From a virus, in IMG/VR virus record IMGVR_UViG_3300025093_000002, positions 1-64,000 of that record: a stretch of DNA of 64,000 nt. One strand, written 5' to 3'. The translations under genes were made by a program, and so were the position numbers. Numbering within the stretch: position 1 is the stretch's first letter; each line of letters begins with the position of its first letter. This document shows positions 1 through 64,000 of this stretch, piece after piece. The notes under the pieces are model-generated. The model ran no database searches. It saw only the letters and a list, made by a program, of their open reading frames with translations, and was not told the origin of the DNA.

Positions 1-87
1 GAGATGAGCGACCTTTTCATCATCATCGAAGCGTTCGGCGCAAAGCATGGCGTCACGTTTCACGACCGTCAGGAGCGAGCCGCATGA
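1..87 (+). CDS. ninB: NinB recombination protein, 3' end only (truncated by window)
   Basis: Identical to the 3' end of 41233..41631. Confidence 0.8.
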   Translation, partial: EMSDLFIIIEAFGAKHGVTFHDRQERAA

Positions 88-278
88 GCCTCCCCCTCAC
101 CGCCCCTAGCTCTGTCCGCCGCTCTAAAAAGCGTTGCGCGCAGTATGTCGAGACACACGAGCAGCTTCGGCGCGAAGTCGAGATTGCCCTCATGCGCCAG
201 TCCGATGGCCTTGGAGCATGGCTTGCCGATGCCCTTGAGGCTGAGATGGACTGCTTTGATGTGGAGGCGGCGGCATGA
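84..278 (+). CDS. Small hypothetical phage protein (near-identical copy at 41628..41816)
   Basis: ATGA coupling at both ends; the indel between copies keeps the frame. Confidence 0.65.
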   Translation: MSLPLTAPSSVRRSKKRCAQYVETHEQLRREVEIALMRQSDGLGAWLADALEAEMDCFDVEAAA

Positions 279-460
279 GCCATTTTGCCACTGCACTGGC
301 GATCATCGGTGTTGCATTCGCGGTCGCCTACTGTTCCGTTGAGGTGAACCGCAGCGGCCATGAAGCGAGGAAATTCGAAGCTGAGGCTTGCGAGCGCGCT
401 GGAGGGCGCATGGTCCGCAATTGGGGCCAGCTCGTCTGCGAATACCCAGGGGCGCGCTGA
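275..460 (+). CDS. Small membrane-anchored hypothetical protein
   Basis: Hydrophobic N-terminus; translationally coupled. Confidence 0.55.
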   Translation: MSHFATALAIIGVAFAVAYCSVEVNRSGHEARKFEAEACERAGGRMVRNWGQLVCEYPGAR

Positions 461-846
461 TGGGCTACGCTATCCGCCGTCACCCCGAAGCGTTCAGCCT
501 CTCGCCTACCGACAAGAAGCGGCCGGCGAAGAAGGATGCGGGATACCTGTCATGGCTGCACGAGCTTCCGTGCCTCGTGACCGGAGCGCGCCCTGTCGAA
601 GCCGCGCACGTCTCATATGCCGACCCTCGATATGGCAAGCGCGAACGCGGCAAAGGCGAGAAGGCCGACGATCGTTGGGCCATCCCGTTGAGCCGCGCAG
701 AACATAACCGCCAGCACACCATGGACGAGCGAGCCTACTGGCAGTCCGTTGGCATAGACCCGCTTCAGGTTGCCTTGGCCCTCTACGGCGTCAAGGGCGA
801 CAACACCATGGCGGAAATCATCATCAAGAATGCGAGGAAGTCATGA
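460..846 (+). CDS. DUF968-like HNH-fold nuclease
   Basis: YLSWLHELPCLVTG...EAAHV...KADDRWAIPLSRAEHNRQH pattern; TGATG-coupled start at 460. Confidence 0.7.
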   Translation: MGYAIRRHPEAFSLSPTDKKRPAKKDAGYLSWLHELPCLVTGARPVEAAHVSYADPRYGKRERGKGEKADDRWAIPLSRAEHNRQHTMDERAYWQSVGIDPLQVALALYGVKGDNTMAEIIIKNARKS

Positions 847-1154
847 CCGCCCCCGCCCCGAATGACGACCTGGTGCGCGAAATCGAAGACGCCGAATGGT
901 GGGAGCGAGGCGACGCCGAAGGCAACACCGTCGTCAGCATTGCGCCCGAAAGCCTCGCAGCGGCATACCGCGCCCAAGCCGAAAGGATTTCGGTGCTGGA
1001 GCGGGCGCTGGAGCCGTTCGCGAAGGAAGCACGGCTGTGGGCTGGTTACGACGAGGCCGAAATTCTCGTTGAGGGTTTTCCCAACGGCCCTGCAAGCATC
1101 ATCACCGTTGGTGACCTTTACCGCGCCCGCACCACCCTCACAGGAGCCCGCTAA
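843..1154 (+). CDS. Mosaic hypothetical early protein (counterpart 42181..42483)
   Basis: Shares MT-PAPNDDLVR, AQAERISVLERAL and GAR-stop blocks with the phage 2 gene. Confidence 0.7.
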   Translation: MTAPAPNDDLVREIEDAEWWERGDAEGNTVVSIAPESLAAAYRAQAERISVLERALEPFAKEARLWAGYDEAEILVEGFPNGPASIITVGDLYRARTTLTGAR

Positions 1155-1951
1155 TGGACAGCTTAGAACAGGCGCGGGAAGCGCTGATTTGGTATGAGAA
1201 CAACGCGGCGGGCTGTCGCCTCATTCACAGCGGCGGCGATGCGCATCGCAACGCTCTTGCGGCAGACGGTGGAACTCGCGCCCGCGAAGCCCTCGCCGCC
1301 CTCTCCCGTCCGGTGGAGGGGGTGAAGGGGGAGCCGCGCGCATTTCTCGTGACGGGCATCAACGAAAGACATGGCCGTATCATCGACGCGCGCAAGTATG
1401 ATCCCCGCCGCGATGATTTCTGGATGCCCGGCCAGAAAGAAAGACACACGGTCGAACCGCTGTTCCTCACCGCCCCGCCCGTCGCTGATAGCGAAGCCCC
1501 CTCCACTCCCGTAGATGGGGCGGGGGCGGAACCTGTCGCTTACGAGATATTCCGTAATGGCGTCTTTGAGGAAGTGTCTCGCATCGCCTTAAACGATGCC
1601 GACAAGCGCGCTGGCTACACGCAGAGGCCGCTCTACGCCGCGCCCCTCGCCAATCCAGAAGCCGAAGCACGGCTGCGGGAGCGGGTGGTGGAGTTGGAGC
1701 GCGAACAGAACTATCCGCTATTCCGCCAGCGGGCAAAAGAGCTTGTCGAACACTGGCAATCGCTCGACGAACCCGCCGAAGCCCGTCTCGCACAAGCCGA
1801 GCGGGGGCCAGCGGTGACGGAGGCCGTGGTTGAGACGGTCGGTGAGGAACTGTTCTCGCGCGGTCATACGAAAATCACAAAGCAGGATGTGCGAGCCGCC
1901 CTCGAAGCCGCCCTCCATCCCCAATCGGCGGCAGGGGAGGAAGGGAAATGA
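1154..1951 (+). CDS. Mosaic (Ea22-style modular) hypothetical early protein (counterpart 42483..43235)
   Basis: Several short conserved blocks separated by unrelated segments. Confidence 0.7.
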   Translation: MDSLEQAREALIWYENNAAGCRLIHSGGDAHRNALAADGGTRAREALAALSRPVEGVKGEPRAFLVTGINERHGRIIDARKYDPRRDDFWMPGQKERHTVEPLFLTAPPVADSEAPSTPVDGAGAEPVAYEIFRNGVFEEVSRIALNDADKRAGYTQRPLYAAPLANPEAEARLRERVVELEREQNYPLFRQRAKELVEHWQSLDEPAEARLAQAERGPAVTEAVVETVGEELFSRGHTKITKQDVRAALEAALHPQSAAGEEGK

Positions 1952-2142
1952 CCCCAAACCAGTGGCAAACATTAGAAGCGCTGAACAACTGCACCGCTCC
2001 TTGGGACGCGAAACATCCCAGCAACCGGAATGTTTTGGCGGCGCTTGGGAGGTTGGGGCTTGCCGAAAAACAACTTGGTTACCCCGTAGGTTGGGTCATC
2101 ACCGCCGCTGGCCGTCGCGCCCTTCAGGAGCGCCAGCCATGA
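1948..2142 (+). CDS. Small hypothetical protein, possible winged helix
   Basis: MTPNQWQTLEAL...LGRLGLAE...WVITAAGRRAL resembles wHTH; coupled to both neighbours. Confidence 0.55.
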   Translation: MTPNQWQTLEALNNCTAPWDAKHPSNRNVLAALGRLGLAEKQLGYPVGWVITAAGRRALQERQP

Positions 2143-2444
2143 AGACGGCAAGGGAGATAATCGCACGGGCCTACGACCGCGAGCAGGCGGCGCAGATGGG
2201 CGAACCGGACCCATGGCAGGACGGCACCGACCACCCCGAATGGGAAGGCAGTCTCGGATGCGCAGACGTGGCTATAGCCGCTCTCGCTGCCGAGGGGTTC
2301 AGCATCGTGGAGACAGGACTTGTCGAGCAAGCTTTCCGCGATGGCGTTGCCTACGGCACTGTCTGCGACGTAACCGATATCGATAAGGCATGGGAAACGT
2401 CTGCCGTTCGCGCCCGCTCTATAAGGAAGGGGAAGACAGAATGA
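2139..2444 (+). CDS. Mosaic hypothetical early protein (counterpart 43453..43761)
   Basis: Shared MKTAREIIA and IAALAAEGFSIVETG blocks; start at ATG 2139. Confidence 0.7.
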   Translation: MKTAREIIARAYDREQAAQMGEPDPWQDGTDHPEWEGSLGCADVAIAALAAEGFSIVETGLVEQAFRDGVAYGTVCDVTDIDKAWETSAVRARSIRKGKTE

Positions 2445-2767
2445 GCCGCGTCTTCACACCTGCGACTCTTGCACAGCGCTGGGAATGCTCCGACAAGCAT
2501 GTTCGCAATCTAATCATGGCCGGCGAATTGCCAGCGTTCCGCGTTGGCGGCAAATTGCTCCGCATCAAAGGCGCGGACGTGGAGGACTACGAATGCCGGA
2601 ATGGCGTCTCACTCGACTCGACGGAGATTTCTGCGTCACCTGGGACGATCCCAGCATCAAGGCCGGAAGGCGACGTTATCGACTTCACACCTCAGACCCA
2701 AAAGAAGCAGCCGCGCGCGCCGCGTCTCGATACGCAGCTTTCACGCGCCCGACTGGCAAGACGGTAG
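2441..2767 (+). CDS. xis: Excisionase (HTH_17/MerR-like)
   Basis: FTPATLAQRWECSDKHVRNLIMAGELPAFRVGGKLLRI; immediately upstream of int. Confidence 0.8.
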   Translation: MSRVFTPATLAQRWECSDKHVRNLIMAGELPAFRVGGKLLRIKGADVEDYECRNGVSLDSTEISASPGTIPASRPEGDVIDFTPQTQKKQPRAPRLDTQLSRARLARR

Positions 2768-3582
2768 CCGAGATATGGAAAGGCTACGTCGCGGACATGG
2801 AAGGCCGCGCCGTGGTCGGCACGATGAAGCACACATGGAAGGCGCTTCAGTTCCGGTTCGGGGGCTTGAACGGTGATGAGGTGTCGATTGCCGATTGCCG
2901 GGCACACACTGAGCAGCGGCGGCTTGACGGCATCAAGGATGGAACGATCCATACCGAACTAGGCCACCTGCGCATGGTTCTGCTATGGGCCGAAAAGCAC
3001 CGTCTCATTGACCGAGCGCCAGCAATCGAACGGCCGGCGAAACCAGAACCGAAGCACGATTACCTGACACGCGAGGAGGCCAGGCGATTAGTCGATGCTT
3101 CGAAGGCCGCGCATGTGGCACTCGCCATTGAACTGATGCTGGCGACCGGCGCGCGTAATGAGGCTGCGCTGACGCTGACATGGGATCGCGTAGACATGGA
3201 GCGGCGCATCATCCAGCTTCGAAACCCGTTCGATAGGGCGAAGCGGAAAGGGCGCGCAACCGTGCCGATGAATGACAAGATCCACACGGCTATGGGAAAG
3301 GCCAAGAGGGGGGCTTTGACGCCATTCGTGGTCGAGTGGGCCGGAAGACCGGTCAAGTCGATCAAGCGCGGCCTGAAGGCGGCGGGCGCCGAGATAGGAC
3401 GACCAGACGTGTCGCCCCACATGCTGCGTCATTCGGCGGCTGTATGGCTGGCCGAAGACGGGCATTCGATGAATGAGATTTCGCAGTACCTTGGTCATGA
3501 CGACGTGAAGACGACCACGCGCGTCTATGCCAGGTTCTCGCCAACGCACCTTCGGAAGCTCGCTGACAGCCTCAATTTCTGA
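2593..3582 (+). CDS. int: Tyrosine integrase 1
   Basis: TGARNEA, HMLRH, LGHDD and terminal Y catalytic motifs; GGAGG RBS at 2581 supports ATG 2593. Confidence 0.92.
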   Translation: MPEWRLTRLDGDFCVTWDDPSIKAGRRRYRLHTSDPKEAAARAASRYAAFTRPTGKTVAEIWKGYVADMEGRAVVGTMKHTWKALQFRFGGLNGDEVSIADCRAHTEQRRLDGIKDGTIHTELGHLRMVLLWAEKHRLIDRAPAIERPAKPEPKHDYLTREEARRLVDASKAAHVALAIELMLATGARNEAALTLTWDRVDMERRIIQLRNPFDRAKRKGRATVPMNDKIHTAMGKAKRGALTPFVVEWAGRPVKSIKRGLKAAGAEIGRPDVSPHMLRHSAAVWLAEDGHSMNEISQYLGHDDVKTTTRVYARFSPTHLRKLADSLNF

Positions 3583-3586
3583 GGCT

Positions 3587-3806
3587 CAGGTTCGGGTAAA
3601 CCTAGAGAGAAATATGTAAACACCAGCTAAGTGCTTGAAAGGATGGTGGGCGTGACAGGGATTGAACCTGTGACCCCTACGATGTCAACATTGCGCCCCT
3701 ACCGGAAACCCGCGAAACCCCGGCAAATGGGCACTACGCCATGGCCCTGTGGAGAACGATGTTCCGCTTCTGTCCGGTTTGCAGGTTTGGTCGAACCTAG
3801 AGGGAA
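3587..3806. promoter_or_regulatory. Putative integrase arm-type sites AGGTT-N6-AACCTAGAG at 3587-3611 and 3782-3806, flanking the core
   Basis: 20/25 identical dyad-containing repeats on both sides of the tRNA core. Confidence 0.6.
3644..3689 (-). other. attP core: 3' half of tRNA-Val(GAC), from the anticodon loop to CCA
   Basis: Reverse complement GTTGACATCGTAGGGGTCACAGGTTCAATCCCTGTCACGCCCACCA contains anticodon loop, T-arm and CCA; the 5' half of the tRNA is absent. Confidence 0.88.
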
Positions 3807-3816
3807 CTACGCACGC

Positions 3817-3966
3817 ATGCACATTAGACGCATCGAAACGAAAGGCACCCTCGTCCTCATCGCTGCCCTTATCGTAGCTCTATGGGCAGTGGGAGAGTGG
3901 GTGCTATCGTGGGGGCCTTGGCTTCTGAGTATGGCCGCGACGTTCGGCTTCATCGATACGCTCTAG
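3817..3966 (+). CDS. Small single-TM membrane protein (homolog 45418..45513)
   Basis: GTLVLIAALIVALWAVGEWVL is conserved at DNA and protein level in both phages. Confidence 0.55.
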   Translation: MHIRRIETKGTLVLIAALIVALWAVGEWVLSWGPWLLSMAATFGFIDTL

Positions 3967-4215
3967 AAGCTCATCCAGCCTGTGATTGATGCCCGAGGTG
4001 TTCTTGTCCGTCAGCGCATCCGCAATGCGCTTCACTTCTGCAATGAGACGATCCATCTGTTCCCGCTCGCCAAACCCCAAACCAATCCCCGCCAGGACGG
4101 CATCATTCGCTTTGGCTGGTGGCGTCGTCTGCCGAGACAGATATTTACCGGCCCCCGCCAGCAACAGGATAGCCCCGTAGATCGCGGCAATCCACAATTC
4201 AGGTGCAATGGTCAT
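3904..4215 (-). CDS. Lysis-cassette membrane protein (TM plus coiled coil)
   Basis: N-terminal TM; last gene of the lysis operon. Confidence 0.6.
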   Translation of the reverse strand: MTIAPELWIAAIYGAILLLAGAGKYLSRQTTPPAKANDAVLAGIGLGFGEREQMDRLIAEVKRIADALTDKNTSGINHRLDELLERIDEAERRGHTQKPRPPR

Positions 4216-4660
4216 TCACGGCCACCCGCTTTTTATGGGTTTTGTCCGATGCGCCAGCTTCGCCCATCGCGCGGATGACGTTGTACGAGTCGAGGAACAG
4301 AAGGACGGGATAAACGGCGAGGCCCGTTGAGCCAGTGCCGGCCTGCGCCATCCCCAATGTGATCTGGAACCAGAAGAAGCAGGCCACGAAGGCAAAGAAA
4401 GCCCGCCAGTGCGGAGAGCGCCGCCAAGCCCCGTTGATGCATAGAACGATGAACCTTAGCCCGCCTGCGATAAGGCATAGCCACCCCCATGTCTCGGGGT
4501 CTGCCATCTGGGCAAGAACCTTGTAGGACGCGCCTTGAAACACGCCGGGGTTCAGCCAGATCACGACGGCCCAATTGATGAGAACAAGTGCCAACGCCCA
4601 TTCGGACGCTCGCCCCGGAAATGTCTCTCGGAGCGAGTGCTTTATGTGGGCGAGGATCAT
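4199..4660 (-). CDS. Lysis-cassette multi-TM membrane protein
   Basis: About four hydrophobic segments; coupled to the holin. Confidence 0.65.
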   Translation of the reverse strand: MILAHIKHSLRETFPGRASEWALALVLINWAVVIWLNPGVFQGASYKVLAQMADPETWGWLCLIAGGLRFIVLCINGAWRRSPHWRAFFAFVACFFWFQITLGMAQAGTGSTGLAVYPVLLFLDSYNVIRAMGEAGASDKTHKKRVAVNDHCT

Positions 4661-4896
4661 CAGTAGAGCCCCGTTGGCGGGTTAGGGAACTGCTTGGCCT
4701 TCTCGGCCGGGCTCTTCCAGTTGGGGATGAGCCAAACAAGCAGGGCACCGACGCCGCCGAGGACTGCGGTGACCGTTGCCTCATCGAGACCAAGGTCGAT
4801 GCCGGAATAAATCTGGAAGAACTGGACGGCAGCCATCACGACTGCGACCCAGAACTTTGCGGCCCGGAACAGGCCGAACATTGCAAGCAGAGGCAT
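4660..4896 (-). CDS. Putative 2-TM holin (start may be 4881)
   Basis: KFWVAVVMAAVQ...GALLVWLIPN, two TMs, directly after the endolysin. Confidence 0.65.
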   Translation of the reverse strand: MPLLAMFGLFRAAKFWVAVVMAAVQFFQIYSGIDLGLDEATVTAVLGGVGALLVWLIPNWKSPAEKAKQFPNPPTGLY

Positions 4897-4900
4897 CGGG

Positions 4901-5563
4901 TTATCCTTTCGAGAACAGGTTGCGGAAGAAAGATGCGAGCGCAGCCCAGAAGCCCTGCGCAGGGGCAGGAGCAGGTTCAGGGCGCGGTGTGGGTGTTGGC
5001 GTGGGAAGCGGGCCAGGAACGGGCGGTGCAGCCTTCATGAGCGCCAGAACGTCAACCCGCTTGCCCCGGCTCCAAAGGACGACGCCCTTCGTGTTCGCAG
5101 GGTAGAGGGTGGCGAAACCGCCGCTGGAATACTTGCCACTGAAAAACAGGCCGCGCTCTTTCTCGCGGCGCGGGATGATTTCCTTCGGCTTCGACCAGAA
5201 CATGAACGCCTTGCGCGCCCCGGCCATATCGCCCGCGTTGAACTTCTTTACCCACGTTGCATCATCGATGCCCCCAGTGTTGAAGTCGAAGGACACAGCC
5301 GCGTCGAACTGCTCTTGCGTGAGCGGGCGGGTAAACGCCTTGCGGACGCGGGCTTCGAACTTGGCGATATCGCGCCGGAAAATTTCCATGATTTCCGCCA
5401 TGGAGTATTCGCCACGCTTCAACGCGGGATTCGGAAAGCCGGCAGAGGCAGTATGCCCAATGCCAACCGTCCAGACGCCAACGCTGTCCTTGTAAGGCGC
5501 ATTGACGATGCCTTCGTGGCTCGCGATCTCCACGAGCCCCTTGTCGCTGACCTTTTGGGCCAT
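4901..5563 (-). CDS. Endolysin, GH24 lysozyme, with Pro-rich linker and C-terminal amphipathic helix
   Basis: HEG...YKDSVGVWTVGIGHT catalytic motif; QFDAAVSFDFNTG. Confidence 0.9.
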   Translation of the reverse strand: MAQKVSDKGLVEIASHEGIVNAPYKDSVGVWTVGIGHTASAGFPNPALKRGEYSMAEIMEIFRRDIAKFEARVRKAFTRPLTQEQFDAAVSFDFNTGGIDDATWVKKFNAGDMAGARKAFMFWSKPKEIIPRREKERGLFFSGKYSSGGFATLYPANTKGVVLWSRGKRVDVLALMKAAPPVPGPLPTPTPTPRPEPAPAPAQGFWAALASFFRNLFSKG

Positions 5564-5761
5564 CGGTATTCCTTTTTCAGTTGTGGGGGAGGTTGCACGC
5601 GGAGGGGTTGCGTGCTTGAAGGGAGTGCGCCATCAAGGCGCGCGCCAAGTTTTAGGCGCTTATGAAGAAGAGCGGCTTCTATGCTTGGGTATTTGGCAGC
5701 CGTCGTTATCGGCGGGATCGGGATCGGGCTTATATTGCTCGACGTGGCGGGCTACTAAGCC

Positions 5762-6832
5762 ATGAAGGTCAGGATATCCGAGGTCAGCCTCGCGCCTGCG
5801 GCCCTTGTCTTTGTTCTCTTGCTTGGTTTCATGTCGGCAGGTGCCATCCCGCTCCTGTCGCCTGAACTCCACTATCAAACAGCGTGGCCGACATATCTGA
5901 GATATGGGTGCATCGTCGCCGTCTACGTGATGCTTCTCGTCCGCGCTATCGCGAACAATTCCACCTTTTCCTCCCCTGCCGCTTGCTTTTTCATTGCGTT
6001 TTCGATTTCGCTGGCCATCGCCATGATGTCCGGCATTGAGGCCAAGCGAGTCGTTCTTTACCTTCTGCCGCTAATCGCCATATTCACTCCGCAGCGCATT
6101 TTCGCATTGTTCCCGCGCATAGCGGTGTGGGCTTTGCTCTTGGCGCTTGCCGGCGCAGTCTACGAATATGCGAACGGGACGTTCGGGCGTTTTGACGGTG
6201 CCCGGGTCTCATCGATATTCATCAATCCGAACAACCTCGCTGTGGTGACGATGATTTCCGTCGCCTTGATTTTTGAACACGCGCAATCAACGAGGGCCGT
6301 GAAGGCGCTCGCAGTCGCTATCATGGTGCCGCTTTTGTTCTTGTCCGGGTCGAAGACGGGCTTGCTGATGCTCGCCGCGCTGATTGTATTTTACGCAGCC
6401 CGCCGTAGCGTCCTCGGCGTCGTTGCGGCCGGCATTGCTACTGTCTTGGCCGGGAGCGCGCTGGTCTATTCCGGACTTGTTCGCGCTCCCTTGCTAAGCT
6501 TGACGGAGAGGGTCAAGCAGCTTCAGTCCAGTTTGTCCGAAATCGACAACTGGTTCACGCCCGGCCACTCTCCACAGCCGATGGAATACTACCTCACCAA
6601 CCCCTACATCTACGTGGACAACGCCTACATCCAGACATGGATAGAACTAGGTGTCCCGGCTGCGGTCCTGTTTACGGCGGCCCTCATTTATAAGGCCGCA
6701 ACAGACCGTCTAGGCTCTCCGTTTTGGTTGCTACTGATGGTCGCGGCCCTGACCACAAATATCAACTATCTCTGGCCGGTTGCATATTTCCTATGGGCCT
6801 ATGTCGGACAGCCGCAGAAAACGACTAACTAA
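5762..6832 (+). CDS. O-antigen polymerase/ligase-like (Wzy/WaaL) polytopic membrane moron
   Basis: About 10 TMs with [20 protein letters not shown] and [12 protein letters not shown] motifs; opposite strand to the late operon. Confidence 0.75.
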
Positions 6833-9359
6833 AGTTATGGATTGGAATGGCGTAAGACGTGCCACCGATGACCACGACGACCTTGCCGTAGTAAGTGCCA
6901 ATCGCGCCAGTTGAGGTCACTCCGTCCATCTGGAAACCATTGCCAGACCCGTTGCGAACACCCCAGCGGAGATTGCCCGCCTGGTCGAACATACCCGTCA
7001 CAGTGACTCCAGTCGTTCCCGAGTTCTTGCCCTGGATGCCGAAGACGCCGGAAGATTGAACCAAAGAACCCGTAATCGTCTGGCCGTCCGTCGCGCCTGA
7101 GAAGTCCAGACGATTTGTGATGAGCGGGTTGGTGAAGTGGTCTCGTGAGCCGATGGTCACGGAGTTCGCGCGCGCCGGCAGATACCAGTTGGCCTCCACG
7201 CTGCCCGCCGTGCGGGTCGTTATCTGGAGGTGCGACGAATTGACGATATTGCCGCCCGCGTTGATGAGTTGGATGTTCGCGAAGTTTGGCGCACCCGCGA
7301 TATCGAGTTGGATATTGCTTTCCAGGGTCTCGCCAGACAGGCCCGACGAGCCCGCCGTCGTCCCGCCAATACGAGCCTTGTAATCGCATTCGCCTTTGTC
7401 GCCGCAAATCTTGATGTTGCTGTAGTGCGCATAGGCGCAGTTGAGGGCTTCAACCGTCGTGCTCGATGCGATCCACGCCACGCCATCTGGAGACAGACGC
7501 CTCGCAGCAGCCGTCTTCGTCGTGACGACCTGAAGGTCCACATCAACTTGGTGGACACGATTGAGGACAGCATCCTTCTGGCAATTGACCGAAAACCCCT
7601 TGACCCGGATACCCATCGACGTGCCTGACGAGATAGCCGATGAGGCCGCGCCAGCGGCAATCGTACAAGTCGAATAGCAGTCCTCGGCGAAGACCTCGAC
7701 ATCAACACCCATGGCGTTCGCATCGACCGTTTCAAGCACAAGGTCGGCACCGAAGGCATAGAGGCACCCCTTGGCTTTAACCTTGCCGACGAGCGTCCCG
7801 CACTTCTCGGTCGTCGTGAATGGCTGGATGGTTAGCGCCTTGCCGCCGTCGCCATAGGTCGTCTTGTCGAGCGACGGCAGATTGTGGCACTCGACCTCGA
7901 TATGCAGGCGGTCAAAACCGTTGGTCACAGAGACGCCGTTCGAACCCGCCAATCCGGCGTTCATCGAGGTCGATGCGACGGTCTGCGAGATGCCTACGGT
8001 GTATGTCCCGACCCCGCCAGTGCCAGTTCCAAGGGCAGTAATCACGGTGCCACCCGTGACGCCTGTCCCGAAGATGACATCATCGACGCCAAGAGCGCCG
8101 GATGCGACCGCCGTCACAGTGAGCGTCGTGCCAGCTATTTCGCCGGTGAAGATCGCCTTGTCGTTCCCGACCACAGCCTCAATGCGGGGAAAGCCCCGGA
8201 TGCCGAAGTTGTCCATGCCGTTGAGTTGGAACACGTCGGCACCTTCAGCGGAGTTGGTCGCGAAAACCGTTGAGGGGCCATCTGCCAGGATCGAAATGCC
8301 ACCGCAATCAAGCAGGCCGGAAACAATCTGCTGACGGAACGGCATGTTGCGCTGGCCGCTGATCTCGTAGCGATGCCCACCGGGGAAATGCATATCCTGC
8401 CCGGTTTCGAGCGCCAGCGCCCAGACACCCGCAACGCCGTCATAGACGACATCACCAGCCGCAAGGCGGGTTGCTCCGCGTTTGTTGCCCGCGTCGTACG
8501 TGTCCCAATCGAGACGCGGCACGGCATCCATGAACCACAGCGCGTTCAATGGCCCGTCATACGACCGCATCCATGCCTTCGTGACATCAAACGTCGATCG
8601 GATGAAGACGCCGTTCTGTGTGTCCAGATCGACCAGCGTCGAGAAGTCGGCATAGTTGACGAGGAAGAACTGGCCGGCGCGCCCGTCTTGGGTCAGATGC
8701 ACGACCGAATATGCCGCCGTGCTTAGGGCAGCGATTGCAGCGACAGTCGCGACGGGACGGCCGTTGAATGCATTTGTGCCAACGCCGGTCGGATCATACG
8801 TTGCTGCGATCATGTCGCCAGCACCCGCCGCAACCCATCCCGTCGCATAGTCCGTCGCACTGGTCTTCGCCAGAACCTGGCCTGTCGTGCCGCCTGCCGG
8901 GACAAGACGGGTCGATGCGGGCTGAATGGCCGTGTCTGCCGTCGCGCCCTGCGCTGCCGTGGCATAGGCCGTTGCGTCGGTCGTGGCTGCTGTGCCAAGG
9001 CCAAGCGTCGTGCGTTGCGCCGCTGCGTCAGCATCATCGACCAGCGCTCGACCGGCTGCCGTGAAGTCAGCCAGCGCCCAAGTCCCCGCACCCGTCGCAT
9101 AAGGCAACTTGTCGGCAGCGCTCGTCAGGGCTGCGAGGGCCGCAAGGTCCGCGTCATATGCCTGAACGGTGACGCCGATGGTCGAAGACAGCACATAGTC
9201 CGCCAGAGTCGTCGTCAGGGCCGTGCTGGTGACGTAACTCGCAAGCGTTGCCGCCAGCCCGGACGGAACGACAACCTTGTCGGAAATCGCCCCCGCCTGC
9301 GTCTCGGCATCAGATGCTGTGGGGATCTCGAACGAATGCGTATGGTACGCGATGGTCAT
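6825..9359 (-). CDS. Tailspike/tail fibre (receptor-binding, probable beta-helix)
   Basis: [22 protein letters not shown]...ARTTLGLG-type fibre motifs followed by a long beta-rich body. Confidence 0.8.
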
Positions 9360-9374
9360 GGTGCGGCACCCAAT

Positions 9375-9399
9375 AAAAAAGCCGCCTCAAAAGGGCGGC
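9375..9399 (-). terminator. Intrinsic terminator directly upstream of the tailspike
   Basis: GCCGCC-CTTTTGA-GGCGGC-TTTTTT on the minus strand; near-identical copy at 53320-53342. Confidence 0.7.
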
Positions 9400-9451
9400 A
9401 GGTCAGTCGGCAGGGCTTGGGAAGTTTAGGGCGCTTTGAGCGCCATCAGGC

Positions 9452-9679
9452 TTAGACGCGGATGCGAAGTTCGCCCGTCGCGGTCTTATAGATATCGTTG
9501 AGGGCAAGACCGCCCGCGACAGCGGCAGCGTTGTCAGCATAGGTCGGCACGTCGATGCGCTTCAAAAGCGCATTGAGCGGGCAGTGGACCAGTTGGTTAT
9601 TGACAAACAGGACGACACGGATCGCAGCGGGGTCGCTGATTTCCGAAATGGCTGGGGCTGAAAAGCGGGGCTGTTCCAT
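9452..9679 (-). CDS. Small tail-associated protein
   Basis: YADNAAAVAGGL-x-D-x-Y motif seen in phage tail proteins; coupled to the collar gene. Confidence 0.6.
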   Translation of the reverse strand: MEQPRFSAPAISEISDPAAIRVVLFVNNQLVHCPLNALLKRIDVPTYADNAAAVAGGLALNDIYKTATGELRIRV

Positions 9680-10689
9680 CAGATTTTGATGATCTTGTTG
9701 AAGACAATACCGGGCTGGACGTTGTTGTGAGGTTCGCCCGTGCCCGATGCCGTGATTGTGTGCGCGTGGTCGGGCGCGCTATTCCCGGTCAAGACATCGC
9801 TAACGCCTTGGGGCGTGCCGCTGGTCTGGAAAAACGCGCCCCCCGAACCAGAAATTGCGCCAAGCGGGATATTGACTGAAATTGCATGACCGCCCGCTGA
9901 ACCAGTTGCCCCGCCGTGGTCGTGCGGGCCATTCTGAGAAGCAGTTAGGATGTGCCTTTCCGCGCCACCCGTCGCGCCTAGCACATCTCCGTTGATGCCC
10001 TCTGAGAAGCCGTTCAGGCGGTCAGCGGACGTGCCGCCCATGTTGTCCTTGCCGACTGTATTGCGGCCCCGGATGTCGGGAAGGTTGAACGTGGTCGATC
10101 CGTCGCCCGCCCCGTAGGTCGTGCCGATAGCCGCGAACAGGTCGGCATACGTGGTGCGCGAGACGGCCTGGCCATAGCAAAGCAGCCAACCTTCAGGTGC
10201 ATTGATGCCCGCATAATCCGTCACCACGCCGGATGGCGTTGCTGACAGGGTAGGATTGAGAAGCAGCCACGCGCCATTGCCGGAATTGAGATCGGTCGAG
10301 TACTGGACCGTGTACATCGCGCCGGACTGAATTTCGCGACCAGCGAGCGCAATGATGCCGCCACCCGTCGCCTTCAGGACAGGCTTAGCCCCTGTCGCAT
10401 TGACGTTCAGCGTGGTTGATTGTGTATTGGTGGCAATCGCGCGAAAGGACACGATCCGACCATTTGCAAGCGTGGTGAACGCGCTCTGCGCTGAAACTGC
10501 GATGACGTTGGCCGTGCCGGTCGCGACGATAGACCCGCCAATGTCAACCAGTATCTCCTTAACGCGGCCCATCATCACGCGGGCAGAGTCGTTGACGCTG
10601 GCCGGCGACATGCCTTCGGCCCAATCAATCGCGCTGTCCGCGTTCGCGTTGTTGGCCGCGATCACGTCCCAATTGTAGATGTTTGCCAT
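9679..10689 (-). CDS. Tail fibre with phage tail-collar domain
   Basis: APEGWLLCYGQAVSRTTYADLFAAIGTTYGAGDGSTTFNLPDIRGR collar motif. Confidence 0.88.
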   Translation of the reverse strand: MANIYNWDVIAANNANADSAIDWAEGMSPASVNDSARVMMGRVKEILVDIGGSIVATGTANVIAVSAQSAFTTLANGRIVSFRAIATNTQSTTLNVNATGAKPVLKATGGGIIALAGREIQSGAMYTVQYSTDLNSGNGAWLLLNPTLSATPSGVVTDYAGINAPEGWLLCYGQAVSRTTYADLFAAIGTTYGAGDGSTTFNLPDIRGRNTVGKDNMGGTSADRLNGFSEGINGDVLGATGGAERHILTASQNGPHDHGGATGSAGGHAISVNIPLGAISGSGGAFFQTSGTPQGVSDVLTGNSAPDHAHTITASGTGEPHNNVQPGIVFNKIIKI

Positions 10690-10698
10690 GGGCTGTTC

Positions 10699-11463
10699 CT
10701 ATGCGCGACGCGGCATCCGCTTGCTCATGAGCAAGTCGGCCACCGTGGGGTTGTTGAGGACGTTGGAGAGGGCGTTCGCCTGCGCCTGCGACGGGCCACC
10801 GGGGAAGCGGCCAAGCGGTGCGGCGGGCATGGTTTCGAGCGAGGACAGAAAACTGGCGATCGGGTTGCCGCCCTTCGGCTCCGGGGCGGTTGCGTATTCG
10901 GCCACGTCAACCGGCACAGGTGACGGCGCGGGCATGTCGGGCATTGCCATCGGAGAAGGCAGCATTGCGCCGAAGGGCGACTGTTGAGCGGGTGTCGAGG
11001 GCGTTGGCCCGCCCTGCATGGCAAGAAGCTGCTCCGCCTTGCGGCGGTGGTCGGCCATCTGCTTTTCGACCTTGTCGCGGACGGTTCCGGGAGCGCCGCC
11101 ATTGTTTGCGTCAGAGCGGTTGTAGAGGCCGGGAGCGCCGGCATTGACGGTGCTGTAGGCGTCCAGCATCCCCATGCCGGGCTTCCAGCCAGAGGACCGG
11201 AAGTAGCGCGCCACCGCGCCGTCCTCGCCTAGCTGACTGGCAAGCGCCGCATCTGGGCTTGAGAAATCGACGCCGTGCTGCTTGGCCTGCGGCTCGCCAA
11301 ACTGGATCAGTCCGCGATGCTGCCCCCATTGCGTCGTGGGCCCAGCCTTCATCGGGTCGAACGTGCCGGCCGTCTCGTAGGAGATGATGGTCGCCAGATC
11401 GAGCGGGTTCATTCCAAGCGAGCGCGCCGTCGCGACGATGCCGGAACGGAGGTCTGTTGCCAT
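10699..11463 (-). CDS. Virion-associated lysozyme/transglycosylase-fold protein
   Basis: LATIISYETAGTFDP...GLIQF lysozyme-like motif; located in the ejection region. Confidence 0.65.
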   Translation of the reverse strand: MATDLRSGIVATARSLGMNPLDLATIISYETAGTFDPMKAGPTTQWGQHRGLIQFGEPQAKQHGVDFSSPDAALASQLGEDGAVARYFRSSGWKPGMGMLDAYSTVNAGAPGLYNRSDANNGGAPGTVRDKVEKQMADHRRKAEQLLAMQGGPTPSTPAQQSPFGAMLPSPMAMPDMPAPSPVPVDVAEYATAPEPKGGNPIASFLSSLETMPAAPLGRFPGGPSQAQANALSNVLNNPTVADLLMSKRMPRRA

Positions 11464-11479
11464 TCACGTTGCCCCAAAG

Positions 11480-11508
11480 AAAAAGGGGCGCCCGAATGGA
11501 CACCCCTA
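11480..11508 (-). terminator. Intrinsic terminator
   Basis: AGGGGTGTCC-ATTC-GGGCGCCCCT-TTTT on the minus strand. Confidence 0.6.
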
Positions 11509-11545
11509 CTGTTCGTGATTATCTTGCGCCCTACTTGGAGGGCTG

Positions 11546-11917
11546 ATGACGCTTGTAGAATTTTACCCACCAGTGGCAGCGGCCACCTTCTTATCCGCGC
11601 TATGGTTTCTTGTGGCCTACCGCTTTCACAAGACCGAGACCCCGGGTGCCGAGAGGTTCAGGTATTTGATCTGGATGCTTTTGCTGCCGGGGTCTTTGCT
11701 ATTCTTTTTTTGGCAACACGGCTGGGAAGCGCCTCTGTCCACATACTTTGAAAGATTTATGGGCGCGCTGGCTGGCGTCAGCATGGGCGCTTTAGGCGTT
11801 TTTCTTATCCAAACGACGTTCTTCGAGAGCCACAGCCACGCAAAGGAAGCAGGTCTCAAATACGTTTATCTGGGGCTGTATTTGGTCTTCCTAGGTTCTG
11901 GTTTTTTTGTTTTTTAG
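11546..11917 (+). CDS. 4-TM membrane moron (possible superinfection exclusion)
   Basis: AT-richer, opposite strand, GGAGG RBS, next to DNA ejection genes. Confidence 0.6.
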   Translation: MTLVEFYPPVAAATFLSALWFLVAYRFHKTETPGAERFRYLIWMLLLPGSLLFFFWQHGWEAPLSTYFERFMGALAGVSMGALGVFLIQTTFFESHSHAKEAGLKYVYLGLYLVFLGSGFFVF

Positions 11918-13881
11918 GGCGCGGCAAGCCTGCCGGTCCCTGAAGCGCCCATATTAACGACGATTGCTTGAGCCAGCGCACGACGCCCATCTGAGCGGGC
12001 GGCCGAACTTGCCCCTGCGTTTATAAGCCTGCGAGCCGCCTGAGGGTTCGTTTCCAGCAGTGTCCGCGCAATGTTTTCCATCACCGATGGCGGCATACCT
12101 CTGGCCTCGTTCGCCATCTTAGTCACGGCGTCGATGACAGCAGCGATCGGGCGACCGCGTAGCAGGTTCGTCATGACGCCAGTGTCGAACTTCGACATTT
12201 CAGCAGCGTCGGCCAGATTATCAGCCGTGCGAGATCCACCCATTGCGGCATTGGCCGTTTCAAACATGCGCTGTTCGCGGGCGATCCTGCGCCCCATGCG
12301 GTCGGCTCGCTGAGGGATTGCAAAGGCCGGAAACTCCTGCCCCGTCTTTTCCGTCATTAGCGGCCGAGCCCGGTTGGTGGTCGGAGAAACAGAGGATGCT
12401 TCGACGCGGGCAATCATGGGGTCGGCATATCCCGCGCGGAATGCCATCTGCTCGCCAGGCTCCATAGACTGGAACTGCCGGATGTTGTCTGCCGCCCGAG
12501 CGCGAGATGAAGTCGCCGCGCGGCCCGCCTCGACAGCATCAATGGTTCGGCTTTGCGCCCTGAATGCGTCATTTGCCGAGCGATATTGAGGCGATGCGCG
12601 CTCCAAGGCCGCGTCAAGCTGGCTGTTGACCTGTGTGAGCAGCCGAACCTGATTGTTCTTTCCTTGGCGCTGCGCAGAGCCGATCATATCGGCGATGTCC
12701 TGCTTTGCGCGCAGCACGCTATCGAAGTCGGTGAGGTTAGACCGACCGTCAGTAATAAGCGAGCGGGCGCGGCGGATGACGCCTTCCAAACTGTCGTCGG
12801 CAATACCAGAACCAGGGTTGGCGATCCTGTTCACGCCGGGAGTAATGATGTCGTCGGCGGCTCGGATCGCACCGGAAACGTCAACAGCGCCTGCACCCTG
12901 ACGTGCGGCCTCGTAGTTGACATTGGCGAGAGCCGCCCGTTCTGCCTCCAACGAGGCCGCGCGGGAAGCCGCTGTATCGGGCGCATTGAACCCTTCGGCA
13001 AGCGCACGCGTCAGGCGTTCACCCTGCCCCATCTGGCGCTGCGTCAAAGTATCGACAACGGTCTGGCGCATTTCGTTAGGGGTGCGCGCGACCGTTGAAA
13101 GCATCCGTTGGCCGGAATTGCCCATGGCGTCAGCCACGTTAAATACGCCCTGATCATCCGCCTGCGCTCGCGCAAGAGCATTCGTGATGTCGTCTGCCGT
13201 CATTCCAGAGCGGCGGATACCTTCTCCAAGCGCGCGGTTCGCATAAACTTCCGGTCGCATCCGCGACATGATCGGAGCGGCCAACGCCTTTGCACCTGCG
13301 CCGACTCCTGCAATGGCATAGGGGGCGGCTGCCCCCATGACACCTCCGAGGCCTGCGCCAACGCCAGCGCTTTGGATGCGTCCACCGGCCCCTTCGCCGC
13401 TTCCCGCGCCATGCAGCCCGCCAAGAATAGCGCCATCCGCCGCGCCGCCCACCGCAACACGGCCGAGGTTTTGACCGGCATTCGCGGCATTTGCACCCAG
13501 CGACAGACCGGAGCGAGCCAAGCCGACACCGCCGCCAACACCGCCGGCTACCTGCCCGCCTACACGATAACCAAAACGGTCCTCGGCATCTGACGCATCT
13601 ATGCCGCGCTGGCGGTCCAGTTCAGCGTTATAGTCACCAAGGAGACCGAAACCAGTCCCAAGACCAGCGGCGATTTCATCCGCCATACCAAGAGAAAGCG
13701 TGTCGGCAGCGCCGCGCATGACGGTATCGACCTTGCCCATAAAGCTATCGCGCGGGTCAGCCGGAGCATCGGAAGACGCCGCGCCTACATGCTGCTGAAG
13801 CGCCTTGAATGCACCTTCGGCCGTCTCTCCCTGGACACGGTACGTCTTGCCGTCAGGGCCGGTGATCTGAAACGTCGCCAT
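11914..13881 (-). CDS. DNA ejection/internal virion protein
   Basis: MATFQITGPDGKTYRV start, Gly/Ala-rich segment, P22-like position. Confidence 0.7.
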   Translation of the reverse strand: MATFQITGPDGKTYRVQGETAEGAFKALQQHVGAASSDAPADPRDSFMGKVDTVMRGAADTLSLGMADEIAAGLGTGFGLLGDYNAELDRQRGIDASDAEDRFGYRVGGQVAGGVGGGVGLARSGLSLGANAANAGQNLGRVAVGGAADGAILGGLHGAGSGEGAGGRIQSAGVGAGLGGVMGAAAPYAIAGVGAGAKALAAPIMSRMRPEVYANRALGEGIRRSGMTADDITNALARAQADDQGVFNVADAMGNSGQRMLSTVARTPNEMRQTVVDTLTQRQMGQGERLTRALAEGFNAPDTAASRAASLEAERAALANVNYEAARQGAGAVDVSGAIRAADDIITPGVNRIANPGSGIADDSLEGVIRRARSLITDGRSNLTDFDSVLRAKQDIADMIGSAQRQGKNNQVRLLTQVNSQLDAALERASPQYRSANDAFRAQSRTIDAVEAGRAATSSRARAADNIRQFQSMEPGEQMAFRAGYADPMIARVEASSVSPTTNRARPLMTEKTGQEFPAFAIPQRADRMGRRIAREQRMFETANAAMGGSRTADNLADAAEMSKFDTGVMTNLLRGRPIAAVIDAVTKMANEARGMPPSVMENIARTLLETNPQAARRLINAGASSAARSDGRRALAQAIVVNMGASGTGRLAAP

Positions 13882-15188
13882 CAGTCCACCTGCTCAATCG
13901 TGTATCCGTCGATGGTTACTGGCTGCCGAGGCCCGCCCGTCTTTTGAAGCGCCTTCTCTTGCGCAACGATGGCCTGCGGCGGCATTCCCGCCTTGATTGC
14001 ATTGAGGGCGCGCTGACGCGACAGGCGCTTCTGTTCGAGAACGGCAGGACCGTCGCCCGGGCGCGGCAGATAGACCGAACCATACTCAGCCACCTCTTCC
14101 TTCGTGATGGCGGCGCCAGTGTCCTTGCGCAGGATGGCTTGCAGAAACTCTTGGCCGGCTTGTTCTGCTTGCTGATACTCTTCGGTCTTCATGTAATTGC
14201 CGACGAACGGCACGCGGGCACCCATGGACTCGTCAAAGCGAGCTAGCGCTTCGCCATACTGGTCAATCATTGGGAGCGAACCTTCCGCGCGGGTGGCGTA
14301 GACGGCGTCCTTGCTCTGCCCCTCGGTCAGCGGCTTGATGTTGCCGCCCTGCTGGAACGTGACAGCGCCCGTTTCGGGGTCCACCTGAAGGCTCATACCG
14401 CCCTTCTTGGAGGCTTCCCAATCCTGATATGTGCCGGGGAAGCCCTGATCCCGAGCATATTCGTATTCGCGAACGCCAGCCGGCAAATCGGCTTGCCCGC
14501 TGTCGGGGGCGATTACCCATTCTCCGGTCTGCTGGTCATAGAGGCGGCCATCGCCAGCGTTGATGAGCTGACGCTCCTGCCCGAAGTTCGCGATTTCCTC
14601 GCCCGTCTGGGCATCCACGAGCCGGCCATTGATCGTTACCGTTTCGCGTTTTGGGTTCAACCGATCCTGAATGTCGAGCTGAAGCTTTGCCAGTTCCAGC
14701 GCGGCCTTCGGGTCAGCGCCCTTCGTGCGGTCGAGAAGGTAGCTCTGCAGCGCGTTCTTGTTGCCGGCCATGAGCGTGGCCGTGCCCTCGTCCATGCCCT
14801 GCGTCTGAAGCCACTGAACCGTCTGGTTGCGGCCTGCTGCACCCGGATTGAAGATGTTGCCAAGGAATGACCCGATACCACCGCCAGAAGGCGCTTCCGA
14901 CACACCGGAGCGCGACAGCGGCTGCTGAGACTGCATCGGTGCCGGCTGAGCCTGCTGGGCAGCATAGGGCGCAGGAGCGGACGGGAAGCCCTGCGCATCG
15001 AGCGTGAACGGCTGCGCCTGCTGTGCAGGTGCCGACATGCTCGACAGCGCGTTGTGATAGGCAAGCATACCGGGGCCGGCCGCACCTGGGCCTTCCAGCA
15101 TGTCAGGCGCAAGGCCAAGACGGTTCGGCATCGGCTGGACCGGCGCACCACCGCCCAAGAGGCGCTGTAGAAAATCCTGAAGCATCAC
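13881..15188 (-). CDS. DNA ejection/internal virion protein
   Basis: LRKDTGAAITKEE...YLPRPGD motif; position. Confidence 0.7.
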   Translation of the reverse strand: MMLQDFLQRLLGGGAPVQPMPNRLGLAPDMLEGPGAAGPGMLAYHNALSSMSAPAQQAQPFTLDAQGFPSAPAPYAAQQAQPAPMQSQQPLSRSGVSEAPSGGGIGSFLGNIFNPGAAGRNQTVQWLQTQGMDEGTATLMAGNKNALQSYLLDRTKGADPKAALELAKLQLDIQDRLNPKRETVTINGRLVDAQTGEEIANFGQERQLINAGDGRLYDQQTGEWVIAPDSGQADLPAGVREYEYARDQGFPGTYQDWEASKKGGMSLQVDPETGAVTFQQGGNIKPLTEGQSKDAVYATRAEGSLPMIDQYGEALARFDESMGARVPFVGNYMKTEEYQQAEQAGQEFLQAILRKDTGAAITKEEVAEYGSVYLPRPGDGPAVLEQKRLSRQRALNAIKAGMPPQAIVAQEKALQKTGGPRQPVTIDGYTIEQVD

Positions 15189-15550
15189 TTGCCTCCCGAA
15201 AGACCGGCTGCCTGCGCATTCATGCCCCGAGCCGCCATCCCCGCCTGAGACGGGAACTTCGGCGTCTGCATCGGTGCCGACATGGCTGGGGCAGCGTTTG
15301 CTGGCATCCCACCAAAGTTCTTGCCCAATTCCTCAAGCAGGCCTGGTGCAAGGCCAATTGCCATGCCCGGTTCGTATTGCGTGTATTGCGGCGCAGGGGC
15401 AGCGGCAGGAGACGGGGCTTGCGCCTGCTGGCGGGGCATCATCGAGAAGAACTGCGACAGGTCGAACTGCGGCATCTGCGGCGCCTGAATACGAGCCACC
15501 TGCTGCTCGACCGGCATGTTGTTCGGACGGAACATGTCAGCGTAGGACAT
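15185..15550 (-). CDS. Small Pro/Gln/Met-rich virion protein
   Basis: Coupled ORF within the ejection operon. Confidence 0.55.
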   Translation of the reverse strand: MSYADMFRPNNMPVEQQVARIQAPQMPQFDLSQFFSMMPRQQAQAPSPAAAPAPQYTQYEPGMAIGLAPGLLEELGKNFGGMPANAAPAMSAPMQTPKFPSQAGMAARGMNAQAAGLSGGK

Positions 15551-16542
15551 CAGGCGACCCTTTCCATGGCAAAGCCGATCTGGCCGTAATCGACCGCGAA
15601 GAAGCCGTCGTCTTCAAGAATGAGCGCGGGATCGCCCATTGGCAGTTCCTGCGCCATGACGCCGACATAGCGCTCTGGCTGGCCGACATAGGCGAACTCG
15701 TATAGCTTCAGGCCATTGCGCTCGCCTACAGGTTCGATGTCTTCCTTGAGGCGAATGTCGGACTTGCCGCTCATCATCCCGCCAAGAGCCCCCGCGATGT
15801 TGACCGGGGTACGCTGCGTGGAATTCTGCGTGCCATAGTTGCCCGCTGCACCTGCCGCCGCGCTCTGGAGCATGGCGAGACGGTTCCAGTCCTGGTTGTC
15901 CAGCGCGTAGAACTTCTGCACCTGGTCGCCAAGCTGGGCCTGCGACTGTTGGTCGAGAATGCCACCGGCCTGCAGCGTGGCCCCTGCCCCCGCAAGGCGG
16001 TTCTGGAAGTTCTGCTGAAGCCGGTCGAGGCCCATATTGCGCTGCTGGTCCAGCATCCCGGTGGCGGTAATCTGGTTCTGCGTGTCGCGGTTGAACTGGT
16101 CGGACAGTGCCGAAGCGCGAATGTTGCCGAGACGGTTCGTCAGGACACCAGTGTTCGCCCCCGACCCATAGCGCCCTGCCCCTGAAAACTGGCTCTGGAC
16201 CTGTGCCGCCGTGTCGTCCAACTGCCCGCGAAGCGCGTCGTTGAAATACGGATTGCCTTCCTTCAGCCACTTGCCAGAGGCCATGTCGCCAAGGTTCGCC
16301 GCCGCAGCCGAGCCGCCTACCGGATTATCGCCGGCCGTATTCCAGTTCGCGCCTGCCTGTGCAAGCTGGTTGACGCCTTCCATCGTCGTGCCGGAAAGCG
16401 GCGCAACGGTCGAGCCCATCCATGTGTTGCCGCCCGAGCCGGAGTTGTACAGGTCCATCGCATCGGACGCGGACTTCTCAAACATCGGCTGCGCCCATGC
16501 CGGCGGCTTGTTCTCTTGCGTGGATTTGCTCGTCTTGCTCAT
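15550..16542 (-). CDS. Ejection/pilot-like protein with C-terminal peptidase S74 (intramolecular chaperone) domain
   Basis: SDIRLKEDIEPVG...GVMAQE...VDY. Confidence 0.75.
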   Translation of the reverse strand: MSKTSKSTQENKPPAWAQPMFEKSASDAMDLYNSGSGGNTWMGSTVAPLSGTTMEGVNQLAQAGANWNTAGDNPVGGSAAAANLGDMASGKWLKEGNPYFNDALRGQLDDTAAQVQSQFSGAGRYGSGANTGVLTNRLGNIRASALSDQFNRDTQNQITATGMLDQQRNMGLDRLQQNFQNRLAGAGATLQAGGILDQQSQAQLGDQVQKFYALDNQDWNRLAMLQSAAAGAAGNYGTQNSTQRTPVNIAGALGGMMSGKSDIRLKEDIEPVGERNGLKLYEFAYVGQPERYVGVMAQELPMGDPALILEDDGFFAVDYGQIGFAMERVA

Positions 16543-16976
16543 GCGACAGGCTTCCTGAAAATCACCGCGTATTCACGGTATCCCTGTTTGGCGAGTGCCC
16601 TGCTCCATCCCCGCCGACCTTCAGCCGCCGTAAAATGTGCACCCTGTTCCTTGGCCCACGCTTCGATCGTGCTGCACATCTCCGGCACGCAATTGATGCC
16701 TGCTTCCCCGGCATGGCTCGTCAGCGTCACCACCTTGACGCCCGTCGCATCGACCGTGCGCACATTGGTCAGGCAGAACGAGACGAAGCGGTCCTTCTCA
16801 TCGAGGATCAGCCACAACTGGCGAACCCCGGTCACGATGTCCTGCCCCAGCGATTGAACCGTCACGTCCTCGGGGAACTTGTCGGCCAGCTTCTTCATCG
16901 CAGCCGTCACGTCCTTGGTGAACGGAGCGAGCTGTTCCCACTGCCAGTCCTGCGTATTCACGACGCGATAGGTCAT
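16539..16976 (-). CDS. GNAT-fold head/tail assembly protein
   Basis: IEAWAKEQGA...GRRGWSRAL motif; coupled start ATG 16976. Confidence 0.65.
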   Translation of the reverse strand: MTYRVVNTQDWQWEQLAPFTKDVTAAMKKLADKFPEDVTVQSLGQDIVTGVRQLWLILDEKDRFVSFCLTNVRTVDATGVKVVTLTSHAGEAGINCVPEMCSTIEAWAKEQGAHFTAAEGRRGWSRALAKQGYREYAVIFRKPVA

Positions 16977-18433
16977 CGCTGCCCCGACGTGATGGTCTTC
17001 ACATCGACCCCTTGGATGTGGCTCCACTGAGCGCCTTCCTCGATGGTCGAGCGGAACCTGTGGAACCGCCCACGGCTGCGCTTCTTGACCGTTCCGGTGT
17101 TGAAGGAAGGCGATTGCTCGTTCGTCCAGACCACCGGGTCGTTGCGCCGAAAGCGGGTGCCGACCGCGCATGTCAGGCTTGCGGTATCGACAACCGGATA
17201 TTGCTCCATGACGGTCGTGATCTGACCGCCCGTGTCGCCCATTTCCTGCGTCGTCACGACAGCCCGCGCGTTGCTGCCGGAGAAGAACCCGAGGCGGTTG
17301 TCGCGGTCGAAAGCAGCCAGAACCGGCGCTCCGCCCTGCCAGACGCGGCTATCAAGCGAGAACGGCAGCGCGTCGAGACTGGCTGAGATATCCGCAAGCC
17401 CCTCAAGCGTCTGCCCCGGCGTTGCGGCCGGAATGTGCAGGACGATTGACGCCTCGGTCTTCGTCCAGCGCGTCAGGTTCCAGTCGTAGACATAGAAGGT
17501 GTCGTAGTCGCCAAGCCCTGCCTCATCGACCGCGAAATAGACCCGCGAATAGAACGGATCAACAATTCCCCTCATCCGGGCGATGTCGGACGCCTTAAGA
17601 CTTTGGAAGATGGTTCGGTCCACCTTCTCGTAGCCGATGGGCGTCAGGGCCCCATCAGGGCCGATCTGGAACAGCCCGCCCTCGTCTGCATAGAACGCAA
17701 ACGAACCGCGCGTGGCGACGCTCAGGGGCGATTTGGCGCCTCTTGCCTCATGGATCTTCTGGAACGTGAAGACTTCGACCGAACCGGGAACGAACGTCGC
17801 CCTGCGAATGGCTCGCTCCTGGAAGATGAGCGGGTTCGTCGCGTCAGTCGCGCCCTGCACCCGTCCACCATCGGGAAACTGCTGAAAATCGCTGTTCGCC
17901 GTTCCCGGCGTCCACATTTCGATGTTGTTCAGGCCCGACCAGTGAATACGATCCGGGTTGGAAGCCAGCCCGATCAGGACGAGGAAGTCGCCCCACACCC
18001 GAACGCTTGACGCGCGCGGCGGGGAGCCTGCCAGGCTGGCAAATGCTGTGCTGGTCGAAAGGTCGAAGACCTGCGGGTCATTATTCGTGTTGACCGCGAC
18101 GACATAGGGACCGAACTGAGCGAACGACCACGGTGCGCTTTCCGTCGCGCCATAGGTCACGAGCGCCTGAGAGACATCGCCCCAGGCGAGTGTCGTGTTG
18201 TCGAGCAGCCAAAGCTTGTCGGTCGTGCCTGCGAAGATGCGAATGTCGCCGGCCAGCGTGCGCGCCATGAAGGCGTTGAGCGGCTTAGCTTCCATCGCTG
18301 CCGTATACGGCTCAAGGCGCGGGAACGGCATGTAGGAGCCGTCTGCGCAGAGCACGTTCAGGATGCTGCTCGACGTATCGCGGTTCAGATTGCTGACATC
18401 GGGCCGATACTCGGCAATGGGCACCATCACCAT
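16973..18433 (-). CDS. Tail nozzle/tubular protein (beta-propeller, P22 gp10-like position)
   Basis: Beta-rich, 486 aa, follows the adaptor. Confidence 0.7.
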   Translation of the reverse strand: MVMVPIAEYRPDVSNLNRDTSSSILNVLCADGSYMPFPRLEPYTAAMEAKPLNAFMARTLAGDIRIFAGTTDKLWLLDNTTLAWGDVSQALVTYGATESAPWSFAQFGPYVVAVNTNNDPQVFDLSTSTAFASLAGSPPRASSVRVWGDFLVLIGLASNPDRIHWSGLNNIEMWTPGTANSDFQQFPDGGRVQGATDATNPLIFQERAIRRATFVPGSVEVFTFQKIHEARGAKSPLSVATRGSFAFYADEGGLFQIGPDGALTPIGYEKVDRTIFQSLKASDIARMRGIVDPFYSRVYFAVDEAGLGDYDTFYVYDWNLTRWTKTEASIVLHIPAATPGQTLEGLADISASLDALPFSLDSRVWQGGAPVLAAFDRDNRLGFFSGSNARAVVTTQEMGDTGGQITTVMEQYPVVDTASLTCAVGTRFRRNDPVVWTNEQSPSFNTGTVKKRSRGRFHRFRSTIEEGAQWSHIQGVDVKTITSGQR

Positions 18434-18434
18434 G

Positions 18435-19142
18435 TCAGAACGCCGTCGCCACGATTACGCCCGTACCATTGCGGCGCGAGGTTTCGGCCTTCAGCGCAAG
18501 GTGCTGCTCGTTGTAGTCGTTCAGCGCCTCGGCAGCGAAGTTCGGCTCCTTCAGGATGTTCTTGTAGAGGATGTATTTCGCCCGCGCCTTCAGTAGGTCG
18601 AATGCCTCGACCAGCCACGCATTGCTGTCAGACGGGTCGGTGATGGGCGTCAGGCGATAAGGCCCAAGCTGCAAGCGAATAGTGAACGAGGTTTCGCCGG
18701 GGATCGGATAGAGCCGGATTTTCTGGTCGTAATAGGTGAACGCATATGGCTCGCCCTTCGATGCCGAATTGTCCGACAGGCTCTCCATGTCCTGCTGACG
18801 CCATCGCAGGAGCGTCGTGCGCTGGCCCTGAGCGTCCTCGCTCCAGGCCGCGACAATGCCGCCAAGGCGCGGGATTTGGGCATTATCCGCAGCGCCATAG
18901 AACTGCTGGTTCTCAACCGTCGCAAAGGTCACGTCGCGCGTCTGGTTGAAATAGTAGATTTCACGCTCGCAGAAGCGGATGGCCTCGAAAATGGCCGTCT
19001 GGATTTGCGCGGTGTATTCGCTCGTCGTGTCGTCAATCTCATCCGCGATCTGGGTCACGAGATTGGAGAACGAGGGCGTCTCGTTGGGAACGAGGGGGCC
19101 GATGGAGTCGATTGGACCGCCGGTCGTGACCTGGATAACCAT
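18435..19142 (-). CDS. Head-tail adaptor
   Basis: IRLYPIP...SNAWL adaptor-like pattern; position. Confidence 0.7.
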   Translation of the reverse strand: MVIQVTTGGPIDSIGPLVPNETPSFSNLVTQIADEIDDTTSEYTAQIQTAIFEAIRFCEREIYYFNQTRDVTFATVENQQFYGAADNAQIPRLGGIVAAWSEDAQGQRTTLLRWRQQDMESLSDNSASKGEPYAFTYYDQKIRLYPIPGETSFTIRLQLGPYRLTPITDPSDSNAWLVEAFDLLKARAKYILYKNILKEPNFAAEALNDYNEQHLALKAETSRRNGTGVIVATAF

Positions 19143-19315
19143 TATTGCACCTCAGGCTTGTGGCGGGTGGCCCATGTGTTGACGGGCGTCAGGTCGTCGC
19201 TCGGAAAGCGCTCGTAAACCCAGCCCTTGGACGTGCGGATGCGCACCGTCACGAAAGGCCCGTTGTTCAGAATTGTCGCATTGTGGAAGCCGAGAGAGGC
19301 CAGATGCTCAAGCAT
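19142..19315 (-). CDS. 57-aa hypothetical protein (not in ORF track)
   Basis: MLEHLASLGFHNATILNNGPFVTVRIRTSKGWVYERF...; TAATG coupling to the adaptor gene. Confidence 0.55.
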   Translation of the reverse strand: MLEHLASLGFHNATILNNGPFVTVRIRTSKGWVYERFPSDDLTPVNTWATRHKPEVQ

Positions 19316-19460
19316 TCGCGCCCTCGCAGGACTTCACATGAAAATGCAGGCCGCGACCGATGTGCTTGCCGCACTTCGCGCAGTGGCCCTTGATGACGGG
19401 TTCGGGCTTCTTCGGTGGCGTGAAGTCCACCAGGCACCAGTCGGTATCAAGATCGATCAT
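19308..19460 (-). CDS. 50-aa C2HC zinc-finger microprotein (not in ORF track)
   Basis: AGGAGG RBS; MIDLDTDWCLVDFTPPKKPEPVIKGHCAKCGKHIGRGLHFHVKSCEGANA. Confidence 0.6.
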   Translation of the reverse strand: MIDLDTDWCLVDFTPPKKPEPVIKGHCAKCGKHIGRGLHFHVKSCEGANA

Positions 19461-19511
19461 GTGGCCTCCTGAAGGAAGGGCGGGGCGACCCGGAAGCCGC
19501 CCCGCTTAGTG

Positions 19512-19907
19512 TCACTGATCGTTGTCGGGGATGTAGGCGATGATGACCTCAAGCGCGCCCGCCGAGGGGGCCGTGCCTGCGCTCAACGTCGCCGTAATCG
19601 TGCGCTCTGCCGGCACGAGCAGGGCCGTTTCCACGTCAAGCTCGATCTGGCCTGCCGTGGAGAGAACCAGTGCCGATGCGTACTCAGCCGCAGCACCGGC
19701 ATAGCCGATGTCCAGGGTCTGGGCGGCTGTGCCTGCGAACGCCGTGGTGACAAATGCACCAGAAGCGTTCGGAACAATCAGCGCGCCAGCCGGCACGGTG
19801 CCGACATCGACCGAGAGAGTGCCGTTCCACACCATGCTCTTGCGAAGATAGTGGACGGCCTGGAGGGCGAGCTGACGGCCCACCTTACCGGGTTCGTTAG
19901 TAGCCAT
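19512..19907 (-). CDS. Capsid cement/decoration protein
   Basis: Beta-rich, 131 aa, directly after the MCP; AGGAGG RBS. Confidence 0.65.
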   Translation of the reverse strand: MATNEPGKVGRQLALQAVHYLRKSMVWNGTLSVDVGTVPAGALIVPNASGAFVTTAFAGTAAQTLDIGYAGAAAEYASALVLSTAGQIELDVETALLVPAERTITATLSAGTAPSAGALEVIIAYIPDNDQ

Positions 19908-19919
19908 GTTCAGGCCTCC

Positions 19920-21029
19920 TTATGCCGGGTTCGCATACGAAGACACGACGATGACACCGAAGTCCGTGCTATCGAACACGGTCTTCTTCATGCCAAAGAC
20001 GGTCTTTGCAGCGACACCGAGTTCGCGCTGATAGTCGAAGGTTTCTTCCACCAGCTTGTACTTGGACGGGGAGAACTTCATGCCGAAGGCCGCGACCATC
20101 GACTGAGCGCCCAGAAGCACGGCACGGCGAACCGTGGTGATCTGCGCACCAGTGGACGAGTTCACGCCGGGAACGACATGCTCGGACTCGCGAAGGACGA
20201 CACCGTTGTATTCGCCCAGAGCGCCCGAATAGATCGGGTTGTTCTGGCGCGAGCCCTGATAGACGGCCTTGGTGATGTCGAGCCACTGGCCGGTCGAGGT
20301 GTTCGTGCGAAGCGAAGTCACCTGCGTCGGGTGGAGGTACATCACGTATTTGTCCGAACCGTCGATGCGGACGGGACGGATCTTCGGGTTTGCCAGCTTG
20401 GCGCGCTCGACGGCCTTGTCGATGAGCTGGATGTTGAACACGTCTTCTGCGACGATATCTTCATCCGCGTCGTTGGTGGCCGGCGAAGTCGCGTCTGCCC
20501 ACACATGGCGGGAAGCGGACGGTGCGATCGGCGCATTGAAGCCGTAGTGAACCGGCGACATGGCAATGGTGCGGCCTTCGAACGCCATCGAGGGAGCGGT
20601 GAAGCCACCCCAATGAACGAACGCCGTCATCGACATGCGGTCGGCATACCAGTCGACGAGACCGGCATTGGCTTCTTCGCGCAGGTTGAACGGAACGCGC
20701 TGAACGTCGATGGTGCCTTCGTTCTTCACGCGAACCGCGTGCGCGAGTTCGTTGATGAGGATCGCGTCGGAATAGGTCGCCAGTGCCTCTTCGTTGCCTT
20801 CGAGGATGGTGCCTTCCGAAACGCCGTCACCGACGAGCTGCCGGCGCAGGCCAAAGGTCACGCGGTCGCCCGCGCCCTTCTGGGTTTCATCCTTGAGCTG
20901 GATGATGGAGCTGGAAGAGGTGCCGATGAGCGGAGCAATCGCGGTGGCCTTGCTGACTTCGACAGCCAGTTTCTTGGACCAGAGCTTGACGGCAAGCGCA
21001 TCGTTCACCCCATAGGTCGTAACGGCCAT
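19920..21029 (-). CDS. Major capsid protein, N4-gp56/DUF4043 family
   Basis: AVKLWSKKL...GDRVTFGLRRQLVGDGV...LEGNEE...DFGVIVV. Confidence 0.9.
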   Translation of the reverse strand: MAVTTYGVNDALAVKLWSKKLAVEVSKATAIAPLIGTSSSSIIQLKDETQKGAGDRVTFGLRRQLVGDGVSEGTILEGNEEALATYSDAILINELAHAVRVKNEGTIDVQRVPFNLREEANAGLVDWYADRMSMTAFVHWGGFTAPSMAFEGRTIAMSPVHYGFNAPIAPSASRHVWADATSPATNDADEDIVAEDVFNIQLIDKAVERAKLANPKIRPVRIDGSDKYVMYLHPTQVTSLRTNTSTGQWLDITKAVYQGSRQNNPIYSGALGEYNGVVLRESEHVVPGVNSSTGAQITTVRRAVLLGAQSMVAAFGMKFSPSKYKLVEETFDYQRELGVAAKTVFGMKKTVFDSTDFGVIVVSSYANPA

Positions 21030-21188
21030 TGTGGCCTCCTATGAGAGATGTTGATGTCGTGGGTTGCTGTCGCTGTGACGCTGCGATCGGGCGAAGCCAG
21101 TTGACCCATTGGCGTGGGGCGCTGATGCGTTCAGCGCGAGACGAAAGCCGCCCTTTGAGCCGGCGGCTATTTGCTCAGTTCGTTGCGG

Positions 21189-22163
21189 TTATCCCGCACC
21201 CATCATGCGCTCGAACCTGCGAGCGTTTTCGGGGCTCTCCATCCATGCGGAAAACTCTCTGTCCGACATGGAGGCAACGGCTTCAGGCGAAAGCGGGTCG
21301 TTCCCGCCCTTGCCAGGGTTCGCGGCAATGGTACGCGCCGCATTCTGGGCCTCGGCCACCTTTGCGAGGTTGCCGGGCAATTCGGTGTGCTTCTGCGCCG
21401 GCTGTTCGGCTGGCTTGTAGCCGTAGCCCTGCGCCAGCTCGTAGATGAACTGTGCCGACGACATGTTCTGCTGCTTGGCAGCGATGACGATCTGCTTCAG
21501 CTCGGCTTCGATCTGCGCATTGCGCGCCTTCGGGTCGGAGAACCGTGCGTCCACCTTGCCGAGTGCCTGAAGCTGCGTGTCGCGGAACTGCGAAAGCCAC
21601 TGCGCCGCGTTCGGGAAGTCCGCATTTTCCTGCACATAGGACCGCGCGTCGGTTTCCCAGGCGCTCCATATCTGCTGTTCGGCCTGTGTCTCCTGCTGGC
21701 GGGCCTGCTCTGCCTGTTGCCGCTCCTGTTCGGCCTTCTGCGACTGAACTAGCCTGTCCTGCGTCCATTTCAGGGCCGCGAACACGTCTTCGTTCGGGTC
21801 AGGCGGCGTGTCGTCGTTCTTGGCTTCCTGTTGGGGCTGTTGGGCCTTGAGAAGCGTGTTCCAGCGGTCTTCCATGACCGCCTTGAACTGCTTCAGCCCC
21901 TCAAGCTCGCTCTCGACGGCCTTGCGGCGTTCCCGCTCCTGATGCAGCGCACCGTGCGGGACGAACTTGCCCTTCTCGTCGCGAGGCGTTTCGACCTGTT
22001 CCGCGACTTCTTCCGTGGTTTCGACCTGTTGCGTCTCGACCTCGGCTTCCGGTGCTGCTGCGCCTTCGTCCTTGACCTCGACTTCAGTCTCGCCGCCCGT
22101 CTGGAAGTATGCCTGTTCGGCGTCGGAAAGAGCATCGCCCCCGACGTTGTTTTCGTCTGCCAT
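21189..22163 (-). CDS. Capsid scaffolding protein
   Basis: Acidic N-terminus, VPHGALHQERERRK motif, coiled coil, between portal and MCP. Confidence 0.8.
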   Translation of the reverse strand: MADENNVGGDALSDAEQAYFQTGGETEVEVKDEGAAAPEAEVETQQVETTEEVAEQVETPRDEKGKFVPHGALHQERERRKAVESELEGLKQFKAVMEDRWNTLLKAQQPQQEAKNDDTPPDPNEDVFAALKWTQDRLVQSQKAEQERQQAEQARQQETQAEQQIWSAWETDARSYVQENADFPNAAQWLSQFRDTQLQALGKVDARFSDPKARNAQIEAELKQIVIAAKQQNMSSAQFIYELAQGYGYKPAEQPAQKHTELPGNLAKVAEAQNAARTIAANPGKGGNDPLSPEAVASMSDREFSAWMESPENARRFERMMGAG

Positions 22164-22243
22164 GTTTCACCATTGTGCCCGTATCGTGGGCCATTCGAAG
22201 CGTGATGCGTTCACGCGGACGAAGCCAGCCGTGATGGCTGGAA

Positions 22244-24286
22244 TTACTTGGCCGACGACGTGCGCCGGGTATTCGCGTTCTGCTGTGCGATTTCGTTGGC
22301 GCGAGCCTTGGCCGCGATCTGCATCAATTGCAGTTCGGCCTTGCGCTCGTCCATCGCCATCTTCAAATCGGCCTCGCGCTGCTTCATGAACAGGTCGATA
22401 CTGTCCTTCTGGATCGCCATTTCGTTCTTGGCCTGGTCCATCTGCAAATCAGCGGCCTTGCCGGCCATGTCCATCTCGTGCTTCTGCTGCTCTGCCATCA
22501 TCTTCACCTCTTCAGGCGAAGGCGGCTGGTTCTGAGCGGCCTGCTGCTGCGCTTCCATCGCCTTGCGCGTCCAACGATCGACAAGCGATGCCGGCAGCGG
22601 CGAATACTTCAGCACCTCAAGCGCGCTTTCCGGCGTCATCAAGTCCTTCATCATCGGCAGCATCTGCATGATGATCTGCCACGTCCGTTCCTTCTCGTTC
22701 GGGCTGGACGGCGCATCATCGACAATGATGTCGTAGGTCTTGTCGGCAATGCTCTCCTTGGTGAGCGGGACGTATTCCTTCTTGTCGTCGCCAACGATGC
22801 GGATCAGGCGCCCGTCGCTCAGATGGTTCTGGATCAGGAACAGCATCACGCGGCCCTGACGCTTGCGATAGCGGCGAAGGCTGTTGAACAGCGAGGCCAA
22901 GAGGTTCAGCGAGGACTGGCGGCGCTGGTATTCGAGCACACCGGCCTGATCAACCTCACGCGTGCCAAGGAACTCCTGCGACAGGCCCGTAACCTGGCTG
23001 ATGGCTTCCTTGCTCTCCTGGAAGAGCGTGAAGAACCCTGCCGGGAACTGCGCCTGCGGCTTCTCGATGAATTTCGGAGCCGCGCCGGACAACGAGCCCT
23101 TGGTAAACCACGTAATCTCGTCAGCCCTTGCCCAGCTCAATTCGGCCTGGTTATCGTCCTCGAACGCGCCACGCTCTGCCGCTATGCCGCCCTTCGACTG
23201 GCTATTGAGCAGGAACATGACCTGGCTGAAATACTTGTTCGACCAGCGCTGCGGATCCTTGGCCGTGCGCACGATGCCGTAGAACTGGCCCTTGATCTTG
23301 TCGCGATAGCCGGTGACGCACTCCCAGCCGAACAGCCCGGCGGGCACCAGCGGCTTGTCAGGCTCGCCAAGAACCTCACGGCCGATGAATGCACGACGCA
23401 CGACCTTGCGCGTCTGGCGCACCACCGGGAAGCCGGGAATGTCCTTGCGGATAAGCTGCACCTGACGCTCGTCATACTCGCGCGGTTCGCCCGTCATCAT
23501 GTCGGGGCCGCGATAGTAGACCTCGCGCTCAAACCAGCGGCATTCGACAATCGTGCAGTTCTTCGACCGACCTAGCGCCTGATCGACATACTCGCCCTGT
23601 TCGCCCTCATAGCGGTCGGCAGAGTCCTGGTCGTGCGGGTCGGTCGGGTCATTCGAAAGCGTGACGGCCCAGCCAGCGTGCAGCATTTCCTTCGGCACGT
23701 CAGGAAACATTTCCCGCGCCTTGGAGTAGGGCATCTCGTCCACGTACCAAAGGCGCTCGGCATCCTGAAGGTTCGGCTTAACCGCGTTGCAGTCCCATGC
23801 CATCTTCAGGCAGTTGAGGCGGCGAACCTTGGGCGCGCCGTCAGGGTCTTCCTCGAAATCAAGGCTCGTGTCCGTCCAGCCCATGCCGGAAATGACCGCA
23901 TCCTCGAATGCGTCCGACTCTTCGTCCTCAGCCTCGGTCTGGTCGCGAAACCACTCGGCAGCAGACGACAGCAGTTCGTTGGCCTGCGCATCGCCCATCT
24001 CGCGAGGGATATACTGGACCTCACGGCGATTGTTGATTTCCGAGCCGACGACCGCGTTCACCAGCGGCGCAACGCGATTGAACGTCATCGCCGGCCGGTT
24101 CTTGGCCCTCAGTTGGTCGAGGTCGTCCTTGTTCCACTGGTCGCCGGCATAGAACTCAAAGTCTTCGCGGGCTTCCTTGCGCCATTCCAGCACGTGCTTG
24201 ATGTCGTCCTTGAACCACGACTTCAGGCGCGCGGACAGTTCGTCCTGCTCTTCGGCATCGCGGGTGACTTCGTATTCTTCAGCCAT
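22244..24286 (-). CDS. Portal protein, P22-like
   Basis: EAREDFEFYAGDQW...RPAMTFNR...; C-terminal Gln-rich barrel. Confidence 0.88.
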   Translation of the reverse strand: MAEEYEVTRDAEEQDELSARLKSWFKDDIKHVLEWRKEAREDFEFYAGDQWNKDDLDQLRAKNRPAMTFNRVAPLVNAVVGSEINNRREVQYIPREMGDAQANELLSSAAEWFRDQTEAEDEESDAFEDAVISGMGWTDTSLDFEEDPDGAPKVRRLNCLKMAWDCNAVKPNLQDAERLWYVDEMPYSKAREMFPDVPKEMLHAGWAVTLSNDPTDPHDQDSADRYEGEQGEYVDQALGRSKNCTIVECRWFEREVYYRGPDMMTGEPREYDERQVQLIRKDIPGFPVVRQTRKVVRRAFIGREVLGEPDKPLVPAGLFGWECVTGYRDKIKGQFYGIVRTAKDPQRWSNKYFSQVMFLLNSQSKGGIAAERGAFEDDNQAELSWARADEITWFTKGSLSGAAPKFIEKPQAQFPAGFFTLFQESKEAISQVTGLSQEFLGTREVDQAGVLEYQRRQSSLNLLASLFNSLRRYRKRQGRVMLFLIQNHLSDGRLIRIVGDDKKEYVPLTKESIADKTYDIIVDDAPSSPNEKERTWQIIMQMLPMMKDLMTPESALEVLKYSPLPASLVDRWTRKAMEAQQQAAQNQPPSPEEVKMMAEQQKHEMDMAGKAADLQMDQAKNEMAIQKDSIDLFMKQREADLKMAMDERKAELQLMQIAAKARANEIAQQNANTRRTSSAK

Positions 24287-25591
24287 TTACGATGCCATCC
24301 ATGATGTGTTGCGTGACGAGCCAAAGCCCTGGTAGCGGCCCTTGATGGCCTGCTGTCGCGGTTGCTCGTAAGCCACGCACATGAGGCCGAACGCATCGGC
24401 GCCGTGCGATGACCAGTCGTGCTCAGGACCAAGCCCGACGCCGCGCTGCTCGTCTTTCTTCTCGTGATACCAGCCAAGGGCATCGAGCCCCGCTGACGTT
24501 GTTTCCTCGTTGAACCAGATGGACGGGAACAGTCGCCTGCCCGCCTCGACGCGCTTCAAGGCCGCGCCCTTGCCCTGGTTCTGGATCGTCTCTGTCGTGA
24601 AGCCTGCAGCCTCGATGTGGTCCTGAAACCGAACCGCGCTCACCATGTCGTGACGTGCGCCATCGTGAGGAAGAACGCACAGCGCGTTGTCGTAGCCCTT
24701 CGACCGCAGCCAGTTCAGATGCGCCTCAAGCGGCTGGCCTTCAGCCTCGTAGTAATCCAGCACCCTGATTTCACGGCCGACAAACTGAGCAACCCAGATG
24801 GCTGTCGCATCCCTGACGCCGATGTCCCAGAATGCCTTGAATGGAAGAACCGGGTCTTTCGACACGCGGCCGACGCGCTGTTCCTGCCGAGCCGTCGTGA
24901 TAGCCTCTGCGTAGTAGGCGCCCTCGATGAGCGTCTTGAAATCGCCTTCCCAGATGTGTGGATACTGGTCGGGACGCTTCTTCCTGTCCTCCTGACGCTC
25001 TTTCTCAAGCACCTCGGGAAACCACGGATTGTCCGACCAGTTGATTTCAACGATCTTCGAACCCTCAGGCGGGTTTTCTCTGAACCTCTTGTGCGTCGCG
25101 CTGTTCTTGCGCTCAGGGTTGTAGGTGACCCAAATCTCCGAGTCATGCTCGCGAACGGTCGGGACGACCTTGACCCACGCAGCTTCCGAAACCGGCTCTG
25201 CCTCATCCACCCACAGCAGATGGATTTGCGACTTCGACTTGATGCTGTCGAGGTTGTGCCGAAGACCGATGAATGCAAACGAGATGCGCCCGTCGATCGT
25301 GCGAATGTATTTCTCGCCCACGTCGTAGTGAGCAGCCAGCCACGGCTCGGATGCAATCGCGGCCTTGACCTCGGCCATCGAGCTTTCGTCCAGCGAGTTC
25401 ATGAACTCACGACCGCAGACGATGACGCCCGACTTTCCTTCCTGGCTGAGCTGGTAGCCCTTAACCGCCGCCATCTTGGCGAACGAGCGCGTCTTTCCTG
25501 AACCACGCCCACCATATGCCCCACGATACCGCGCCTCGCCGGCAAAGACCGGGATCAGCTTTGGCGGCAGCTCAAGTCGAACGCTGGTCAT
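24287..25591 (-). CDS. terL: Terminase large subunit (PBSX/Terminase_3 type)
   Basis: GGRGSGKT Walker A, WVDEAE Walker B, HDWSSHGADAF nuclease motif. Confidence 0.93.
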   Translation of the reverse strand: MTSVRLELPPKLIPVFAGEARYRGAYGGRGSGKTRSFAKMAAVKGYQLSQEGKSGVIVCGREFMNSLDESSMAEVKAAIASEPWLAAHYDVGEKYIRTIDGRISFAFIGLRHNLDSIKSKSQIHLLWVDEAEPVSEAAWVKVVPTVREHDSEIWVTYNPERKNSATHKRFRENPPEGSKIVEINWSDNPWFPEVLEKERQEDRKKRPDQYPHIWEGDFKTLIEGAYYAEAITTARQEQRVGRVSKDPVLPFKAFWDIGVRDATAIWVAQFVGREIRVLDYYEAEGQPLEAHLNWLRSKGYDNALCVLPHDGARHDMVSAVRFQDHIEAAGFTTETIQNQGKGAALKRVEAGRRLFPSIWFNEETTSAGLDALGWYHEKKDEQRGVGLGPEHDWSSHGADAFGLMCVAYEQPRQQAIKGRYQGFGSSRNTSWMAS

Positions 25592-25883
25592 GACCTTGCG
25601 GAGCGACGAGTTCGATGCGCGTCACCGTCTTGACCGGCCCGCCATCCTCGCCCGTCACCTGCATCGGCAGCACCTTGCCCAAGAGACTCATGAACGGCCC
25701 GGGGTTCTGCACTGCCTGTGTTTCGAGATAGGCAGCCAGGTCGCCGCCACCTGCGTTTGTAGCCGCCTTCAGAATGGCGTCCTTGAGCAGAGCGGTGGTT
25801 TTGTTGACCGCACCCTTGGGACGGCCCTTGCCAGCAGCCGGCGGTTTCTGATTGCCACTAGCCGCCACTTCTTTAGTGGCCAT
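25572..25883 (-). CDS. terS: Terminase small subunit-like protein
   Basis: GRPKGAVNKTT...FMSLLGKVLP; overlaps the terL start. Confidence 0.7.
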   Translation of the reverse strand: MATKEVAASGNQKPPAAGKGRPKGAVNKTTALLKDAILKAATNAGGGDLAAYLETQAVQNPGPFMSLLGKVLPMQVTGEDGGPVKTVTRIELVAPQGHDQRST

Positions 25884-25910
25884 GATGTCTATCCGTGTTA
25901 CAGTTTGAGA

Positions 25911-26129
25911 ATGTCGATAGCCCGTCAGTTCAGGCCACCAGAAGCACCGAAAAGGATGGCGTCGGAAAAGCCGACGGCACCGAAGAAGCGTCCCAAGACA
26001 GGCGGGCGGAAGCCTTCTGCCGACCCGTCATTGGTGCTGACGCTGCGGCTCAAAACGTCGGAGGCTGAACGCTTGCCGAAGGATTGGCGCGCTCAGGCTG
26101 CTGATTTCCTGCGCGGTCTAGCCAGCTAA
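25911..26129 (+). CDS. Small ribbon-helix-helix (BrnA-antitoxin-like) DNA-binding protein
   Basis: GGRKPSADPSLVLTLRL...DWRAQAADFLR resembles the GRPK...VTLRL...GWQTRIN pattern; start uncertain. Confidence 0.45.
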   Translation: MSIARQFRPPEAPKRMASEKPTAPKKRPKTGGRKPSADPSLVLTLRLKTSEAERLPKDWRAQAADFLRGLAS

Positions 26130-26148
26130 TGGCTGCTTGTGTTGGGGG

Positions 26149-26331
26149 TTAGCGGGCCTGCCCGGCGCTGCAATCGACGGCAGGCCAGATCGACGGGTCA
26201 TAGCTTGCACCGTACGGGATGCCGTCGATTTTGAACTGAACGCGAAGAAATTTGGCTGCCCACGCAAGAACGATGACCTTCCACGCTGGGAAAGGCTGAA
26301 GTTTCAGATTGTTCGGGTGATAGGGACGCAT
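26149..26331 (-). CDS. Hypothetical protein
   Basis: AAGAGAGG RBS and a 60-aa ORF in late orientation. Confidence 0.5.
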   Translation of the reverse strand: MRPYHPNNLKLQPFPAWKVIVLAWAAKFLRVQFKIDGIPYGASYDPSIWPAVDCSAGQAR

Positions 26332-26958
26332 GGCTTTAGCCTCTCTTGTTCGCTCAAAAGAAAACGGGCCGCTCCGGCAAAGAGCAGCCCGCCATCGCAA
26401 CCAAACTACAGGACAGCTTGGTATCTCTCTGTTGCCCTTGTGGGGTGGAACGGGACGCTAGAAAAGGGCCGCGACGAGTAGGTGCGCCAGACCCATGATT
26501 GCCAAAAGCGGCACAATCGGACGGGTGACATCCGCCAGCGCCCACTTCAGCCTTTTCATCGTCATCGGATCGCCCATTGCCGTCCCGTATCTGCTTTGCC
26601 CTGATAGGGGCTGATGAAAGGTGCGAGGCGACAGGAGCTGCTATACGGCTGGGGCGCGCTTTCGAGCAGCACATTCACGCCCGTAATCCGTCCTTCTGTG
26701 CCTCGCCACGAGGAACGGCCAGGAACGAACCCCAACCTTCACGACATCGCTGCCGCCTCGCATGTAGTTCCCACCAGTGTCCCGCTAGAAGCTAAGATGC
26801 TGTTTCGTGTGTCGGGTGGTGGGGTAGTGCTGCGAGGCGGCATTCGCGCGATATGCCTTTGCCTAGTTGAAGGGCTTATCCGCGCCGCTGTTCATGGGCA
26901 CGGACCTCACATTCCGTTGGCGACAAATCGCCTGTATCGTGGACCTTTTGGAGGTCAG

Positions 26959-27153
26959 ATGCCGCGCCTTTCAAACACAGCACCGAACCGAATTCTTGCT
27001 GCCGATGTGACAATCTTGCAGCGAGACCCGCTTCTTGCCCTGCTCAATCTCGAAACCGACGATGGCGCTATCGAACTGGCAATGAGCCAAGGCGTCGTGG
27101 ACATGCTTTTCGAGGTTCTCGCGGGGCTGGATGAAAGTGGTCGCCAGATTTAG
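26959..27153 (+). CDS. Hypothetical moron
   Basis: GGAGG RBS, 64 aa. Confidence 0.5.
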   Translation: MPRLSNTAPNRILAADVTILQRDPLLALLNLETDDGAIELAMSQGVVDMLFEVLAGLDESGRQI

Positions 27154-27206
27154 GACCAAATCACCCCAGCTACCATACACCTATCATACTCGCGTGAAGG
27201 GTCAAC

Positions 27207-28145
27207 TCATTTCCGCACAGCGATGCGGTCTGGCTGTGCATAATTCGTCATAAGCCACATGACCGCCAAATCCTCTAGATGGCCCCGTAGAGCGTCCGTG
27301 GTGCTGTATCGAGCACGCTGGCTAGGTCCTGCTACCTCTTCGATAGAACGGCCCTCACCGGCGATTGCAGCGACCAGACGATACCCGCGAAGACCGATGT
27401 AAACGCGGCACCTGTCCAACTCTTGCGCAGCCGTTACAAGACGGTCACTGATGGGGTCACGATAACCACCGCCGTCAACCGGCTCGCGGGTGTAGTCCAT
27501 AGCACCAGCGCCGGCTCCACCTGTTTGCTCCCAGAACTTCCTAAAACGTTCAGCAGCGCGAACCTGGGCAGGATGCAGCAGACCACGCGCCTCAAGCGTC
27601 GAGATGGCACTTTCCTTGATGTTGCGAGTGGCCGGAATACGACGGATGTTGCCGTACTTTCCCTCTGGGTGGTCACGGGAAAAATCGGGGTTGTCGACCA
27701 CATCGGTGATGGTCTCAATCTTGGACGGTAGGGCCTTTATCGCCTTCATTTCGTCGCGGTCCAGCTTGGCGCTTGCGGCGCGGGCGTCTGCCCTTGCCCA
27801 TGCGTCCGCAACGCGCGTATCCTCGACAGGAGCAGCTTTGCGCTCGACCAGTTTCAGCAGGTCCGACAAGCACCCATACGGGCGCCAACTGTTCTTGCCC
27901 TTTTCGCGGAACTTCCGGCTTTTCACCGCAAGAACGATATGCCCGACCTGAAGCCCATCATCTGCCTCGATAGGCTCGTGCCCGCACTCAAGAACCTCTA
28001 GCGCGCGTTGAAGGCGGGGAATGCCACCGCTACCTGTCCCGCCCGCGCATCGGTCGTCCGCATCCATCTGTGCCCGCGCTTGGTCCAGCGCAGTGCGATA
28101 GGTCGCCATGTCCGCCAGTCGATAAGTCTCGCCGCATTTCAGCAT
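27207..28145 (-). CDS. Putative late-transcription regulator (DUF6456-like, Q position)
   Basis: RGLLHPAQVRAAERFR...MDYTREPVDGG...EGRSIEEVA; last early gene before packaging. Confidence 0.65.
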   Translation of the reverse strand: MLKCGETYRLADMATYRTALDQARAQMDADDRCAGGTGSGGIPRLQRALEVLECGHEPIEADDGLQVGHIVLAVKSRKFREKGKNSWRPYGCLSDLLKLVERKAAPVEDTRVADAWARADARAASAKLDRDEMKAIKALPSKIETITDVVDNPDFSRDHPEGKYGNIRRIPATRNIKESAISTLEARGLLHPAQVRAAERFRKFWEQTGGAGAGAMDYTREPVDGGGYRDPISDRLVTAAQELDRCRVYIGLRGYRLVAAIAGEGRSIEEVAGPSQRARYSTTDALRGHLEDLAVMWLMTNYAQPDRIAVRK

Positions 28146-28187
28146 CTGCCTTCGCCGCCCTCTTCTTTGCCGCCGCTCTTTGCCTGA

Positions 28188-28673
28188 TTACCGTGCTGGC
28201 CGTAGATATCGCCCGTCTGCCGCCCGCCTCTTTCGATGCGCAGCAACGCCGTGCATCACCGTCGTGTGGTCTTTGCCGCCAAGCCGATGACCGACCTGAG
28301 GCAGCGAGAACCGCGTCTGGCGGATGGCCCAATACATGATTGCGTGCCGGGCCTTCACGACCTGTCTGTTGCGCCGCTCGGATATGATTTCGGCCGGGTG
28401 AACTCCGAACACCTTGCAGATGCGGGCCATGATGATGGCAATGCGCTGGTTCTGTGCGCCGTAGCTGAAGCGCTGGAGAACCGCGCTTGCTTGCTGCGCT
28501 TCCATGGCCGCCATCTTGCGACGGGCTGCGATGCGCTCCATCTCCGCGACTTCCGAGCGCATCATGACGACGGCCGGCAGCTCGCGCTTGGCGACTGGCT
28601 CCATTTCGCGCTGCGGGTTCGATACCTTGAAGCGCGCATTCGCCATGGTCTTGGATGAACTGACTGCGAACAT
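28188..28673 (-). CDS. DnaA C-terminal (domain IV) HTH protein
   Basis: RRNRQVVKARHAIMY...SLPQVGHRLGGKDHTTVMHG. Confidence 0.85.
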   Translation of the reverse strand: MFAVSSSKTMANARFKVSNPQREMEPVAKRELPAVVMMRSEVAEMERIAARRKMAAMEAQQASAVLQRFSYGAQNQRIAIIMARICKVFGVHPAEIISERRNRQVVKARHAIMYWAIRQTRFSLPQVGHRLGGKDHTTVMHGVAAHRKRRAADGRYLRPAR

Positions 28674-28678
28674 ACTCG

Positions 28679-29047
28679 TTACCCCTGTGCTGCTATCGGC
28701 CCGAGCAGCTTGCGCACCTGAGCGCGCCGCGCGGCCATCTGTTCTTCGGTGAGTTGTGGAATGTCTTCGGATGCCTCTTTCTCGGCTTCCGTGGGCGGGT
28801 TCTTCATGGCGAACTCCTGCCGGCGCGCTTCCTTGGCGAACTCTGCCGTGGAAGGCGCATAGCGGAGCGTATCGCCCGGAACTTCGCCGCGAATGTATCG
28901 GCGGCACGTCTCGATGACGGCGCTCTGGTCGATGCCCTTCACTGCGATTTCAAACGCCATGAGCAATCCCTTCGGGTCAGTGTCTTTGGATAGGGGCCGT
29001 GAGTTCAAAAGGAGCAGGAGCGCTTTCGCGGCTGTGTCCATAGCCAT
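28679..29047 (-). CDS. Putative helicase loader (lambda P-like position)
   Basis: YAPSTAEF motif; overlaps the replication-initiator fragment. Confidence 0.55.
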   Translation of the reverse strand: MAMDTAAKALLLLLNSRPLSKDTDPKGLLMAFEIAVKGIDQSAVIETCRRYIRGEVPGDTLRYAPSTAEFAKEARRQEFAMKNPPTEAEKEASEDIPQLTEEQMAARRAQVRKLLGPIAAQG

Positions 29048-29372
29048 TCTCCAGAAGGTCGTAGGCGGCGCCGAATACGCCTCGCGGGCGCTCGCGCTGG
29101 GTTGGTTCGGGTTCGTCCTCCCACCGGCCCTGATGCAGCCATGTGCGGGCGTGAGGGATGAATTGAGGGTCTTTGGCAGTGAGCGCCGGAAGCTGGCGGC
29201 GAAGGCCCTGAATGATGTCACTCGGGCTCGTGCCGCGCTTCATTTCCTTCTGCCACTCTGCCAATGCGGCGCGCTTGGCTACCCGGCGCGGATACAGGCT
29301 CCAGAACACGTCGAACGTGGCCTTTGCTTCTGCCTCTGCGTCTTCACGTGCAAATCGCTCGGCAAGTCCCAT
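28977..29372 (-). CDS. Phage replication initiator, C-terminal domain only
   Basis: FDVFWSLYPRRVAKRAA...FIPHARTWLHQGRWEDE; no N-terminal HTH. Confidence 0.7.
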   Translation of the reverse strand: MGLAERFAREDAEAEAKATFDVFWSLYPRRVAKRAALAEWQKEMKRGTSPSDIIQGLRRQLPALTAKDPQFIPHARTWLHQGRWEDEPEPTQRERPRGVFGAAYDLLENGYGHSRESAPAPFELTAPIQRH

Positions 29373-29649
29373 TGTTAAGACCTCATTATCTGCTTAATCA
29401 TCAATTACGTGGATGAAGGCGTAGAACCCGGCTAGGGCGCCCAACAAGTAGCTTTGGTTGCCGATCAGGATGCCGGAACAGAAGACGACTATGGTGAGAG
29501 CGGCACGCTCTTTGCGGCGGGTCATCGAGTACGAGCCGCTTCAGCAAAGGCGTGGATGACCTCGAATGACACCGCCATGCAGGTCCACGCGAAAGCGCCG
29601 GCCAGACCCAAACAGAACGCACCAATCGCGAACTCAAGGAGCTTGCTTC

Positions 29650-30962
29650 TCATCGCGCGCCCCTTTGCCGACGCGCATGGTCGTCGCGCATAATCTGGTT
29701 CAGTTTCTCGACCTGCCTCGCCTCGTCAGGCTCCCATAGAGCGGAGGCTAAGGGCTGGTACCAAGGCCAGTGCCCGTAAAGAGCGCGGACCCAACAACAT
29801 CCGAAAAGAACCGCCGGCGCCGTGATAAGGATAAGCAACCCAATCATCGGCCTGCCTCGTCGTCTGCTAAGAGCGGCGCTCCGGGAGCGTAGATCGGTGC
29901 GCGCTCGACGCTGGCATCGACGACAGCGAACACGACCAGAACCGCGACAATCAACATCCCAAGCAGCATCGGCATGAACATCGCTTCAGCAGCCTTCTCG
30001 GCTCGCTTGCTGCGTTCAAGGCGCTCGATTAGCTCTTGGGTTGTGAGATGGCTTAGATCGGTTCTCATAACGGCGCCTCATCGTCAGGCGTCATGGGCCG
30101 GCGCGGAGCCTTTTCCCAATCAAGGATGAGCTGCGCTCGCTCTTCCCCGGTCATCTTTGAAGAACCGGGCAGCCAATCGAAATGGACGCGCTGAACACCC
30201 TTCTCCAACCACATGTAAGCCACCTTCCGGCCAACAGGCCCGAGCATGTTTCGGAACGCCGTCAGCATGTAATTCAGGTCAGTGATTTTGCGCCGCAGCA
30301 TCAACTCTTGCGCTTCGAGTCTTTCAACCTTGAGTTCCAGCCGCTCGATTTCTAAACTCATATCGACAAGCGTATCGACTACCTGGGTGTTTTGCTCGTA
30401 GCTCATGCCTGCCTCGCTTTAGTCATGGCCGCGTAGACGCGGCGGATGGTTTCTGAGGGTGACGGGTAGTCGGCAAACGGCGTGATGGCGGTTACGCCAT
30501 TCTCGCGCATCACGTTCATCGCTTCCTCTAAGCCGGCGAGAACCATCGCGTCGGTCGGCTTGTCATGAAGCGTCGCCGAGATCGGGGCGAAATCGTAGTA
30601 GTGCGCGCTGGGAAGCTGCCCCTTCCTAACGTCGTCCTTGTGTCCGCTGCCGCCACAATACGGGCACGACATGCCGACATCGTTCCCGTCGGGTGATAGA
30701 CTGGTTCTCATTTTTCGCCCTCAGTAGAGAGAGCCGCGTCGACCATATGGGTGTAGATGCCCGTCCAATCGTCTGCGGTCTTTAACGATGCATAGCCGGA
30801 AGCAATCATCTCGGACGTGGGCTCGCGCATCGCCTTTATCGCGGCTCGGGCAAGTCGCAACTCAAGGCGTTCATTGCCCTTGAGATGATGGGCTAAAGCG
30901 CCGAAGTTCTTGCCTTCTTCCAAAATGGCCTTGCCGACCTTCTCAACCATGCCTTGGTTCAT
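29650..30962 (-). CDS. Cluster of five coupled small hypothetical genes (29650-29847, 29844-30068, 30065-30406, 30403-30711, 30708-30962)
   Basis: Consecutive ATGA overlaps in the rightward early operon. Confidence 0.6.
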
Positions 30963-31264
30963 GCCGCCCTCTCCTGCTCTGAAGCCACCTGAACGGCCCA
31001 ATCGATTGCGTCCTGCGCGCTGCGAAGAATGACCACGTCAGGTCCGCGCCATTTGTCCGCGAACGCCTGCTGGTTCTCGTTCAGCTTCTTCCCGTAGCCT
31101 TTGGCGCTCGACTTCACCTCGACAGGCCAGCAGCGGCCACGGAAGCCCACCAAGGCGTCAACAGGCCGGTCCAGCGGCTCGACGCTGAACCCGCACTGGC
31201 GCAGCGCCGCGAAGACTTCCTTCTCGGCAACGTCACGGCGCTTGGCGTAGCGGTTCAGGCTCAC
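30959..31264 (-). CDS. VRR-NUC/PD-(D/E)xK nuclease (Holliday resolvase-like)
   Basis: YAKRRD...PVDALVGFRG...VEVK...LNENQ; GTG start at 31264. Confidence 0.75.
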   Translation of the reverse strand: MSLNRYAKRRDVAEKEVFAALRQCGFSVEPLDRPVDALVGFRGRCWPVEVKSSAKGYGKKLNENQQAFADKWRGPDVVILRSAQDAIDWAVQVASEQERAA

Positions 31265-31315
31265 TCGTCGTTCTCCGTCATTTCGGGGCAGATCCATGCA
31301 GCGAGGCCAGCAGCC

Positions 31316-31711
31316 TTATCTCGCAGCCAGATCGCAATCTTCATCCGCCGTTCGACGCTCAAGAAGCGCACGATAACGGGCGGTCTGTTCAATGAATGCG
31401 GCATGGTCTTTCCTCGCTCTTGAGAGTTTCGCGCGATTGGCTTTCGCCACCTCAGCCGCCCTGTGAAGTTCAAGCATTTCCCGAAATTCGACGTGCGCGG
31501 CTTCCTTGTGCCAGAAGCTTCGGACGCGCCGTTCGGTCCATTGTTTCCGTGGGTCATTGCGGTAGGGGAAAAGCTTGGCGAGCAGCTCGTAAGCCGTGCC
31601 GATGGTGGCTTTGACGTTGCCGCCACCGCCGATTTCCCTGACGTATGACCGTGCCATAGCTACGTCGTGCATGTGCTTCTGCTCGTCCGTAAACGCGGGT
31701 GACTTGTCCAT
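31316..31711 (-). CDS. Hypothetical early regulator
   Basis: WTERRVRSFWHKEA HTH-like segment. Confidence 0.55.
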   Translation of the reverse strand: MDKSPAFTDEQKHMHDVAMARSYVREIGGGGNVKATIGTAYELLAKLFPYRNDPRKQWTERRVRSFWHKEAAHVEFREMLELHRAAEVAKANRAKLSRARKDHAAFIEQTARYRALLERRTADEDCDLAAR

Positions 31712-32066
31712 GATTGCGGGCGTCCTTTCGGTCCATGTTGCTGTTCATGAGCAACACGCCTGACGAAAGGAAGACTGACGTGGATACCTTCGGACGAGAC
31801 GCGCGAGACCTGCCTGCAAGCGATGACGCGCGCCGTTCCGGTGAAATGGCTGCCGGGGCCATAGAAACGCCGGCTGTAATTCTGGACTGGCATTACGCCA
31901 GATCGCCTTTCGCTATGGAGCTTGCTCGCGAGAGGCTTGGTTTGCTTGGCACCGCCGCGCCGAGCACAGGAGACGGAACCGACATGTGGTCCCAGTACGG
32001 TTCCGTCTCCGCCCCTGCTCCGGTCGCCGCAAACTGCAATAGGCGTCTGTGGGTGGTGCGCTGATG

Positions 32067-32699
32067 TCATGCTGCGACCTCGAACAGGTCTGCCTTGACG
32101 TTGCTGCCCCACTGGTCGGCCATAGCCGCAGCAATGCCGGCGAACGTCTCGGAGCGGAGCTTCTTACGGTCAGCGGAAGGAGGCATACGGAAGACACGCT
32201 GCTCACGGCCCTCGACAACATTGGTCGGGACGAGCGCCGGAAGATTTTTCAGCCAGAGGCTGGTGGCCTTAGTCTCACCATGACCAAACTGCCATGGTTG
32301 GATTGTCTGCGTCGGGTCCGGGATGCCAAACAGCCGCTTAGGATGCCCAAGCATGATGGGGTTCTCGACCGCGATGCGCGGGATTGGAGCGTTCCAGAGC
32401 AGCATGAAGAACTGCGCAGCCGCACCCATCTTAGCCCATCGGTCGGCTTCCGGGCCATTGTCCTTGTTCATGCCCGCGTAGAGATGCTTGGCCCCGCTGT
32501 TGGCGAGGTAGGTGCATTCTGGGTGGGCAATCATCAAATCCCAGCGCTGCCCATAGGCAGCGGCTATCGCATCGCCATGAATGTGGAACTGGCTGCCGTC
32601 ATCGGCCGGTTGGATATCGCAGGACCAGGCGTCGTGGCCACGCTCACGAAAAGCGCGGCGGACAGCACCCGAACACTCGCAGGCGACGAGAACACGCAT
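32067..32699 (-). CDS. Short DNA cytosine methyltransferase-like protein
   Basis: VLVACECSG (motif I), HPECT (PC-like motif), ENP, QPWQFGH. Confidence 0.8.
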   Translation of the reverse strand: MRVLVACECSGAVRRAFRERGHDAWSCDIQPADDGSQFHIHGDAIAAAYGQRWDLMIAHPECTYLANSGAKHLYAGMNKDNGPEADRWAKMGAAAQFFMLLWNAPIPRIAVENPIMLGHPKRLFGIPDPTQTIQPWQFGHGETKATSLWLKNLPALVPTNVVEGREQRVFRMPPSADRKKLRSETFAGIAAAMADQWGSNVKADLFEVAA

Positions 32700-33919
32700 T
32701 CAGACAGCCCCCGCCCTACGCGCCACGTCTTCAGGGCTGCGCATGGTGTAGCGAACGGCGTGGTATTCATCGCCGCTGAGCTCGATGTAGCCGGGACGCG
32801 CGCTCTGACGGGGCTTCTTCCAAGCGGTGAACGCCTTGCGGGCTTCCCAGCCAATCATGGCCGCGCCGATAGAAACGCAGACGAGCAACCAGACGATTTC
32901 GTTGAAGTGCTGTTCCATCTACTCGCCCTCGTTTTCGTAAGGTGCGTTCCAGCCGGGTATCTGGCGGGCTTTGCTGCCGGAGGTGATGCGTTCGTGCGCG
33001 TCTCGGATGTCGCCGTCCCATTCGCGCGATGCTGCGATGATGCTCTCGCACCGGTTGCGCTCTGCCTGGATAGCCTTGGCGATAGCTTCGAGAACATCGG
33101 CCTTGAACGGCGCGCGTTGGGGCATGGCCTCTACAGCGGCAGCAGCGGTTGTCAGGATATCGGCGGGCATGTTCTTGAGCATCTACTCGTCCTCGCCTTT
33201 GAGCTGCTTGTGAACGCGGTTGCGCTCGGCAAGGATGGCCGCGACGGCAACACGAACCAGAGGCGTCTTATCGTGTCCGCCAAGACGTATGCGGTCGTGG
33301 GTTTTGAAGTCGTCCGGTGGCGGGCATCCAATGACGGCTTCACGGGCGGCACACAAAACTGCTGCGTCAACTCGTTCGTCGCTCATATGGTCGCTCCATG
33401 AAGACGGGTCGCGGCACGGACTTGGGGTTGGTTTTCGAGGAACGTCCGAGCCATGCCGCTCATCGAAGGCGCACAGGACGAGAGAAGATCGCGCGAGTGT
33501 TCACGCCCTTCGATGTTGAGATTTGCGCCCCTGACGACCTGGAGGAGGAAGCCGCCAGGGGCATTCCACGTCGCCGGGAGGAGCGAGCGCGTGGATGGGT
33601 GATTGGTGTGGAGAGGCATGGGTCAGCGCTCCCCGGCTTCGGAGAGGATTGCTGCTGCAATGCGCTGGCCATGGCGATACCAGCTTGGTCCGAATGCATA
33701 GGCGTTAGTTTCCGGGCCTACACCCTCGGAGCGCGCTATCTCGGCCGCGCGCTTCATGCCTTCTGCGAAACAGCCGTTCAGATGACCTGCGATGTAGTCA
33801 CGCATTTCGGCATGCGACATCGGTGCGCTCAAGACGTGCGCCATTTCACGCGCGAGTTCCGCCCTATCTTTGCTTGGGGTGCCGGTCATGCGCTCGTTCC
33901 GGTCGGTGTTCTCGCTCAT
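32700..33919 (-). CDS. Cluster of small hypothetical genes (32700-32918, 32919-33182, 33183-33386, 33623-33919)
   Basis: Tightly packed ORFs in operon orientation. Confidence 0.55.
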
Positions 33920-34209
33920 GACGAGGCCTGTTCGATGGAGGGGGTATGAGCGGGAGGGGTGGGAAGAGGCATCCAGTGCGTGAATGTGTCGGCTTCGAAG
34001 TTGTCGCCAGCCTCATATGCTTCGGCGTAGCTATCGCGGACGTACGGGTCATAAGTGTCGTCAGGCCACACCCACAACTGCGCCTCAGCGTTCCATGCGA
34101 CGAAGACGAGCGGCGACGAAGTGCCGAAAGTGGACGGCTCACGATAGGCCAAGATTGGCGTCCCGTTCTTCGGCGCGGTCTCAATCGGCTTCCAGGTGTT
34201 CTCGCTCAT
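33916..34209 (-). CDS. DUF551-like protein
   Basis: WKPIETAPKNGT...THWMPLPTPP. Confidence 0.8.
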   Translation of the reverse strand: MSENTWKPIETAPKNGTPILAYREPSTFGTSSPLVFVAWNAEAQLWVWPDDTYDPYVRDSYAEAYEAGDNFEADTFTHWMPLPTPPAHTPSIEQASS

Positions 34210-34249
34210 GCGATGGCTTCCTTTCCGGTAGTGGTGGGGAGGGAAATGC

Positions 34250-34684
34250 TCATGCGGCGTTCTGCTCAAAATCTTCCGATTGAACCGAACCAGACCGATC
34301 GACGCCGCTTTCGAAGATCCACTGCCGAAATTGAGAAGGCTCAACGTGGGACTTGATGAACTCAAGCAAAGCGCGATCACGAGCGGATTGCAGTTCTTCC
34401 CGCCGCGCGCGCTCAATGCGTCCGCGCTTATGGGTGATGAGTTGCAGCGCCGTTCTCTTATATTTGAGCGAACGCCTGGCACGAGCAGGCCACGTCGGGT
34501 CCGAGAAACGGCAGACGCCGAGAGCCTTCAACTCCAGCTCGTACTCAATCTCTGCGACGGCCGACTGGAGATAGGCATAGGCGTCGTTGCAGTCTTCGAC
34601 TGTTTCGATTTCATCGACAGACCAACCAGCCGCGATTTCGATGTCGGGGATGAAGATGTCCTCGAGGTGCTGGCTCTCGCTCAT
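34250..34684 (-). CDS. Hypothetical protein
   Basis: 144-aa ORF coupled to the upstream gene. Confidence 0.6.
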   Translation of the reverse strand: MSESQHLEDIFIPDIEIAAGWSVDEIETVEDCNDAYAYLQSAVAEIEYELELKALGVCRFSDPTWPARARRSLKYKRTALQLITHKRGRIERARREELQSARDRALLEFIKSHVEPSQFRQWIFESGVDRSGSVQSEDFEQNAA

Positions 34685-35211
34685 GCTGCGGCTTCCCCTT
34701 GGCGTGTTGCGCGGGCGGGGTCCTGCTCATGAAGCGAGCTGATGTAATCCGGCAGTTTCCCGTCGCGAAGCAGGCGGCGGAACATCACGCGGGCGGCGAG
34801 GCCATACCCGGCATGGGTCTGCGCTTTCGCGGAAATCTCGAACGTCTGGAGCGAGCCGTATCCGAGCTCGGCGTATGCACGTTCACGCCCGCCGAACTCT
34901 TCGACAAGCTCATCGAACGGGAGCTTGGGCGACGGGCCTTCGTCCTTCGGCAACCAAAACGGCTGCCGGCGCGATGCGTCGATGATGAACTGCCAGATGG
35001 GCGGCGAGGACTTGAACCAACCACGCTCAATGCGGATCGGATCGAAGCACTGGAGAAGAATGGCTTCTCCGAGGAAAGCGCCCTTCAACTGCAACATCAT
35101 TTCGATGCCACCGGGAAGCCAAGTCCCCAAGGTCCGCTTGCGGGCATTCACGTCGGCAGATGCGCCGATGCGGATAGGTCCGCCATTCGTGGGCTGGGCG
35201 ACGTAAATCAT
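34681..35211 (-). CDS. GIY-YIG/T5orf172-like protein, degenerate
   Basis: IYVAQ...IRIGASADVNAR...EAILLQCF...RGWF. Confidence 0.65.
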   Translation of the reverse strand: MIYVAQPTNGGPIRIGASADVNARKRTLGTWLPGGIEMMLQLKGAFLGEAILLQCFDPIRIERGWFKSSPPIWQFIIDASRRQPFWLPKDEGPSPKLPFDELVEEFGGRERAYAELGYGSLQTFEISAKAQTHAGYGLAARVMFRRLLRDGKLPDYISSLHEQDPARATRQGEAAA

Positions 35212-35441
35212 GCCGCCACCGACCGACGCTTGGCCTCGTCCGCCTCAATCCAGTCCATAACGCGCTGGAAGCTCTCGATGCGAAAATTCCGGCCGTTCTT
35301 CACCTCGGCCAGAAACTTGCTGTCGTTGACGGCTTCTTTCGACATGCCCGAAAAGCTCAGGCCGTATCGACTTGCGTGCGCCTCCGCTCGTTCAAGGAGC
35401 TTCTGGCGGATGAGGTCGGAGGTGATGTGCTTCGTCTTCAT
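35208..35441 (-). CDS. cro: Cro-like repressor
   Basis: Small HTH divergent from cI; KEAVNDSKF motif. Confidence 0.75.
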   Translation of the reverse strand: MKTKHITSDLIRQKLLERAEAHASRYGLSFSGMSKEAVNDSKFLAEVKNGRNFRIESFQRVMDWIEADEAKRRSVAA

Positions 35442-35447
35442 AACCCC

Positions 35448-35524
35448 ATATGGCGGGACGCATCCCGAAAAGTCAAGGGACGCATCCCGCTACCGTCAAA
35501 ATATTTTTCATGGGATGGAATCCC
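35448..35524. promoter_or_regulatory. OR operators (GGGACGCATCCC at 35455-35466 and 35477-35488; imperfect third at 35512-35524) and leftward promoter TTGACT-N17-CCATAT
   Basis: Palindromic GGGA-N4-TCCC repeats between divergent cro and cI. Confidence 0.75.
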
Positions 35525-35526
35525 GC

Positions 35527-36198
35527 ATGAATGACGCGATGCACAAACGAATCAAGGAACGGCTTGAAAGCCTTGGGATGTCCGCAGCGGCGGCTTCAAG
35601 GAAGGCCGGCCTGTCGCCCGACTTCATTCGGGACATGATGCGGAAAGGTGCTAGGCCAGGAGCGGAAAACCTCGCCAAGTTGGCGAAGACGTTAAAAACG
35701 TCGCCCGAATATTTACTCCAAGGTAACGAGCCAACGCGGACCATAGACGTAGTTGGGATGCCGGTGATCGGGGTAATCGAGGCGGGGCAGTTTCGAGACA
35801 TCACGCTCATCAATCAGGACGAAGAGTATCCGATGGTGAACGTCGTGCAGGACGATCGCTTTCCGCATGCTCGGCAATACGCGCTGAGGGTGAGCGGCGA
35901 TTCGATGAACAAACTATTCCCGGATGGCAGCTACGCGATTTGCGCGGAGTTTGCCGATACTGGCATGCGCCTGAAGGACGGCCTGGTGCTGCACGTCGAG
36001 CGCTACATCGCAGGGACGCACCTCGTGGAGACGACGTTGAAGCAGGTCGAAAGCTCGAACGGAAAGCGCTTCCTTGCGCCGCGAAGCACTAATCCTCGTC
36101 ACAAGCCCGTCGAGATAACCGAAGACACCGACTTGTCCGAACTCAAGGTGCGCGGCCTCGTCATTGGCAGCTACACTCCCCAGCATTTCGGCTTCTGA
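35527..36198 (+). CDS. cI: CI-like repressor (HTH plus S24 peptidase); alternative start 35515
   Basis: N-terminal HTH; ALRVSGDSM catalytic Ser; TTLKQ catalytic Lys. Confidence 0.9.
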   Translation: MNDAMHKRIKERLESLGMSAAAASRKAGLSPDFIRDMMRKGARPGAENLAKLAKTLKTSPEYLLQGNEPTRTIDVVGMPVIGVIEAGQFRDITLINQDEEYPMVNVVQDDRFPHARQYALRVSGDSMNKLFPDGSYAICAEFADTGMRLKDGLVLHVERYIAGTHLVETTLKQVESSNGKRFLAPRSTNPRHKPVEITEDTDLSELKVRGLVIGSYTPQHFGF

Positions 36199-36201
36199 GC
36201 A

Positions 36202-36297
36202 TTGCGTCTAATTTTTAGACGGTAGATATACGGTCCTTATCTTTCTTCTCTAAGAGTTAGATATAGAGACCATATATCTTGCGTCTAATTTTTAGAC
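36202..36297. repeat. Two 19-bp direct repeats TTGCGTCTAATTTTTAGAC (36202-36220, 36279-36297) around an AT-rich spacer; candidate origin
   Basis: Exact repeat, each with the internal dyad GTCTAA-TTT-TTAGAC; spacer contains TAGATATA twice. Confidence 0.8.
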
Positions 36298-36677
36298 TCA
36301 ATGGTTTTGCGAGGGCGCTTCCCGTTCGGCGGGTTCTTTCGCACTTTGGCGACGAACGGCTTCGTCCGCTCTCTCACCCACTTCTCATCCCCCATGAACG
36401 GCATCGTGTAGATCTGGCTCTCCGCGTGATAGCGGGTGATGAGCAGGAAGCCGGCTTCCTCAAGCTCGACTAGCGCGGTCGCCAGCGTCGTGCGGCTCAT
36501 GTGCGCGTGCTTCGTCAACCAGGTGTAGCTGGGCTTCAACTCTTCCCTCGCCTCTGGCTGAAAGAACGTCGCGAATAGCAGGCCGACGCGCACCGCGCTC
36601 GCGCCCACTTCATTGCACCGCGCGAGCTCGTAGAGCCAATCGACGCGGTTCTGGTTCCATCGCTGCACATAATCCAT
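36285..36677 (-). CDS. Winged-helix (HTH_36-like) protein resembling a replication-initiator N-terminus
   Basis: KPSYTWLTKHAHMSRTTLATALVELEEAGFL. Confidence 0.7.
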   Translation of the reverse strand: MDYVQRWNQNRVDWLYELARCNEVGASAVRVGLLFATFFQPEAREELKPSYTWLTKHAHMSRTTLATALVELEEAGFLLITRYHAESQIYTMPFMGDEKWVRERTKPFVAKVRKNPPNGKRPRKTIESKN

Positions 36678-36690
36678 CCCTCGCTTGTAA

Positions 36691-36764
36691 GGGAACGGTC
36701 CCGTTCGCGCAATCCAAATAATCGGGATTGGTCCCTTGACGCGGGATTTGTCCCGTGCTTATCT
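36691..36764. promoter_or_regulatory. OL operators (GGGA-N4-TCCC at 36691-36702, 36724-36735, 36743-36754) overlapping promoter TTGACG-N17-TTATCT
   Basis: Same palindrome as OR, three copies. Confidence 0.78.
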
Positions 36765-36826
36765 GTTCTGGACAAAGCGAGCGGCCCCGACGACTTCCCG
36801 CCGCTCTCAACACCGGGAGAACCGAA

Positions 36827-39077
36827 ATGCACGCAGACCTGAATGACCACCCCTTTTCCACGCAGTCCGTCGAAGCAGAAAGCGGCGTCTGCCACAGCGA
36901 GCGTGCATGGCTCCGCTTCTGCGACGAATGCGAGCGCCTTCTGGGCCATAGCCTTGACGGCTGCGACGACTTCACCGCCCGCGCTAACAACGTCGGGTGC
37001 GGGTACTCGATCGATGAGGCGTTCGTCGCCTTCGAGGGATGCGAAACGGCAGAACAGTACGTCGCCAGTGTCAAGCGCCGCGAGCGCTACGACGGCGGAG
37101 CATTCGTCCGCGAAGCCTGAGCCTTCCGGTCTCCCCTCTTCGGAGGGGTTTCCCGAATGCTCCGAGCGGTTCGCCGCTCTCAACACCACCGGCCAAGGGC
37201 CAGCAGGGAGAACCAGATGACGCCTAAGCACCCCGACATTCATGTTCAACTGACCGGCGAAGATGGCAACGCATTCTTCATCATCAGTCGTGTGCGCAAA
37301 GCACTTAGCCGTGCGGGCGTCGAGCAAGACGAAATCAAGAGCTTCTCTGACGAAGCCATGAGCGGCGACTACGACAACGTTCTTCGCACCGCCATGAAGT
37401 GGGTGTCGGTCGCCTAGCCGCGCCTTCCAGCGCACCCCCTCACCCAGACAGACGGAAATGGAAGGACAGACAGATGAGCCGTTCTGGATATTGCGACGAC
37501 ATAGACGACCAGTGGGCGCACATTCGGTGGCGCGGCGCGGTTTCAAGCGCAATCCGTGGCAAGCGCGGGCAGGCTTTTCTCACTGAAATGGCCGAAGCTA
37601 TGGACGCCCTGCCGGAGAAGAAGCTCGTGGCAATGGAGCTTGAGGCGAACGGCAGCGTCTGCGCTATCGGCGCAGTCGGCAAAGCGCGCGGCGTCGATAT
37701 GTCGAAGTTGGACCCTGAGGATTATTCGCGGGTCGCCTACACGTTCGGCATCAGTGACGCGCTGGCCCAAGAAATCGTCTTCATGAACGACGAGGCCGGT
37801 TTCTACAAAGAGACGGAAGAGCAGCGCTTTGAGCGGATGCGCTCTTGGGTGGCGAGCAATCTTCGCAAGCCTGCCGAAGGTGCCTCATGAGACGCCTTCT
37901 TTTCCTCATCGCGGTTGTGGCTATCGGCGTCGGTGCCTTGGACGACATCCCGCACATGCCGAAGACGGAGACGGTTCGATGAAGCCGCGCCCGCTTGAAG
38001 AATGGCACGAGGAAGACGGCGATGTCGTCTGGTGGTGCTGGCAAGACGGCCAGTGGCTTGGTGAGCCCGCCTATATCGGCAGCCCGCTTTGCCTTGGGCT
38101 GACGGTCGAATGCCACACTCAGGCGCAGAACGGCGAAACGCCCGCTGCCCGGTTCGAGGTCGGCGGCTGGCCCGGATACCACACGCACTGGACGCCTCAC
38201 CCGGACTTTCCAGAGCCCCCGCACATGCCTTCCATTCACCCATCAAGCCAGCAGTAGGAGACGACGACAATGACCCGTCACATCTTCACAGCGCAGATCG
38301 TAGACGACCAGTTCGGCGCGATTGTCATCCCCGACATTGAGGCGGAACTGACAGTCGATATCGACCACGGCGACGAGCCGGAAGTCACCGTCACGGGCGT
38401 CTGGATCGAGGACGCGAAGCGGCGCGGGTTCGTCAATATCACGCGCAGTTCCGACAAGCTGCTTCGTCTCATCGCTGCGGAAATCATCCGCCAGGCTGAC
38501 GAGGACGACGCGTGGAAATGCGACGTGCTTAAGGCCGAAGGATATCAGTGGCGCGGGCTTGGGGCAAACGACCCCGACGCCCATTGGCATCAGGTGGCGT
38601 TCTGATGTCCGACTTTGACGCCTACGAGTTCGCCAACATCGAAGCCAGCAGAATGAGCGCGAACCCCATCAAGCGGTTTACGTTGCCAGATAGCGCATCT
38701 GACGGTGCAGGCGTCGATTTTGTTCAGATCCACCGCAGCGCCCACCGTGGAGGTGACTATAATCTGGCACTCATTGGCTACGGCTTTGAAGCTAGCCGCT
38801 ACCTGACACGCGACGAGATGGAGCAGCTTCGTGACTGGATTGTGATCGCCCTCGCCAATGAGGCCGCGTCATGAGCCCGCTTGATATTCACGAGCTGTCG
38901 ACTATCGAAGCCAGCCGCATTGAACGCGAGACGTGGGAACTTCCCGCTGCTGTTCGCGCTCGCTTTGCCGACCATGCCTTGAGCGTTGGCCGTGCTGATG
39001 TCGCCCGCGAATTTCTCACCGAACCCGAGGCTGAGCGCATCGTCGCTGAGGCCAGCAATCAGATGGAGGCCGCGTAG
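36827..39077 (+). CDS. pL-operon cluster of small genes (36827-37120, 37217-37417, 37474-37890, 37979-38257, 38270-38605, 38605-38874, 38871-39077)
   Basis: RBSs and coupling; recurrent phage motifs GEDGNAF and MSRSGY...RGKRGQAFL. Confidence 0.65.
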
Positions 39078-39380
39078 ATGCCACAGCACCGACAACTCGA
39101 AGACAAGTTCATTCTGCGCATGCCAGACGGCCTTCGCGAGCAGATTAAAACTGACGCGAAAGCCAACAGCCGAAGCATGAACTCGGAAATCCTCGCTCGC
39201 CTTTCAGGGCAGCAGCGCACCCTTCGCGACGAGTTCGCCGGGCGCATTGCCGCTGGGTGCGTCTCTAACCCCGACACGCGCGCCGGGAGCGGAGACCTCA
39301 GGGCATTCGACGCTACGATAGCGCGTCGTTCTTACGAAATGGCCGATGCGCTACTCGCTGCACGCGAGGCGAAGCCATGA
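39078..39380 (+). CDS. Arc-family RHH DNA-binding protein
   Basis: DKFILRMPDGLREQIK...RSMNSEILARL. Confidence 0.85.
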   Translation: MPQHRQLEDKFILRMPDGLREQIKTDAKANSRSMNSEILARLSGQQRTLRDEFAGRIAAGCVSNPDTRAGSGDLRAFDATIARRSYEMADALLAAREAKP

Positions 39381-39646
39381 ACATCCGCGCCCACTTCCCC
39401 ATTCCCGGCGAACAGCTCGTCTCGGAAGCAAGGCAAGCCCGCTCGGATAGGGCTGCATCCATCATCCGCGACTGCATCACGCTTCTTCGCAACAGCCATC
39501 GCCGCTCGTTCGAATACAAGGCGCAGGCTCTGGATTATCCGGTCGGCTCTGAACCCTTCAATCGCTACCGCAAATGGAGCGACGAGCAGCGCACCAACAT
39601 GCGCAGGGCTATCCGCGAAATCCGCATCGAAAGGACGCACCTGTGA
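39377..39646 (+). CDS. Hypothetical protein
   Basis: Coupled ORF. Confidence 0.55.
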   Translation: MNIRAHFPIPGEQLVSEARQARSDRAASIIRDCITLLRNSHRRSFEYKAQALDYPVGSEPFNRYRKWSDEQRTNMRRAIREIRIERTHL

Positions 39647-40146
39647 GCTTTATTCAAGCAGACGCCGCGAACGTGAAGGCAGCGATTGCCGACATGATGG
39701 CGCAGTTCCCCGAACTGGCTGACGACTCCGAGTTGCGGGCCGACATGTTCGAAGGCGAAACCGACCTCAACCGCGTCATCGACAAGGCCATCCGCGAGAA
39801 GTTGGATGCCGACACGATGGCAGCGGCCATCAAGGAACGCGTGTCCGACCTCTCCGAGCGCAAGCGCCGCCAGGAGCGTCGTGCCGAGGCCATGAAGGGC
39901 TTGGTCAAGAGCCTGATGCTCGCCGCCGACTTGCCAAAGGTTGTCCTTCCTGACGCCACGGTGAGCATCACCAAGCCGCGCACGAAGGTCAACGTCACCG
40001 ACATTGACGCTCTGCCGCAGGGGTTCTTCGTGACCGAGCGCAAGGCGAAGTCTGCCGAAATCAAGACCGCCTTGGAAGCGGGCGAACAGATCCCCGGCGC
40101 CGAACTCGTGCTGGGCGAAGAGAGCATCATGGTGAGGACGAAATGA
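39643..40146 (+). CDS. Sipho_Gp157-family protein
   Basis: Coiled coil plus IKTALEAGEQIPGAEL; upstream of the recombinase. Confidence 0.8.
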   Translation: MSFIQADAANVKAAIADMMAQFPELADDSELRADMFEGETDLNRVIDKAIREKLDADTMAAAIKERVSDLSERKRRQERRAEAMKGLVKSLMLAADLPKVVLPDATVSITKPRTKVNVTDIDALPQGFFVTERKAKSAEIKTALEAGEQIPGAELVLGEESIMVRTK

Positions 40147-40841
40147 CCGAAAACCTCGCACTCTGGGAGAAGCTGGGAAAGACTGACCCGGCCCATACGA
40201 AGGGCTTCAAGCGCGGCGGTGGGTTCACCGGAACCGCTATCAAGCCGATGTGGTCCTACAAGCGCATGACTGAAGAATTCGGGCCGTGCGGGACTGGCTG
40301 GGGCGTGGGCGAGCCATCCTTTCAGGTCGTGCCGGGACCGGAAGGCGAAGTACTTGTCTTCTGCACCGCGTCGATTTGGTACGGCAGGCCAAACGAAGAG
40401 CGCGCGACGGTCTACGGCGTGGGCGGCGACAAGGTTGTCGGCAAGAACAAGTTCGGCCTCAACAGCGACGACGAGGCTTTCAAGAAAGCCTTTACCGACG
40501 CCATCACGAACGCCCTGAAGCTCATCGGCGTGGGCGCTGATGTGCACATGGGCCTGTTTGACGACAGCAAATACGTCAACACGCTCAAGCAGGAATTCAC
40601 GGACGAGAAGCCAGCCGATAAGCCGAAGCCAACCAGCGCCGCTGAAATGAAGCGCGGCCTTGAGGCTATCGACCAAGACCTTCTCGACTGCCCGACCATC
40701 GCGGAAGTGAACAAGTGCGCCAAGATTTGGGCATCAATCATGGACCGCGATGAGTGGACCAAGGACTACCGCGAGATTGCGGCTCCGAAGTTCAAAGCAC
40801 GACGCGATGCAATCAACAACGAACAGAAGGAAGTTGCCTGA
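40143..40841 (+). CDS. Rad52/Sak-like single-strand annealing recombinase
   Basis: FGPCGTGWG...EAFKKAFTDAITNALKLIGVGADV; between Gp157 and SSB. Confidence 0.75.
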   Translation: MTENLALWEKLGKTDPAHTKGFKRGGGFTGTAIKPMWSYKRMTEEFGPCGTGWGVGEPSFQVVPGPEGEVLVFCTASIWYGRPNEERATVYGVGGDKVVGKNKFGLNSDDEAFKKAFTDAITNALKLIGVGADVHMGLFDDSKYVNTLKQEFTDEKPADKPKPTSAAEMKRGLEAIDQDLLDCPTIAEVNKCAKIWASIMDRDEWTKDYREIAAPKFKARRDAINNEQKEVA

Positions 40842-41224
40842 TGAAGGCTATCGTAATCGCCGGCCGTCTCGGCAAGGACTCCGAACTCCGCAGGACACAG
40901 AAGGGCGATGCCGTTCTTGGCTTCTCCGTTGCCGTCGATGATGGCTATGGCGACAGCAAGCGCACGCTCTGGTTCGAATGCAGCTTATTCGGCAAGCGCG
41001 GACAGTCACTTGAAGGCGCATTGACCAAGGGCAAACAGGTGACCGTCTCGGGCGATTTTTCCACCCGCGAATATGAGGGCAAGACCTTCATGACCGTGAA
41101 CGTCAACGACGTGACGCTTCAGGGCGGCGGCAACGAGCGCCAGCAGCAGACGGCGAAGTCATCCTATGACGAACCCGACAACCGTTCGACAGCCGAAGCG
41201 CTGGACGACGACCTGCCATTTTGA
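40841..41224 (+). CDS. ssb: Single-stranded DNA-binding protein
   Basis: IAGRLGKDSELR...FSVAV...; acidic DDDLPF tail. Confidence 0.92.
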   Translation: MKAIVIAGRLGKDSELRRTQKGDAVLGFSVAVDDGYGDSKRTLWFECSLFGKRGQSLEGALTKGKQVTVSGDFSTREYEGKTFMTVNVNDVTLQGGGNERQQQTAKSSYDEPDNRSTAEALDDDLPF

Positions 41225-41232
41225 GGTGAGCC

Positions 41233-41631
41233 ATGGGCCGCGCGCTTCTCGTCATCAACTCAACCGCCGAACGCCAGAAGGCCGCTGCTTGGGTGCAGCA
41301 AGCCCCCTGGGGAACGCGCATTGAATACAAGGGGCCGAAGCGCACCCTGCCCCAGAACGACCGCCTGTGGGCCATGCTGACGGACGTAGCCACGCAACTG
41401 ACGTGGCACGGCGTTCGCCTCACGCCCGACGACTGGAAGCTCATGTTCCTCGATGGCTTGAAGCGCGAACTGCGCATGGTGCCGAACATCGAGGGCAACG
41501 GGTTCGTGAACTTGGGACGCTCTTCGTCCGACTTGGACAAACAGGAGATGAGCGACCTTTTCATCATCATCGAAGCGTTCGGCGCAAAGCATGGCGTCAC
41601 GTTTCACGACCGTCAGGAGCGAGCCGCATGA
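41233..41631 (+). CDS. ninB: NinB recombination protein
   Basis: KRTLPQNDRLWAMLTDVA...DWK...LGRSSS...EMSDL...AFGA. Confidence 0.85.
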   Translation: MGRALLVINSTAERQKAAAWVQQAPWGTRIEYKGPKRTLPQNDRLWAMLTDVATQLTWHGVRLTPDDWKLMFLDGLKRELRMVPNIEGNGFVNLGRSSSDLDKQEMSDLFIIIEAFGAKHGVTFHDRQERAA

Positions 41632-41820
41632 GCCTCCCCCTCACCGCCCCTAGCTCTGTCCGCCGCTCTAAGAGGCGGTGCGCGCAGTATGTCGAGACAC
41701 ACGAGCAGCTTCGACGCGAAGTCGAGATTATGCGCCAGTCCGATGGCCTTGGAGCATGGCTTGCCGATGCCCTTGAGGCTGAGATGGGCTGCTTTGATGC
41801 GGAGGCGGCGGCATGAGCCA
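41545..41820 (+). repeat. Direct repeat copy 2 of 1-282
   Basis: Direct sequence comparison. Confidence 0.95.
41628..41816 (+). CDS. Small hypothetical protein (copy of 84..278)
   Basis: Near-identical to 84..278. Confidence 0.65.
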   Translation: MSLPLTAPSSVRRSKRRCAQYVETHEQLRREVEIMRQSDGLGAWLADALEAEMGCFDAEAAA

Positions 41821-42181
41821 GGATGTCGGCACCACGAAGCGTAAGGCCATGTCACCCACGCGGCGGTTGCGCATCTGGGAAGCGCACGGCGGGCAATGCT
41901 GCATCTGTCAGGGCAAGATAGACGGCGTTCGTGAGCGCTGGATTGTCGAGCACGTGCGCCCGCTCGCTCTGGGTGGTGAAGATGCAGACACGAATTGCGC
42001 GCCGGCTCATGAGGCGTGCGCCTCGTCCAAGACGAAAGCCGACATCGCCCAGATTTCCAAGGCCAAGCGCCAGAAGCAAAAGCATATCGGCATCAAGGCC
42101 AAATCAGGCCTGTCCCACCCATTCCTGAAAAAACGCATGGACGGCACGGTCGTTGACCGCCGCACCGGAGAGGTTTTGTGA
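41813..42181 (+). CDS. HNH endonuclease (Zn-binding)
   Basis: CCICQ...EHVRPLALGGEDADTNCAPAHEAC. Confidence 0.85.
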   Translation: MSQDVGTTKRKAMSPTRRLRIWEAHGGQCCICQGKIDGVRERWIVEHVRPLALGGEDADTNCAPAHEACASSKTKADIAQISKAKRQKQKHIGIKAKSGLSHPFLKKRMDGTVVDRRTGEVL

Positions 42182-43761
42182 TGACCACCCCTGCCCCGAA
42201 TGACGACCTGGTGCGCGCCGGTCTTGAGGCCGCTTACAAGGCCAGCAGCGACTACGTGATGATCGTGGACGACCGGATGCAGCAAATGCTCCGTGTCGCC
42301 ATCCGCGCATATCTCGCGGCGTCTGAGCCAGCCCAAGCCGAAAGGATTTCGGTGCTGGAGCGGGCGCTGGGGCCGTTCGCAGCCGAGGCTGACGCGCGGA
42401 AGAGCAAAGACTTGCGTGGTGCGGTTTGCTTCAACCAGTCGCTGCTCATCGCCGCCCGCGCAGCCCTGAAAGGAGCCCGCTAATGGACAGCATCGAACAG
42501 GCGCGGGAAGCGCTGACGAAGGCCAAGAAGGTGCTTGGGCAAATCCCCGGCGACGTGGACAGCTTCGCAGCATTCGATGCCGTTGATACTGCCCTCGCCG
42601 CCCTCTCCCGTCAGGTGGAGGGGGAGCCGGTCGAGTGCCCGACTTGCAACGGCACCGGAAACGAAGGGCGAAACTCACTATGTCGGGATTGTGATGACCC
42701 ATTCGCCGCCCCGCCCGTCGCTGATAGCGAAGCACTGCGGGAGCGGGTGGACGAGGACGACGCCGAAATGACATGGCGCGATCTTGCCTTGCAGTTTGAC
42801 GGCCAGCGGACGCAGGCGATGCAAATACTGCGCGCGATCCGCGACGGCCACGACATGAAAGACATGGTTGCCGAGTTCGTCGCCGCACCGCCGTTGTTAG
42901 GCGAGGAAGTCCTCGCTGCTCGCATAGCCCGTCTCGCACAAGCCGGGTGCGGGCCAGCGTCGGATTATCAAAACCCCATTCGCAACGATAAGGGCGACAT
43001 CGTCGCTTACCGAGACGAAGCAGGAAACGTCGGGTGGGTCGGAACGCTTAAGGCCGAGGGCGGGCCAGCGGTGACGGAAGCGCGCGACAAGGTGTTGGCT
43101 ACCTTCACCTACAAGATGGCCGTCGAAACGCGCGCGTCCACGAATTACGCCGTACAATTCTGCGCAGCTTTCGCGTCTGCCCTCGAAGCCGCCCTCCATC
43201 CCCAATCGGCGGCAGGGGAGGAAGGGAAGCCATGAAGCGCGTCGTTTTCACCAGCGAAGCGAGCGCTGCACTGTGCAAGGCGCTTCGCATCCACACGTGG
43301 ATTGACACCACGTCCTACACCTCGTTGTTCGGCATTCAGGCACGGCTTGCCCCAAGGCAGTGGGCGCATGTAGCCGCCAATGGTGCGCCGCTGCTATTCG
43401 ACACAGAAGCCGAAGCGCGCCGCAAGATGGGCGACCTGTTGGAGCGCCAGCCATGAAGACGGCAAGGGAGATAATCGCGGTCACGGTGGACCGAACGAAC
43501 GGAGAATGGTGGGCCGACGCCATCATCGCCGCTCTCGCTGCCGAGGGGTTCAGCATCGTGGAGACAGGACGCGACCCGGTGACGATTGAGGCGTGCGCAG
43601 AGATTGCCGAGGGCGGTGTCGTGTTCGGCAACCAGAACGAGGTCTACGCCTGTGGCGATATGATGGACGCATGGGAGATGGGCGCTGACGACGCTGGCTC
43701 TTCCGTCGCCAAGGCCATCCGCTCCCTCTCCCGCTCTACAAGGGAGGGGAAGACAGAATGA
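42181..43761 (+). CDS. Four mosaic early genes (42181-42483, 42483-43235, 43232-43456, 43453-43761)
   Basis: Coupled ORFs collinear with 843-2444; 42483-43235 includes a CPTCNGTG...CRDC zinc ribbon. Confidence 0.7.
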
Positions 43762-43961
43762 GCCGCGTAAGAGCATTCACGCGCTCGGAAATCATGGACG
43801 CTGCACGTGCCGCCGCAGAGAACGGCATGTGTGCCCGCCTGACGCCCGATGGAGAAATTGAGTTCACGCCAGAGCCTCGGAAGCGCAGTATGCCGAAACC
43901 GACGCCGGAAGAGCTGCTGGAGGGGTTTCTGAATGGAAGGCAAGTTGGTGGGCGTGCATAG
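43758..43961 (+). CDS. Putative excisionase/RDF of phage 2
   Basis: Small ORF overlapping the int start, in the same slot as xis1. Confidence 0.5.
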   Translation: MSRVRAFTRSEIMDAARAAAENGMCARLTPDGEIEFTPEPRKRSMPKPTPEELLEGFLNGRQVGGRA

Positions 43962-44943
43962 GGTCAAGGCCAAGCTTAAGGATGGAACCGAGGTCGAATA
44001 CCACTACGCCTGGCGCGGTGGACCTCGGATGCGTTCACGGCCTGGAACGAAAGCCTTCAGCCAGGAATTCGTGCGACTGACACGCGACCGGCCTCAGAAA
44101 GTCTTGGAAGCGTCGTTCGGATGGCTGATAGACGACTATCTCAAGAGCGCGCATTACCAGAAGCTGCGGCCTAGCACCAAGCGCGATTATGACCGTATCA
44201 TCGGCGCTATCAAGCTTCGGTTCTCTCCCATGCCTATCGGTGCAATAGAGGCGCGTGGCGCGCGCAAGGCGTTCAGCGACTGGCGAGACACTATGCGGGA
44301 CACGCCGCGCTCTGCCGACATGCACATGGCCGTTCTGGCGCGCATTCTGTCTTGGGCGAAAGACCGCGAACTCATATCGAAGAACCCGCTAGAGCGGATA
44401 TCGAAGCTCCACAGCGGCAGCCGGAAGGATGTCATCTGGACGCCCTCCCAGATCGCCGCAATCATGAAGGCCTCGCCTCACATCGTTGACGTGGTGAAGA
44501 TTGCGCTCTGGACTATGCAGCGGCAAGGCGACGTTCTGACCATGCCGACGCTGGCGCATTCTGACGACATGCTCTGGATTGTGCAGGGAAAGACCGGAGC
44601 ACGCGTTCGCGTCCGGCCGGCAGATGAATTACAGCCGATCCTGACGCGGGCGAAGGAAGCCAACCGCCAGCGCGTCCTCGTGAACAGCTACGGGCAGAAT
44701 TGGACTTCAAGCGGCTTTCGCGCGTCGTGGCGGAAGGAGCTGGCTCGCCTCAAGATTGAAGGCGTGACGTTCCACGATTTGCGTGGAACCGGCATCAGTT
44801 ACGCATATGCTGGGGGGATGGATATCGAGCGGATCGCTGAGATATCAGGGCACTCTAAGGGCGAGTGCGAAGCGATAATCCGCAAGAACTACCTGGCGGG
44901 CGGCGACGTGATCGAGGCGATCAGAGCAGGAACAAGAGTGTAA
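43933..44943 (+). CDS. int: Tyrosine integrase 2
   Basis: QRQGD, QGKTG, FHDLRGT, ISGHS and terminal Y. Confidence 0.9.
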   Translation: MEGKLVGVHRVKAKLKDGTEVEYHYAWRGGPRMRSRPGTKAFSQEFVRLTRDRPQKVLEASFGWLIDDYLKSAHYQKLRPSTKRDYDRIIGAIKLRFSPMPIGAIEARGARKAFSDWRDTMRDTPRSADMHMAVLARILSWAKDRELISKNPLERISKLHSGSRKDVIWTPSQIAAIMKASPHIVDVVKIALWTMQRQGDVLTMPTLAHSDDMLWIVQGKTGARVRVRPADELQPILTRAKEANRQRVLVNSYGQNWTSSGFRASWRKELARLKIEGVTFHDLRGTGISYAYAGGMDIERIAEISGHSKGECEAIIRKNYLAGGDVIEAIRAGTRV

Positions 44944-45151
44944 AATGACGGAAGTCTGTAAAACGGCTTTCTGGAAATGACCCGCAAAGCCTTGAAAATG
45001 GTGGGTGATGTAGGGATCGAACCTACGACCCGCTGATTAAGAGTCCCCGCGCAAGTGCAATGTTTTCCGCGCGTTGATATGCTGATGGGTGTAAAATGTC
45101 GGCCAGAAAGACTCAACGAAATCAGTGGTGCCCGAATCAAATTGTAAAACG
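44939..45151 (+). promoter_or_regulatory. Putative arm-type sites TGTAAAAYG x4 (44939, 44957, 45090, 45143)
   Basis: Two direct repeats on each side of the core. Confidence 0.7.
44999..45045 (-). other. attP core: 3' half of tRNA-Lys(CTT)
   Basis: Reverse complement GACTCTTAATCAGCGGGTCGTAGGTTCGATCCCTACATCACCCACCA; 5' half absent. Confidence 0.88.
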
Positions 45152-45185
45152 GGAAGCCCTTCCCCTTGCCTATAGGAGAGCGCTG

Positions 45186-45431
45186 ATGAGAGATTACACA
45201 GTCGCTGAAATCGAAGAGCTGCGCACTGCTCTCGCCAATAAAATGCTTTGGGGCCGATATGCGCTTGGCGTCATTGGTGCGTCAGGCGAGCACACAATGA
45301 ATAGGGTGAACCCTGTTGCGGTCGAGGCTCAAGTTCAGACGCACATGATGGCGGGCCATACGGCGGAAACCCTTCTGAGTGAAGAACGCCAAGCTCAAGC
45401 CGCGTGGGAAGCGCAATTTGCGCAGGCTTGA
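45186..45431 (+). CDS. Hypothetical moron next to attP
   Basis: AGGAG RBS, 81 aa. Confidence 0.5.
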   Translation: MRDYTVAEIEELRTALANKMLWGRYALGVIGASGEHTMNRVNPVAVEAQVQTHMMAGHTAETLLSEERQAQAAWEAQFAQA

Positions 45432-45513
45432 ACGCCACGGCACCCTCGTCCTCTTCGCTGCCCTTATCGTCGCTCTATGGGCAGTGGGAGAGTGGGTGCT
45501 GGGGCTGCTCTAG
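45418..45513 (+). CDS. 31-aa single-TM peptide (homolog of 3817..3966), TTG start
   Basis: MRRLERHGTLVLFAALIVALWAVGEWVLGLL. Confidence 0.45.
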   Translation: MRRLERHGTLVLFAALIVALWAVGEWVLGLL

Positions 45514-45668
45514 TCCCGCTTGTCCCAGCGCAGCGTCGAGACGGCGTTCATCGCCAGTTCCATCGTCTCAATCCATGACAGGTCGCAGATCGTCTTGCCG
45601 TCCACGACCAGCTCACGCCGGCACACTTTGCCGTCCAGCATCGTCACGCGAATATGCGCCTTCGTCAT
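45510..45668 (-). CDS. 52-aa hypothetical protein (not in ORF track)
   Basis: MTKAHIRVTMLDGKVCRRELVVDGK...; purine-rich RBS. Confidence 0.45.
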   Translation of the reverse strand: MTKAHIRVTMLDGKVCRRELVVDGKTICDLSWIETMELAMNAVSTLRWDKRD

Positions 45669-45731
45669 GGCCTTCTCTTTCTAAGGTAGTAGCGCGCGAC
45701 ACGCCAGCGAATGAAGATGGAGATGAGCCGG

Positions 45732-46952
45732 TCAAGCATTGACCGCCACCCGCTGAATTTCGCCACGGAACTTGTGATAGGTAATCGCCTGCATCTGCGC
45801 TCGGGCGCTGTAGGCATGGCTCACGGCGTAAGCATCGCGCTCCGCTACGGCGCGCAACTGCTCCCATTTCATGCCGCCGATGTCCTGGCTCTTGTGGTGG
45901 TGGAGGTGTCCGGTGAACAGGAAGCGATGCTTCGTGCGGCCCCAGATTTCCGAATACTCGTCGGCCACGAAATGAACGAGCCGGTCGGCCTTGGCCTTGT
46001 CGCCGTGATGGCCGGCAATCATCACCTTTCCGAACTCATGGACGAAGAATTCGCCAGGCTTCTTGTGGACGATGACTCGTGGGTTATCCCGGTAGCGCTC
46101 GGCTATCGAAAACAGGATCGCGAGGTAGATCGTGGAATTGTGGTTTCCGGGAAGAACGACGACGCGGACTTCCTGGTGCTTTGTCAAAGCGCTTTCAACG
46201 GCTGAAGCGAGAGTGGCAACGCCGATTTCCAGCGTGCGGAACATGCGCGTATCGACATCCAGAACATGCTTCGAGGTAGGCGTCTGGTTCGTGTCGTCAT
46301 TGGCATGGAAGTAGTCGCCCACGTCCATGATGATGCCCGTATGAGCCGCAGGAGAGGCCGCTACGCATTGCGCGACCCAATCCTTCACCCGCTCAGCGGC
46401 AAGGTCCGTGTCGTAGCTGGAGCCCGTTTCATGGTGCCAGGAACGCAGGCCGATATGGGCGTCGGCAATCCCGTAGACCGTGCATAGCTCGCCAAGGACG
46501 ATTGCGGGCGCTTCGACAGGTGTAGCAGGGACGATGTCCGCAAGGGCTGCTTTGATGCGCTCGACAATCTCAAGCGGGTCGGGTTCGCCCTGCTTCGTCT
46601 TGACCCATTGAGCTGAGACGTTGCCGTTCGCGTCGAGTAGTGCGGAGACACCCTTGACGGTGTGCCCTTCAGGAAGGCTGAACGGGCCACGGTCTTCTGC
46701 CGGCTTCTGCCTGACGTATTCGCGGGTAAGATTGCCGTGCGGGTCCAGAACGGACGTTGTGGCGACAATCTCGAAACCGGGCATGACCGGCTTGCGGTTC
46801 ACCAGCCCGCGTGCGGTTGCCATCATGAGATGGCGGCGAAGGGTGGCTTCCGATTTGCCGGTTGCACGAGCAGCATACGAGGCGGTGCCGTGCTGCTGGA
46901 TGATGTCCACGCTCTCAAGGAGCGCTTCGTCTGTCATTGGCGGTGTCGGCAT
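45732..46952 (-). CDS. Calcineurin-like metallophosphoesterase with N-terminal HTH
   Basis: DAH, GD, GNH, HGD and GHLHH motifs. Confidence 0.85.
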   Translation of the reverse strand: MPTPPMTDEALLESVDIIQQHGTASYAARATGKSEATLRRHLMMATARGLVNRKPVMPGFEIVATTSVLDPHGNLTREYVRQKPAEDRGPFSLPEGHTVKGVSALLDANGNVSAQWVKTKQGEPDPLEIVERIKAALADIVPATPVEAPAIVLGELCTVYGIADAHIGLRSWHHETGSSYDTDLAAERVKDWVAQCVAASPAAHTGIIMDVGDYFHANDDTNQTPTSKHVLDVDTRMFRTLEIGVATLASAVESALTKHQEVRVVVLPGNHNSTIYLAILFSIAERYRDNPRVIVHKKPGEFFVHEFGKVMIAGHHGDKAKADRLVHFVADEYSEIWGRTKHRFLFTGHLHHHKSQDIGGMKWEQLRAVAERDAYAVSHAYSARAQMQAITYHKFRGEIQRVAVNA

Positions 46953-47597
46953 TCAGACACCACGCGCCATCAGGTCGCAGATGACCGAGGACGGAACGCC
47001 GAAGCTCATCCCGACATAGGAACCGCCCATTCCGACCGGAGCGATGCGGGCGCCAACGAAGATGGCGATGACGCGGTTCTTGGCGTCGTAGACCGGGCCA
47101 CCGGAAATGCCAGGGCCACCCGAGATGTCCATGACGACGACCGACTTCCACGGCCCCATGGAGCGCGTCTTGCCTGATAGCCAGCCCCGGAACGAGATGA
47201 ACTCGACACCGAGCGGGCTGCCGCGCGCAACGAGGCTCGTCCCCTCGGGAATGTCGCCACAGGCAAGCGGAGAAAAGGACAGGCGGCTGGTGCGCTCGAT
47301 ACGCACGAGGGCCACGTCATAGACCGTATTGACCCAGAGCACTTCGCCCTTGCGGGTGATGCCTCGATCGTCCACAATCTTCGCCGTGGTTTCCTTGCCG
47401 ATGACATGGGCGGCGGTGAGAATGTAGCCCCGCCCGATGTGGACGCCGGAACCTTGGCCCATCTGCATCGTTACACGCACGACAGGGCCGGCCTGCGTCA
47501 ATGGGACGTCGATGGTCTTGTTCACCGCCACATAGGCAGCGAACGCGGCAAATAGGACGAGGCCGCACAGCATCGCCATGGCGCGCATGTTTTTCAT
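46953..47597 (-). CDS. Exported trypsin-like (S1) serine protease
   Basis: Signal/TM; GSG...TAAHV, DVAL, GISGGP catalytic triad. Confidence 0.88.
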   Translation of the reverse strand: MKNMRAMAMLCGLVLFAAFAAYVAVNKTIDVPLTQAGPVVRVTMQMGQGSGVHIGRGYILTAAHVIGKETTAKIVDDRGITRKGEVLWVNTVYDVALVRIERTSRLSFSPLACGDIPEGTSLVARGSPLGVEFISFRGWLSGKTRSMGPWKSVVVMDISGGPGISGGPVYDAKNRVIAIFVGARIAPVGMGGSYVGMSFGVPSSVICDLMARGV

Positions 47598-47635
47598 GGC
47601 GCTTTCCTTTTCTGGAACGAGGGAAAGGGTCGTGT

Positions 47636-47953
47636 CTAGGACCGGGGATTTGGGCGCTTGGGAGAGTGGTCGAATGCCCGGTCCAGTCGCTCATTGAGGC
47701 GGTTGATGGCCTCAAGGATTTGCTCGGTGCTTTCGCGATGGCCTGATTTGGAGACGTAGGTTTCCGCAACATGCACACGAAAAGCGCTTAGTTCTTCACG
47801 AGCTAGGGAAGCGCTCGCTTGAGCCGCAGAAGCCAAGACGGCGCTGTCCTTCTTCGCCGTGTCCACCTTGCTCTCAATCCTCCACCAGATGCCCCAAAGG
47901 GTGCCTGAGACGAGAATGAAAAAGCCGATCGCGGCCATGAGTTCGTTGGTCAT
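47636..47953 (-). CDS. Lysis-cassette TM plus coiled-coil protein
   Basis: N-terminal TM; VAETYVSK motif. Confidence 0.65.
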   Translation of the reverse strand: MTNELMAAIGFFILVSGTLWGIWWRIESKVDTAKKDSAVLASAAQASASLAREELSAFRVHVAETYVSKSGHRESTEQILEAINRLNERLDRAFDHSPKRPNPRS

Positions 47954-48357
47954 TTGCGCCCCCGAATTGCCGACGCAATCGCAGTGACGCTTTGCCCAAC
48001 TACCTGAACGCCGAAGAAGGAAAGAAGGATTGCCCCCTGCCAATCATCGAAGGGAGCCGGGAATGCCGGTATGCGCCAGCCAAGCTTGAAGCACGTGTCG
48101 AGCGTGACCAGCAGGAGATGAAACGAGAAGCAGCCGGCGATGATGAAGGTGACCAGCCGCATTTCCCAGAAACCCGCCGTTGCCATGCGGATTTCCGTTG
48201 CCTGCTTTCTCGCCTCTATCTTCGCCTCGATGTCCTTGGCGACCAGATCCGCGACAAGCCGTTGCCCGTCGTTCCTGGCCGATAGCCGCGCCTCGTATGC
48301 CTTGGTGAGTTGCCCGACCAGATCACCTGTGATCCATCGGATTATCGCGCCCCACAC
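47950..48357 (-). CDS. Holin-like membrane protein
   Basis: Amphipathic N-terminus plus two TMs, inside the lysis cassette. Confidence 0.6.
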   Translation of the reverse strand: MWGAIIRWITGDLVGQLTKAYEARLSARNDGQRLVADLVAKDIEAKIEARKQATEIRMATAGFWEMRLVTFIIAGCFSFHLLLVTLDTCFKLGWRIPAFPAPFDDWQGAILLSFFGVQVVGQSVTAIASAIRGRK

Positions 48358-48360
48358 GGT

Positions 48361-48531
48361 TCAGACGCTTTCGTTCCGAACGCCATAGACGCCCGCAGCA
48401 GTGAGGGCCGAAACGACCAGTTCGAGCACGACCGTATCGAGGCCGAGGATTTCGATTTCCAGATAGCGCAGTGCCATCAGGGCAGAGACGCCCGCCAGTG
48501 CAGCCACGAATTTCCGATATGGAGCGAGCAT
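48361..48531 (-). CDS. Putative 2-TM holin, 56 aa (not in ORF track)
   Basis: MLAPYRKFVAALAGVSALMAL...SALTAAGVYGVRNESV; TGATG-coupled to the endolysin. Confidence 0.65.
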   Translation of the reverse strand: MLAPYRKFVAALAGVSALMALRYLEIEILGLDTVVLELVVSALTAAGVYGVRNESV

Positions 48532-49121
48532 CAGCGTTCCTTTCCGAACAGCTTGAGGATTGCGGCGATGATTGAGGCCCAGAAACCGCCACGCGGGGCT
48601 GCTGGAGCGGGTTTCGGGGTTGGACGGGCTGGCGTGTCCACGCCGTAGCCTTCGGCCTTCAGGAGGGCGTCGTAGCGCTTGGCGATGTCGGCAATCTCGG
48701 CCGCCTTGTCCTTGCCGTTGATGATGCGGCGCGCGTTGACGAAATCGGACTTCTGAAGCGTCATGTAGTCGGACAGCTTCTTGCCGGTGAACCAGCCGTC
48801 CCGAGAGCCGACAACGAGGATTTCCGCCGCATACTTCGGCTCAAGCAGCTTCTTCGGGTTGTTGACGAAATCGACGCCCAACTCGCGGGTGGCGCGCTTG
48901 TAGTTCTCCAGCCAGGTTAGCTGGGCGTAGCCCATCCCGACGTAGGGGTAGTATTTCTTCGACCGCAGATACTTTTCGCCGCCATACTCGCGAACCGGCT
49001 TCATGGTTCGGGCGGTTTCCCACGCGGTTGTAGCCAAAACATATGCGGCTTGGTTTCTTAGAAGGCCATGCTTCTTGCAGGCGTCAATAATCAGCCGAGT
49101 GTCGCCAATCTCTAGGTTCAA
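48531..49121 (-). CDS. Endolysin, GH19/chitinase-like, TTG start, first 31 codons recoded
   Basis: AYVLAT-AWET, YVGMGYAQLTW-ENY, ARRIING; AGGAG RBS 8 nt upstream of TTG 49121. Confidence 0.85.
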   Translation of the reverse strand: MNLEIGDTRLIIDACKKHGLLRNQAAYVLATTAWETARTMKPVREYGGEKYLRSKKYYPYVGMGYAQLTWLENYKRATRELGVDFVNNPKKLLEPKYAAEILVVGSRDGWFTGKKLSDYMTLQKSDFVNARRIINGKDKAAEIADIAKRYDALLKAEGYGVDTPARPTPKPAPAAPRGGFWASIIAAILKLFGKER

Positions 49122-49171
49122 AAATCCGTCTCCTATTGATGCTGTCGCCCAACTCTGATAAGCATCTTCGG

Positions 49172-49663
49172 ATGAAGACGATAGAAGAGCGCCTGTGGGC
49201 GAAAGTTGAAGTGCGAGGTGAGGACGAATGCTGGCCTTGGTTAGGCTACAAGCATGCCAATAGTGGACATGGACAAATTGGTCGGGGCCGTCGAGGCGAA
49301 GGCCAAACCTACGTCCACATCGTTTCATGGGAGGTAGCGAACGGTGCCAAGGTTCCGGAAGGCATGTGCGTTTGCCATAGTTGCGACCACCCGCCATGCG
49401 TGAACCCGAAGCATCTGTTTCTTGGTTCGAAAGCGGACAACACGGCAGATATGGTGAAGAAGCGGCGTCATAAGTTTGGGCAAGACGCGCCTTGGGCTAG
49501 GCTTACCGATAGTGACATCCTTGCTATCCACCATCGTTACGAACAGAAGGCGACCCAGCAGGAAATCGCCCGCGAATTTAAGGTCTCTCGGTCCCTTGTG
49601 GGACTAATCCTTCAAGGGAAGCGCTGGCCACATTTAGCAGTCGCGAGGACGTATGCCGCCTGA
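49172..49663 (+). CDS. HNH homing endonuclease (HNH_3/I-HmuI-like) with C-terminal HTH
   Basis: ECWPWLG...VCHSCDHPPCVNPKHLFLGSKADNTADM; TQQEIAREFKVSRSLV. Confidence 0.9.
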   Translation: MKTIEERLWAKVEVRGEDECWPWLGYKHANSGHGQIGRGRRGEGQTYVHIVSWEVANGAKVPEGMCVCHSCDHPPCVNPKHLFLGSKADNTADMVKKRRHKFGQDAPWARLTDSDILAIHHRYEQKATQQEIAREFKVSRSLVGLILQGKRWPHLAVARTYAA

Positions 49664-49731
49664 TTGCGCAGGAGCCCATGCCGCTTGCAGCATTCGATGA
49701 TCAGGCGTGTGTCGCCGAGCGCCAGGTTCAT
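49612..49731 (-). pseudogene. Orphaned ancestral 5' fragment of the endolysin (31-32 codons, then reads into the insert and stops)
   Basis: MNLALGDTRLIIECCKRHGLLRNQAAYVLAT; keeps the leader shared with the phage 1 endolysin. Confidence 0.85.
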
Positions 49732-49827
49732 AGGCACTTCCTTTTTCAGTTGTGGGAGAAGCGCGTCAGCTTTTGGGTTGTCGTTAAAAGAATGACGGCC
49801 TAAGAGTTCTCCAAACGGAGAATTCAG

Positions 49828-51003
49828 ATGAAGAAGCTCGCAGCGGTGTTCGCCACCGTTATCGCCATTGTTGCTCTCGCGGGCTTCGCGAAACCTCAAA
49901 TCATCAATGCCGGCGACTTTCTGGTTCGCCAGCCGCTTCTCAGCATCCGCGCCGAAATGGCAGCGATTACATCCGAGGTTTCGACCCTTCGAGCCGAGAT
50001 GGCGGTTGCATTGGCCCCACCTCCGCCACCCGCCCCTATGCAAGTGCAAGAGGTTGCCGAACCGGCCGTGAGCGATGGGTGGGAACTGGTCACTGATGAC
50101 GCCCCATTCCGCCCCCGCGATGGGTCTTTCGTCGCGTCCTTCAAGGGCTACCTTTGGCTTGGCAATGGCTGGCCGGGTTCTTCCGACAACATGCCGACTT
50201 CAATCTGGCGTTCCCGCGACGGCAAGGATTGGGAGCGTGTCGTTGACAATGCCCCGTGGAAGGGCCGGCACATCGGCAACTTTGTCGTCCTCAATGACCG
50301 CATGTACATGTACGGCGGCGACAACATGACCGACGTCTGGTCATCCGCCGATGGGATTAACTGGCAGCTCGAAATAGCAGAGGCACCGTGGGGCAAGCGC
50401 TATAACCCCTACATGGGCGCGTTCAACGGCAAGCTCTGGCTGATGGGCGGGCAGAACGAACACTGGACCGGCGCCTATAATGATGTCTGGTCTTCTGTGG
50501 ATGGCAAGACGTGGGTGCGCGAGGTTGAGAACGCGCCGTGGCCGCGTCGTAGCCTAGTCTCCGGGTTCGCGGTTCACGACGGGCACATGTGGGTTATGGG
50601 CGGCGGAAGGAAGATACCCGACCCGCGCTGCAATGGATGCGGCCAGACCATCTATGACCTGAACGATGTCTGGAAATCCGCAAACGGCGTCGATTGGGAA
50701 CTCGTCATTCCCCGCGCTGAATGGGCACCCCGAACGCATATGAGTGTGGTCGGCTACGACGGCAATCTTATCGTGACCGATGGCTCTGTCGGTACGCAGG
50801 CGGGCATGTCGAGCGAAGCATGGTTCTCGAAAGACGGTATCGAGTGGCACCCTATCGGCGGCATCCCTGACCAGAAGTTCAGCCCCCGCCATGCATCAAC
50901 GCTGGTTGAGCACGACGGGACGCTGTTTATGGTGACGGGCTATCTTCGCAACGATGTCTGGAAGCTGAACCCGGAAGCTCTTACCGTGCCTCCAACGCAG
51001 TGA
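49828..51003 (+). CDS. Exported Asp-box/Kelch beta-propeller moron
   Basis: Signal peptide, poly-Pro linker, repeated W-x-S-x-D-G-x-x-W and GG motifs. Confidence 0.75.
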   Translation: MKKLAAVFATVIAIVALAGFAKPQIINAGDFLVRQPLLSIRAEMAAITSEVSTLRAEMAVALAPPPPPAPMQVQEVAEPAVSDGWELVTDDAPFRPRDGSFVASFKGYLWLGNGWPGSSDNMPTSIWRSRDGKDWERVVDNAPWKGRHIGNFVVLNDRMYMYGGDNMTDVWSSADGINWQLEIAEAPWGKRYNPYMGAFNGKLWLMGGQNEHWTGAYNDVWSSVDGKTWVREVENAPWPRRSLVSGFAVHDGHMWVMGGGRKIPDPRCNGCGQTIYDLNDVWKSANGVDWELVIPRAEWAPRTHMSVVGYDGNLIVTDGSVGTQAGMSSEAWFSKDGIEWHPIGGIPDQKFSPRHASTLVEHDGTLFMVTGYLRNDVWKLNPEALTVPPTQ

Positions 51004-53302
51004 GGCGTTTGCGCACGTTCCGTGCCTCGTGCATCAGCACGGCAACGATGCGCTCGTACATCAGGCCTTCTATGTTTTCCTTCTTGAACGAACCATCTCC
51101 GCCATAGTGGACGAGGAAGTGCAGGCCGGCGTCATGGAAATGGTCAGCCGCCAAGCCGATGTAGAGCCGCCTCGTCTCGTCGTTCTTGGCGCTATAGATG
51201 AAGCCAACCATCCCAAGCACGGCATCGACTATCTCGTCTGTGATTTCGCCCTCGACGTTCTTGTGTTTCAGCGCCGAGGTCGAGCGGGCAAGCAGGCCGT
51301 CAGTCCCCACGAACACGTTTGCGGCGGCAGCGGTCGTTTGGCTATAAACGATAGGAGAATAGAACACGCCGTCGTGCCTGATCTCGACCATCTTCGTCCC
51401 GGCGCTATTTTGCCAGATCGTGGATGTGCTGCCCGAGCTACCGCTCAACTGGATAACATTGGGGATACGGTCGGGATAGCGCGCCGTGACGTTCAAATTA
51501 GTGTCAACAAGCAGACAGTTTCGCGTCGTGATCTTGGAAACACCCGCCCCTGTGAACCCAAGGCTCACATTGTCCGAGAGCCGCACGCTGTCGAAATCGG
51601 ACGCGACGACATTCGAGAACAACTCCACATGCCGCCAAATGCCGTTGATGAACTTCTGCCCCTGTCCGCCCAGGGAGGCCGACGGGCTGGAGCTGGACGA
51701 CTGCGAACGGCAATTGATCCATGTCGTCCCATTGCCCTGGTCGGACACGTCGCGGGTGCTGTTCGCCTCCATCCAGACGGAGATAAAGCAGATGTTATCG
51801 CAATCCGCGCTGACGAAGATGCCTTCGTTCACGGCCTCCGGCGTACCGCCCATGAACTGACAACCGCGCGCGTTTTTGCAGTAGTAGCCGGTCCCGTTGA
51901 AGCCTTCCATGATGGCGTTGATGAACGTGCAGTCCGCCGTGTAGTAGGCCGCATCGCCATCATTATCGAGCGTCAGGCCATAGCTCGGCTCGGTCGTGAA
52001 TGCGCCGTAGTTGTCGGAACAAACGAGGTTGTTGAAGACTGCGGCCACGCAGTAGCGAACATGGATTGCGTACTGCGTGCATTCCCGCGCTTCGATGTGG
52101 TCAATCCAGCAGCCCTGCGCCAGGCCGCGCAACTCAACGGCGGTCGTGATGGTCGGGCTACCGATGACGCGGACCTTGCCCATCGTCTTGAAGTCGCGGA
52201 TGACGGCACCAGCCGTTTCAATCGGCGTCGACAGCTTCAAACCAACGCCGGACCCGACAAGCTGAATAACCGGCTTGCCGACGAACTGGACAGTAAGGCC
52301 ATTCGCACCGAGGTTCGTATTGGCGTTGACTGGATATGCGCCCGCACCTTCCGCCATGATGATGTGCTTTGCGCCATACCCAGCGAGCGCGAGTGAGCGA
52401 GCAGCAAGAAGCGCCGTCGTGGTGGCCGAAGCATCGCCCGTATCACCGGAGGCCAGCGCGCCAAACCAACGCACGTCAAAGCCCTGAATAGCCCATGAGC
52501 CGACGCGCACCCACGCTCCAGCCGAAGCCGCAATTGCGTCAGCCTTGATGAACACGCCTTCCTGCGGGTCAGCGGTGATGTGGGCGCTATAGTCGCCAGC
52601 GCGCCAGACGAACTGCCCTTCGCGGCCAGTCTCGTGCAGGAAGGCAAACATGTCCTTTGTCGTATCGAGCGCCTTGAGAGCCGTCCGCGTCGCGATATAA
52701 ACGGGTGTGTCGAGCCTGTCGCGCACGTCGTCGTAGCCTAAAGGTTCGAAGGCAGTGCCTGCTGAATTGCGATGCAGGAACCGGCTTGCCGTCGTCGGCA
52801 GGGTTTCGGCACCGTCAGACACAGCCGCATTCTCGATCCCATTCGCGTTGGCGTTCCAGCGCAGCACTTTCCCTGCCTCGGGGTCCGGGTAGGTCAGGCT
52901 CGAAAGCGAGGACGACTCCTTGAACAGGATGGCACGGTTCAGCCTTTCCTCGCGCCGCTGGATCAGCATCGTCAGCTTGTCGAGCGCGCGTTCATGGCTG
53001 GAGGCCGGGAACGGGTCCTGGTTGTTGTAGGCCGTCAACTGCGTGGTTGGCGGGTCACGAACAATAACGACGGTCGTACCGCTTGCCGGGGCCGTAACGA
53101 ACGTCACCGTGCCGCCATTTGGGTTCCCCGCTCCCGAAACGGTGTAGTGCGTCCCCAGCGTCTGCACCGTATCGACGCCGGCCGAACTGCGGACGATCAC
53201 GCGCAGATCGCCATTGACGAGGAAGTAGAAATTGACGCTGAACGCGGTGGTCGTGCCGTCGCCGGAATAGCTGATGCGCGAGACGCTGGATTGAACCGTC
53301 AT
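50981..53302 (-). CDS. Tailspike: T7-type tail-fibre N-terminus, pectate-lyase-like beta-helix, C-terminal S74-like chaperone
   Basis: YSGDGTTTAFSVNF...HERALDKLTM; DVRWFGA; RSTSALKHK...LMYERI...RLTALE. Confidence 0.85.
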   Translation of the reverse strand: MTVQSSVSRISYSGDGTTTAFSVNFYFLVNGDLRVIVRSSAGVDTVQTLGTHYTVSGAGNPNGGTVTFVTAPASGTTVVIVRDPPTTQLTAYNNQDPFPASSHERALDKLTMLIQRREERLNRAILFKESSSLSSLTYPDPEAGKVLRWNANANGIENAAVSDGAETLPTTASRFLHRNSAGTAFEPLGYDDVRDRLDTPVYIATRTALKALDTTKDMFAFLHETGREGQFVWRAGDYSAHITADPQEGVFIKADAIAASAGAWVRVGSWAIQGFDVRWFGALASGDTGDASATTTALLAARSLALAGYGAKHIIMAEGAGAYPVNANTNLGANGLTVQFVGKPVIQLVGSGVGLKLSTPIETAGAVIRDFKTMGKVRVIGSPTITTAVELRGLAQGCWIDHIEARECTQYAIHVRYCVAAVFNNLVCSDNYGAFTTEPSYGLTLDNDGDAAYYTADCTFINAIMEGFNGTGYYCKNARGCQFMGGTPEAVNEGIFVSADCDNICFISVWMEANSTRDVSDQGNGTTWINCRSQSSSSSPSASLGGQGQKFINGIWRHVELFSNVVASDFDSVRLSDNVSLGFTGAGVSKITTRNCLLVDTNLNVTARYPDRIPNVIQLSGSSGSTSTIWQNSAGTKMVEIRHDGVFYSPIVYSQTTAAAANVFVGTDGLLARSTSALKHKNVEGEITDEIVDAVLGMVGFIYSAKNDETRRLYIGLAADHFHDAGLHFLVHYGGDGSFKKENIEGLMYERIVAVLMHEARNVRKRLTALEAR

Positions 53303-53319
53303 TTAGGGATGCTCCATAG

Positions 53320-53342
53320 AAAAAGCCGCCTCAAAGGGCGGC
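53320..53342 (-). terminator. Intrinsic terminator upstream of tailspike 2
   Basis: GCCGCC-CTTTGA-GGCGGC-TTTTT on the minus strand. Confidence 0.7.
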
Positions 53343-53401
53343 TTGCGGTCAGTCGATTTTGATGATGCTATTGGGACGGGGATTTTGGAGGGCTAAGCGA
53401 A

Positions 53402-53767
53402 ATGAAGACGATTATTGCCTTGTTGGGCGTCGGGATTGCATTGGCAGGATGCGGTTCAATTACCGTGCCGGTAGCGGTCATATCCGCCAATGGCGATGTC
53501 ATGCGGGGAACCGCAACGGCCGCCATGTCCGGGGGTGAATTCCGGGCCGCCGGGGCGCTGAATGGGAGGCCGACGACCTGTGCCGGAACCTATGACGCGA
53601 TGAGCACGTCGCTGACAATTTCAATGCCTGTGCTTTGCAACGATGGGCGAAAGGGCTTCGTGATCGCTACGCGCGAGTCGAACGGGGTAGATGGATCAGG
53701 CCGCGTCCGTCTCGATGACGGCACGGAGGCCGATTTCGTATTCGGCAAAGCGGCGGCTGCGTTTTGA
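53402..53767 (+). CDS. Lipoprotein moron (possible receptor/superinfection exclusion)
   Basis: MKTIIALLGVGIALAGC lipobox; GGAGG RBS. Confidence 0.75.
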   Translation: MKTIIALLGVGIALAGCGSITVPVAVISANGDVMRGTATAAMSGGEFRAAGALNGRPTTCAGTYDAMSTSLTISMPVLCNDGRKGFVIATRESNGVDGSGRVRLDDGTEADFVFGKAAAAF

Positions 53768-54027
53768 AAGACTTTCTCCGCTTCATCATTTCCATAATGG
53801 TCTGGGCAGTCATCGGCCGGTTTGTCCTCCAAACCGGCATCGCTCACCCAATGGCAATCGGTATCGTCTGGATCGTCGGCTTTGTCTGGATCACGGGATG
53901 GGTCGCAGGCGGCGACGTGAGCTACGGCGACGAGCAGCTTAAGGTGACACTGATTGGCTTTGGTGGCGCGCTTGGCTTTGGCGCTGTTGTTGTGTCCTTT
54001 GTCGAACTTTGGAAGTTCGTTACCTGA
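53764..54027 (+). CDS. 3-TM membrane moron
   Basis: Hydrophobic; coupled to the lipoprotein gene. Confidence 0.55.
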   Translation: MKDFLRFIISIMVWAVIGRFVLQTGIAHPMAIGIVWIVGFVWITGWVAGGDVSYGDEQLKVTLIGFGGALGFGAVVVSFVELWKFVT

Positions 54028-56653
54028 ACCAGCCCGGAAGGCCGGGGAACGCCTGCCGATCGACAAAGCTTTCCTGCCCGTAATCCGAACGGCGACGCGA
54101 CTCTTGCCGGCTGAGATAGCCGGGGCTTGCCGCCTCGCGCAGCGAATTGAGAAACAAGTAATCCAGTGCCGGACGGGCATAAAACAGGTTCGCCCAAGGC
54201 GTGTTTTGCAGCCCGTAGGATAGTGCTGACGCGGCCGTCGCATCGCCATCGCGAAGCTTCAGGACGAGTTCCAATCCGTCCAGCGTCGTGCCGATGGTCG
54301 GACCGATCACCGTTTCCGCCAACCCGCCGCCAAAGCGGTTCGTCTGCGCGAACAAGAAGTCGCCATAGATGCCGAATGCACCGCCCTGCACCATGGCCGC
54401 GCCCCAAGTCTTCGGGTCAGACGGATCGCGCGGCGGCCAGTATCCGCGCGCCATGTCCTTCAACGTCATCGACGCGTATCCCGCCATCGTCATGCCGGCA
54501 ACCAGCGCGCCGATATGGCCGGTCTTCTCCAAATAGGAAGCGTCTTTCCGATGCCCGAACAAGGCGCGCCCAAGCACCCGTTGCGTGAACGAAAACGGGA
54601 AGCCCTTGAACTGGCCGATGAACCGGATCGCCTCGCCGGCCACCGTGCCGGGTCGCAAGCCCAGCGTCATGGTGCGGCGGGTGCGGGCATCGACCTCAAC
54701 CATGCCGTAGCTCGTCTCATCGGCCACGAACCGAAGCACGGACAATTCCAGATCGCGACGGCCATCTTCCATAATCGCCGCGCGCTTTTCTTCAAAATCG
54801 GTTTCGCGCTTGGCTCGCGTCGCATCCGACTTGGCCTCGTCCAGCTTGCTCGCCTTGCGCGCCAGTGCGATGCGCTCGCGCACCAGTGGCTCGATCGCAT
54901 CGTCCGGCAATTCCCTGATCCGGTCCGGCGTGACATAGGCGGTGTCATTGACCTCCCGGAACTGCGCCTTGCGGATTGCGTCCCATTTCGTCGCGTCGAT
55001 ACCGTGCAGGCCCAGCACATGCCGGTAATTCGCCGGCAGCGCGCCATAGTCCGACTTAGCCCGCATTCCCATTTCCGCAGCGATGACGCGCCCCGCCGTT
55101 GCGCGATGTACGTCCGTCCACCACGACAGGCCATTCCAGCGGAAAAACTTCTCCTGAAGCCCTGCCATGCGCCCGACAGGGCCGTCTACAGCGGCGGCCG
55201 GGGCAACGATATGGCCGACCAGCCCGTCAAATCCCTCGCCCAGGATGAACGAGATTTCCGCGACCTCACCCTTGGGCCGCCCGCGTCGAAGTCCGTCAAG
55301 CTGTGCCGTCAATCCTTTGAAATACCCGCCGCCGCGAAACATCGAAGCCGCTGCCGCCGTCAGATTGTCGGACACGGATGACAAGACCGCCCCGCCCAGC
55401 TTCGCCATGGACTGCCATGCGCGAATGTCCGCTCCGATCTTTGCCGCCGTGACGCTGACCGGGCGCGATGACATGCCGGTTGCGATATCGAGCGCCTGCC
55501 GCAAGGCCCCGGCGTCCGTCTCAAGACCGGCCTGGCGCTTGATCTTTTCCTGGGGCGACAGTTTCGCGTCGTCACGAATGCGGCGCTTGATGCCATCCAC
55601 CAGCGATCCGAACATCAATTCCGGGTTCGGGCCGAGCGCTTCCATGTTGGCCGCTACGCGCGCCGCTCGGCGCAAATGTGCGACCATGCCGGAAACTGTA
55701 TTGCCAAAGCCGAACTCGCTGCGATAGGCAAGCGCGGCTTCCGGGTCGCGGAAATGCAGCACCCGGCTCTTGCCGAGCGATCGGGCCATGTTCGCCGGGT
55801 TGATACGCTGGCCCTTTTCCTTCGGTGTCGTGCGGTTCGGCATTCCGGTGATGATCGTGTCGTAAACATCGCCCAGGATCGATACGACCTCGCTTTCGTC
55901 CGCCGCATCCGGGAACGTCCGCTCCATGTCCAGCTTCGGCATGACCGACGCGATCCAGTTGTCCTTGCCGGCCGCGATCATCCTGATGTCGTCGTGCGTC
56001 TGAGCGCCGGCCCAGCCGTCGAGCTTTCCGATCGATGCCCCGAGCTTGTTCAGGTCCGTGCGGCTCATTTCAGCATAGGACGCGAAAATCTTCGCCACGT
56101 CCTGCGCATCGCGATTGCCGGTAATCCCGGGCCTGCCGCCTTCCTTCAGTTCGCTCATCTCGCGCATGATGTCGGCGTCGAGTCGGGGATCGCGGATCGC
56201 ATGAACGAGATGTGGCTTGGTCGCCTGCAATTCGCTGAACAGTCCGCCGAGATAACGCGCCTCATAGGCAAGGTTGAGCGCGGCGACCGAATTGCGGCCG
56301 CCCTCCACTCCGCGCTGTGTGCCTTCCAAAACAGCCAGAAGCGCCTTCTTTGGCGTCATGCCGTCCCGCATGAAGCCGTCAACGGCCTGATCCAGCCGAT
56401 CCCGCACCAAAATGTTCAGCGCGGCGTGGCGGCGCTGCATGGCGGCGGCAATCTTGGTACGCTCGGCTTCACGCTCGGCAAAGTCGCGCAGGCGCTCGCC
56501 CATGCCGTCGATCTTGCCTTCGGCTTGAAGCTTCTGCTTGTAATCAGACACGCGCTGGAATGCGGCGTTGATTTCCTCGCGGTTGAGACGCCCCTTGGAT
56601 GCGGTATTGGCGGCGTTGAAGCAATCGGCATCAGGCGTGTATTTACGGCTCAT
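54020..56653 (-). CDS. Large internal virion/ejection protein
   Basis: 877 aa; QFKGFP...GGAFGIYGDFL motifs; position. Confidence 0.75.
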   Translation of the reverse strand: MSRKYTPDADCFNAANTASKGRLNREEINAAFQRVSDYKQKLQAEGKIDGMGERLRDFAEREAERTKIAAAMQRRHAALNILVRDRLDQAVDGFMRDGMTPKKALLAVLEGTQRGVEGGRNSVAALNLAYEARYLGGLFSELQATKPHLVHAIRDPRLDADIMREMSELKEGGRPGITGNRDAQDVAKIFASYAEMSRTDLNKLGASIGKLDGWAGAQTHDDIRMIAAGKDNWIASVMPKLDMERTFPDAADESEVVSILGDVYDTIITGMPNRTTPKEKGQRINPANMARSLGKSRVLHFRDPEAALAYRSEFGFGNTVSGMVAHLRRAARVAANMEALGPNPELMFGSLVDGIKRRIRDDAKLSPQEKIKRQAGLETDAGALRQALDIATGMSSRPVSVTAAKIGADIRAWQSMAKLGGAVLSSVSDNLTAAAASMFRGGGYFKGLTAQLDGLRRGRPKGEVAEISFILGEGFDGLVGHIVAPAAAVDGPVGRMAGLQEKFFRWNGLSWWTDVHRATAGRVIAAEMGMRAKSDYGALPANYRHVLGLHGIDATKWDAIRKAQFREVNDTAYVTPDRIRELPDDAIEPLVRERIALARKASKLDEAKSDATRAKRETDFEEKRAAIMEDGRRDLELSVLRFVADETSYGMVEVDARTRRTMTLGLRPGTVAGEAIRFIGQFKGFPFSFTQRVLGRALFGHRKDASYLEKTGHIGALVAGMTMAGYASMTLKDMARGYWPPRDPSDPKTWGAAMVQGGAFGIYGDFLFAQTNRFGGGLAETVIGPTIGTTLDGLELVLKLRDGDATAASALSYGLQNTPWANLFYARPALDYLFLNSLREAASPGYLSRQESRRRSDYGQESFVDRQAFPGLPGWFR

Positions 56654-56663
56654 CCAGCGGCCC

Positions 56664-58295
56664 CTAGATCATGCACGCGACGGCGGCACGCATTGCCTCA
56701 CCGTAGGCCGCGCCGTCTTCATAGCCCCGCGTGGCGACATCCAGTTCGATACGGTCGTCGTCGGTCAGGCGGCCCTCGGCTTCCAATTGCTGCAATTCGG
56801 CTTCCTCGATAAACGACCCCGTTTCGGGATCGACGCGGTATTGCTGTGCGATGGCGCGATAGTCGTCGGCGCGGGCGATGCGAATTTCCGCGTCCGCCCT
56901 GCCCTCCGGGATCGGATCGGGACGCGGCGGCGTCGCATCGACCTTCACGCGCGACTTGCCCTTGCGGCCTCTGGTACGACGCGCCTCTGGTTCCGCCACG
57001 ACATCTCTGGCCATGCGGGCTTCATAGTCTGAACGCCATGCATCAAACTCTGCCTTCTGGTCCAGGCTGGGGATTTCAAGTTTGGCCTGCACCGAACGAA
57101 CAATTTGTTCGGGCGCGCGCGCCACCGCCGTACCCTCTATCTCGTCAAGCGGCCGGACGACTGACTGAAGCCGCTCGCCCATGTCCTCGATAATCTGATT
57201 GGGGGTACGTCCCTGGGCCGTCAGTGCCTCGATTTCGTTCACGACCTGCGCTTGATTGGCAATGCGCCAGTCGGCTTCGATCTCTTGCTGGTCGGGCGCA
57301 AGCGTTGCGAATGTCGGATCATCGGCATTAAGGACAGGCGGACGCTTTGCGGCCTCCGTCTCAAGCTTTTCAGCAATCCTTGCCATCGGTTCGGTGGCGT
57401 TGGGCGACAGTCGCACCTCGCCGTCATGGACAAGGCCGGCCACCGCCTCATTGAGCGCGATGCGGGCTTCCTGCGTCGTCTGAAGCGTCGCCAGCCGCTG
57501 CTCCTGTTCCGCCTTGACCTTTTCCAGCCGTTGTACGGAACGGCGGCCGAGGACGCCTGCAACGGTTCCGAACGCGCCGCCGATCATCGCCGCCGTGGCG
57601 ATTTCCGACACGGTTGCCTGCCAGGATACGTTATCGCCAAACCGGGCGCGCGCATCGCGGGTGGCAATGCCGAACACCGCCGTGTTCGCCGCCGCGTCGA
57701 GCGCTGCCGTGGTCGCCGTGCCTTTCACGGTGCCAAAGCGGGCAATGTTGGCCGCCCTGACCGCTGGCCCTGCAATCGGGATATAGTTGATCGGATCGAG
57801 CGCCTGCCCGGCCAGATTGCCGACGATCGACGTAAACGGGCGCTTGACCCCGAAGTGATCGCGAACAGCTCGCACATCATACTGGGTCGCGAGCGCCGCC
57901 GCGCGGTCCTCGGTCATCGCCGCATCCCACGGAATGTTGTCGCGGAAGAACGGCGATGCTTCCCATCCCTCTTTCGTCATCGCGGGCGCGGTCGGTTCCG
58001 GCCGGTCGATGACGCCGAACCGTTCGAGAAGAGCGCGCCCCGAGGCGATGGGGTTCGGTAATGTTCCGCTTTGGCGCTGGATTCGTTCCGGCTCCGGCAA
58101 AGCCTCTAAATTGCCTTCGGGTATACGGGAACTGCGAATGGCCGTGCCGAGGCCGTAGCTTTGCACCGCCCCGCCTATGGTCTGGTCGAGCAACGTTGCG
58201 CCCATGCCCATCGGCATATCCATCGCGGCTTCAAACCTGCGCTGCGGCGACGACGCCCGATAGGTTGGGCCGCGCCCTAGACCGTGCGTTCTCAC
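56664..58295 (-). CDS. Internal virion/ejection protein
   Basis: LDPINYIP motif with Ala/Gly-rich segment. Confidence 0.7.
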   Translation of the reverse strand: MRTHGLGRGPTYRASSPQRRFEAAMDMPMGMGATLLDQTIGGAVQSYGLGTAIRSSRIPEGNLEALPEPERIQRQSGTLPNPIASGRALLERFGVIDRPEPTAPAMTKEGWEASPFFRDNIPWDAAMTEDRAAALATQYDVRAVRDHFGVKRPFTSIVGNLAGQALDPINYIPIAGPAVRAANIARFGTVKGTATTAALDAAANTAVFGIATRDARARFGDNVSWQATVSEIATAAMIGGAFGTVAGVLGRRSVQRLEKVKAEQEQRLATLQTTQEARIALNEAVAGLVHDGEVRLSPNATEPMARIAEKLETEAAKRPPVLNADDPTFATLAPDQQEIEADWRIANQAQVVNEIEALTAQGRTPNQIIEDMGERLQSVVRPLDEIEGTAVARAPEQIVRSVQAKLEIPSLDQKAEFDAWRSDYEARMARDVVAEPEARRTRGRKGKSRVKVDATPPRPDPIPEGRADAEIRIARADDYRAIAQQYRVDPETGSFIEEAELQQLEAEGRLTDDDRIELDVATRGYEDGAAYGEAMRAAVACMI

Positions 58296-61012
58296 TGGCC
58301 GCCACCCATGACGCCGAAGGACGCACGGTCCTCAATGAGCCGTTGTTCAAGGTCTTCGTCCGTTACTCCAATCGGGCGCTCTTGTGCGGGCGCATCTTCG
58401 ATCATGAACACGAGCGGTTCACCATCGCCGCCCTCCAGCGCCTCTCCGTCCTTGGGCAGAATGAACACAAACCCCTCATCCGCATTACGGAAGTAGCCTT
58501 CCGACAACGCCTCTTCGATGTAGTTCTGTCGTGCCGCCTCAATGACAGCGCGCGTCCCGTCATGAACCGGTGCGTCGGGCGGTGTGAATGGCGACGCTTC
58601 AAGAGCCTTGCGCACACCCGGCAACTGCCGCTCAAGCCCGCCCAGAATGGCGGCTTCATCTGCCTCCTGTGGGATCAGGATTTGCGCATTGACGGACCAG
58701 TTGCCCGACGACACGCGGACATCGCCGTAAAGGTCTTTTGCCACTGCATCGATCGCACTCGACAATCCTTCGCCCGCCCGAAGCCGAAGATGGACCGCAT
58801 TGCTGATCAGCTTTTGGTCGCGTTGAGCGCGGACGAAGTTCTCGGCCGTGCCATCGGAAAGGCCGTAATAGACATCGCCGATCTGACCCACATCCATCAG
58901 GCGCGCCTGCACGGCCGCGTCGATGTTCGCGGGTGTTTCGGGTGATTTGCCGGGGAGTTTTGACGGGTCGACCATCGCCGCCTGGAACAAGCGCCGCGCT
59001 GCTGCCTCGTCGCCCCGTGCCGCCGCGTCGACCGCCCCTTCGGTGATGTCCGGCAAGCCGGCCTCGACCAGTTGGTCGAACACCGCCTTTTGCTGGTCGG
59101 GATCGTCTGTGCTGAAAATCACGCGCATCATGGCGTCAACGCGCTCGGCTTCCGGTGCCTCTTCATTCTTGAAGCGCTCCACCAGATTGTCGGCCACGAC
59201 GGTCGGCATCAGGCGCAGGTTTTTAATACCAAGTTGCGCTTGTGCATCCGCAGTGGCCGCCAGTGCCTCGCGATGGTTGCCGTCCTCGGAAGGCGTCTGC
59301 CATGCCTTGTCGACATGCGGGAACACCTGACGCGTATAGGCGACAGGATCGGCCTCTCGTGCCGTGATGGTTGCTTCGGCGGCTTTGCTCAGCGTCTCAT
59401 AACGCTGCTGATCGAGGACGGCCGTGTCGCCCGATGCCGTAGGCTGGGCATTCCGGACAACATCCTGGATCGCATCTGCCGGCATGGTGCGGAAATCGTA
59501 CGCCTGGCGGCTGACCTCGACATTGCTCTGGAACTGCGCATAGCGGGAAGCGCCTTCGACGGAGCCATAGGCGTCGAGAAACTGTTCTGCCGTGGGCAGT
59601 TCGTTTTCATATCGGCCCGTGTTCATGATCGCGGTCGGCGCATTGTCGGTCGCGATCTGGATCGACGCGCGGGTTTCGGCGTTGCGCTGGTTTCGCGCCG
59701 TGTCGATGGCCGAATAATTCTGGCTGGCCGCGTCCGCGTCGGGCATCAGCGCCGCGACGCGCGTGCCGCCTGACGAACCTCCGCCGGTTCCCATCTTGGC
59801 ATAGGCGAGAAGCGTCGTGCCGTTGGCGTCGGCAGCATTGACCCTTCCGCCGCTCTTGAGCGCACGGGCGGCCCCACCGGCCCCGCCAAGGTGCATCATC
59901 GCATGGATGCCGTCGCGCGTGATCTGCACGCCGCCAACTGTCTGCCCGATAAACCCTTCAAGGCCCTGCCGCGTGATCTCCTGATCCATGCGCGCGCGGT
60001 GGATTTCGAATGCCTTGCGCTGCGCCGCCGGGTTGGCGAGGAAGTCCGCCAGTTTCCTGACTTCCGGGAAACCGGGGATGTTGAACGTCCCGGTCCATTT
60101 GCCCTGCGCGCCGGCTCGCTTGCTCCACCCCGACAAATTCTCGTTGCCGGGGTCATAGAGACCAAGGTCAGCCATACGCGGCGCGCCGAACTGGTAAAGG
60201 CCGGCATAGCCCCATTTGTTGACGACGCCGGGACGGCCGCCGCTCTCGCGCTGGACAAGAGCGGCCTCAAACCCCTCGCCAACGGCCTGCGGCTTGGCCC
60301 CGAAGAACCTGGCCGTCATCGCCTCGGCTTCCTCGACGCGGCCCGCCTCTGTTAGTCCGTTGATGGCGCCTTGCACGATCGCGCGTTCGGCTTCCTTCTG
60401 CGCCTCGGCGAGACCGGCTTCCGGGATGATGCCGCGATAGGCTTCCGAGCTTGTCCGCAGGCTGGCAAGCGTCTGTTCGGGATCGCCGCTCGAATAGGCT
60501 TCCTGAGCTAGAAGTTGCGCCTGCTCGGAGTACTGCGTCCCAAGAAATTCGATGCGGGCGTTGTGCTCATAGGTCATCGCCCGCGTGGCAAAATCAGCAC
60601 GGCGGCGAAGGACGTTCGCCTCGGCCGCTTCACGCGCCGAACGGGACATGTTCAGCCCGCGCTGTTCAAGCCTGCCCATGACGTTCGCCGACATGTCGGA
60701 CAGTTGCTTGTCGACGCCGGCCTGAAAGCCCTCCCCGCCGGCGGGAGCCGCAGCCTGGGCGTCAAGGTATGCCTGCTGCGCATCGCGCGTGTATTCGAAA
60801 TCAAACGTATTCAGCGCGACCTTGTCTTCGGCCTCGCGGCGCTGATCGGCAAGCCGCGCGCCGATCTCGGCGACGTTCTGGATCGCGGCCCCTGCCTGCT
60901 GTTGCGCACGGCCGATCTGGGCGCCGAACGCATCCGCGTCGGCCCGCACACCGGGGTCGCGCGTCACGCCAACGGATGCGATATCGTCTATGCCGGGAAG
61001 CCGGATTGCCAT
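58292..61012 (-). CDS. Internal virion protein with lysozyme-like domain
   Basis: QRESGG...GYAGLYQFG transglycosylase-like motif. Confidence 0.75.
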   Translation of the reverse strand: MAIRLPGIDDIASVGVTRDPGVRADADAFGAQIGRAQQQAGAAIQNVAEIGARLADQRREAEDKVALNTFDFEYTRDAQQAYLDAQAAAPAGGEGFQAGVDKQLSDMSANVMGRLEQRGLNMSRSAREAAEANVLRRRADFATRAMTYEHNARIEFLGTQYSEQAQLLAQEAYSSGDPEQTLASLRTSSEAYRGIIPEAGLAEAQKEAERAIVQGAINGLTEAGRVEEAEAMTARFFGAKPQAVGEGFEAALVQRESGGRPGVVNKWGYAGLYQFGAPRMADLGLYDPGNENLSGWSKRAGAQGKWTGTFNIPGFPEVRKLADFLANPAAQRKAFEIHRARMDQEITRQGLEGFIGQTVGGVQITRDGIHAMMHLGGAGGAARALKSGGRVNAADANGTTLLAYAKMGTGGGSSGGTRVAALMPDADAASQNYSAIDTARNQRNAETRASIQIATDNAPTAIMNTGRYENELPTAEQFLDAYGSVEGASRYAQFQSNVEVSRQAYDFRTMPADAIQDVVRNAQPTASGDTAVLDQQRYETLSKAAEATITAREADPVAYTRQVFPHVDKAWQTPSEDGNHREALAATADAQAQLGIKNLRLMPTVVADNLVERFKNEEAPEAERVDAMMRVIFSTDDPDQQKAVFDQLVEAGLPDITEGAVDAAARGDEAAARRLFQAAMVDPSKLPGKSPETPANIDAAVQARLMDVGQIGDVYYGLSDGTAENFVRAQRDQKLISNAVHLRLRAGEGLSSAIDAVAKDLYGDVRVSSGNWSVNAQILIPQEADEAAILGGLERQLPGVRKALEASPFTPPDAPVHDGTRAVIEAARQNYIEEALSEGYFRNADEGFVFILPKDGEALEGGDGEPLVFMIEDAPAQERPIGVTDEDLEQRLIEDRASFGVMGGGQ

Positions 61013-61013
61013 A

Positions 61014-61535
61014 TCAGCCCCAAACCTTTGCGGCCGTACCGAACGCATTGCCGAAGCCGGTCAGGAGTGTCGCCCCCGCCGCGCGAGGACCAGCCTCGCG
61101 CGCATTGCCGGCGCGCATCGTGTCGAGGGTAGCCGAATCTTCGAGGCGGCTTTCGCGCACGAAGCCCTGATGGCCGATGCGGGACGTGCCGAGCGCGATT
61201 TCGCGCAACATGGATTCTTCGACCAGAAGCGGCGACCCTGCATTTGTGATACCGGATGCACCGCCCGCCGCTCGACGCTCGGCCATGATGCGGCTTTGGC
61301 GGCGCTGATAGTCCTCGGCTTCCGCGCCGGCCGCGTCACGCTCCGACTCGGCCTGCTGGCGCGTGGCCTTGGCGTTGAACTCGTTGGCCTGTGCATCGGC
61401 CTCGGCCGCACGGCGCTGCCCGGACGCTTGCACGGCGCTGCCGATAAGGCCCACGGCCCCGGACGCGAGCGAAAGCGCACCTGATGCGCCAATGCCCTTG
61501 ACGAGGCCGGCGACTGCCGGAACGATAAAGCTCAT
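61014..61535 (-). CDS. Internal virion protein (T7 gp14-like)
   Basis: Gly/Ala N-terminus; GASGITNAGSPL motif. Confidence 0.7.
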   Translation of the reverse strand: MSFIVPAVAGLVKGIGASGALSLASGAVGLIGSAVQASGQRRAAEADAQANEFNAKATRQQAESERDAAGAEAEDYQRRQSRIMAERRAAGGASGITNAGSPLLVEESMLREIALGTSRIGHQGFVRESRLEDSATLDTMRAGNAREAGPRAAGATLLTGFGNAFGTAAKVWG

Positions 61536-61972
61536 CGATGTTTCCCCAGGAAGATCATGCGCACGAAGATTGTCCGGCCCAGAAGGACGGTCGGGTTGTC
61601 GGCGTCCATTTCGAAACCGAGCACGCGGCACCAACGCAAGGAGCGGTGAAAGCCGGCCTCGACAAAAGTTTCAATCCGCGCGAAGCGGTTGTTTCGCAGT
61701 TGCGCCAGATACGTCTTGTGCATCGCCACCATGCATTCTGCGGGAACCAGCGTCAGCGCGGCCCACGCATAGGCCAAGCCATCTCCCTGGTCCGTCAGCC
61801 CGCCGCTTGCGACCGGAACGCCGTCGACTTCCATCGTCATGGCGTGCGGGTCCTGCTCCAGATGATCGAGGCCGTCCGCTTCGAACCAGTCGCGCGCGAA
61901 AGTCTCGACGGCTCGTTCGCGATAGACTGCAAGATCGGAAAGGCGAAACCGCCTGACCTCAAAGCCGCTCAT
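61532..61972 (-). CDS. GNAT-fold internal virion protein A-like
   Basis: SLRWCRVLGF motif; follows tail tubular B. Confidence 0.65.
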   Translation of the reverse strand: MSGFEVRRFRLSDLAVYRERAVETFARDWFEADGLDHLEQDPHAMTMEVDGVPVASGGLTDQGDGLAYAWAALTLVPAECMVAMHKTYLAQLRNNRFARIETFVEAGFHRSLRWCRVLGFEMDADNPTVLLGRTIFVRMIFLGKHR

Positions 61973-64000
61973 TGGTCCTCATATCGGGGGCGATCGCCAG
62001 GAGCGTGAATGGCAAAGGCAGATTGCCGCGCATGATCAACCTCGGGTCCGTATCGTACCCGCCGTCCATATCGAGAATTGTTTCCCCGGTGAACAACGGC
62101 ACGGCCTCCCCCATCGGAACAGCGGCGTTGCGGAATGATTTGGCCCGAAGCGAGACCTTGTTGCCGACCTCGACGCCATAATCGAAACTGGCCGAGTCCA
62201 GAAGGGTCAGACCAATCCGCGTCACGGTCTTGGTTTTCGCCACCGCCGTACCGGCCTGCGCGCCATAGGGCAGCTTCATGCCCCTCAGCACCCATTCATA
62301 GCCAAGTCCGACATGCGCGGTCATCGTCGCCCCAAGCCCGGCCTGATCGAGTGTGATCGACCCGCCCGTGACCACCTTGTCCTGCTGGACCGCGCCGTCG
62401 ACCACAACCTTGACCGTCTGGCCTTCGAGATGGCTAAGTCCGGTCAGCGTCGAGGTTGACGCGCCCTTATAGGTCAGCCCGCTATCGACATAGAATGCGT
62501 CCGCCTGGCTTTCCCGCATATCGGTCAGAAACAGATCATGATCGAGATAGCGCGCCCGGTTCGGTCCTTCGAAGATGCCTTCCATCATTTCAATGTAATG
62601 CACGGTATTCCCGTTGATGGTGCGGCGCACCACAAGCCACACTTCGTCGCGGCTGGTTGAGTCGTACACCTGCCCCGATGCGGCCGACCCGCCCGGAATG
62701 ACCGCCATCGACGTGACAAAGCCCGCACCGCCAAGCGTCCGCGTTGTCCAGCCTACCACGCCTTGCGAGCGCTTGTAGGTCATGCAGGCAAGGCTACCGT
62801 CGTTCAGCCGGCACCAGGCCGTTGACAGGGGTTCGGCCTGATACTCTATCTGCTCGATGCCGAGCGTGTTCATGTGCTCCGACAGGATCGTCAGGTCAGA
62901 TGCCCGGAAGCCTTCGATCTCGTAGGAGAACCCGATGTCATAGAGCGACCGTTTGGCGCGATGGACGTAAATGCCAACGTCATCGATCTGGATCGCTTCG
63001 ATATCGGCACAGTCGACCGACGTGTGCTGCGCGGCGGAAATATCCGTTGGCGACAGCGCCGCGCCCTGACTGGAAAATGCCCAGTTGCCCGACGATGTGC
63101 CGACGACAAGTCGTCGGGTGCCGACGATCCACTGGATCGGGCTGATGCGTTTGGCCGCAAGCGTGGCGTTGATCGCGTCATCGGCCTCGACCGTAACTGC
63201 TCCCGCCTGCCACGAGTCAGGCCGCATGTTTTCGAAGCCGCGCGTTTGCGTTGCCCAGATGGTCTGCGGCGAAGCGCCCGTCCCGCCCATCCACAAGCGC
63301 TGCTGAAAGAACGTTCCTGATTTCGGATAGCCGGTCGTCCCGGAGAAGGCTCCAAGCCGCCAGCTTTCAGTCGGCGTCGTTTCCGGCAACTCGCGGAGCA
63401 CCTGAACGGTGACGATGTGGGTGGTCGTGACCGCCGTGATCATCCCGTATCCCGGCTCGCGCCCAGGCCATTCCAGCCGGATCAGTCGTCCGACATCTGT
63501 GGACCTGAACACATCGGAAACACTGCCGGTCACGGACAGCGTGATCGACCCGGTTTTCGCGCTCGGGGCAAGCAGCCGTGACTGCGCCTGATAGCAGTAG
63601 CAGGCCCCGACGCCGCCGATGATCTCAAGGTCCTGATCGCCGGTGAAGCGCACGAAGAAGGTCGAAACGTCAGGCGTGAACGAGATGGAGTACCACCCTG
63701 CGCCATAGGTCGCCGCCGCTACGATTTCAGCGCCCGTGGCCGTGCTGCCAATGGCAAGCCGTATCTCGCCGCCGCCGACGATCTGGAAATGCAGGACATG
63801 GACCGCGCCGGAATTGGCCGTCGAAGTCTGGTGCCGGATTTCCGCCGTACCGGCGTAATCGGCAGCCGAGGTCGGACTGATCGGAGAGCGGCGACGAAGA
63901 AACACAACACGCTGCGCCCGGTCATAATCGACATATCCGGTCCCGGTCACAACCTTGGTCCAGCCCGCAGCGCCGCTTTCGAAATTGAAGTTCGAAATGA
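61959..64000 (-). CDS. Tail tubular protein B (T7 gp12-like); 5' end beyond the window
   Basis: GYPKSGTFFQQRLW, GLSHLEGQTV, HVGLGY; frame stays open to 64000. Confidence 0.85.
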   Translation of the reverse strand, partial: ISNFNFESGAAGWTKVVTGTGYVDYDRAQRVVFLRRRSPISPTSAADYAGTAEIRHQTSTANSGAVHVLHFQIVGGGEIRLAIGSTATGAEIVAAATYGAGWYSISFTPDVSTFFVRFTGDQDLEIIGGVGACYCYQAQSRLLAPSAKTGSITLSVTGSVSDVFRSTDVGRLIRLEWPGREPGYGMITAVTTTHIVTVQVLRELPETTPTESWRLGAFSGTTGYPKSGTFFQQRLWMGGTGASPQTIWATQTRGFENMRPDSWQAGAVTVEADDAINATLAAKRISPIQWIVGTRRLVVGTSSGNWAFSSQGAALSPTDISAAQHTSVDCADIEAIQIDDVGIYVHRAKRSLYDIGFSYEIEGFRASDLTILSEHMNTLGIEQIEYQAEPLSTAWCRLNDGSLACMTYKRSQGVVGWTTRTLGGAGFVTSMAVIPGGSAASGQVYDSTSRDEVWLVVRRTINGNTVHYIEMMEGIFEGPNRARYLDHDLFLTDMRESQADAFYVDSGLTYKGASTSTLTGLSHLEGQTVKVVVDGAVQQDKVVTGGSITLDQAGLGATMTAHVGLGYEWVLRGMKLPYGAQAGTAVAKTKTVTRIGLTLLDSASFDYGVEVGNKVSLRAKSFRNAAVPMGEAVPLFTGETILDMDGGYDTDPRLIMRGNLPLPFTLLAIAPDMRTNERL

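Follow-up and report, generated by a model that had tools for sequence, protein, structure and literature searches.

Short conserved DNA linkers frame unrelated in-frame cassettes in an early operon of temperate Rhizobiales phages

Two arrays of small genes were compared within a 64,000-nt stretch of viral DNA (positions 1 to 64,000 of IMG/VR record IMGVR_UViG_3300025093_000002, hereafter the window): that of phage 1 at 843-2451 and that of phage 2 at 42181-43768 (Table 1). Such an array is the accessory part of an early leftward-type operon in a small lineage of temperate Rhizobiales phages, with a recombination module (Gp157, a Rad52-fold or RecT annealase, SSB, NinB and HNH/DUF968) on one side and xis-int on the other. 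The DUF968 gene of phage 1 lies directly upstream of its array, in the same slot as the HNH gene of phage 2. An integrase ORF follows the excisionase-like gene of phage 1 and ends at 3582; this xis and int are unrelated to B6 and the integrase of phage 2. Separately, the 3' end of the phage 2 NinB gene and the next small ORF (41545-41820) matched window positions 1-282 at 95.7% identity (blastn).

Table 1. Genes, shared blocks and linkers of the two arrays (window positions; percentages are blastn identities)
Feature	Phage 1	Phage 2	Strand	Details
DUF968 (HNH-related) gene	460..846		+	Pfam DUF968 E=2e-9; PHROG HNH endonuclease family E=8e-8
A2, mosaic, 103 aa	843..1154		+	ORF, ATGA overlap at both ends
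A3, central beads-on-a-string gene, 265 aa	1154..1951		+	
A4, whole-gene cassette slot, 64 aa	1948..2142		+	
A5, mosaic, 101 aa	2139..2444		+	N linker MKTAREII, middle AALAAEGFSIVETG, C linker ..REGKTE
Excisionase-like HTH gene	2441..2767		+	Pfam HTH_17 E=4e-9
Gp157-like gene, first of recombination module		39574..40146	+	Pfam Sipho_Gp157 E=1.5e-19
Predicted single-strand annealing protein, Rad52 fold		40143..40841	+	AF2 and Foldseek
SSB		40841..41224	+	Pfam SSB E=8e-19
NinB/Orf recombination mediator		41233..41631	+	Pfam NinB E=3e-30
HNH endonuclease gene, directly upstream of array		41813..42181	+	Pfam HNH E=1e-5; PHROG HNH E=1e-16
B2, counterpart of A2		42178..42483	+	
B3, counterpart of A3, 250 aa		42483..43235	+	
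B4, whole-gene cassette slot		43232..43456	+	unrelated to A4; also ends ..ERQP
B5, counterpart of A5		43453..43761	+	
Small gene B6 (43758-43961) and tyrosine integrase (43933-44943)		43758..44943	+	Pfam Phage_integrase E=6.5e-8
Block 1, linker 1	843-879	42181-42217	+	94.6%; upstream gene to A2 junction, ATGA overlap, first 12 A2 codons
Block 2, linker 2	972-1021	42331-42380	+	98%; inside A2, AQAERISVLERALxPF
Block 3, linker 3	1124-1187	42453-42516	+	89%; core in earlier note 1142-1187; A2/A3 junction, GGAG Shine-Dalgarno, TAATG overlap, A3 codons MDSxEQAREAL
Block 4, linker 4 = V (1289-1336)	1289-1322 and 1321-1336	42591-42629	+	97% and 94%, 9-bp indel; inside A3, ALAALSRPVEGVKGEP
Block 5, linker D	1470-1497	42706-42733	+	100%; APPVADSEA
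Linker V2	1497-1538		+	PSTPVDGAGAEP; common to L082, L084, L089; absent from phage 2
Linker R	1631-1699		+	PLYAAPLANPEAEARLRERV; just last 16 bp in phage 2; whole in L084, L089, L082
Block 6	1673-1688	42735-42750	+	100%, 16 bp; E=0.015, weak alone
Linker Q	1773-1824		+	AEARLAQAE and GPAVTEA; split in phage 2 by 35-aa cassette
Block 7, part of linker Q	1780-1813	42926-42959	+	91%
Block 8, part of linker Q	1796-1821	43053-43078	+	92%
Block 9, linker C	1898-1947	43179-43228	+	100%; ALEAALHPQSAAGEEGK; A3/A4 junction, GGAGG Shine-Dalgarno, ATGA overlap
Block 10	2127-2164	43441-43478	+	100%; A4/A5 junction, ..ERQP stop, GGAG, ATGA, MKTAREII
Block 11	2277-2319	43528-43570	+	100%; intragenic A5 linker AALAAEGFSIVETG
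Block 12	2413-2451	43730-43768	+	95%; A5/xis junction, ..REGKTE stop, GGAGGGG, ATGA

The two regions were aligned by using blastn with a word size of 11, which recovered every one of the short collinear blocks listed in an earlier note on this DNA: 12 blocks of 16-64 bp, on the same strand and with 89-100% identity. E-values lay mostly between 1e-8 and 1e-22, so the sharing is far beyond chance. Successive blocks differed in offset by 21, 30, 27 (+9), 57, 174, 84, 111, 24, 33, 63 and 66, all multiples of 3 (chance probability 5.6e-6). The earlier note had pointed this out; it is a trivial consequence of coding, because all the blocks belong to a single run of translationally coupled + strand genes in which an ATGA-type overlap is kept at every gene junction. 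The note had also placed most blocks inside genes. That holds for seven of the 12, which are in-frame inter-domain linkers; the other five are gene junctions, each with a Shine-Dalgarno site 7-10 nt before the start, an ATGA or TAATG stop/start overlap and the first codons of the next gene. For these five, carriage of the next gene's ribosome-binding site and start codon is an ordinary and sufficient RNA-level reason for conservation.

Segments between the blocks were scored by local alignment against 500 shuffles. In 10 of the 11 pairs the scores were no better than those of the shuffles (z of -1.0 to +1.2), and the second A5 segment pair was marginal (z=2.7). This comparison, run to detect diverged homologs, left standing both the cassette idea and the earlier description of the segments as unrelated. 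No cassette common to both phages was found among the 11 segment pairs, so the window phages give no sign of recent exchange with each other.

A2 consists of N-terminal, middle and C-terminal linkers, common to phage 2, L083, L084 and L089 (locus names are introduced below), and two variable segments. In A3 the linkers run in the order N, V, D, V, R, Q, C with five cassettes in between. The B3 cassettes include phrog_14593 and a CxxCxGxG zinc ribbon (CPTCNGTG) which, as had been reported, is present in phage 2 and not in phage 1; Q is split, and the D and R2 linkers are contiguous, whereas in phage 1 a 174-bp unit flanked by 6-bp direct repeats (CGAAGC) lies between them. Eight loci have the A4 slot, and each fills it with a different gene (42-114 aa); the products are unrelated, yet all finish in ..ERQP followed by a stop. 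An AF2 model of A3 (pTM 0.27) showed the cassettes as separate small folded units joined by low-confidence linkers, with V and D modelled as disordered (pLDDT <50) and R and Q as helical.

Seven further independent loci carried the same linkers at 90-100% nucleotide identity with unrelated sequence in between: L001 (phage Mae-JY35, PP438426), L084 (the isolate genome of Mesorhizobium sp. YIM 152430), L082/L085, L083/L087, L086, L088 and L089, the others including metagenome contigs. The search that found L082-L089 used a Q-linker pattern left degenerate at each third codon position, which avoided any bias towards synonymous identity in them. Among the nine loci with available DNA, 208 of 225 pairwise HSPs were shorter than 80 bp, with ~96% identity. 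About 15 linkers of 25-65 bp were near-identical in all members; five are the gene junctions, and those outside the junctions encode inter-domain connectors or short helices. The 27-bp core of the Q linker was invariant in seven of eight loci, the sole differing copy being that of phage 2. Block edges were sharp and fell at the same places in independent loci. In L083 the V linker occurs twice, on either side of a zinc-ribbon cassette, and in Mae-JY35 gene A2 is cleanly absent, its two junction linkers abutting.

Because two phage genomes make up the contig, a 92-kb circle whose positions 1-99 repeat at 91990-92088, and several relatives are metagenome contigs, a mosaic produced by chimeric assembly of related phages was considered. 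The same architecture in an isolate genome (YIM 152430) and a deposited phage genome (PP438426), along with open reading frames that are intact across every junction, makes an assembly artefact barely credible.

In order to compare synonymous change inside and outside the linkers, codon pairs with identical amino acids were counted. Linkers differed at 118 of 1821 such pairs (6.5%; 6-8% in each of seven locus pairs checked individually), and non-linker homologous DNA at 100 of 674 (14.8%, range 3-53%); pooled over non-independent pairs, Fisher's p was 4e-10. Linkers thus accumulate fewer synonymous changes than neighbouring coding DNA, as the earlier note's proposal would have it. For cassette c9 in L082 and L083, 53% of these codons differed, compared with 6% in that pair's linkers (p=3e-6); in three locus pairs non-linker DNA was as conserved as the linkers (3-8% synonymous differences). 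As judged from these alignments, linker DNA is uniform, synonymous sites included, and neighbouring homologous DNA can be far more diverged.

The linkers might nonetheless be conserved for functions of their own, as translation signals or as peptides (oligomerising helices or contacts with a common partner, for example), with recombination occurring only where homology remains, and with neither selection for shuffling nor any match to the needs of an annealase. The translation signals in all five junction linkers agree with this, as do the helical models of R and Q and the A5 middle linker AALAAEGFSIVETG, a motif of a wider protein family that is conserved at the protein level and diverges normally in more distant relatives. 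In lambdoid Ea22, likewise, variation falls in the C-terminal domains, and an N-terminal segment and a coiled coil are retained (PMC10834534). A purely peptide constraint, however, does not predict internal linkers that are near-invariant at synonymous sites where neighbouring homologous DNA differs by 27-53%; V and D are modelled as disordered connectors, and the two Mae-JY35 junction linkers persist as DNA with no gene between them. We regard a by-product of this kind as rather unlikely.

The cassette pool was surveyed with a profile search of 1.84 billion representatives, in which only 30 proteins matched the central gene family; the array family occurred in one of 401 sampled genomes of the order. 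The 128 cassette segments of 33 family members fell into 97 clusters, 85 of them singletons (Chao1 ~700). Cassettes span 25-110 codons or whole small genes, and each is an independent small domain. Eighty-five protein pairs shared a cassette and none shared all; 17 of 18 co-occurring cassette pairs were also seen apart, and each of the C-linker alleles (K-stop and KP-stop) was seen with both V-linker alleles. Relatives therefore show the combinatorial reassortment, and the swapping of non-homologous sub-gene modules framed by conserved DNA, that the earlier note had proposed. On these sequence comparisons, only the linkers are common to phages found together in one cell or sample, and cassettes combine variously between the same linkers. 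Some cassettes (c1, c4) sit in different slots, and in protein P0011 the front of an A3 is fused to the tail of an A5. Exchange can therefore also take place between linkers that do not correspond, and microhomology or illegitimate recombination contributes as well.

Such non-equivalent placements, the small size of the family, its rarity within the order and the CGAAGC repeats around the 174-bp unit would also suit illegitimate recombination followed by selection (Hendrix-type), in which joins are random, in-frame products survive and linker identity reflects recent ancestry of a young scaffold gene. Random joins would not, however, land repeatedly at the same ~15 segments across 97 cassette clusters, and sharp block edges would not be expected to coincide between independent loci. 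Where they are shared, c9 (79% nucleotide identity) and xis (74%) are also much older than the adjoining linkers. This explanation is improbable.

An annealase gene was present in every locus with upstream sequence: a Rad52-fold protein in phage 2, RecT in phage 1, L082 and L084, and an annotated ERF in Mae-JY35. The phage 2 product, whose gene occupies the RecT position of phage 1, had an AF2 mean pLDDT of 74, and its top 15 Foldseek matches were RAD52 and Mgm101 (best, human RAD52 in the PDB, E=6e-7, probability 1.0). It matched no Pfam family at E<=1e-3, Rad52_Rad22 included, and its profile matched no PDB sequence. The Rad52-like identity given to it by the earlier note is thus borne out by predicted fold, but arrays occur with RecT or ERF as well. 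As a lead only, PF04098 was carried by 14% of members of its Atlas neighbour cluster.

The best reading of these data (probability about 0.65) is that annealase-type homologous recombination exchanges cassettes at the linkers. A linker-cassette-linker piece would act as a natural recombineering substrate: a single-strand annealing protein (Rad52-like, RecT or ERF, with NinB/Orf) would pair homologies of 30-60 nt, and the cassette would then be replaced, inserted or deleted in frame. Recombineering works with homology arms of 35-50 nt. Products would be viable since the junction linkers supply translation signals and the internal ones, being flexible connectors, tolerate any neighbouring domain. 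The linkers would stay uniform because junctions are constrained as translation-initiation regions and lineages that have drifted leave the exchange pool. Exchange would presumably depend on the recombinase; together with Orf and Rap, Rad52-like recombinases generate mosaics from homologies that are short and diverged (PMC3945230).

In five loci the gene next upstream of the array is an HNH gene (phage 2, Mae-JY35, L084) or a DUF968/HNH-related one (phage 1, L082). Such a nuclease could cut the linkers or empty sites of a co-infecting genome, with repair copying the cassette as in intronless homing. We consider this very improbable, since one small nuclease is unlikely to recognise ~15 different linker sequences and no recognisable nuclease gene was found before the L083 array (Pfam, PHROG); a position after NinB suits a Rap-like recombination nuclease equally (PMC3945230).

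A stronger version of the annealase-type reading holds that the linkers are a scaffold selected for shuffling and kept for diversification. They would be an ordered set of ~15 'recombineering arms' sized for the phage's own annealase, allowing combinatorial slot-by-slot assembly of multi-domain early proteins from hundreds of small domains, with uniformity maintained by selection for access to the pool. This version is tentative and on balance doubtful. If true, diversity-generating systems would have a counterpart based on recombination, one that changes domain composition and not residues.

Whether phage mosaicism arises by homologous exchange at linkers or by random joins and selection has been argued for forty years, mostly on gene-sized lambdoid modules. 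As a natural example of cassettes exchanged at short homologies the arrays are unusually clean, and they offer a compact 1.6 kb test bed with about a dozen defined linkers and mutually unrelated cassettes. The material includes a lysogen in culture (Mesorhizobium sp. YIM 152430), the phage isolate Mae-JY35 and three annealase classes in otherwise similar contexts; amplicon sequencing can score the effect of altering homology length, linker identity or recombinase dependence.

The principle of exchange is already known, from modular theory, mosaic Ea22, PeSLs and gp38 motifs; the multi-slot, sub-gene form is new. In CdiA-CT after VENN and Rhs tips after PxxxxDPxGL, a short DNA-conserved junction motif provides homology for cassette replacement. 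Those polymorphic toxin loci resemble the arrays in that the motif precedes unrelated exchangeable cassettes; they differ in having one junction and one C-terminal cassette per gene, and in encoding bacterial toxins with immunity genes, not phage early genes. Linker or boundary sequences belong to the modular theory (Botstein 1980, cited in PMC3157838). Passages on that theory and on relaxed Rad52-like recombination describe short conserved DNA between exchangeable modules, as here, and exchange of ~100-bp pieces within genes (PMC3157838, PMC3945230); the relaxed-recombination phages also encode an annealase, Orf/NinB and a Rap-like nuclease alongside, as here (PMC3945230). Classical modules are gene- or operon-sized with homology at gene boundaries, whereas seven of the 12 linkers here are intragenic and in frame, and one linker set is reused by ~100 cassette types.

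The lambda exo-xis/ea22 region occupies the same position, in the early operon between recombination genes and xis-int, and holds small accessory genes (PMC7093339, PMC10834534). A3 is likened to ea22, a single larger gene with the architecture given above, whose C-terminal domains are unrelated between phages (PMC10834534). Where Ea22 varies at one or two ends, a gene here has 5-6 slots, and the conserved parts are only 25-65 bp and uniform at the DNA level across the lineage. Searches for Ead_Ea22 gave no Pfam match for A3 or B3 (E<=0.1) or for ten relatives (E<=0.05).

In T4-type phages, PeSLs are small conserved cassettes in a hyperplastic non-essential region, where recombination similarly shuffles, inserts and deletes the flanked ORFs; they are intergenic and of one kind, a promoter with a stem-loop terminator, in contrast to ~15 coding or junction sequences in fixed order (PMC2839356). 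Their signature (a sigma-70-type early promoter plus stem-loop terminator) was not found in the arrays, whose linkers lie inside reading frames; in positions 1-3700 there were no promoter-like sites, and the terminator-like sites numbered four where 3.7 would be expected by chance. In the gp38 adhesin of T-even phages, glycine-rich motifs alternate with hypervariable segments and exchanges occur in or near the motifs, a further likeness, but there the motifs make up a single domain's structural core, and what varies is the loops of a receptor-binding protein (PMC3157838). In the arrays it is whole independent domains that vary, the model shows the linkers as connectors and not as a core, and the gene is an early accessory one, not that of a virion protein.

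Domain-level shuffling, well known in tail fibres and toxins, thus also operates in early accessory genes. It yields fusion proteins of many small domains that are likely a reservoir of host-takeover or anti-defence activities; the fused domains might target restriction or other host functions at an early stage of infection, and an anti-defence role of cassettes is conceivable. Cassette types include Lar-like and DnaJ-type zinc ribbons, WYL and an R67-DHFR-like SH3 domain, with matches to stand-alone families (phrog_14593, Lar, WYL, DHFR_2). A defined function attaches to very few: one cassette (P0015, 40 bits) passed the Pfam threshold for Lar restriction alleviation, and a conflict-related function was recognisable in the Lar-like cassette only. 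We know of no conserved DNA linker grammar described for polyvalent proteins. Those proteins, of phages and conjugative elements, likewise combine unrelated small domains in one polypeptide with variable architectures, some of them anti-restriction (Lar-like), but in most cases they are much larger, and recurrent enzymatic domains define them, unlike the arrays (PMC5512222).

The 12 collinear blocks that the earlier note had reported between the phage 1 array (843-2451) and the phage 2 array (42181-43768) were all recovered by using blastn (word size 11), with lengths of 16-64 bp, identities of 89-100% and most E-values from 1e-8 to 1e-22. The flagged region was the densest run of blocks among those common to the two temperate phages. 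The intervening segments, earlier judged unrelated by eye, had no detectable kinship when local alignments were compared to 500 shuffles (z = -1.0 to +1.2 for 10 of 11 segment pairs; z = 2.7 for one A5 segment). The offset between successive blocks always changes by a multiple of three, as had been stated, but this is a coding consequence and not an independent signal because the blocks sit in reading frames that are unbroken or coupled in the same way. In both arrays, genes are coupled in + strand chains by ATGA or TAATG stop/start overlaps. The arrays, their linkers (the short near-identical blocks that frame unrelated cassettes) and the modules beside them are listed in the table.

Features of the two arrays, with the linkers of the central cassette-string gene (A3 in phage 1, B3 in phage 2) in N- to C-terminal order
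Feature	Positions	Strand	Description
Phage 1 recombination module			5' of array: Gp157, RecT, SSB, NinB, DUF968
A2	843-1154	+	Phage 1 array gene
A3	1154-1951	+	Phage 1 array gene, cassette string
A4	1948-2142	+	Phage 1 array gene, whole-gene cassette slot
A5	2139-2444	+	Phage 1 array gene; followed by HTH_17 excisionase-like gene
Gene-junction block (1 of 5)	843-879	+
Gene-junction block (2 of 5)	1124-1187	+
Gene-junction block (3 of 5)	1898-1947	+
Gene-junction block (4 of 5)	2127-2164	+
Gene-junction block (5 of 5)	2413-2451	+
A3 linker N			MDSxEQAREAL
A3 linker V			ALAALSRPVEGVKGEP; alternative allele SPSTPVDGVGAEP
A3 linker D			APPVADSEA
A3 linker R			PLANPEAEARLRERV
A3 linker Q			AEARLAQAE + GGPAVTEA
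A3 linker C			ALEAALHPQSAAGEEGK
Phage 2 recombination module			5' of array: Gp157, Rad52-fold protein, SSB, NinB, HNH
B2	42178-42483	+	Phage 2 array gene
B3	42483-43235	+	Phage 2 array gene, cassette string
B4	43232-43456	+	Phage 2 array gene
B5	43453-43761	+	Phage 2 array gene; followed by B6

Linkers are of two types. Each junction block contains the final codons of a gene, a GGAG- or GGAGG-type Shine-Dalgarno sequence 7-10 nt ahead of the following start, the stop/start overlap itself, and the opening 8-12 codons of the next gene. The remaining seven blocks are in-frame and internal to A2, A3 and A5, and relatives revealed extra A3 linkers that are absent from phage 2 (1497-1538 and most of 1631-1699). 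In an AlphaFold model of A3 generated with 22 family members (pTM 0.27), pLDDT was below 50 for the V and D linkers, and the R and Q linkers were helical with small folded units in between. The predicted architecture of A3 is therefore that of beads on a string rather than a single fold, and the model gives no support to the linkers as one folded scaffold.

Other identities for the linkers were considered. Promoter or terminator cassettes were dropped since no promoter-like sites were found at the array and terminator-like sites occurred there at chance level only; Rfam families gave zero matches in 1-4000 at E ≤ 0.1. Unusual codon usage was also dropped, given that GC3 (0.76 in linkers, 0.69 in cassettes, 0.70 in background) showed no AT shift. 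As a recognition word common to all linkers, CGAAGCC (four copies in array 1 with 0.5 expected, one in array 2) was unconvincing and reflects repeated Glu-Ala codons.

The same blocks, with nothing common in between, were present in phage Mae-JY35 (PP438426), which is recorded as a Microcystis phage, yet all relatives found point to Rhizobiales. Relatives were searched by using a Q-linker pattern made degenerate at all third positions of codons, which kept the search from favouring synonymous identity. Matches were obtained in two IMG/VR contigs, one GTDB genome (Mesorhizobium sp. YIM 152430) and five metagenome records, and after duplicate removal the total came to nine independent arrays, with both of the window and that of Mae-JY35 included. 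The linkers are common to all nine (90-100% nucleotide identity) and the cassettes differ, and 208 of 225 pairwise HSPs among them were under 80 bp. Three arrays (L086, L088 and L089) were supplied by the FLYM01 metagenome project, so that a single sample set contains variant arrays together; linkers are alike in these three, and their A4 and A5 cassettes are different.

The array lineage is narrow. Of 1.84 billion representatives searched with an A3-family profile, only 30 proteins matched, and across 401 genomes of the Mesorhizobium host's order a C-linker pattern matched only the YIM 152430 genome. Alignment-based scans confirmed no A5 relatives in viral contigs and no A3 relatives in GTDB genome contigs. 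At the DNA level linkers were absent from 80 NinB-anchored IMG/VR loci (46-77% protein identity), thus the array is not general to NinB-bearing phages.

To follow cassettes, 33 A3-family proteins were parsed at linkers and the pieces were clustered. The 128 cassette segments gave 97 clusters, of which 85 were singletons (Chao1 ~700). At least one cassette was common to 85 protein pairs and no pair had all in common, which is partly built in because the database is clustered. The combinatorial reassortment envisaged in the earlier note was seen in this set, where 17 of 18 co-occurring cassette pairs were also found apart on both sides. Cassette gain and loss can be seen directly. The D linker and the tail of R are contiguous in phage 2 and are parted by a 174-bp unit in phage 1, and the Q linker of phage 2 is interrupted by a 35-codon cassette. 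Among the other loci, L083 has a doubled V linker with one copy on either side of a zinc ribbon, L088 has its A3 string divided over two genes, and L089 has two additional small genes between A2 and A3 plus a zinc-ribbon extension ahead of the A5 start. Mae-JY35 (L001 4619-4669) is missing A2, and its start-junction linker ATGACCAC directly adjoins the linker of the A2/A3 junction; as a result, the annotated A3-like CDS has six extra N-terminal residues (MTTSPL), junction DNA read in another frame. The A4 slot, present in eight loci, is occupied in each by a different, unrelated gene (42-114 codons), always ending in ERQP.

On the reverse strand of L083 (A2 1379-1864, A3 1864-2811 in reversed-locus coordinates), the genes after A2-A3 are not A4-A5-xis-int but two small genes and one for a 709-aa protein; part of the array is thus carried by another kind of element too. 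By its N-terminal sequence, the 709-aa protein looks like a putative primase-polymerase.

Most cassettes had no match to known families. Those recognized were a Lar restriction alleviation cassette in library protein P0015 (40 bits), WYL, a DnaJ-type CxxCxGxG zinc ribbon, phrog_14593 (a family with a profile length of 68 residues) and an R67-type DHFR-like SH3 domain, the last cassette of the A3-family protein P0049, which lies between the Q and C linkers and has an E = 2e-21 match to Pfam DHFR_2 (the SH3-like domain of R67-type dihydrofolate reductase). Suspected resemblances of Trp-rich cassettes to DUF551 and of the Mae-JY35 C-terminal cassette to MazZ are not claimed, both being without a Pfam match. 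The first A3 cassette (1188-1288, LIWYENN..CRLIHSGGDAH..) also occurs in P0006, P0008, P0010 and P0021, all without linkers, and cassettes therefore circulate outside the linker scaffold as well; in P0006 and P0008 it is preceded by a zinc ribbon of the Lar type (PF14354).

Across nine linker families, 118 of 1821 codon pairs with the same residue differed (6.5%), and the linker difference was 6-8% in each of seven locus pairs checked individually. Non-linker homologous DNA ranged from 3% (NinB tail, phage 1 vs phage 2) through 27% (xis, L084 vs L086) to 53% (cassette c9, L082 vs L083; p = 3e-6 for this pair alone). The pooled non-linker value was 14.8% (Fisher p = 4e-10, from non-independent locus pairs); three pairs had flanks as conserved as their linkers. 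The linkers did not accumulate synonymous changes in the way of neighbouring coding DNA, in line with the conserved DNA linkers proposed earlier. These codon comparisons soundly support that linker divergence is uniformly low regardless of the age of the adjoining DNA, which peptide-level constraint does not predict. This uniformity may reflect selection for keeping the pool of cassettes within reach, or instead the linkers' own functions in RNA or peptide.

The sequences are compatible with homologous recombination at 30-60-nt homologies as the route of cassette exchange. Recombineering functions with arms of such length. Phage annealases are efficient and RecA is poor at these homologies (PMC3945230). 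Recombination at linkers would swap cassettes, with a phage annealase as candidate agent, and products would be viable because junction linkers would supply translation signals and internal linkers would connect autonomous domains. The encoded proteins may act against host defences, as the earlier note had suggested. Two cassette families sit in differing slots, one protein has an A3 front joined to an A5 tail, and 6-bp repeats lie on both sides of one unit. Given these events between non-equivalent linkers and these repeats, microhomology-mediated or illegitimate events contribute too.

The phage 2 Rad52-fold protein had no Pfam match, and its AF2 model matched RAD52 and Mgm101 (E = 6e-7); in contrast to the 30 A3-family proteins, the array-neighbouring annealase has >2600 ordinary homologs in rhizobia. 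The xis/int modules 3' of the arrays are unrelated between phages.

The array occupies a position equivalent to the lambda exo-xis region (recombination module to xis/int), where ea22, the largest gene, is mosaic as well (PMC10834534), and the principle of the array is the one put forward by the modular theory. Close analogues include polyvalent proteins (PMC5512222) and the tips of polymorphic toxins. However, array genes are without the Ead_Ea22 signature; the PeSL cassettes (PMC2839356), also a close analogue, differ in that the array has no promoter or terminator cassettes; and gp38 (PMC3157838) has analogous motifs, whereas the array linkers form no structural core in the predicted model. 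By these defining features the array is distinct from ea22, PeSL cassettes and gp38. It differs in form by an ordered set of ~15 distinct linkers that are mostly intragenic and are reused, across three neighbouring genes, for the ~100 cassette types observed. The main worth of the array is as a tractable system to test how phage mosaics arise.

The whole record is a 92-kb circle (1-99 identical to 91990-92088, a 99-bp overlap) composed of two different phage genomes of ~41 and ~50 kb, each with its own integrase, and may represent a cointegrate or have been joined in assembly. A 62-bp repeat (3844-3905 and 45439-45500, 96.8% identity) lies 3' of both integrases, ~260 bp beyond one and ~500 bp beyond the other. 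The two genomes have only ~2.8 kb of DNA in common, spread over 30 short blocks that all lie in early regions. Between 26115-39440 and 77726-89656 of the record, ~18 more short collinear early-region blocks (30-540 bp, 83-100%) were found, several of which cross gene junctions (e.g., 32026-32079 and 34678-34717), so the linker-and-replacement pattern may reach past the flagged operon.

Follow-up and report, generated by a model that had tools for sequence, protein, structure and literature searches.

Homing endonuclease genes are usually said to spare their host by residing in introns, in inteins or between genes. A different strategy, in which the nuclease gene travels with a substitute for the gene end that it displaces, has precedent at gene 3′ ends in the mORFs of fungal mitochondria and the WHO elements of yeasts (PMC3630166, PMC7282813). 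The fungal mitochondrial mORFs form gene hybrids in atp6 of Allomyces macrogynus, in atp6, atp9, cox2 and nad3 of Glomus sp., in atp9 of Rhizopus and in cox2 of Mortierella (PMC3630166). The WHO elements home into the FBA1 gene of Torulaspora and Lachancea yeasts, form a class apart from introns and inteins, and consist of an endonuclease gene together with a part of the host gene in a form that resists cleavage (PMC7282813; bioRxiv 10.64898/2026.08.13.744650). Among phages, the free-standing homing endonucleases of T4-like members (such as SegF, SegG and MobE) spread by “intronless homing”, that is, by double-strand-break repair with co-conversion of protective flanking polymorphisms (PMC2988022; PMC10055350). 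Similar in this respect are the HEG-islands of ICP1-like phages, which include small genes that are fragments of essential cargo and in which unrelated classes of homing endonuclease genes can share a location (PMC10055350).

Here we describe an endolysin locus that is likely to be a gene-end-replacing homing cassette, in which a putative nuclease is carried together with a foreign, presumably cut-resistant gene end and no intron. It lies in the window, by which we mean the whole 64,000-nt stretch that was analysed (positions 1-64,000 of the 92,088-bp IMG/VR record IMGVR_UViG_3300025093_000002). As in the mORFs, an endonuclease ORF sits within coding sequence beside a foreign duplicate of the displaced gene end, and the native remnant stays in place (PMC3630166). 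The layout that defines mORFs and WHO elements is also seen in the identities to relatives, for the displaced copy matches them (90-93%) and the in-frame copy is foreign (65%), compared with 91-98% and 64-81% for the native and inserted pieces of mORFs (PMC3630166). As in the WHO elements, integration has replaced part of a gene and left old fragments behind; different WHO elements compete for one site, and here different nucleases share a site (PMC7282813; bioRxiv 10.64898/2026.08.13.744650). The differences are equally clear. The mORFs replace the 3′ end of genes in organelle genomes and encode LAGLIDADG or GIY-YIG enzymes (PMC3630166), and in the WHO elements the 3′ half of a nuclear gene is exchanged and the endonucleases are LAGLIDADG zinc-finger proteins derived from inteins (PMC7282813). 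The phage cassette, in contrast, replaces the 5′ end (codons 1-33, with the ribosome-binding site and the start), and its HNH_3 enzyme is encoded antisense, with a stop codon borrowed from host DNA; 3′ duplication, the trait absent here, was seen at two other loci, L270 and L298. Because the 5′ end is replaced, the cassette must bring its own ribosome-binding site and start codon. Thus, what is new relative to the known elements is the 5′ end, the antisense nuclease and the phage setting. Allele-specific cleavage has been demonstrated for WHO6 (PMC7282813; bioRxiv 10.64898/2026.08.13.744650), whereas cleavage by the enzyme described here is a prediction from sequence. With the T4-like and ICP1-like cases the locus has in common that the nuclease gene is free-standing and phage-borne. 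The classical T4-like cases, however, occupy intergenic positions or divide one gene into two functional parts (Aeh1 nrdA, T4 gene 60/39), and the descriptions of the T4-like and ICP1-like elements contain no replacement gene end inside coding sequence with empty sites defined to the base pair. In the literature on phages we found no description of this layout beyond one remark in PMC10055350.

Table 1. Features of the interrupted endolysin locus, in positions of the window.
Feature	Position	Strand	Basis
Native endolysin leader and ribosome-binding site, upstream of the stranded old start	49732..49764	-	Aligns to L127/L128 upstream of the intact endolysin
Old (native) endolysin codons 1-32, stranded	49636..49731	-	90-93% nucleotide identity to L127/L128
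Inserted cassette, 613 bp, in place of native codon 33 (TTC)	49023..49635		Alignment to empty-site alleles
HNH_3 endonuclease gene, 163 aa, antisense to the endolysin	49172..49663	+	PF13392
Spacer with the new ribosome-binding site for the replacement start	49122..49171	-	Read from the sequence
Foreign codons 1-33 of the replacement, starting with TTG and fused in frame to the native part	49023..49121	-	65% nucleotide identity to L127/L128
Native endolysin codons 34-196 and stop	48531..49022	-	91-94% nucleotide identity to L127/L128

The features of the locus are listed in Table 1. On the minus strand, the old start (ATG 49731) follows a conserved leader and opens a residual ORF of 39 aa that runs into the insert and stops at 49612, and the complete endolysin (196 aa) is read from TTG 49121. 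Between them lies the cargo of the cassette: the antisense HNH_3 gene, an AGGAG/TTG start and foreign endolysin codons 1-33. Alignment with uninterrupted alleles shows the HNH_3 gene, the ribosome-binding site and the foreign codons as one 613-bp unit placed after endolysin codon 32. To judge from the same alignments, the working endolysin gene is a hybrid of a foreign start and the native remainder, with the native start stranded upstream. For annotation, this means that the endolysin truly starts at TTG 49121 rather than at the ATG that follows the conserved leader. An earlier, sequence-only reading of the window had placed an insert of about 610 bp at about 49029-49638. The insert itself is real, but both edges had to be moved, to 49023-49635 (613 bp), for the native sequence extends to the end of codon 32 (49636) and the foreign sequence to the end of codon 33 (49023). 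The AGGAG that the same reading had assigned to the replacement start at TTG 49121 was located at 49130-49134, 8 nt upstream of that codon. The diverged duplicate of the endolysin start that it had described was recovered as a direct repeat (49030-49120 versus 49640-49730), 71% identical at a spacing of 610 nt. Less can be said for the proposed TTGATG-N17-TAAGCA promoter of the HNH gene, which is weak (TAAGCA agrees with TATAAT at 2 of 6 positions); a scan of 48300-50100 for sigma-70-like consensus detected no promoter-like site, and the sole terminator-like site in the scanned region is on the plus strand within the endolysin gene. The GC content of the cassette is 0.49-0.55; the record as a whole has 0.61, and flanking stretches have about 0.6.

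The uninterrupted allele expected in relatives was found in two related phage contigs, L127 and L128, and in three metagenomes besides (X2, X5 and X3). The 90% cluster of the endolysin comprises four proteins (P0001, P0123, P0124 and P0125) in which an old-type start is fused directly to the rest of the enzyme; L127 and L128, contigs that encode members of this cluster, carry the uninterrupted allele with the junction exactly as predicted. In contigs of runs X2 and X5, four letters, which restore Ala-Phe, separate 49022 from 49637, and an X3 contig has a similar empty joint, from 49019 to 49636. The site is therefore a precise presence/absence polymorphism, empty in L127, L128, P0123 and P0124. 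Identity to L127/L128 changes abruptly at both edges of the insert. The old fragment with its leader is 90-93% identical to them through codon 32 (49636) and about 30% identical thereafter, and the working gene is 65% identical at the nucleotide level over codons 1-33 and 91-94% identical from codon 34 (49022) on, with the two relatives themselves 92% identical to each other over codons 34-175. The maximum-chi-square breakpoint falls at nt 99 of the gene, between codons 33 and 34 (Fisher p 2.9e-15), and the foreign DNA is therefore 49023-49635, that is, 613 bp with one codon replaced. The earlier reading had named the lack of a break near 49029 as evidence against itself; a sharp identity break was found at 49022/49023. 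Replacement of the whole endolysin gene by a foreign one was considered and rejected, because identity returns to 91-94% after the breakpoint. Among the INPHARED phages, neither the locus nor the HNH gene has a close relative.

The replacement start encodes nearly the same peptide as the old one in a very different spelling. Recounting gave exactly the figures first reported: 26 of 31 residues are identical, 17 of the 25 shared codons differ synonymously and 12 of the last 13 codons before the junction differ, with the new copy AT-richer as claimed (GC 0.47 versus 0.62). GC at third codon positions (GC3) is 0.52 in the new copy and 0.81 in the old copy, about 0.8 in the rest of the endolysin and 0.58 in the HNH gene. 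Synonymous sites are saturated in replacement codons 1-33 (pS 0.81-0.82, dN 0.15-0.2), and the direct comparison of the old and new copies gives similar values (pS 0.81, dN 0.15). The old fragment shows no excess decay: compared with relatives, it and the working part of the gene have equally low dN/dS. The description of the new start as recoded was right about the diverged spelling and not about intent, as nothing points to deliberate recoding and the copy looks like a natural allele of lower GC. Because its low GC3 matches that of the HNH gene, the replacement start suggests an allele of a lower-GC donor phage that has travelled, and is still linked, with the nuclease. No closer donor of the replacement start was present among about 330 fetched loci.

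The plus-strand ORF of the cassette (49172-49663) matches PF13392 (HNH_3) with an E of 3e-9 and 36.8 bits versus a cut-off of 24.8, and its PHROG matches are endonucleases (phrog_1872/phrog_59). The protein keeps all 24 columns that are invariant among 14 homologues, including the catalytic and zinc residues. Residue 73, in the Cys-Asp-Asn motif, is His, and more than 90% of the aligned homologues have Asn at this position; because His replaces a nearly invariant Asn, activity of the enzyme is not to be assumed. Matches of the C-terminus to helix-turn-helix families (Sigma70_r4, HTH_38 and HTH_7) are weak, all of them under the curated cut-offs, and the structure model (mean pLDDT 84) has a C-terminal domain that is confidently helical. 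The top fold matches of the model in Foldseek, both weak, were I-PpoI (1evw/1a74, E ~0.03) and I-HmuI (1u3e, E 0.13); no Foldseek match reached E 0.001, and a sequence search of the PDB gave no significant match to any solved structure. The layout of the model appears similar to that of I-HmuI, a His-Me finger followed by a helix-turn-helix DNA-binding tail, but I-HmuI and I-PpoI are intron-encoded and the HNH gene described here is free-standing. As noted from the sequence at the outset, the last codons and the stop of the HNH gene come from the antisense of the old endolysin fragment: residues 156-163 and the TGA lie on native endolysin codons 24-32. Scans of IMG/VR with the HNH protein and with an alignment of its closest relatives returned matches of at most 48% identity, and 401 genomes of the order of a related prophage host contained 4 distant HNH matches, none beside an endolysin.

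The interrupted enzyme is predicted to be a GH19-like endolysin. It matches PHROG endolysins with an E of 5e-31, scores 18.4 bits against PF00182 (GH19), below the cut-off of 25.5, and has weak matches in the PDB to GH19 chitinases and a phage endolysin (E 5e-4 to 2e-3). Its relative in contig L147 reaches 27.5 bits against PF00182, above the cut-off. A conserved Trp-Glu-Thr motif is located at the junction, in the native remainder. From general knowledge of GH19 enzymes, the Glu of the conserved (His/Trp)-Glu-Thr motif is the probable catalytic residue, and the cassette adjoins its codon.

The expectation that other nuclease genes would be found at duplicated gene starts was borne out at this very site, for related as well as unrelated nucleases. 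Among the closest homologues of the HNH protein, seven (52-62% identity, in a 163-aa and a ~225-aa form) end in Ala-(Arg/Ser)-Thr-stop, exactly the sequence that antisense reading of the conserved Tyr-Val-Leu-Ala codons yields in this frame. A search for short proteins retrieved truncated endolysin starts, of which P0253, P0255 and P0258 lose homology after Tyr-Val-Leu-Ala, P0257 leaves it after Leu-Ala-Thr-Thr and P0256 after Ala-Tyr-His. An equal length of their longest contigs (62,056) hints at a link between P0255 and P0018. Two other candidates, P0250 and P0251, were discarded as read-end artefacts because the Ile-Gly-Arg-Ala-His-Val in which they end is translated Illumina adapter. When the read-on tail of P0253 is treated as the opposite strand of the C-terminus of the HNH protein P0129, 28 of 28 positions are compatible (median 0.30 for other HNH tails), and the tail of P0258 is antisense-compatible with the HNH protein P0138 at 22 of 27 positions. 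Further, two uninterrupted endolysins, P0056 and P0029, start with exactly the sequence of the P0253 fragment. These same-site relatives are known from proteins, and protein-level antisense compatibility points to related HNH genes (P0129 and P0138-like) that overlap truncated endolysin starts (P0253 and P0258) antisense at this site. Both the short and the long HNH_3 forms are thus placed, by their predicted overlaps, antisense at endolysin codons 30-32.

An unrelated nuclease occupies nearly the same position in L147. This contig (37% GC) contains an old start (5-118), an endonuclease VII-like ORF (108-566) and a complete, diverged endolysin (556-1200). The nuclease is in sense orientation, matches phrog_3322 (E 5e-34) and is unrelated to the HNH enzyme. 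It starts at an ATG inside the host His-Glu codons, and its stop codon shares bases with the start of the new endolysin, so that the three ORFs overlap as if translationally coupled. The junction, at about codon 35, is ~8 nt from that of the window, and an endonuclease VII-like insertion at about the same codon is probably present in the phage of P0256 too. Both replacement copies, in the window and in L147, read Leu-Ala-Thr-Thr, and the old copies read Leu-Ala-Thr-Ala. We see an even chance that, in GH19-type endolysins of phages with Hyphomicrobiales-like hosts, the codons near the catalytic Glu act as a homing hot spot, where at least two unrelated nuclease families built 5′-end-replacing cassettes independently. 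In such a hot spot the old start would be more than debris. It would serve as the left homology arm of the element and supply the antisense HNH gene with its stop codon; in elements of the L147 type it would supply the nuclease with its start codon (the ATG in the His-Glu codons) and a leader for translational coupling. If the hot-spot reading is true, a third class of homing elements, neither introns nor inteins, would extend from mitochondria and yeast nuclei to phages as a third realm, and these would be the first elements of that class with 5′ replacement.

The 92,088-bp “direct terminal repeat” record from which the window was taken is made of two related collinear phage genomes (~1-41544 and ~41545-92088) fused via common sequence. 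The shared sequence is found at window 1-282 versus 41545-41820 and at the record ends (1-99 versus 91990-92088), and the terminal repeat of the record is a segment shared by the two phages and no true genome end.

With a 92-kb record that fuses two related genomes, the layout of the endolysin locus could in principle be an artefact of merging the two phages through their shared sequence. We rejected this explanation, which is scarcely credible, because an independent Logan contig, 25,950 nt long, agrees with the window at every base of 48400-50000 and a 229-nt contig from a separate study (X3, a soil metagenome) crosses the right junction of the occupied allele (48965-49193); moreover, the reading frames are coherent over both junctions. 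It is also very improbable that the native start is the real start and that the insert is a self-splicing intron or an intein, although some Staphylococcus phage endolysin genes are interrupted by HNH-bearing group I introns. Rfam returned no intron family even at E up to 10, and the antisense ORF and the second gene start nearly fill the 613 bp. An intein is excluded because the two copies are 610 nt apart and hence out of frame. Furthermore, the replacement copy has its own ribosome-binding site and a start that aligns to the starts of homologues. No signature of an intron or intein was found in these analyses, in agreement with the splicing-free arrangement first proposed.

The remaining alternatives accept the insert but deny that it homes. 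One regards the HNH protein as an ordinary accessory nuclease, linked for example to packaging, and the duplicated start as a product of mosaic recombination between lysis cassettes. The abundance of HNH_3 genes in phages (1,202 phage records match that of the window) fits such a view, as does the mosaic region, in which L127 and L128 differ in endolysin 3′ tails and upstream genes. Yet close relatives lack an HNH gene at this locus, the gene does not adjoin a terminase and the foreign sequence stops exactly at the duplication boundary within coding sequence, and we consider this origin quite improbable. The other alternative, which we judge unlikely, is a one-off scar of illegitimate recombination that captured a foreign HNH gene and a neighbouring endolysin start once, with the HNH protein inactive or used otherwise and the layout accidental. 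The first cassette must indeed stem from a non-homologous join at the HNH 3′ end, because the HNH gene lost its own stop and borrows that of the host DNA. The Asn-to-His change at a nearly invariant position is also consistent with a scar. So is the narrow distribution of the exact cassette, seen only in the source sample, in the window's own phage, and in the one 229-nt X3 contig; a search of IMG/VR with a junction-specific DNA pattern gave no match. An accidental scar is, however, difficult to reconcile with the recurrence of the architecture at the site, involving short and long HNH genes as well as an unrelated nuclease read in the opposite direction, with an HNH ORF that is intact and with cassette edges that match the empty-site junction to the base.

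We therefore return to the homing cassette as the preferred reading. Its putative nuclease would cut or nick uninterrupted alleles at about codons 30-35 in a co-infecting relative, and repair would copy the cassette, with the old fragment and leader (~128 nt shared with L127/L128) as the left homology and endolysin codon 34 onward as the right arm. The diverged spelling of the replacement would destroy the recognition site and thereby protect the donor, a protection that is predicted from the 18 bases 5′ of the right junction, 10 of which are not those of the native site. The same divergence would prevent a repair in which the broken left end pairs with the replacement copy and the nuclease is skipped, and would also guard against deletion of the nuclease between the direct repeats. 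The endolysin mRNA probably begins at the native leader and would read through the antisense HNH gene.

Seen in this way, the locus would be a phage example, resolved to the base pair, of a third route by which a homing endonuclease gene can spare its host, in which a spare and differently spelled gene end is carried along. The natural empty-site alleles make the locus directly testable. Cassettes of this type could explain why phage genomes contain short orphan ORFs that duplicate gene starts, why mosaicism within conserved phage genes can be abrupt and local, and why host DNA encodes the ends of some HNH proteins. In phage engineering, they could mark sites where a nuclease may exclude the allele of a co-infecting relative.

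The surroundings of the locus vary among the phages compared. The endolysin 3′ tail differs between L127 and L128, and so do the upstream genes. The endolysin of the other phage in the record (window 4901-5563, minus strand) has a different catalytic part from the GH19-like enzyme. The earlier reading had pointed out that this gene has a 19-nt leader in common with the interrupted endolysin, and we found it at 5569-5587. The endolysin of the other phage and that of L128 (5001-5585, P0125) have in common the 19-nt leader and a C-terminal tail, Gly-Phe-Trp ... Asn-Leu-Phe-Ser-Lys-Gly, and the GH19-like enzyme of the window has a tail other than that of these two. Both ends of the lysis genes look mosaic. 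Divergent from the endolysin leader, the window encodes a 391-aa protein (49828-51003, plus strand) with an N-terminal hydrophobic segment and matches to Kelch repeats; the DNA at this position in L127 and L128 differs from that of the window.

Screening 159 HNH loci by tblastx of one flank against the other gave noisy results, and L270 and L298 were the only loci inspected from it. In L270 (2677-3707), an HNH_3 gene (2788-3471, plus strand) lies antisense between a DUF7427 gene (3468-3707, minus strand) and a diverged partial duplicate (2677-2775, minus strand) of approximately the last 33 codons of that gene, which is a 3′-end version of the layout. In L298 (1257-4380), the gene for the terminase large subunit (1257-3008) is followed by an HNH_3 gene (2899-3570), an HNH_repeat/ROS-MucR ORF (3548-4198) and a 61-aa ORF (4195-4380) that duplicates the terminase C-terminus, with 76% identity over 37 residues.
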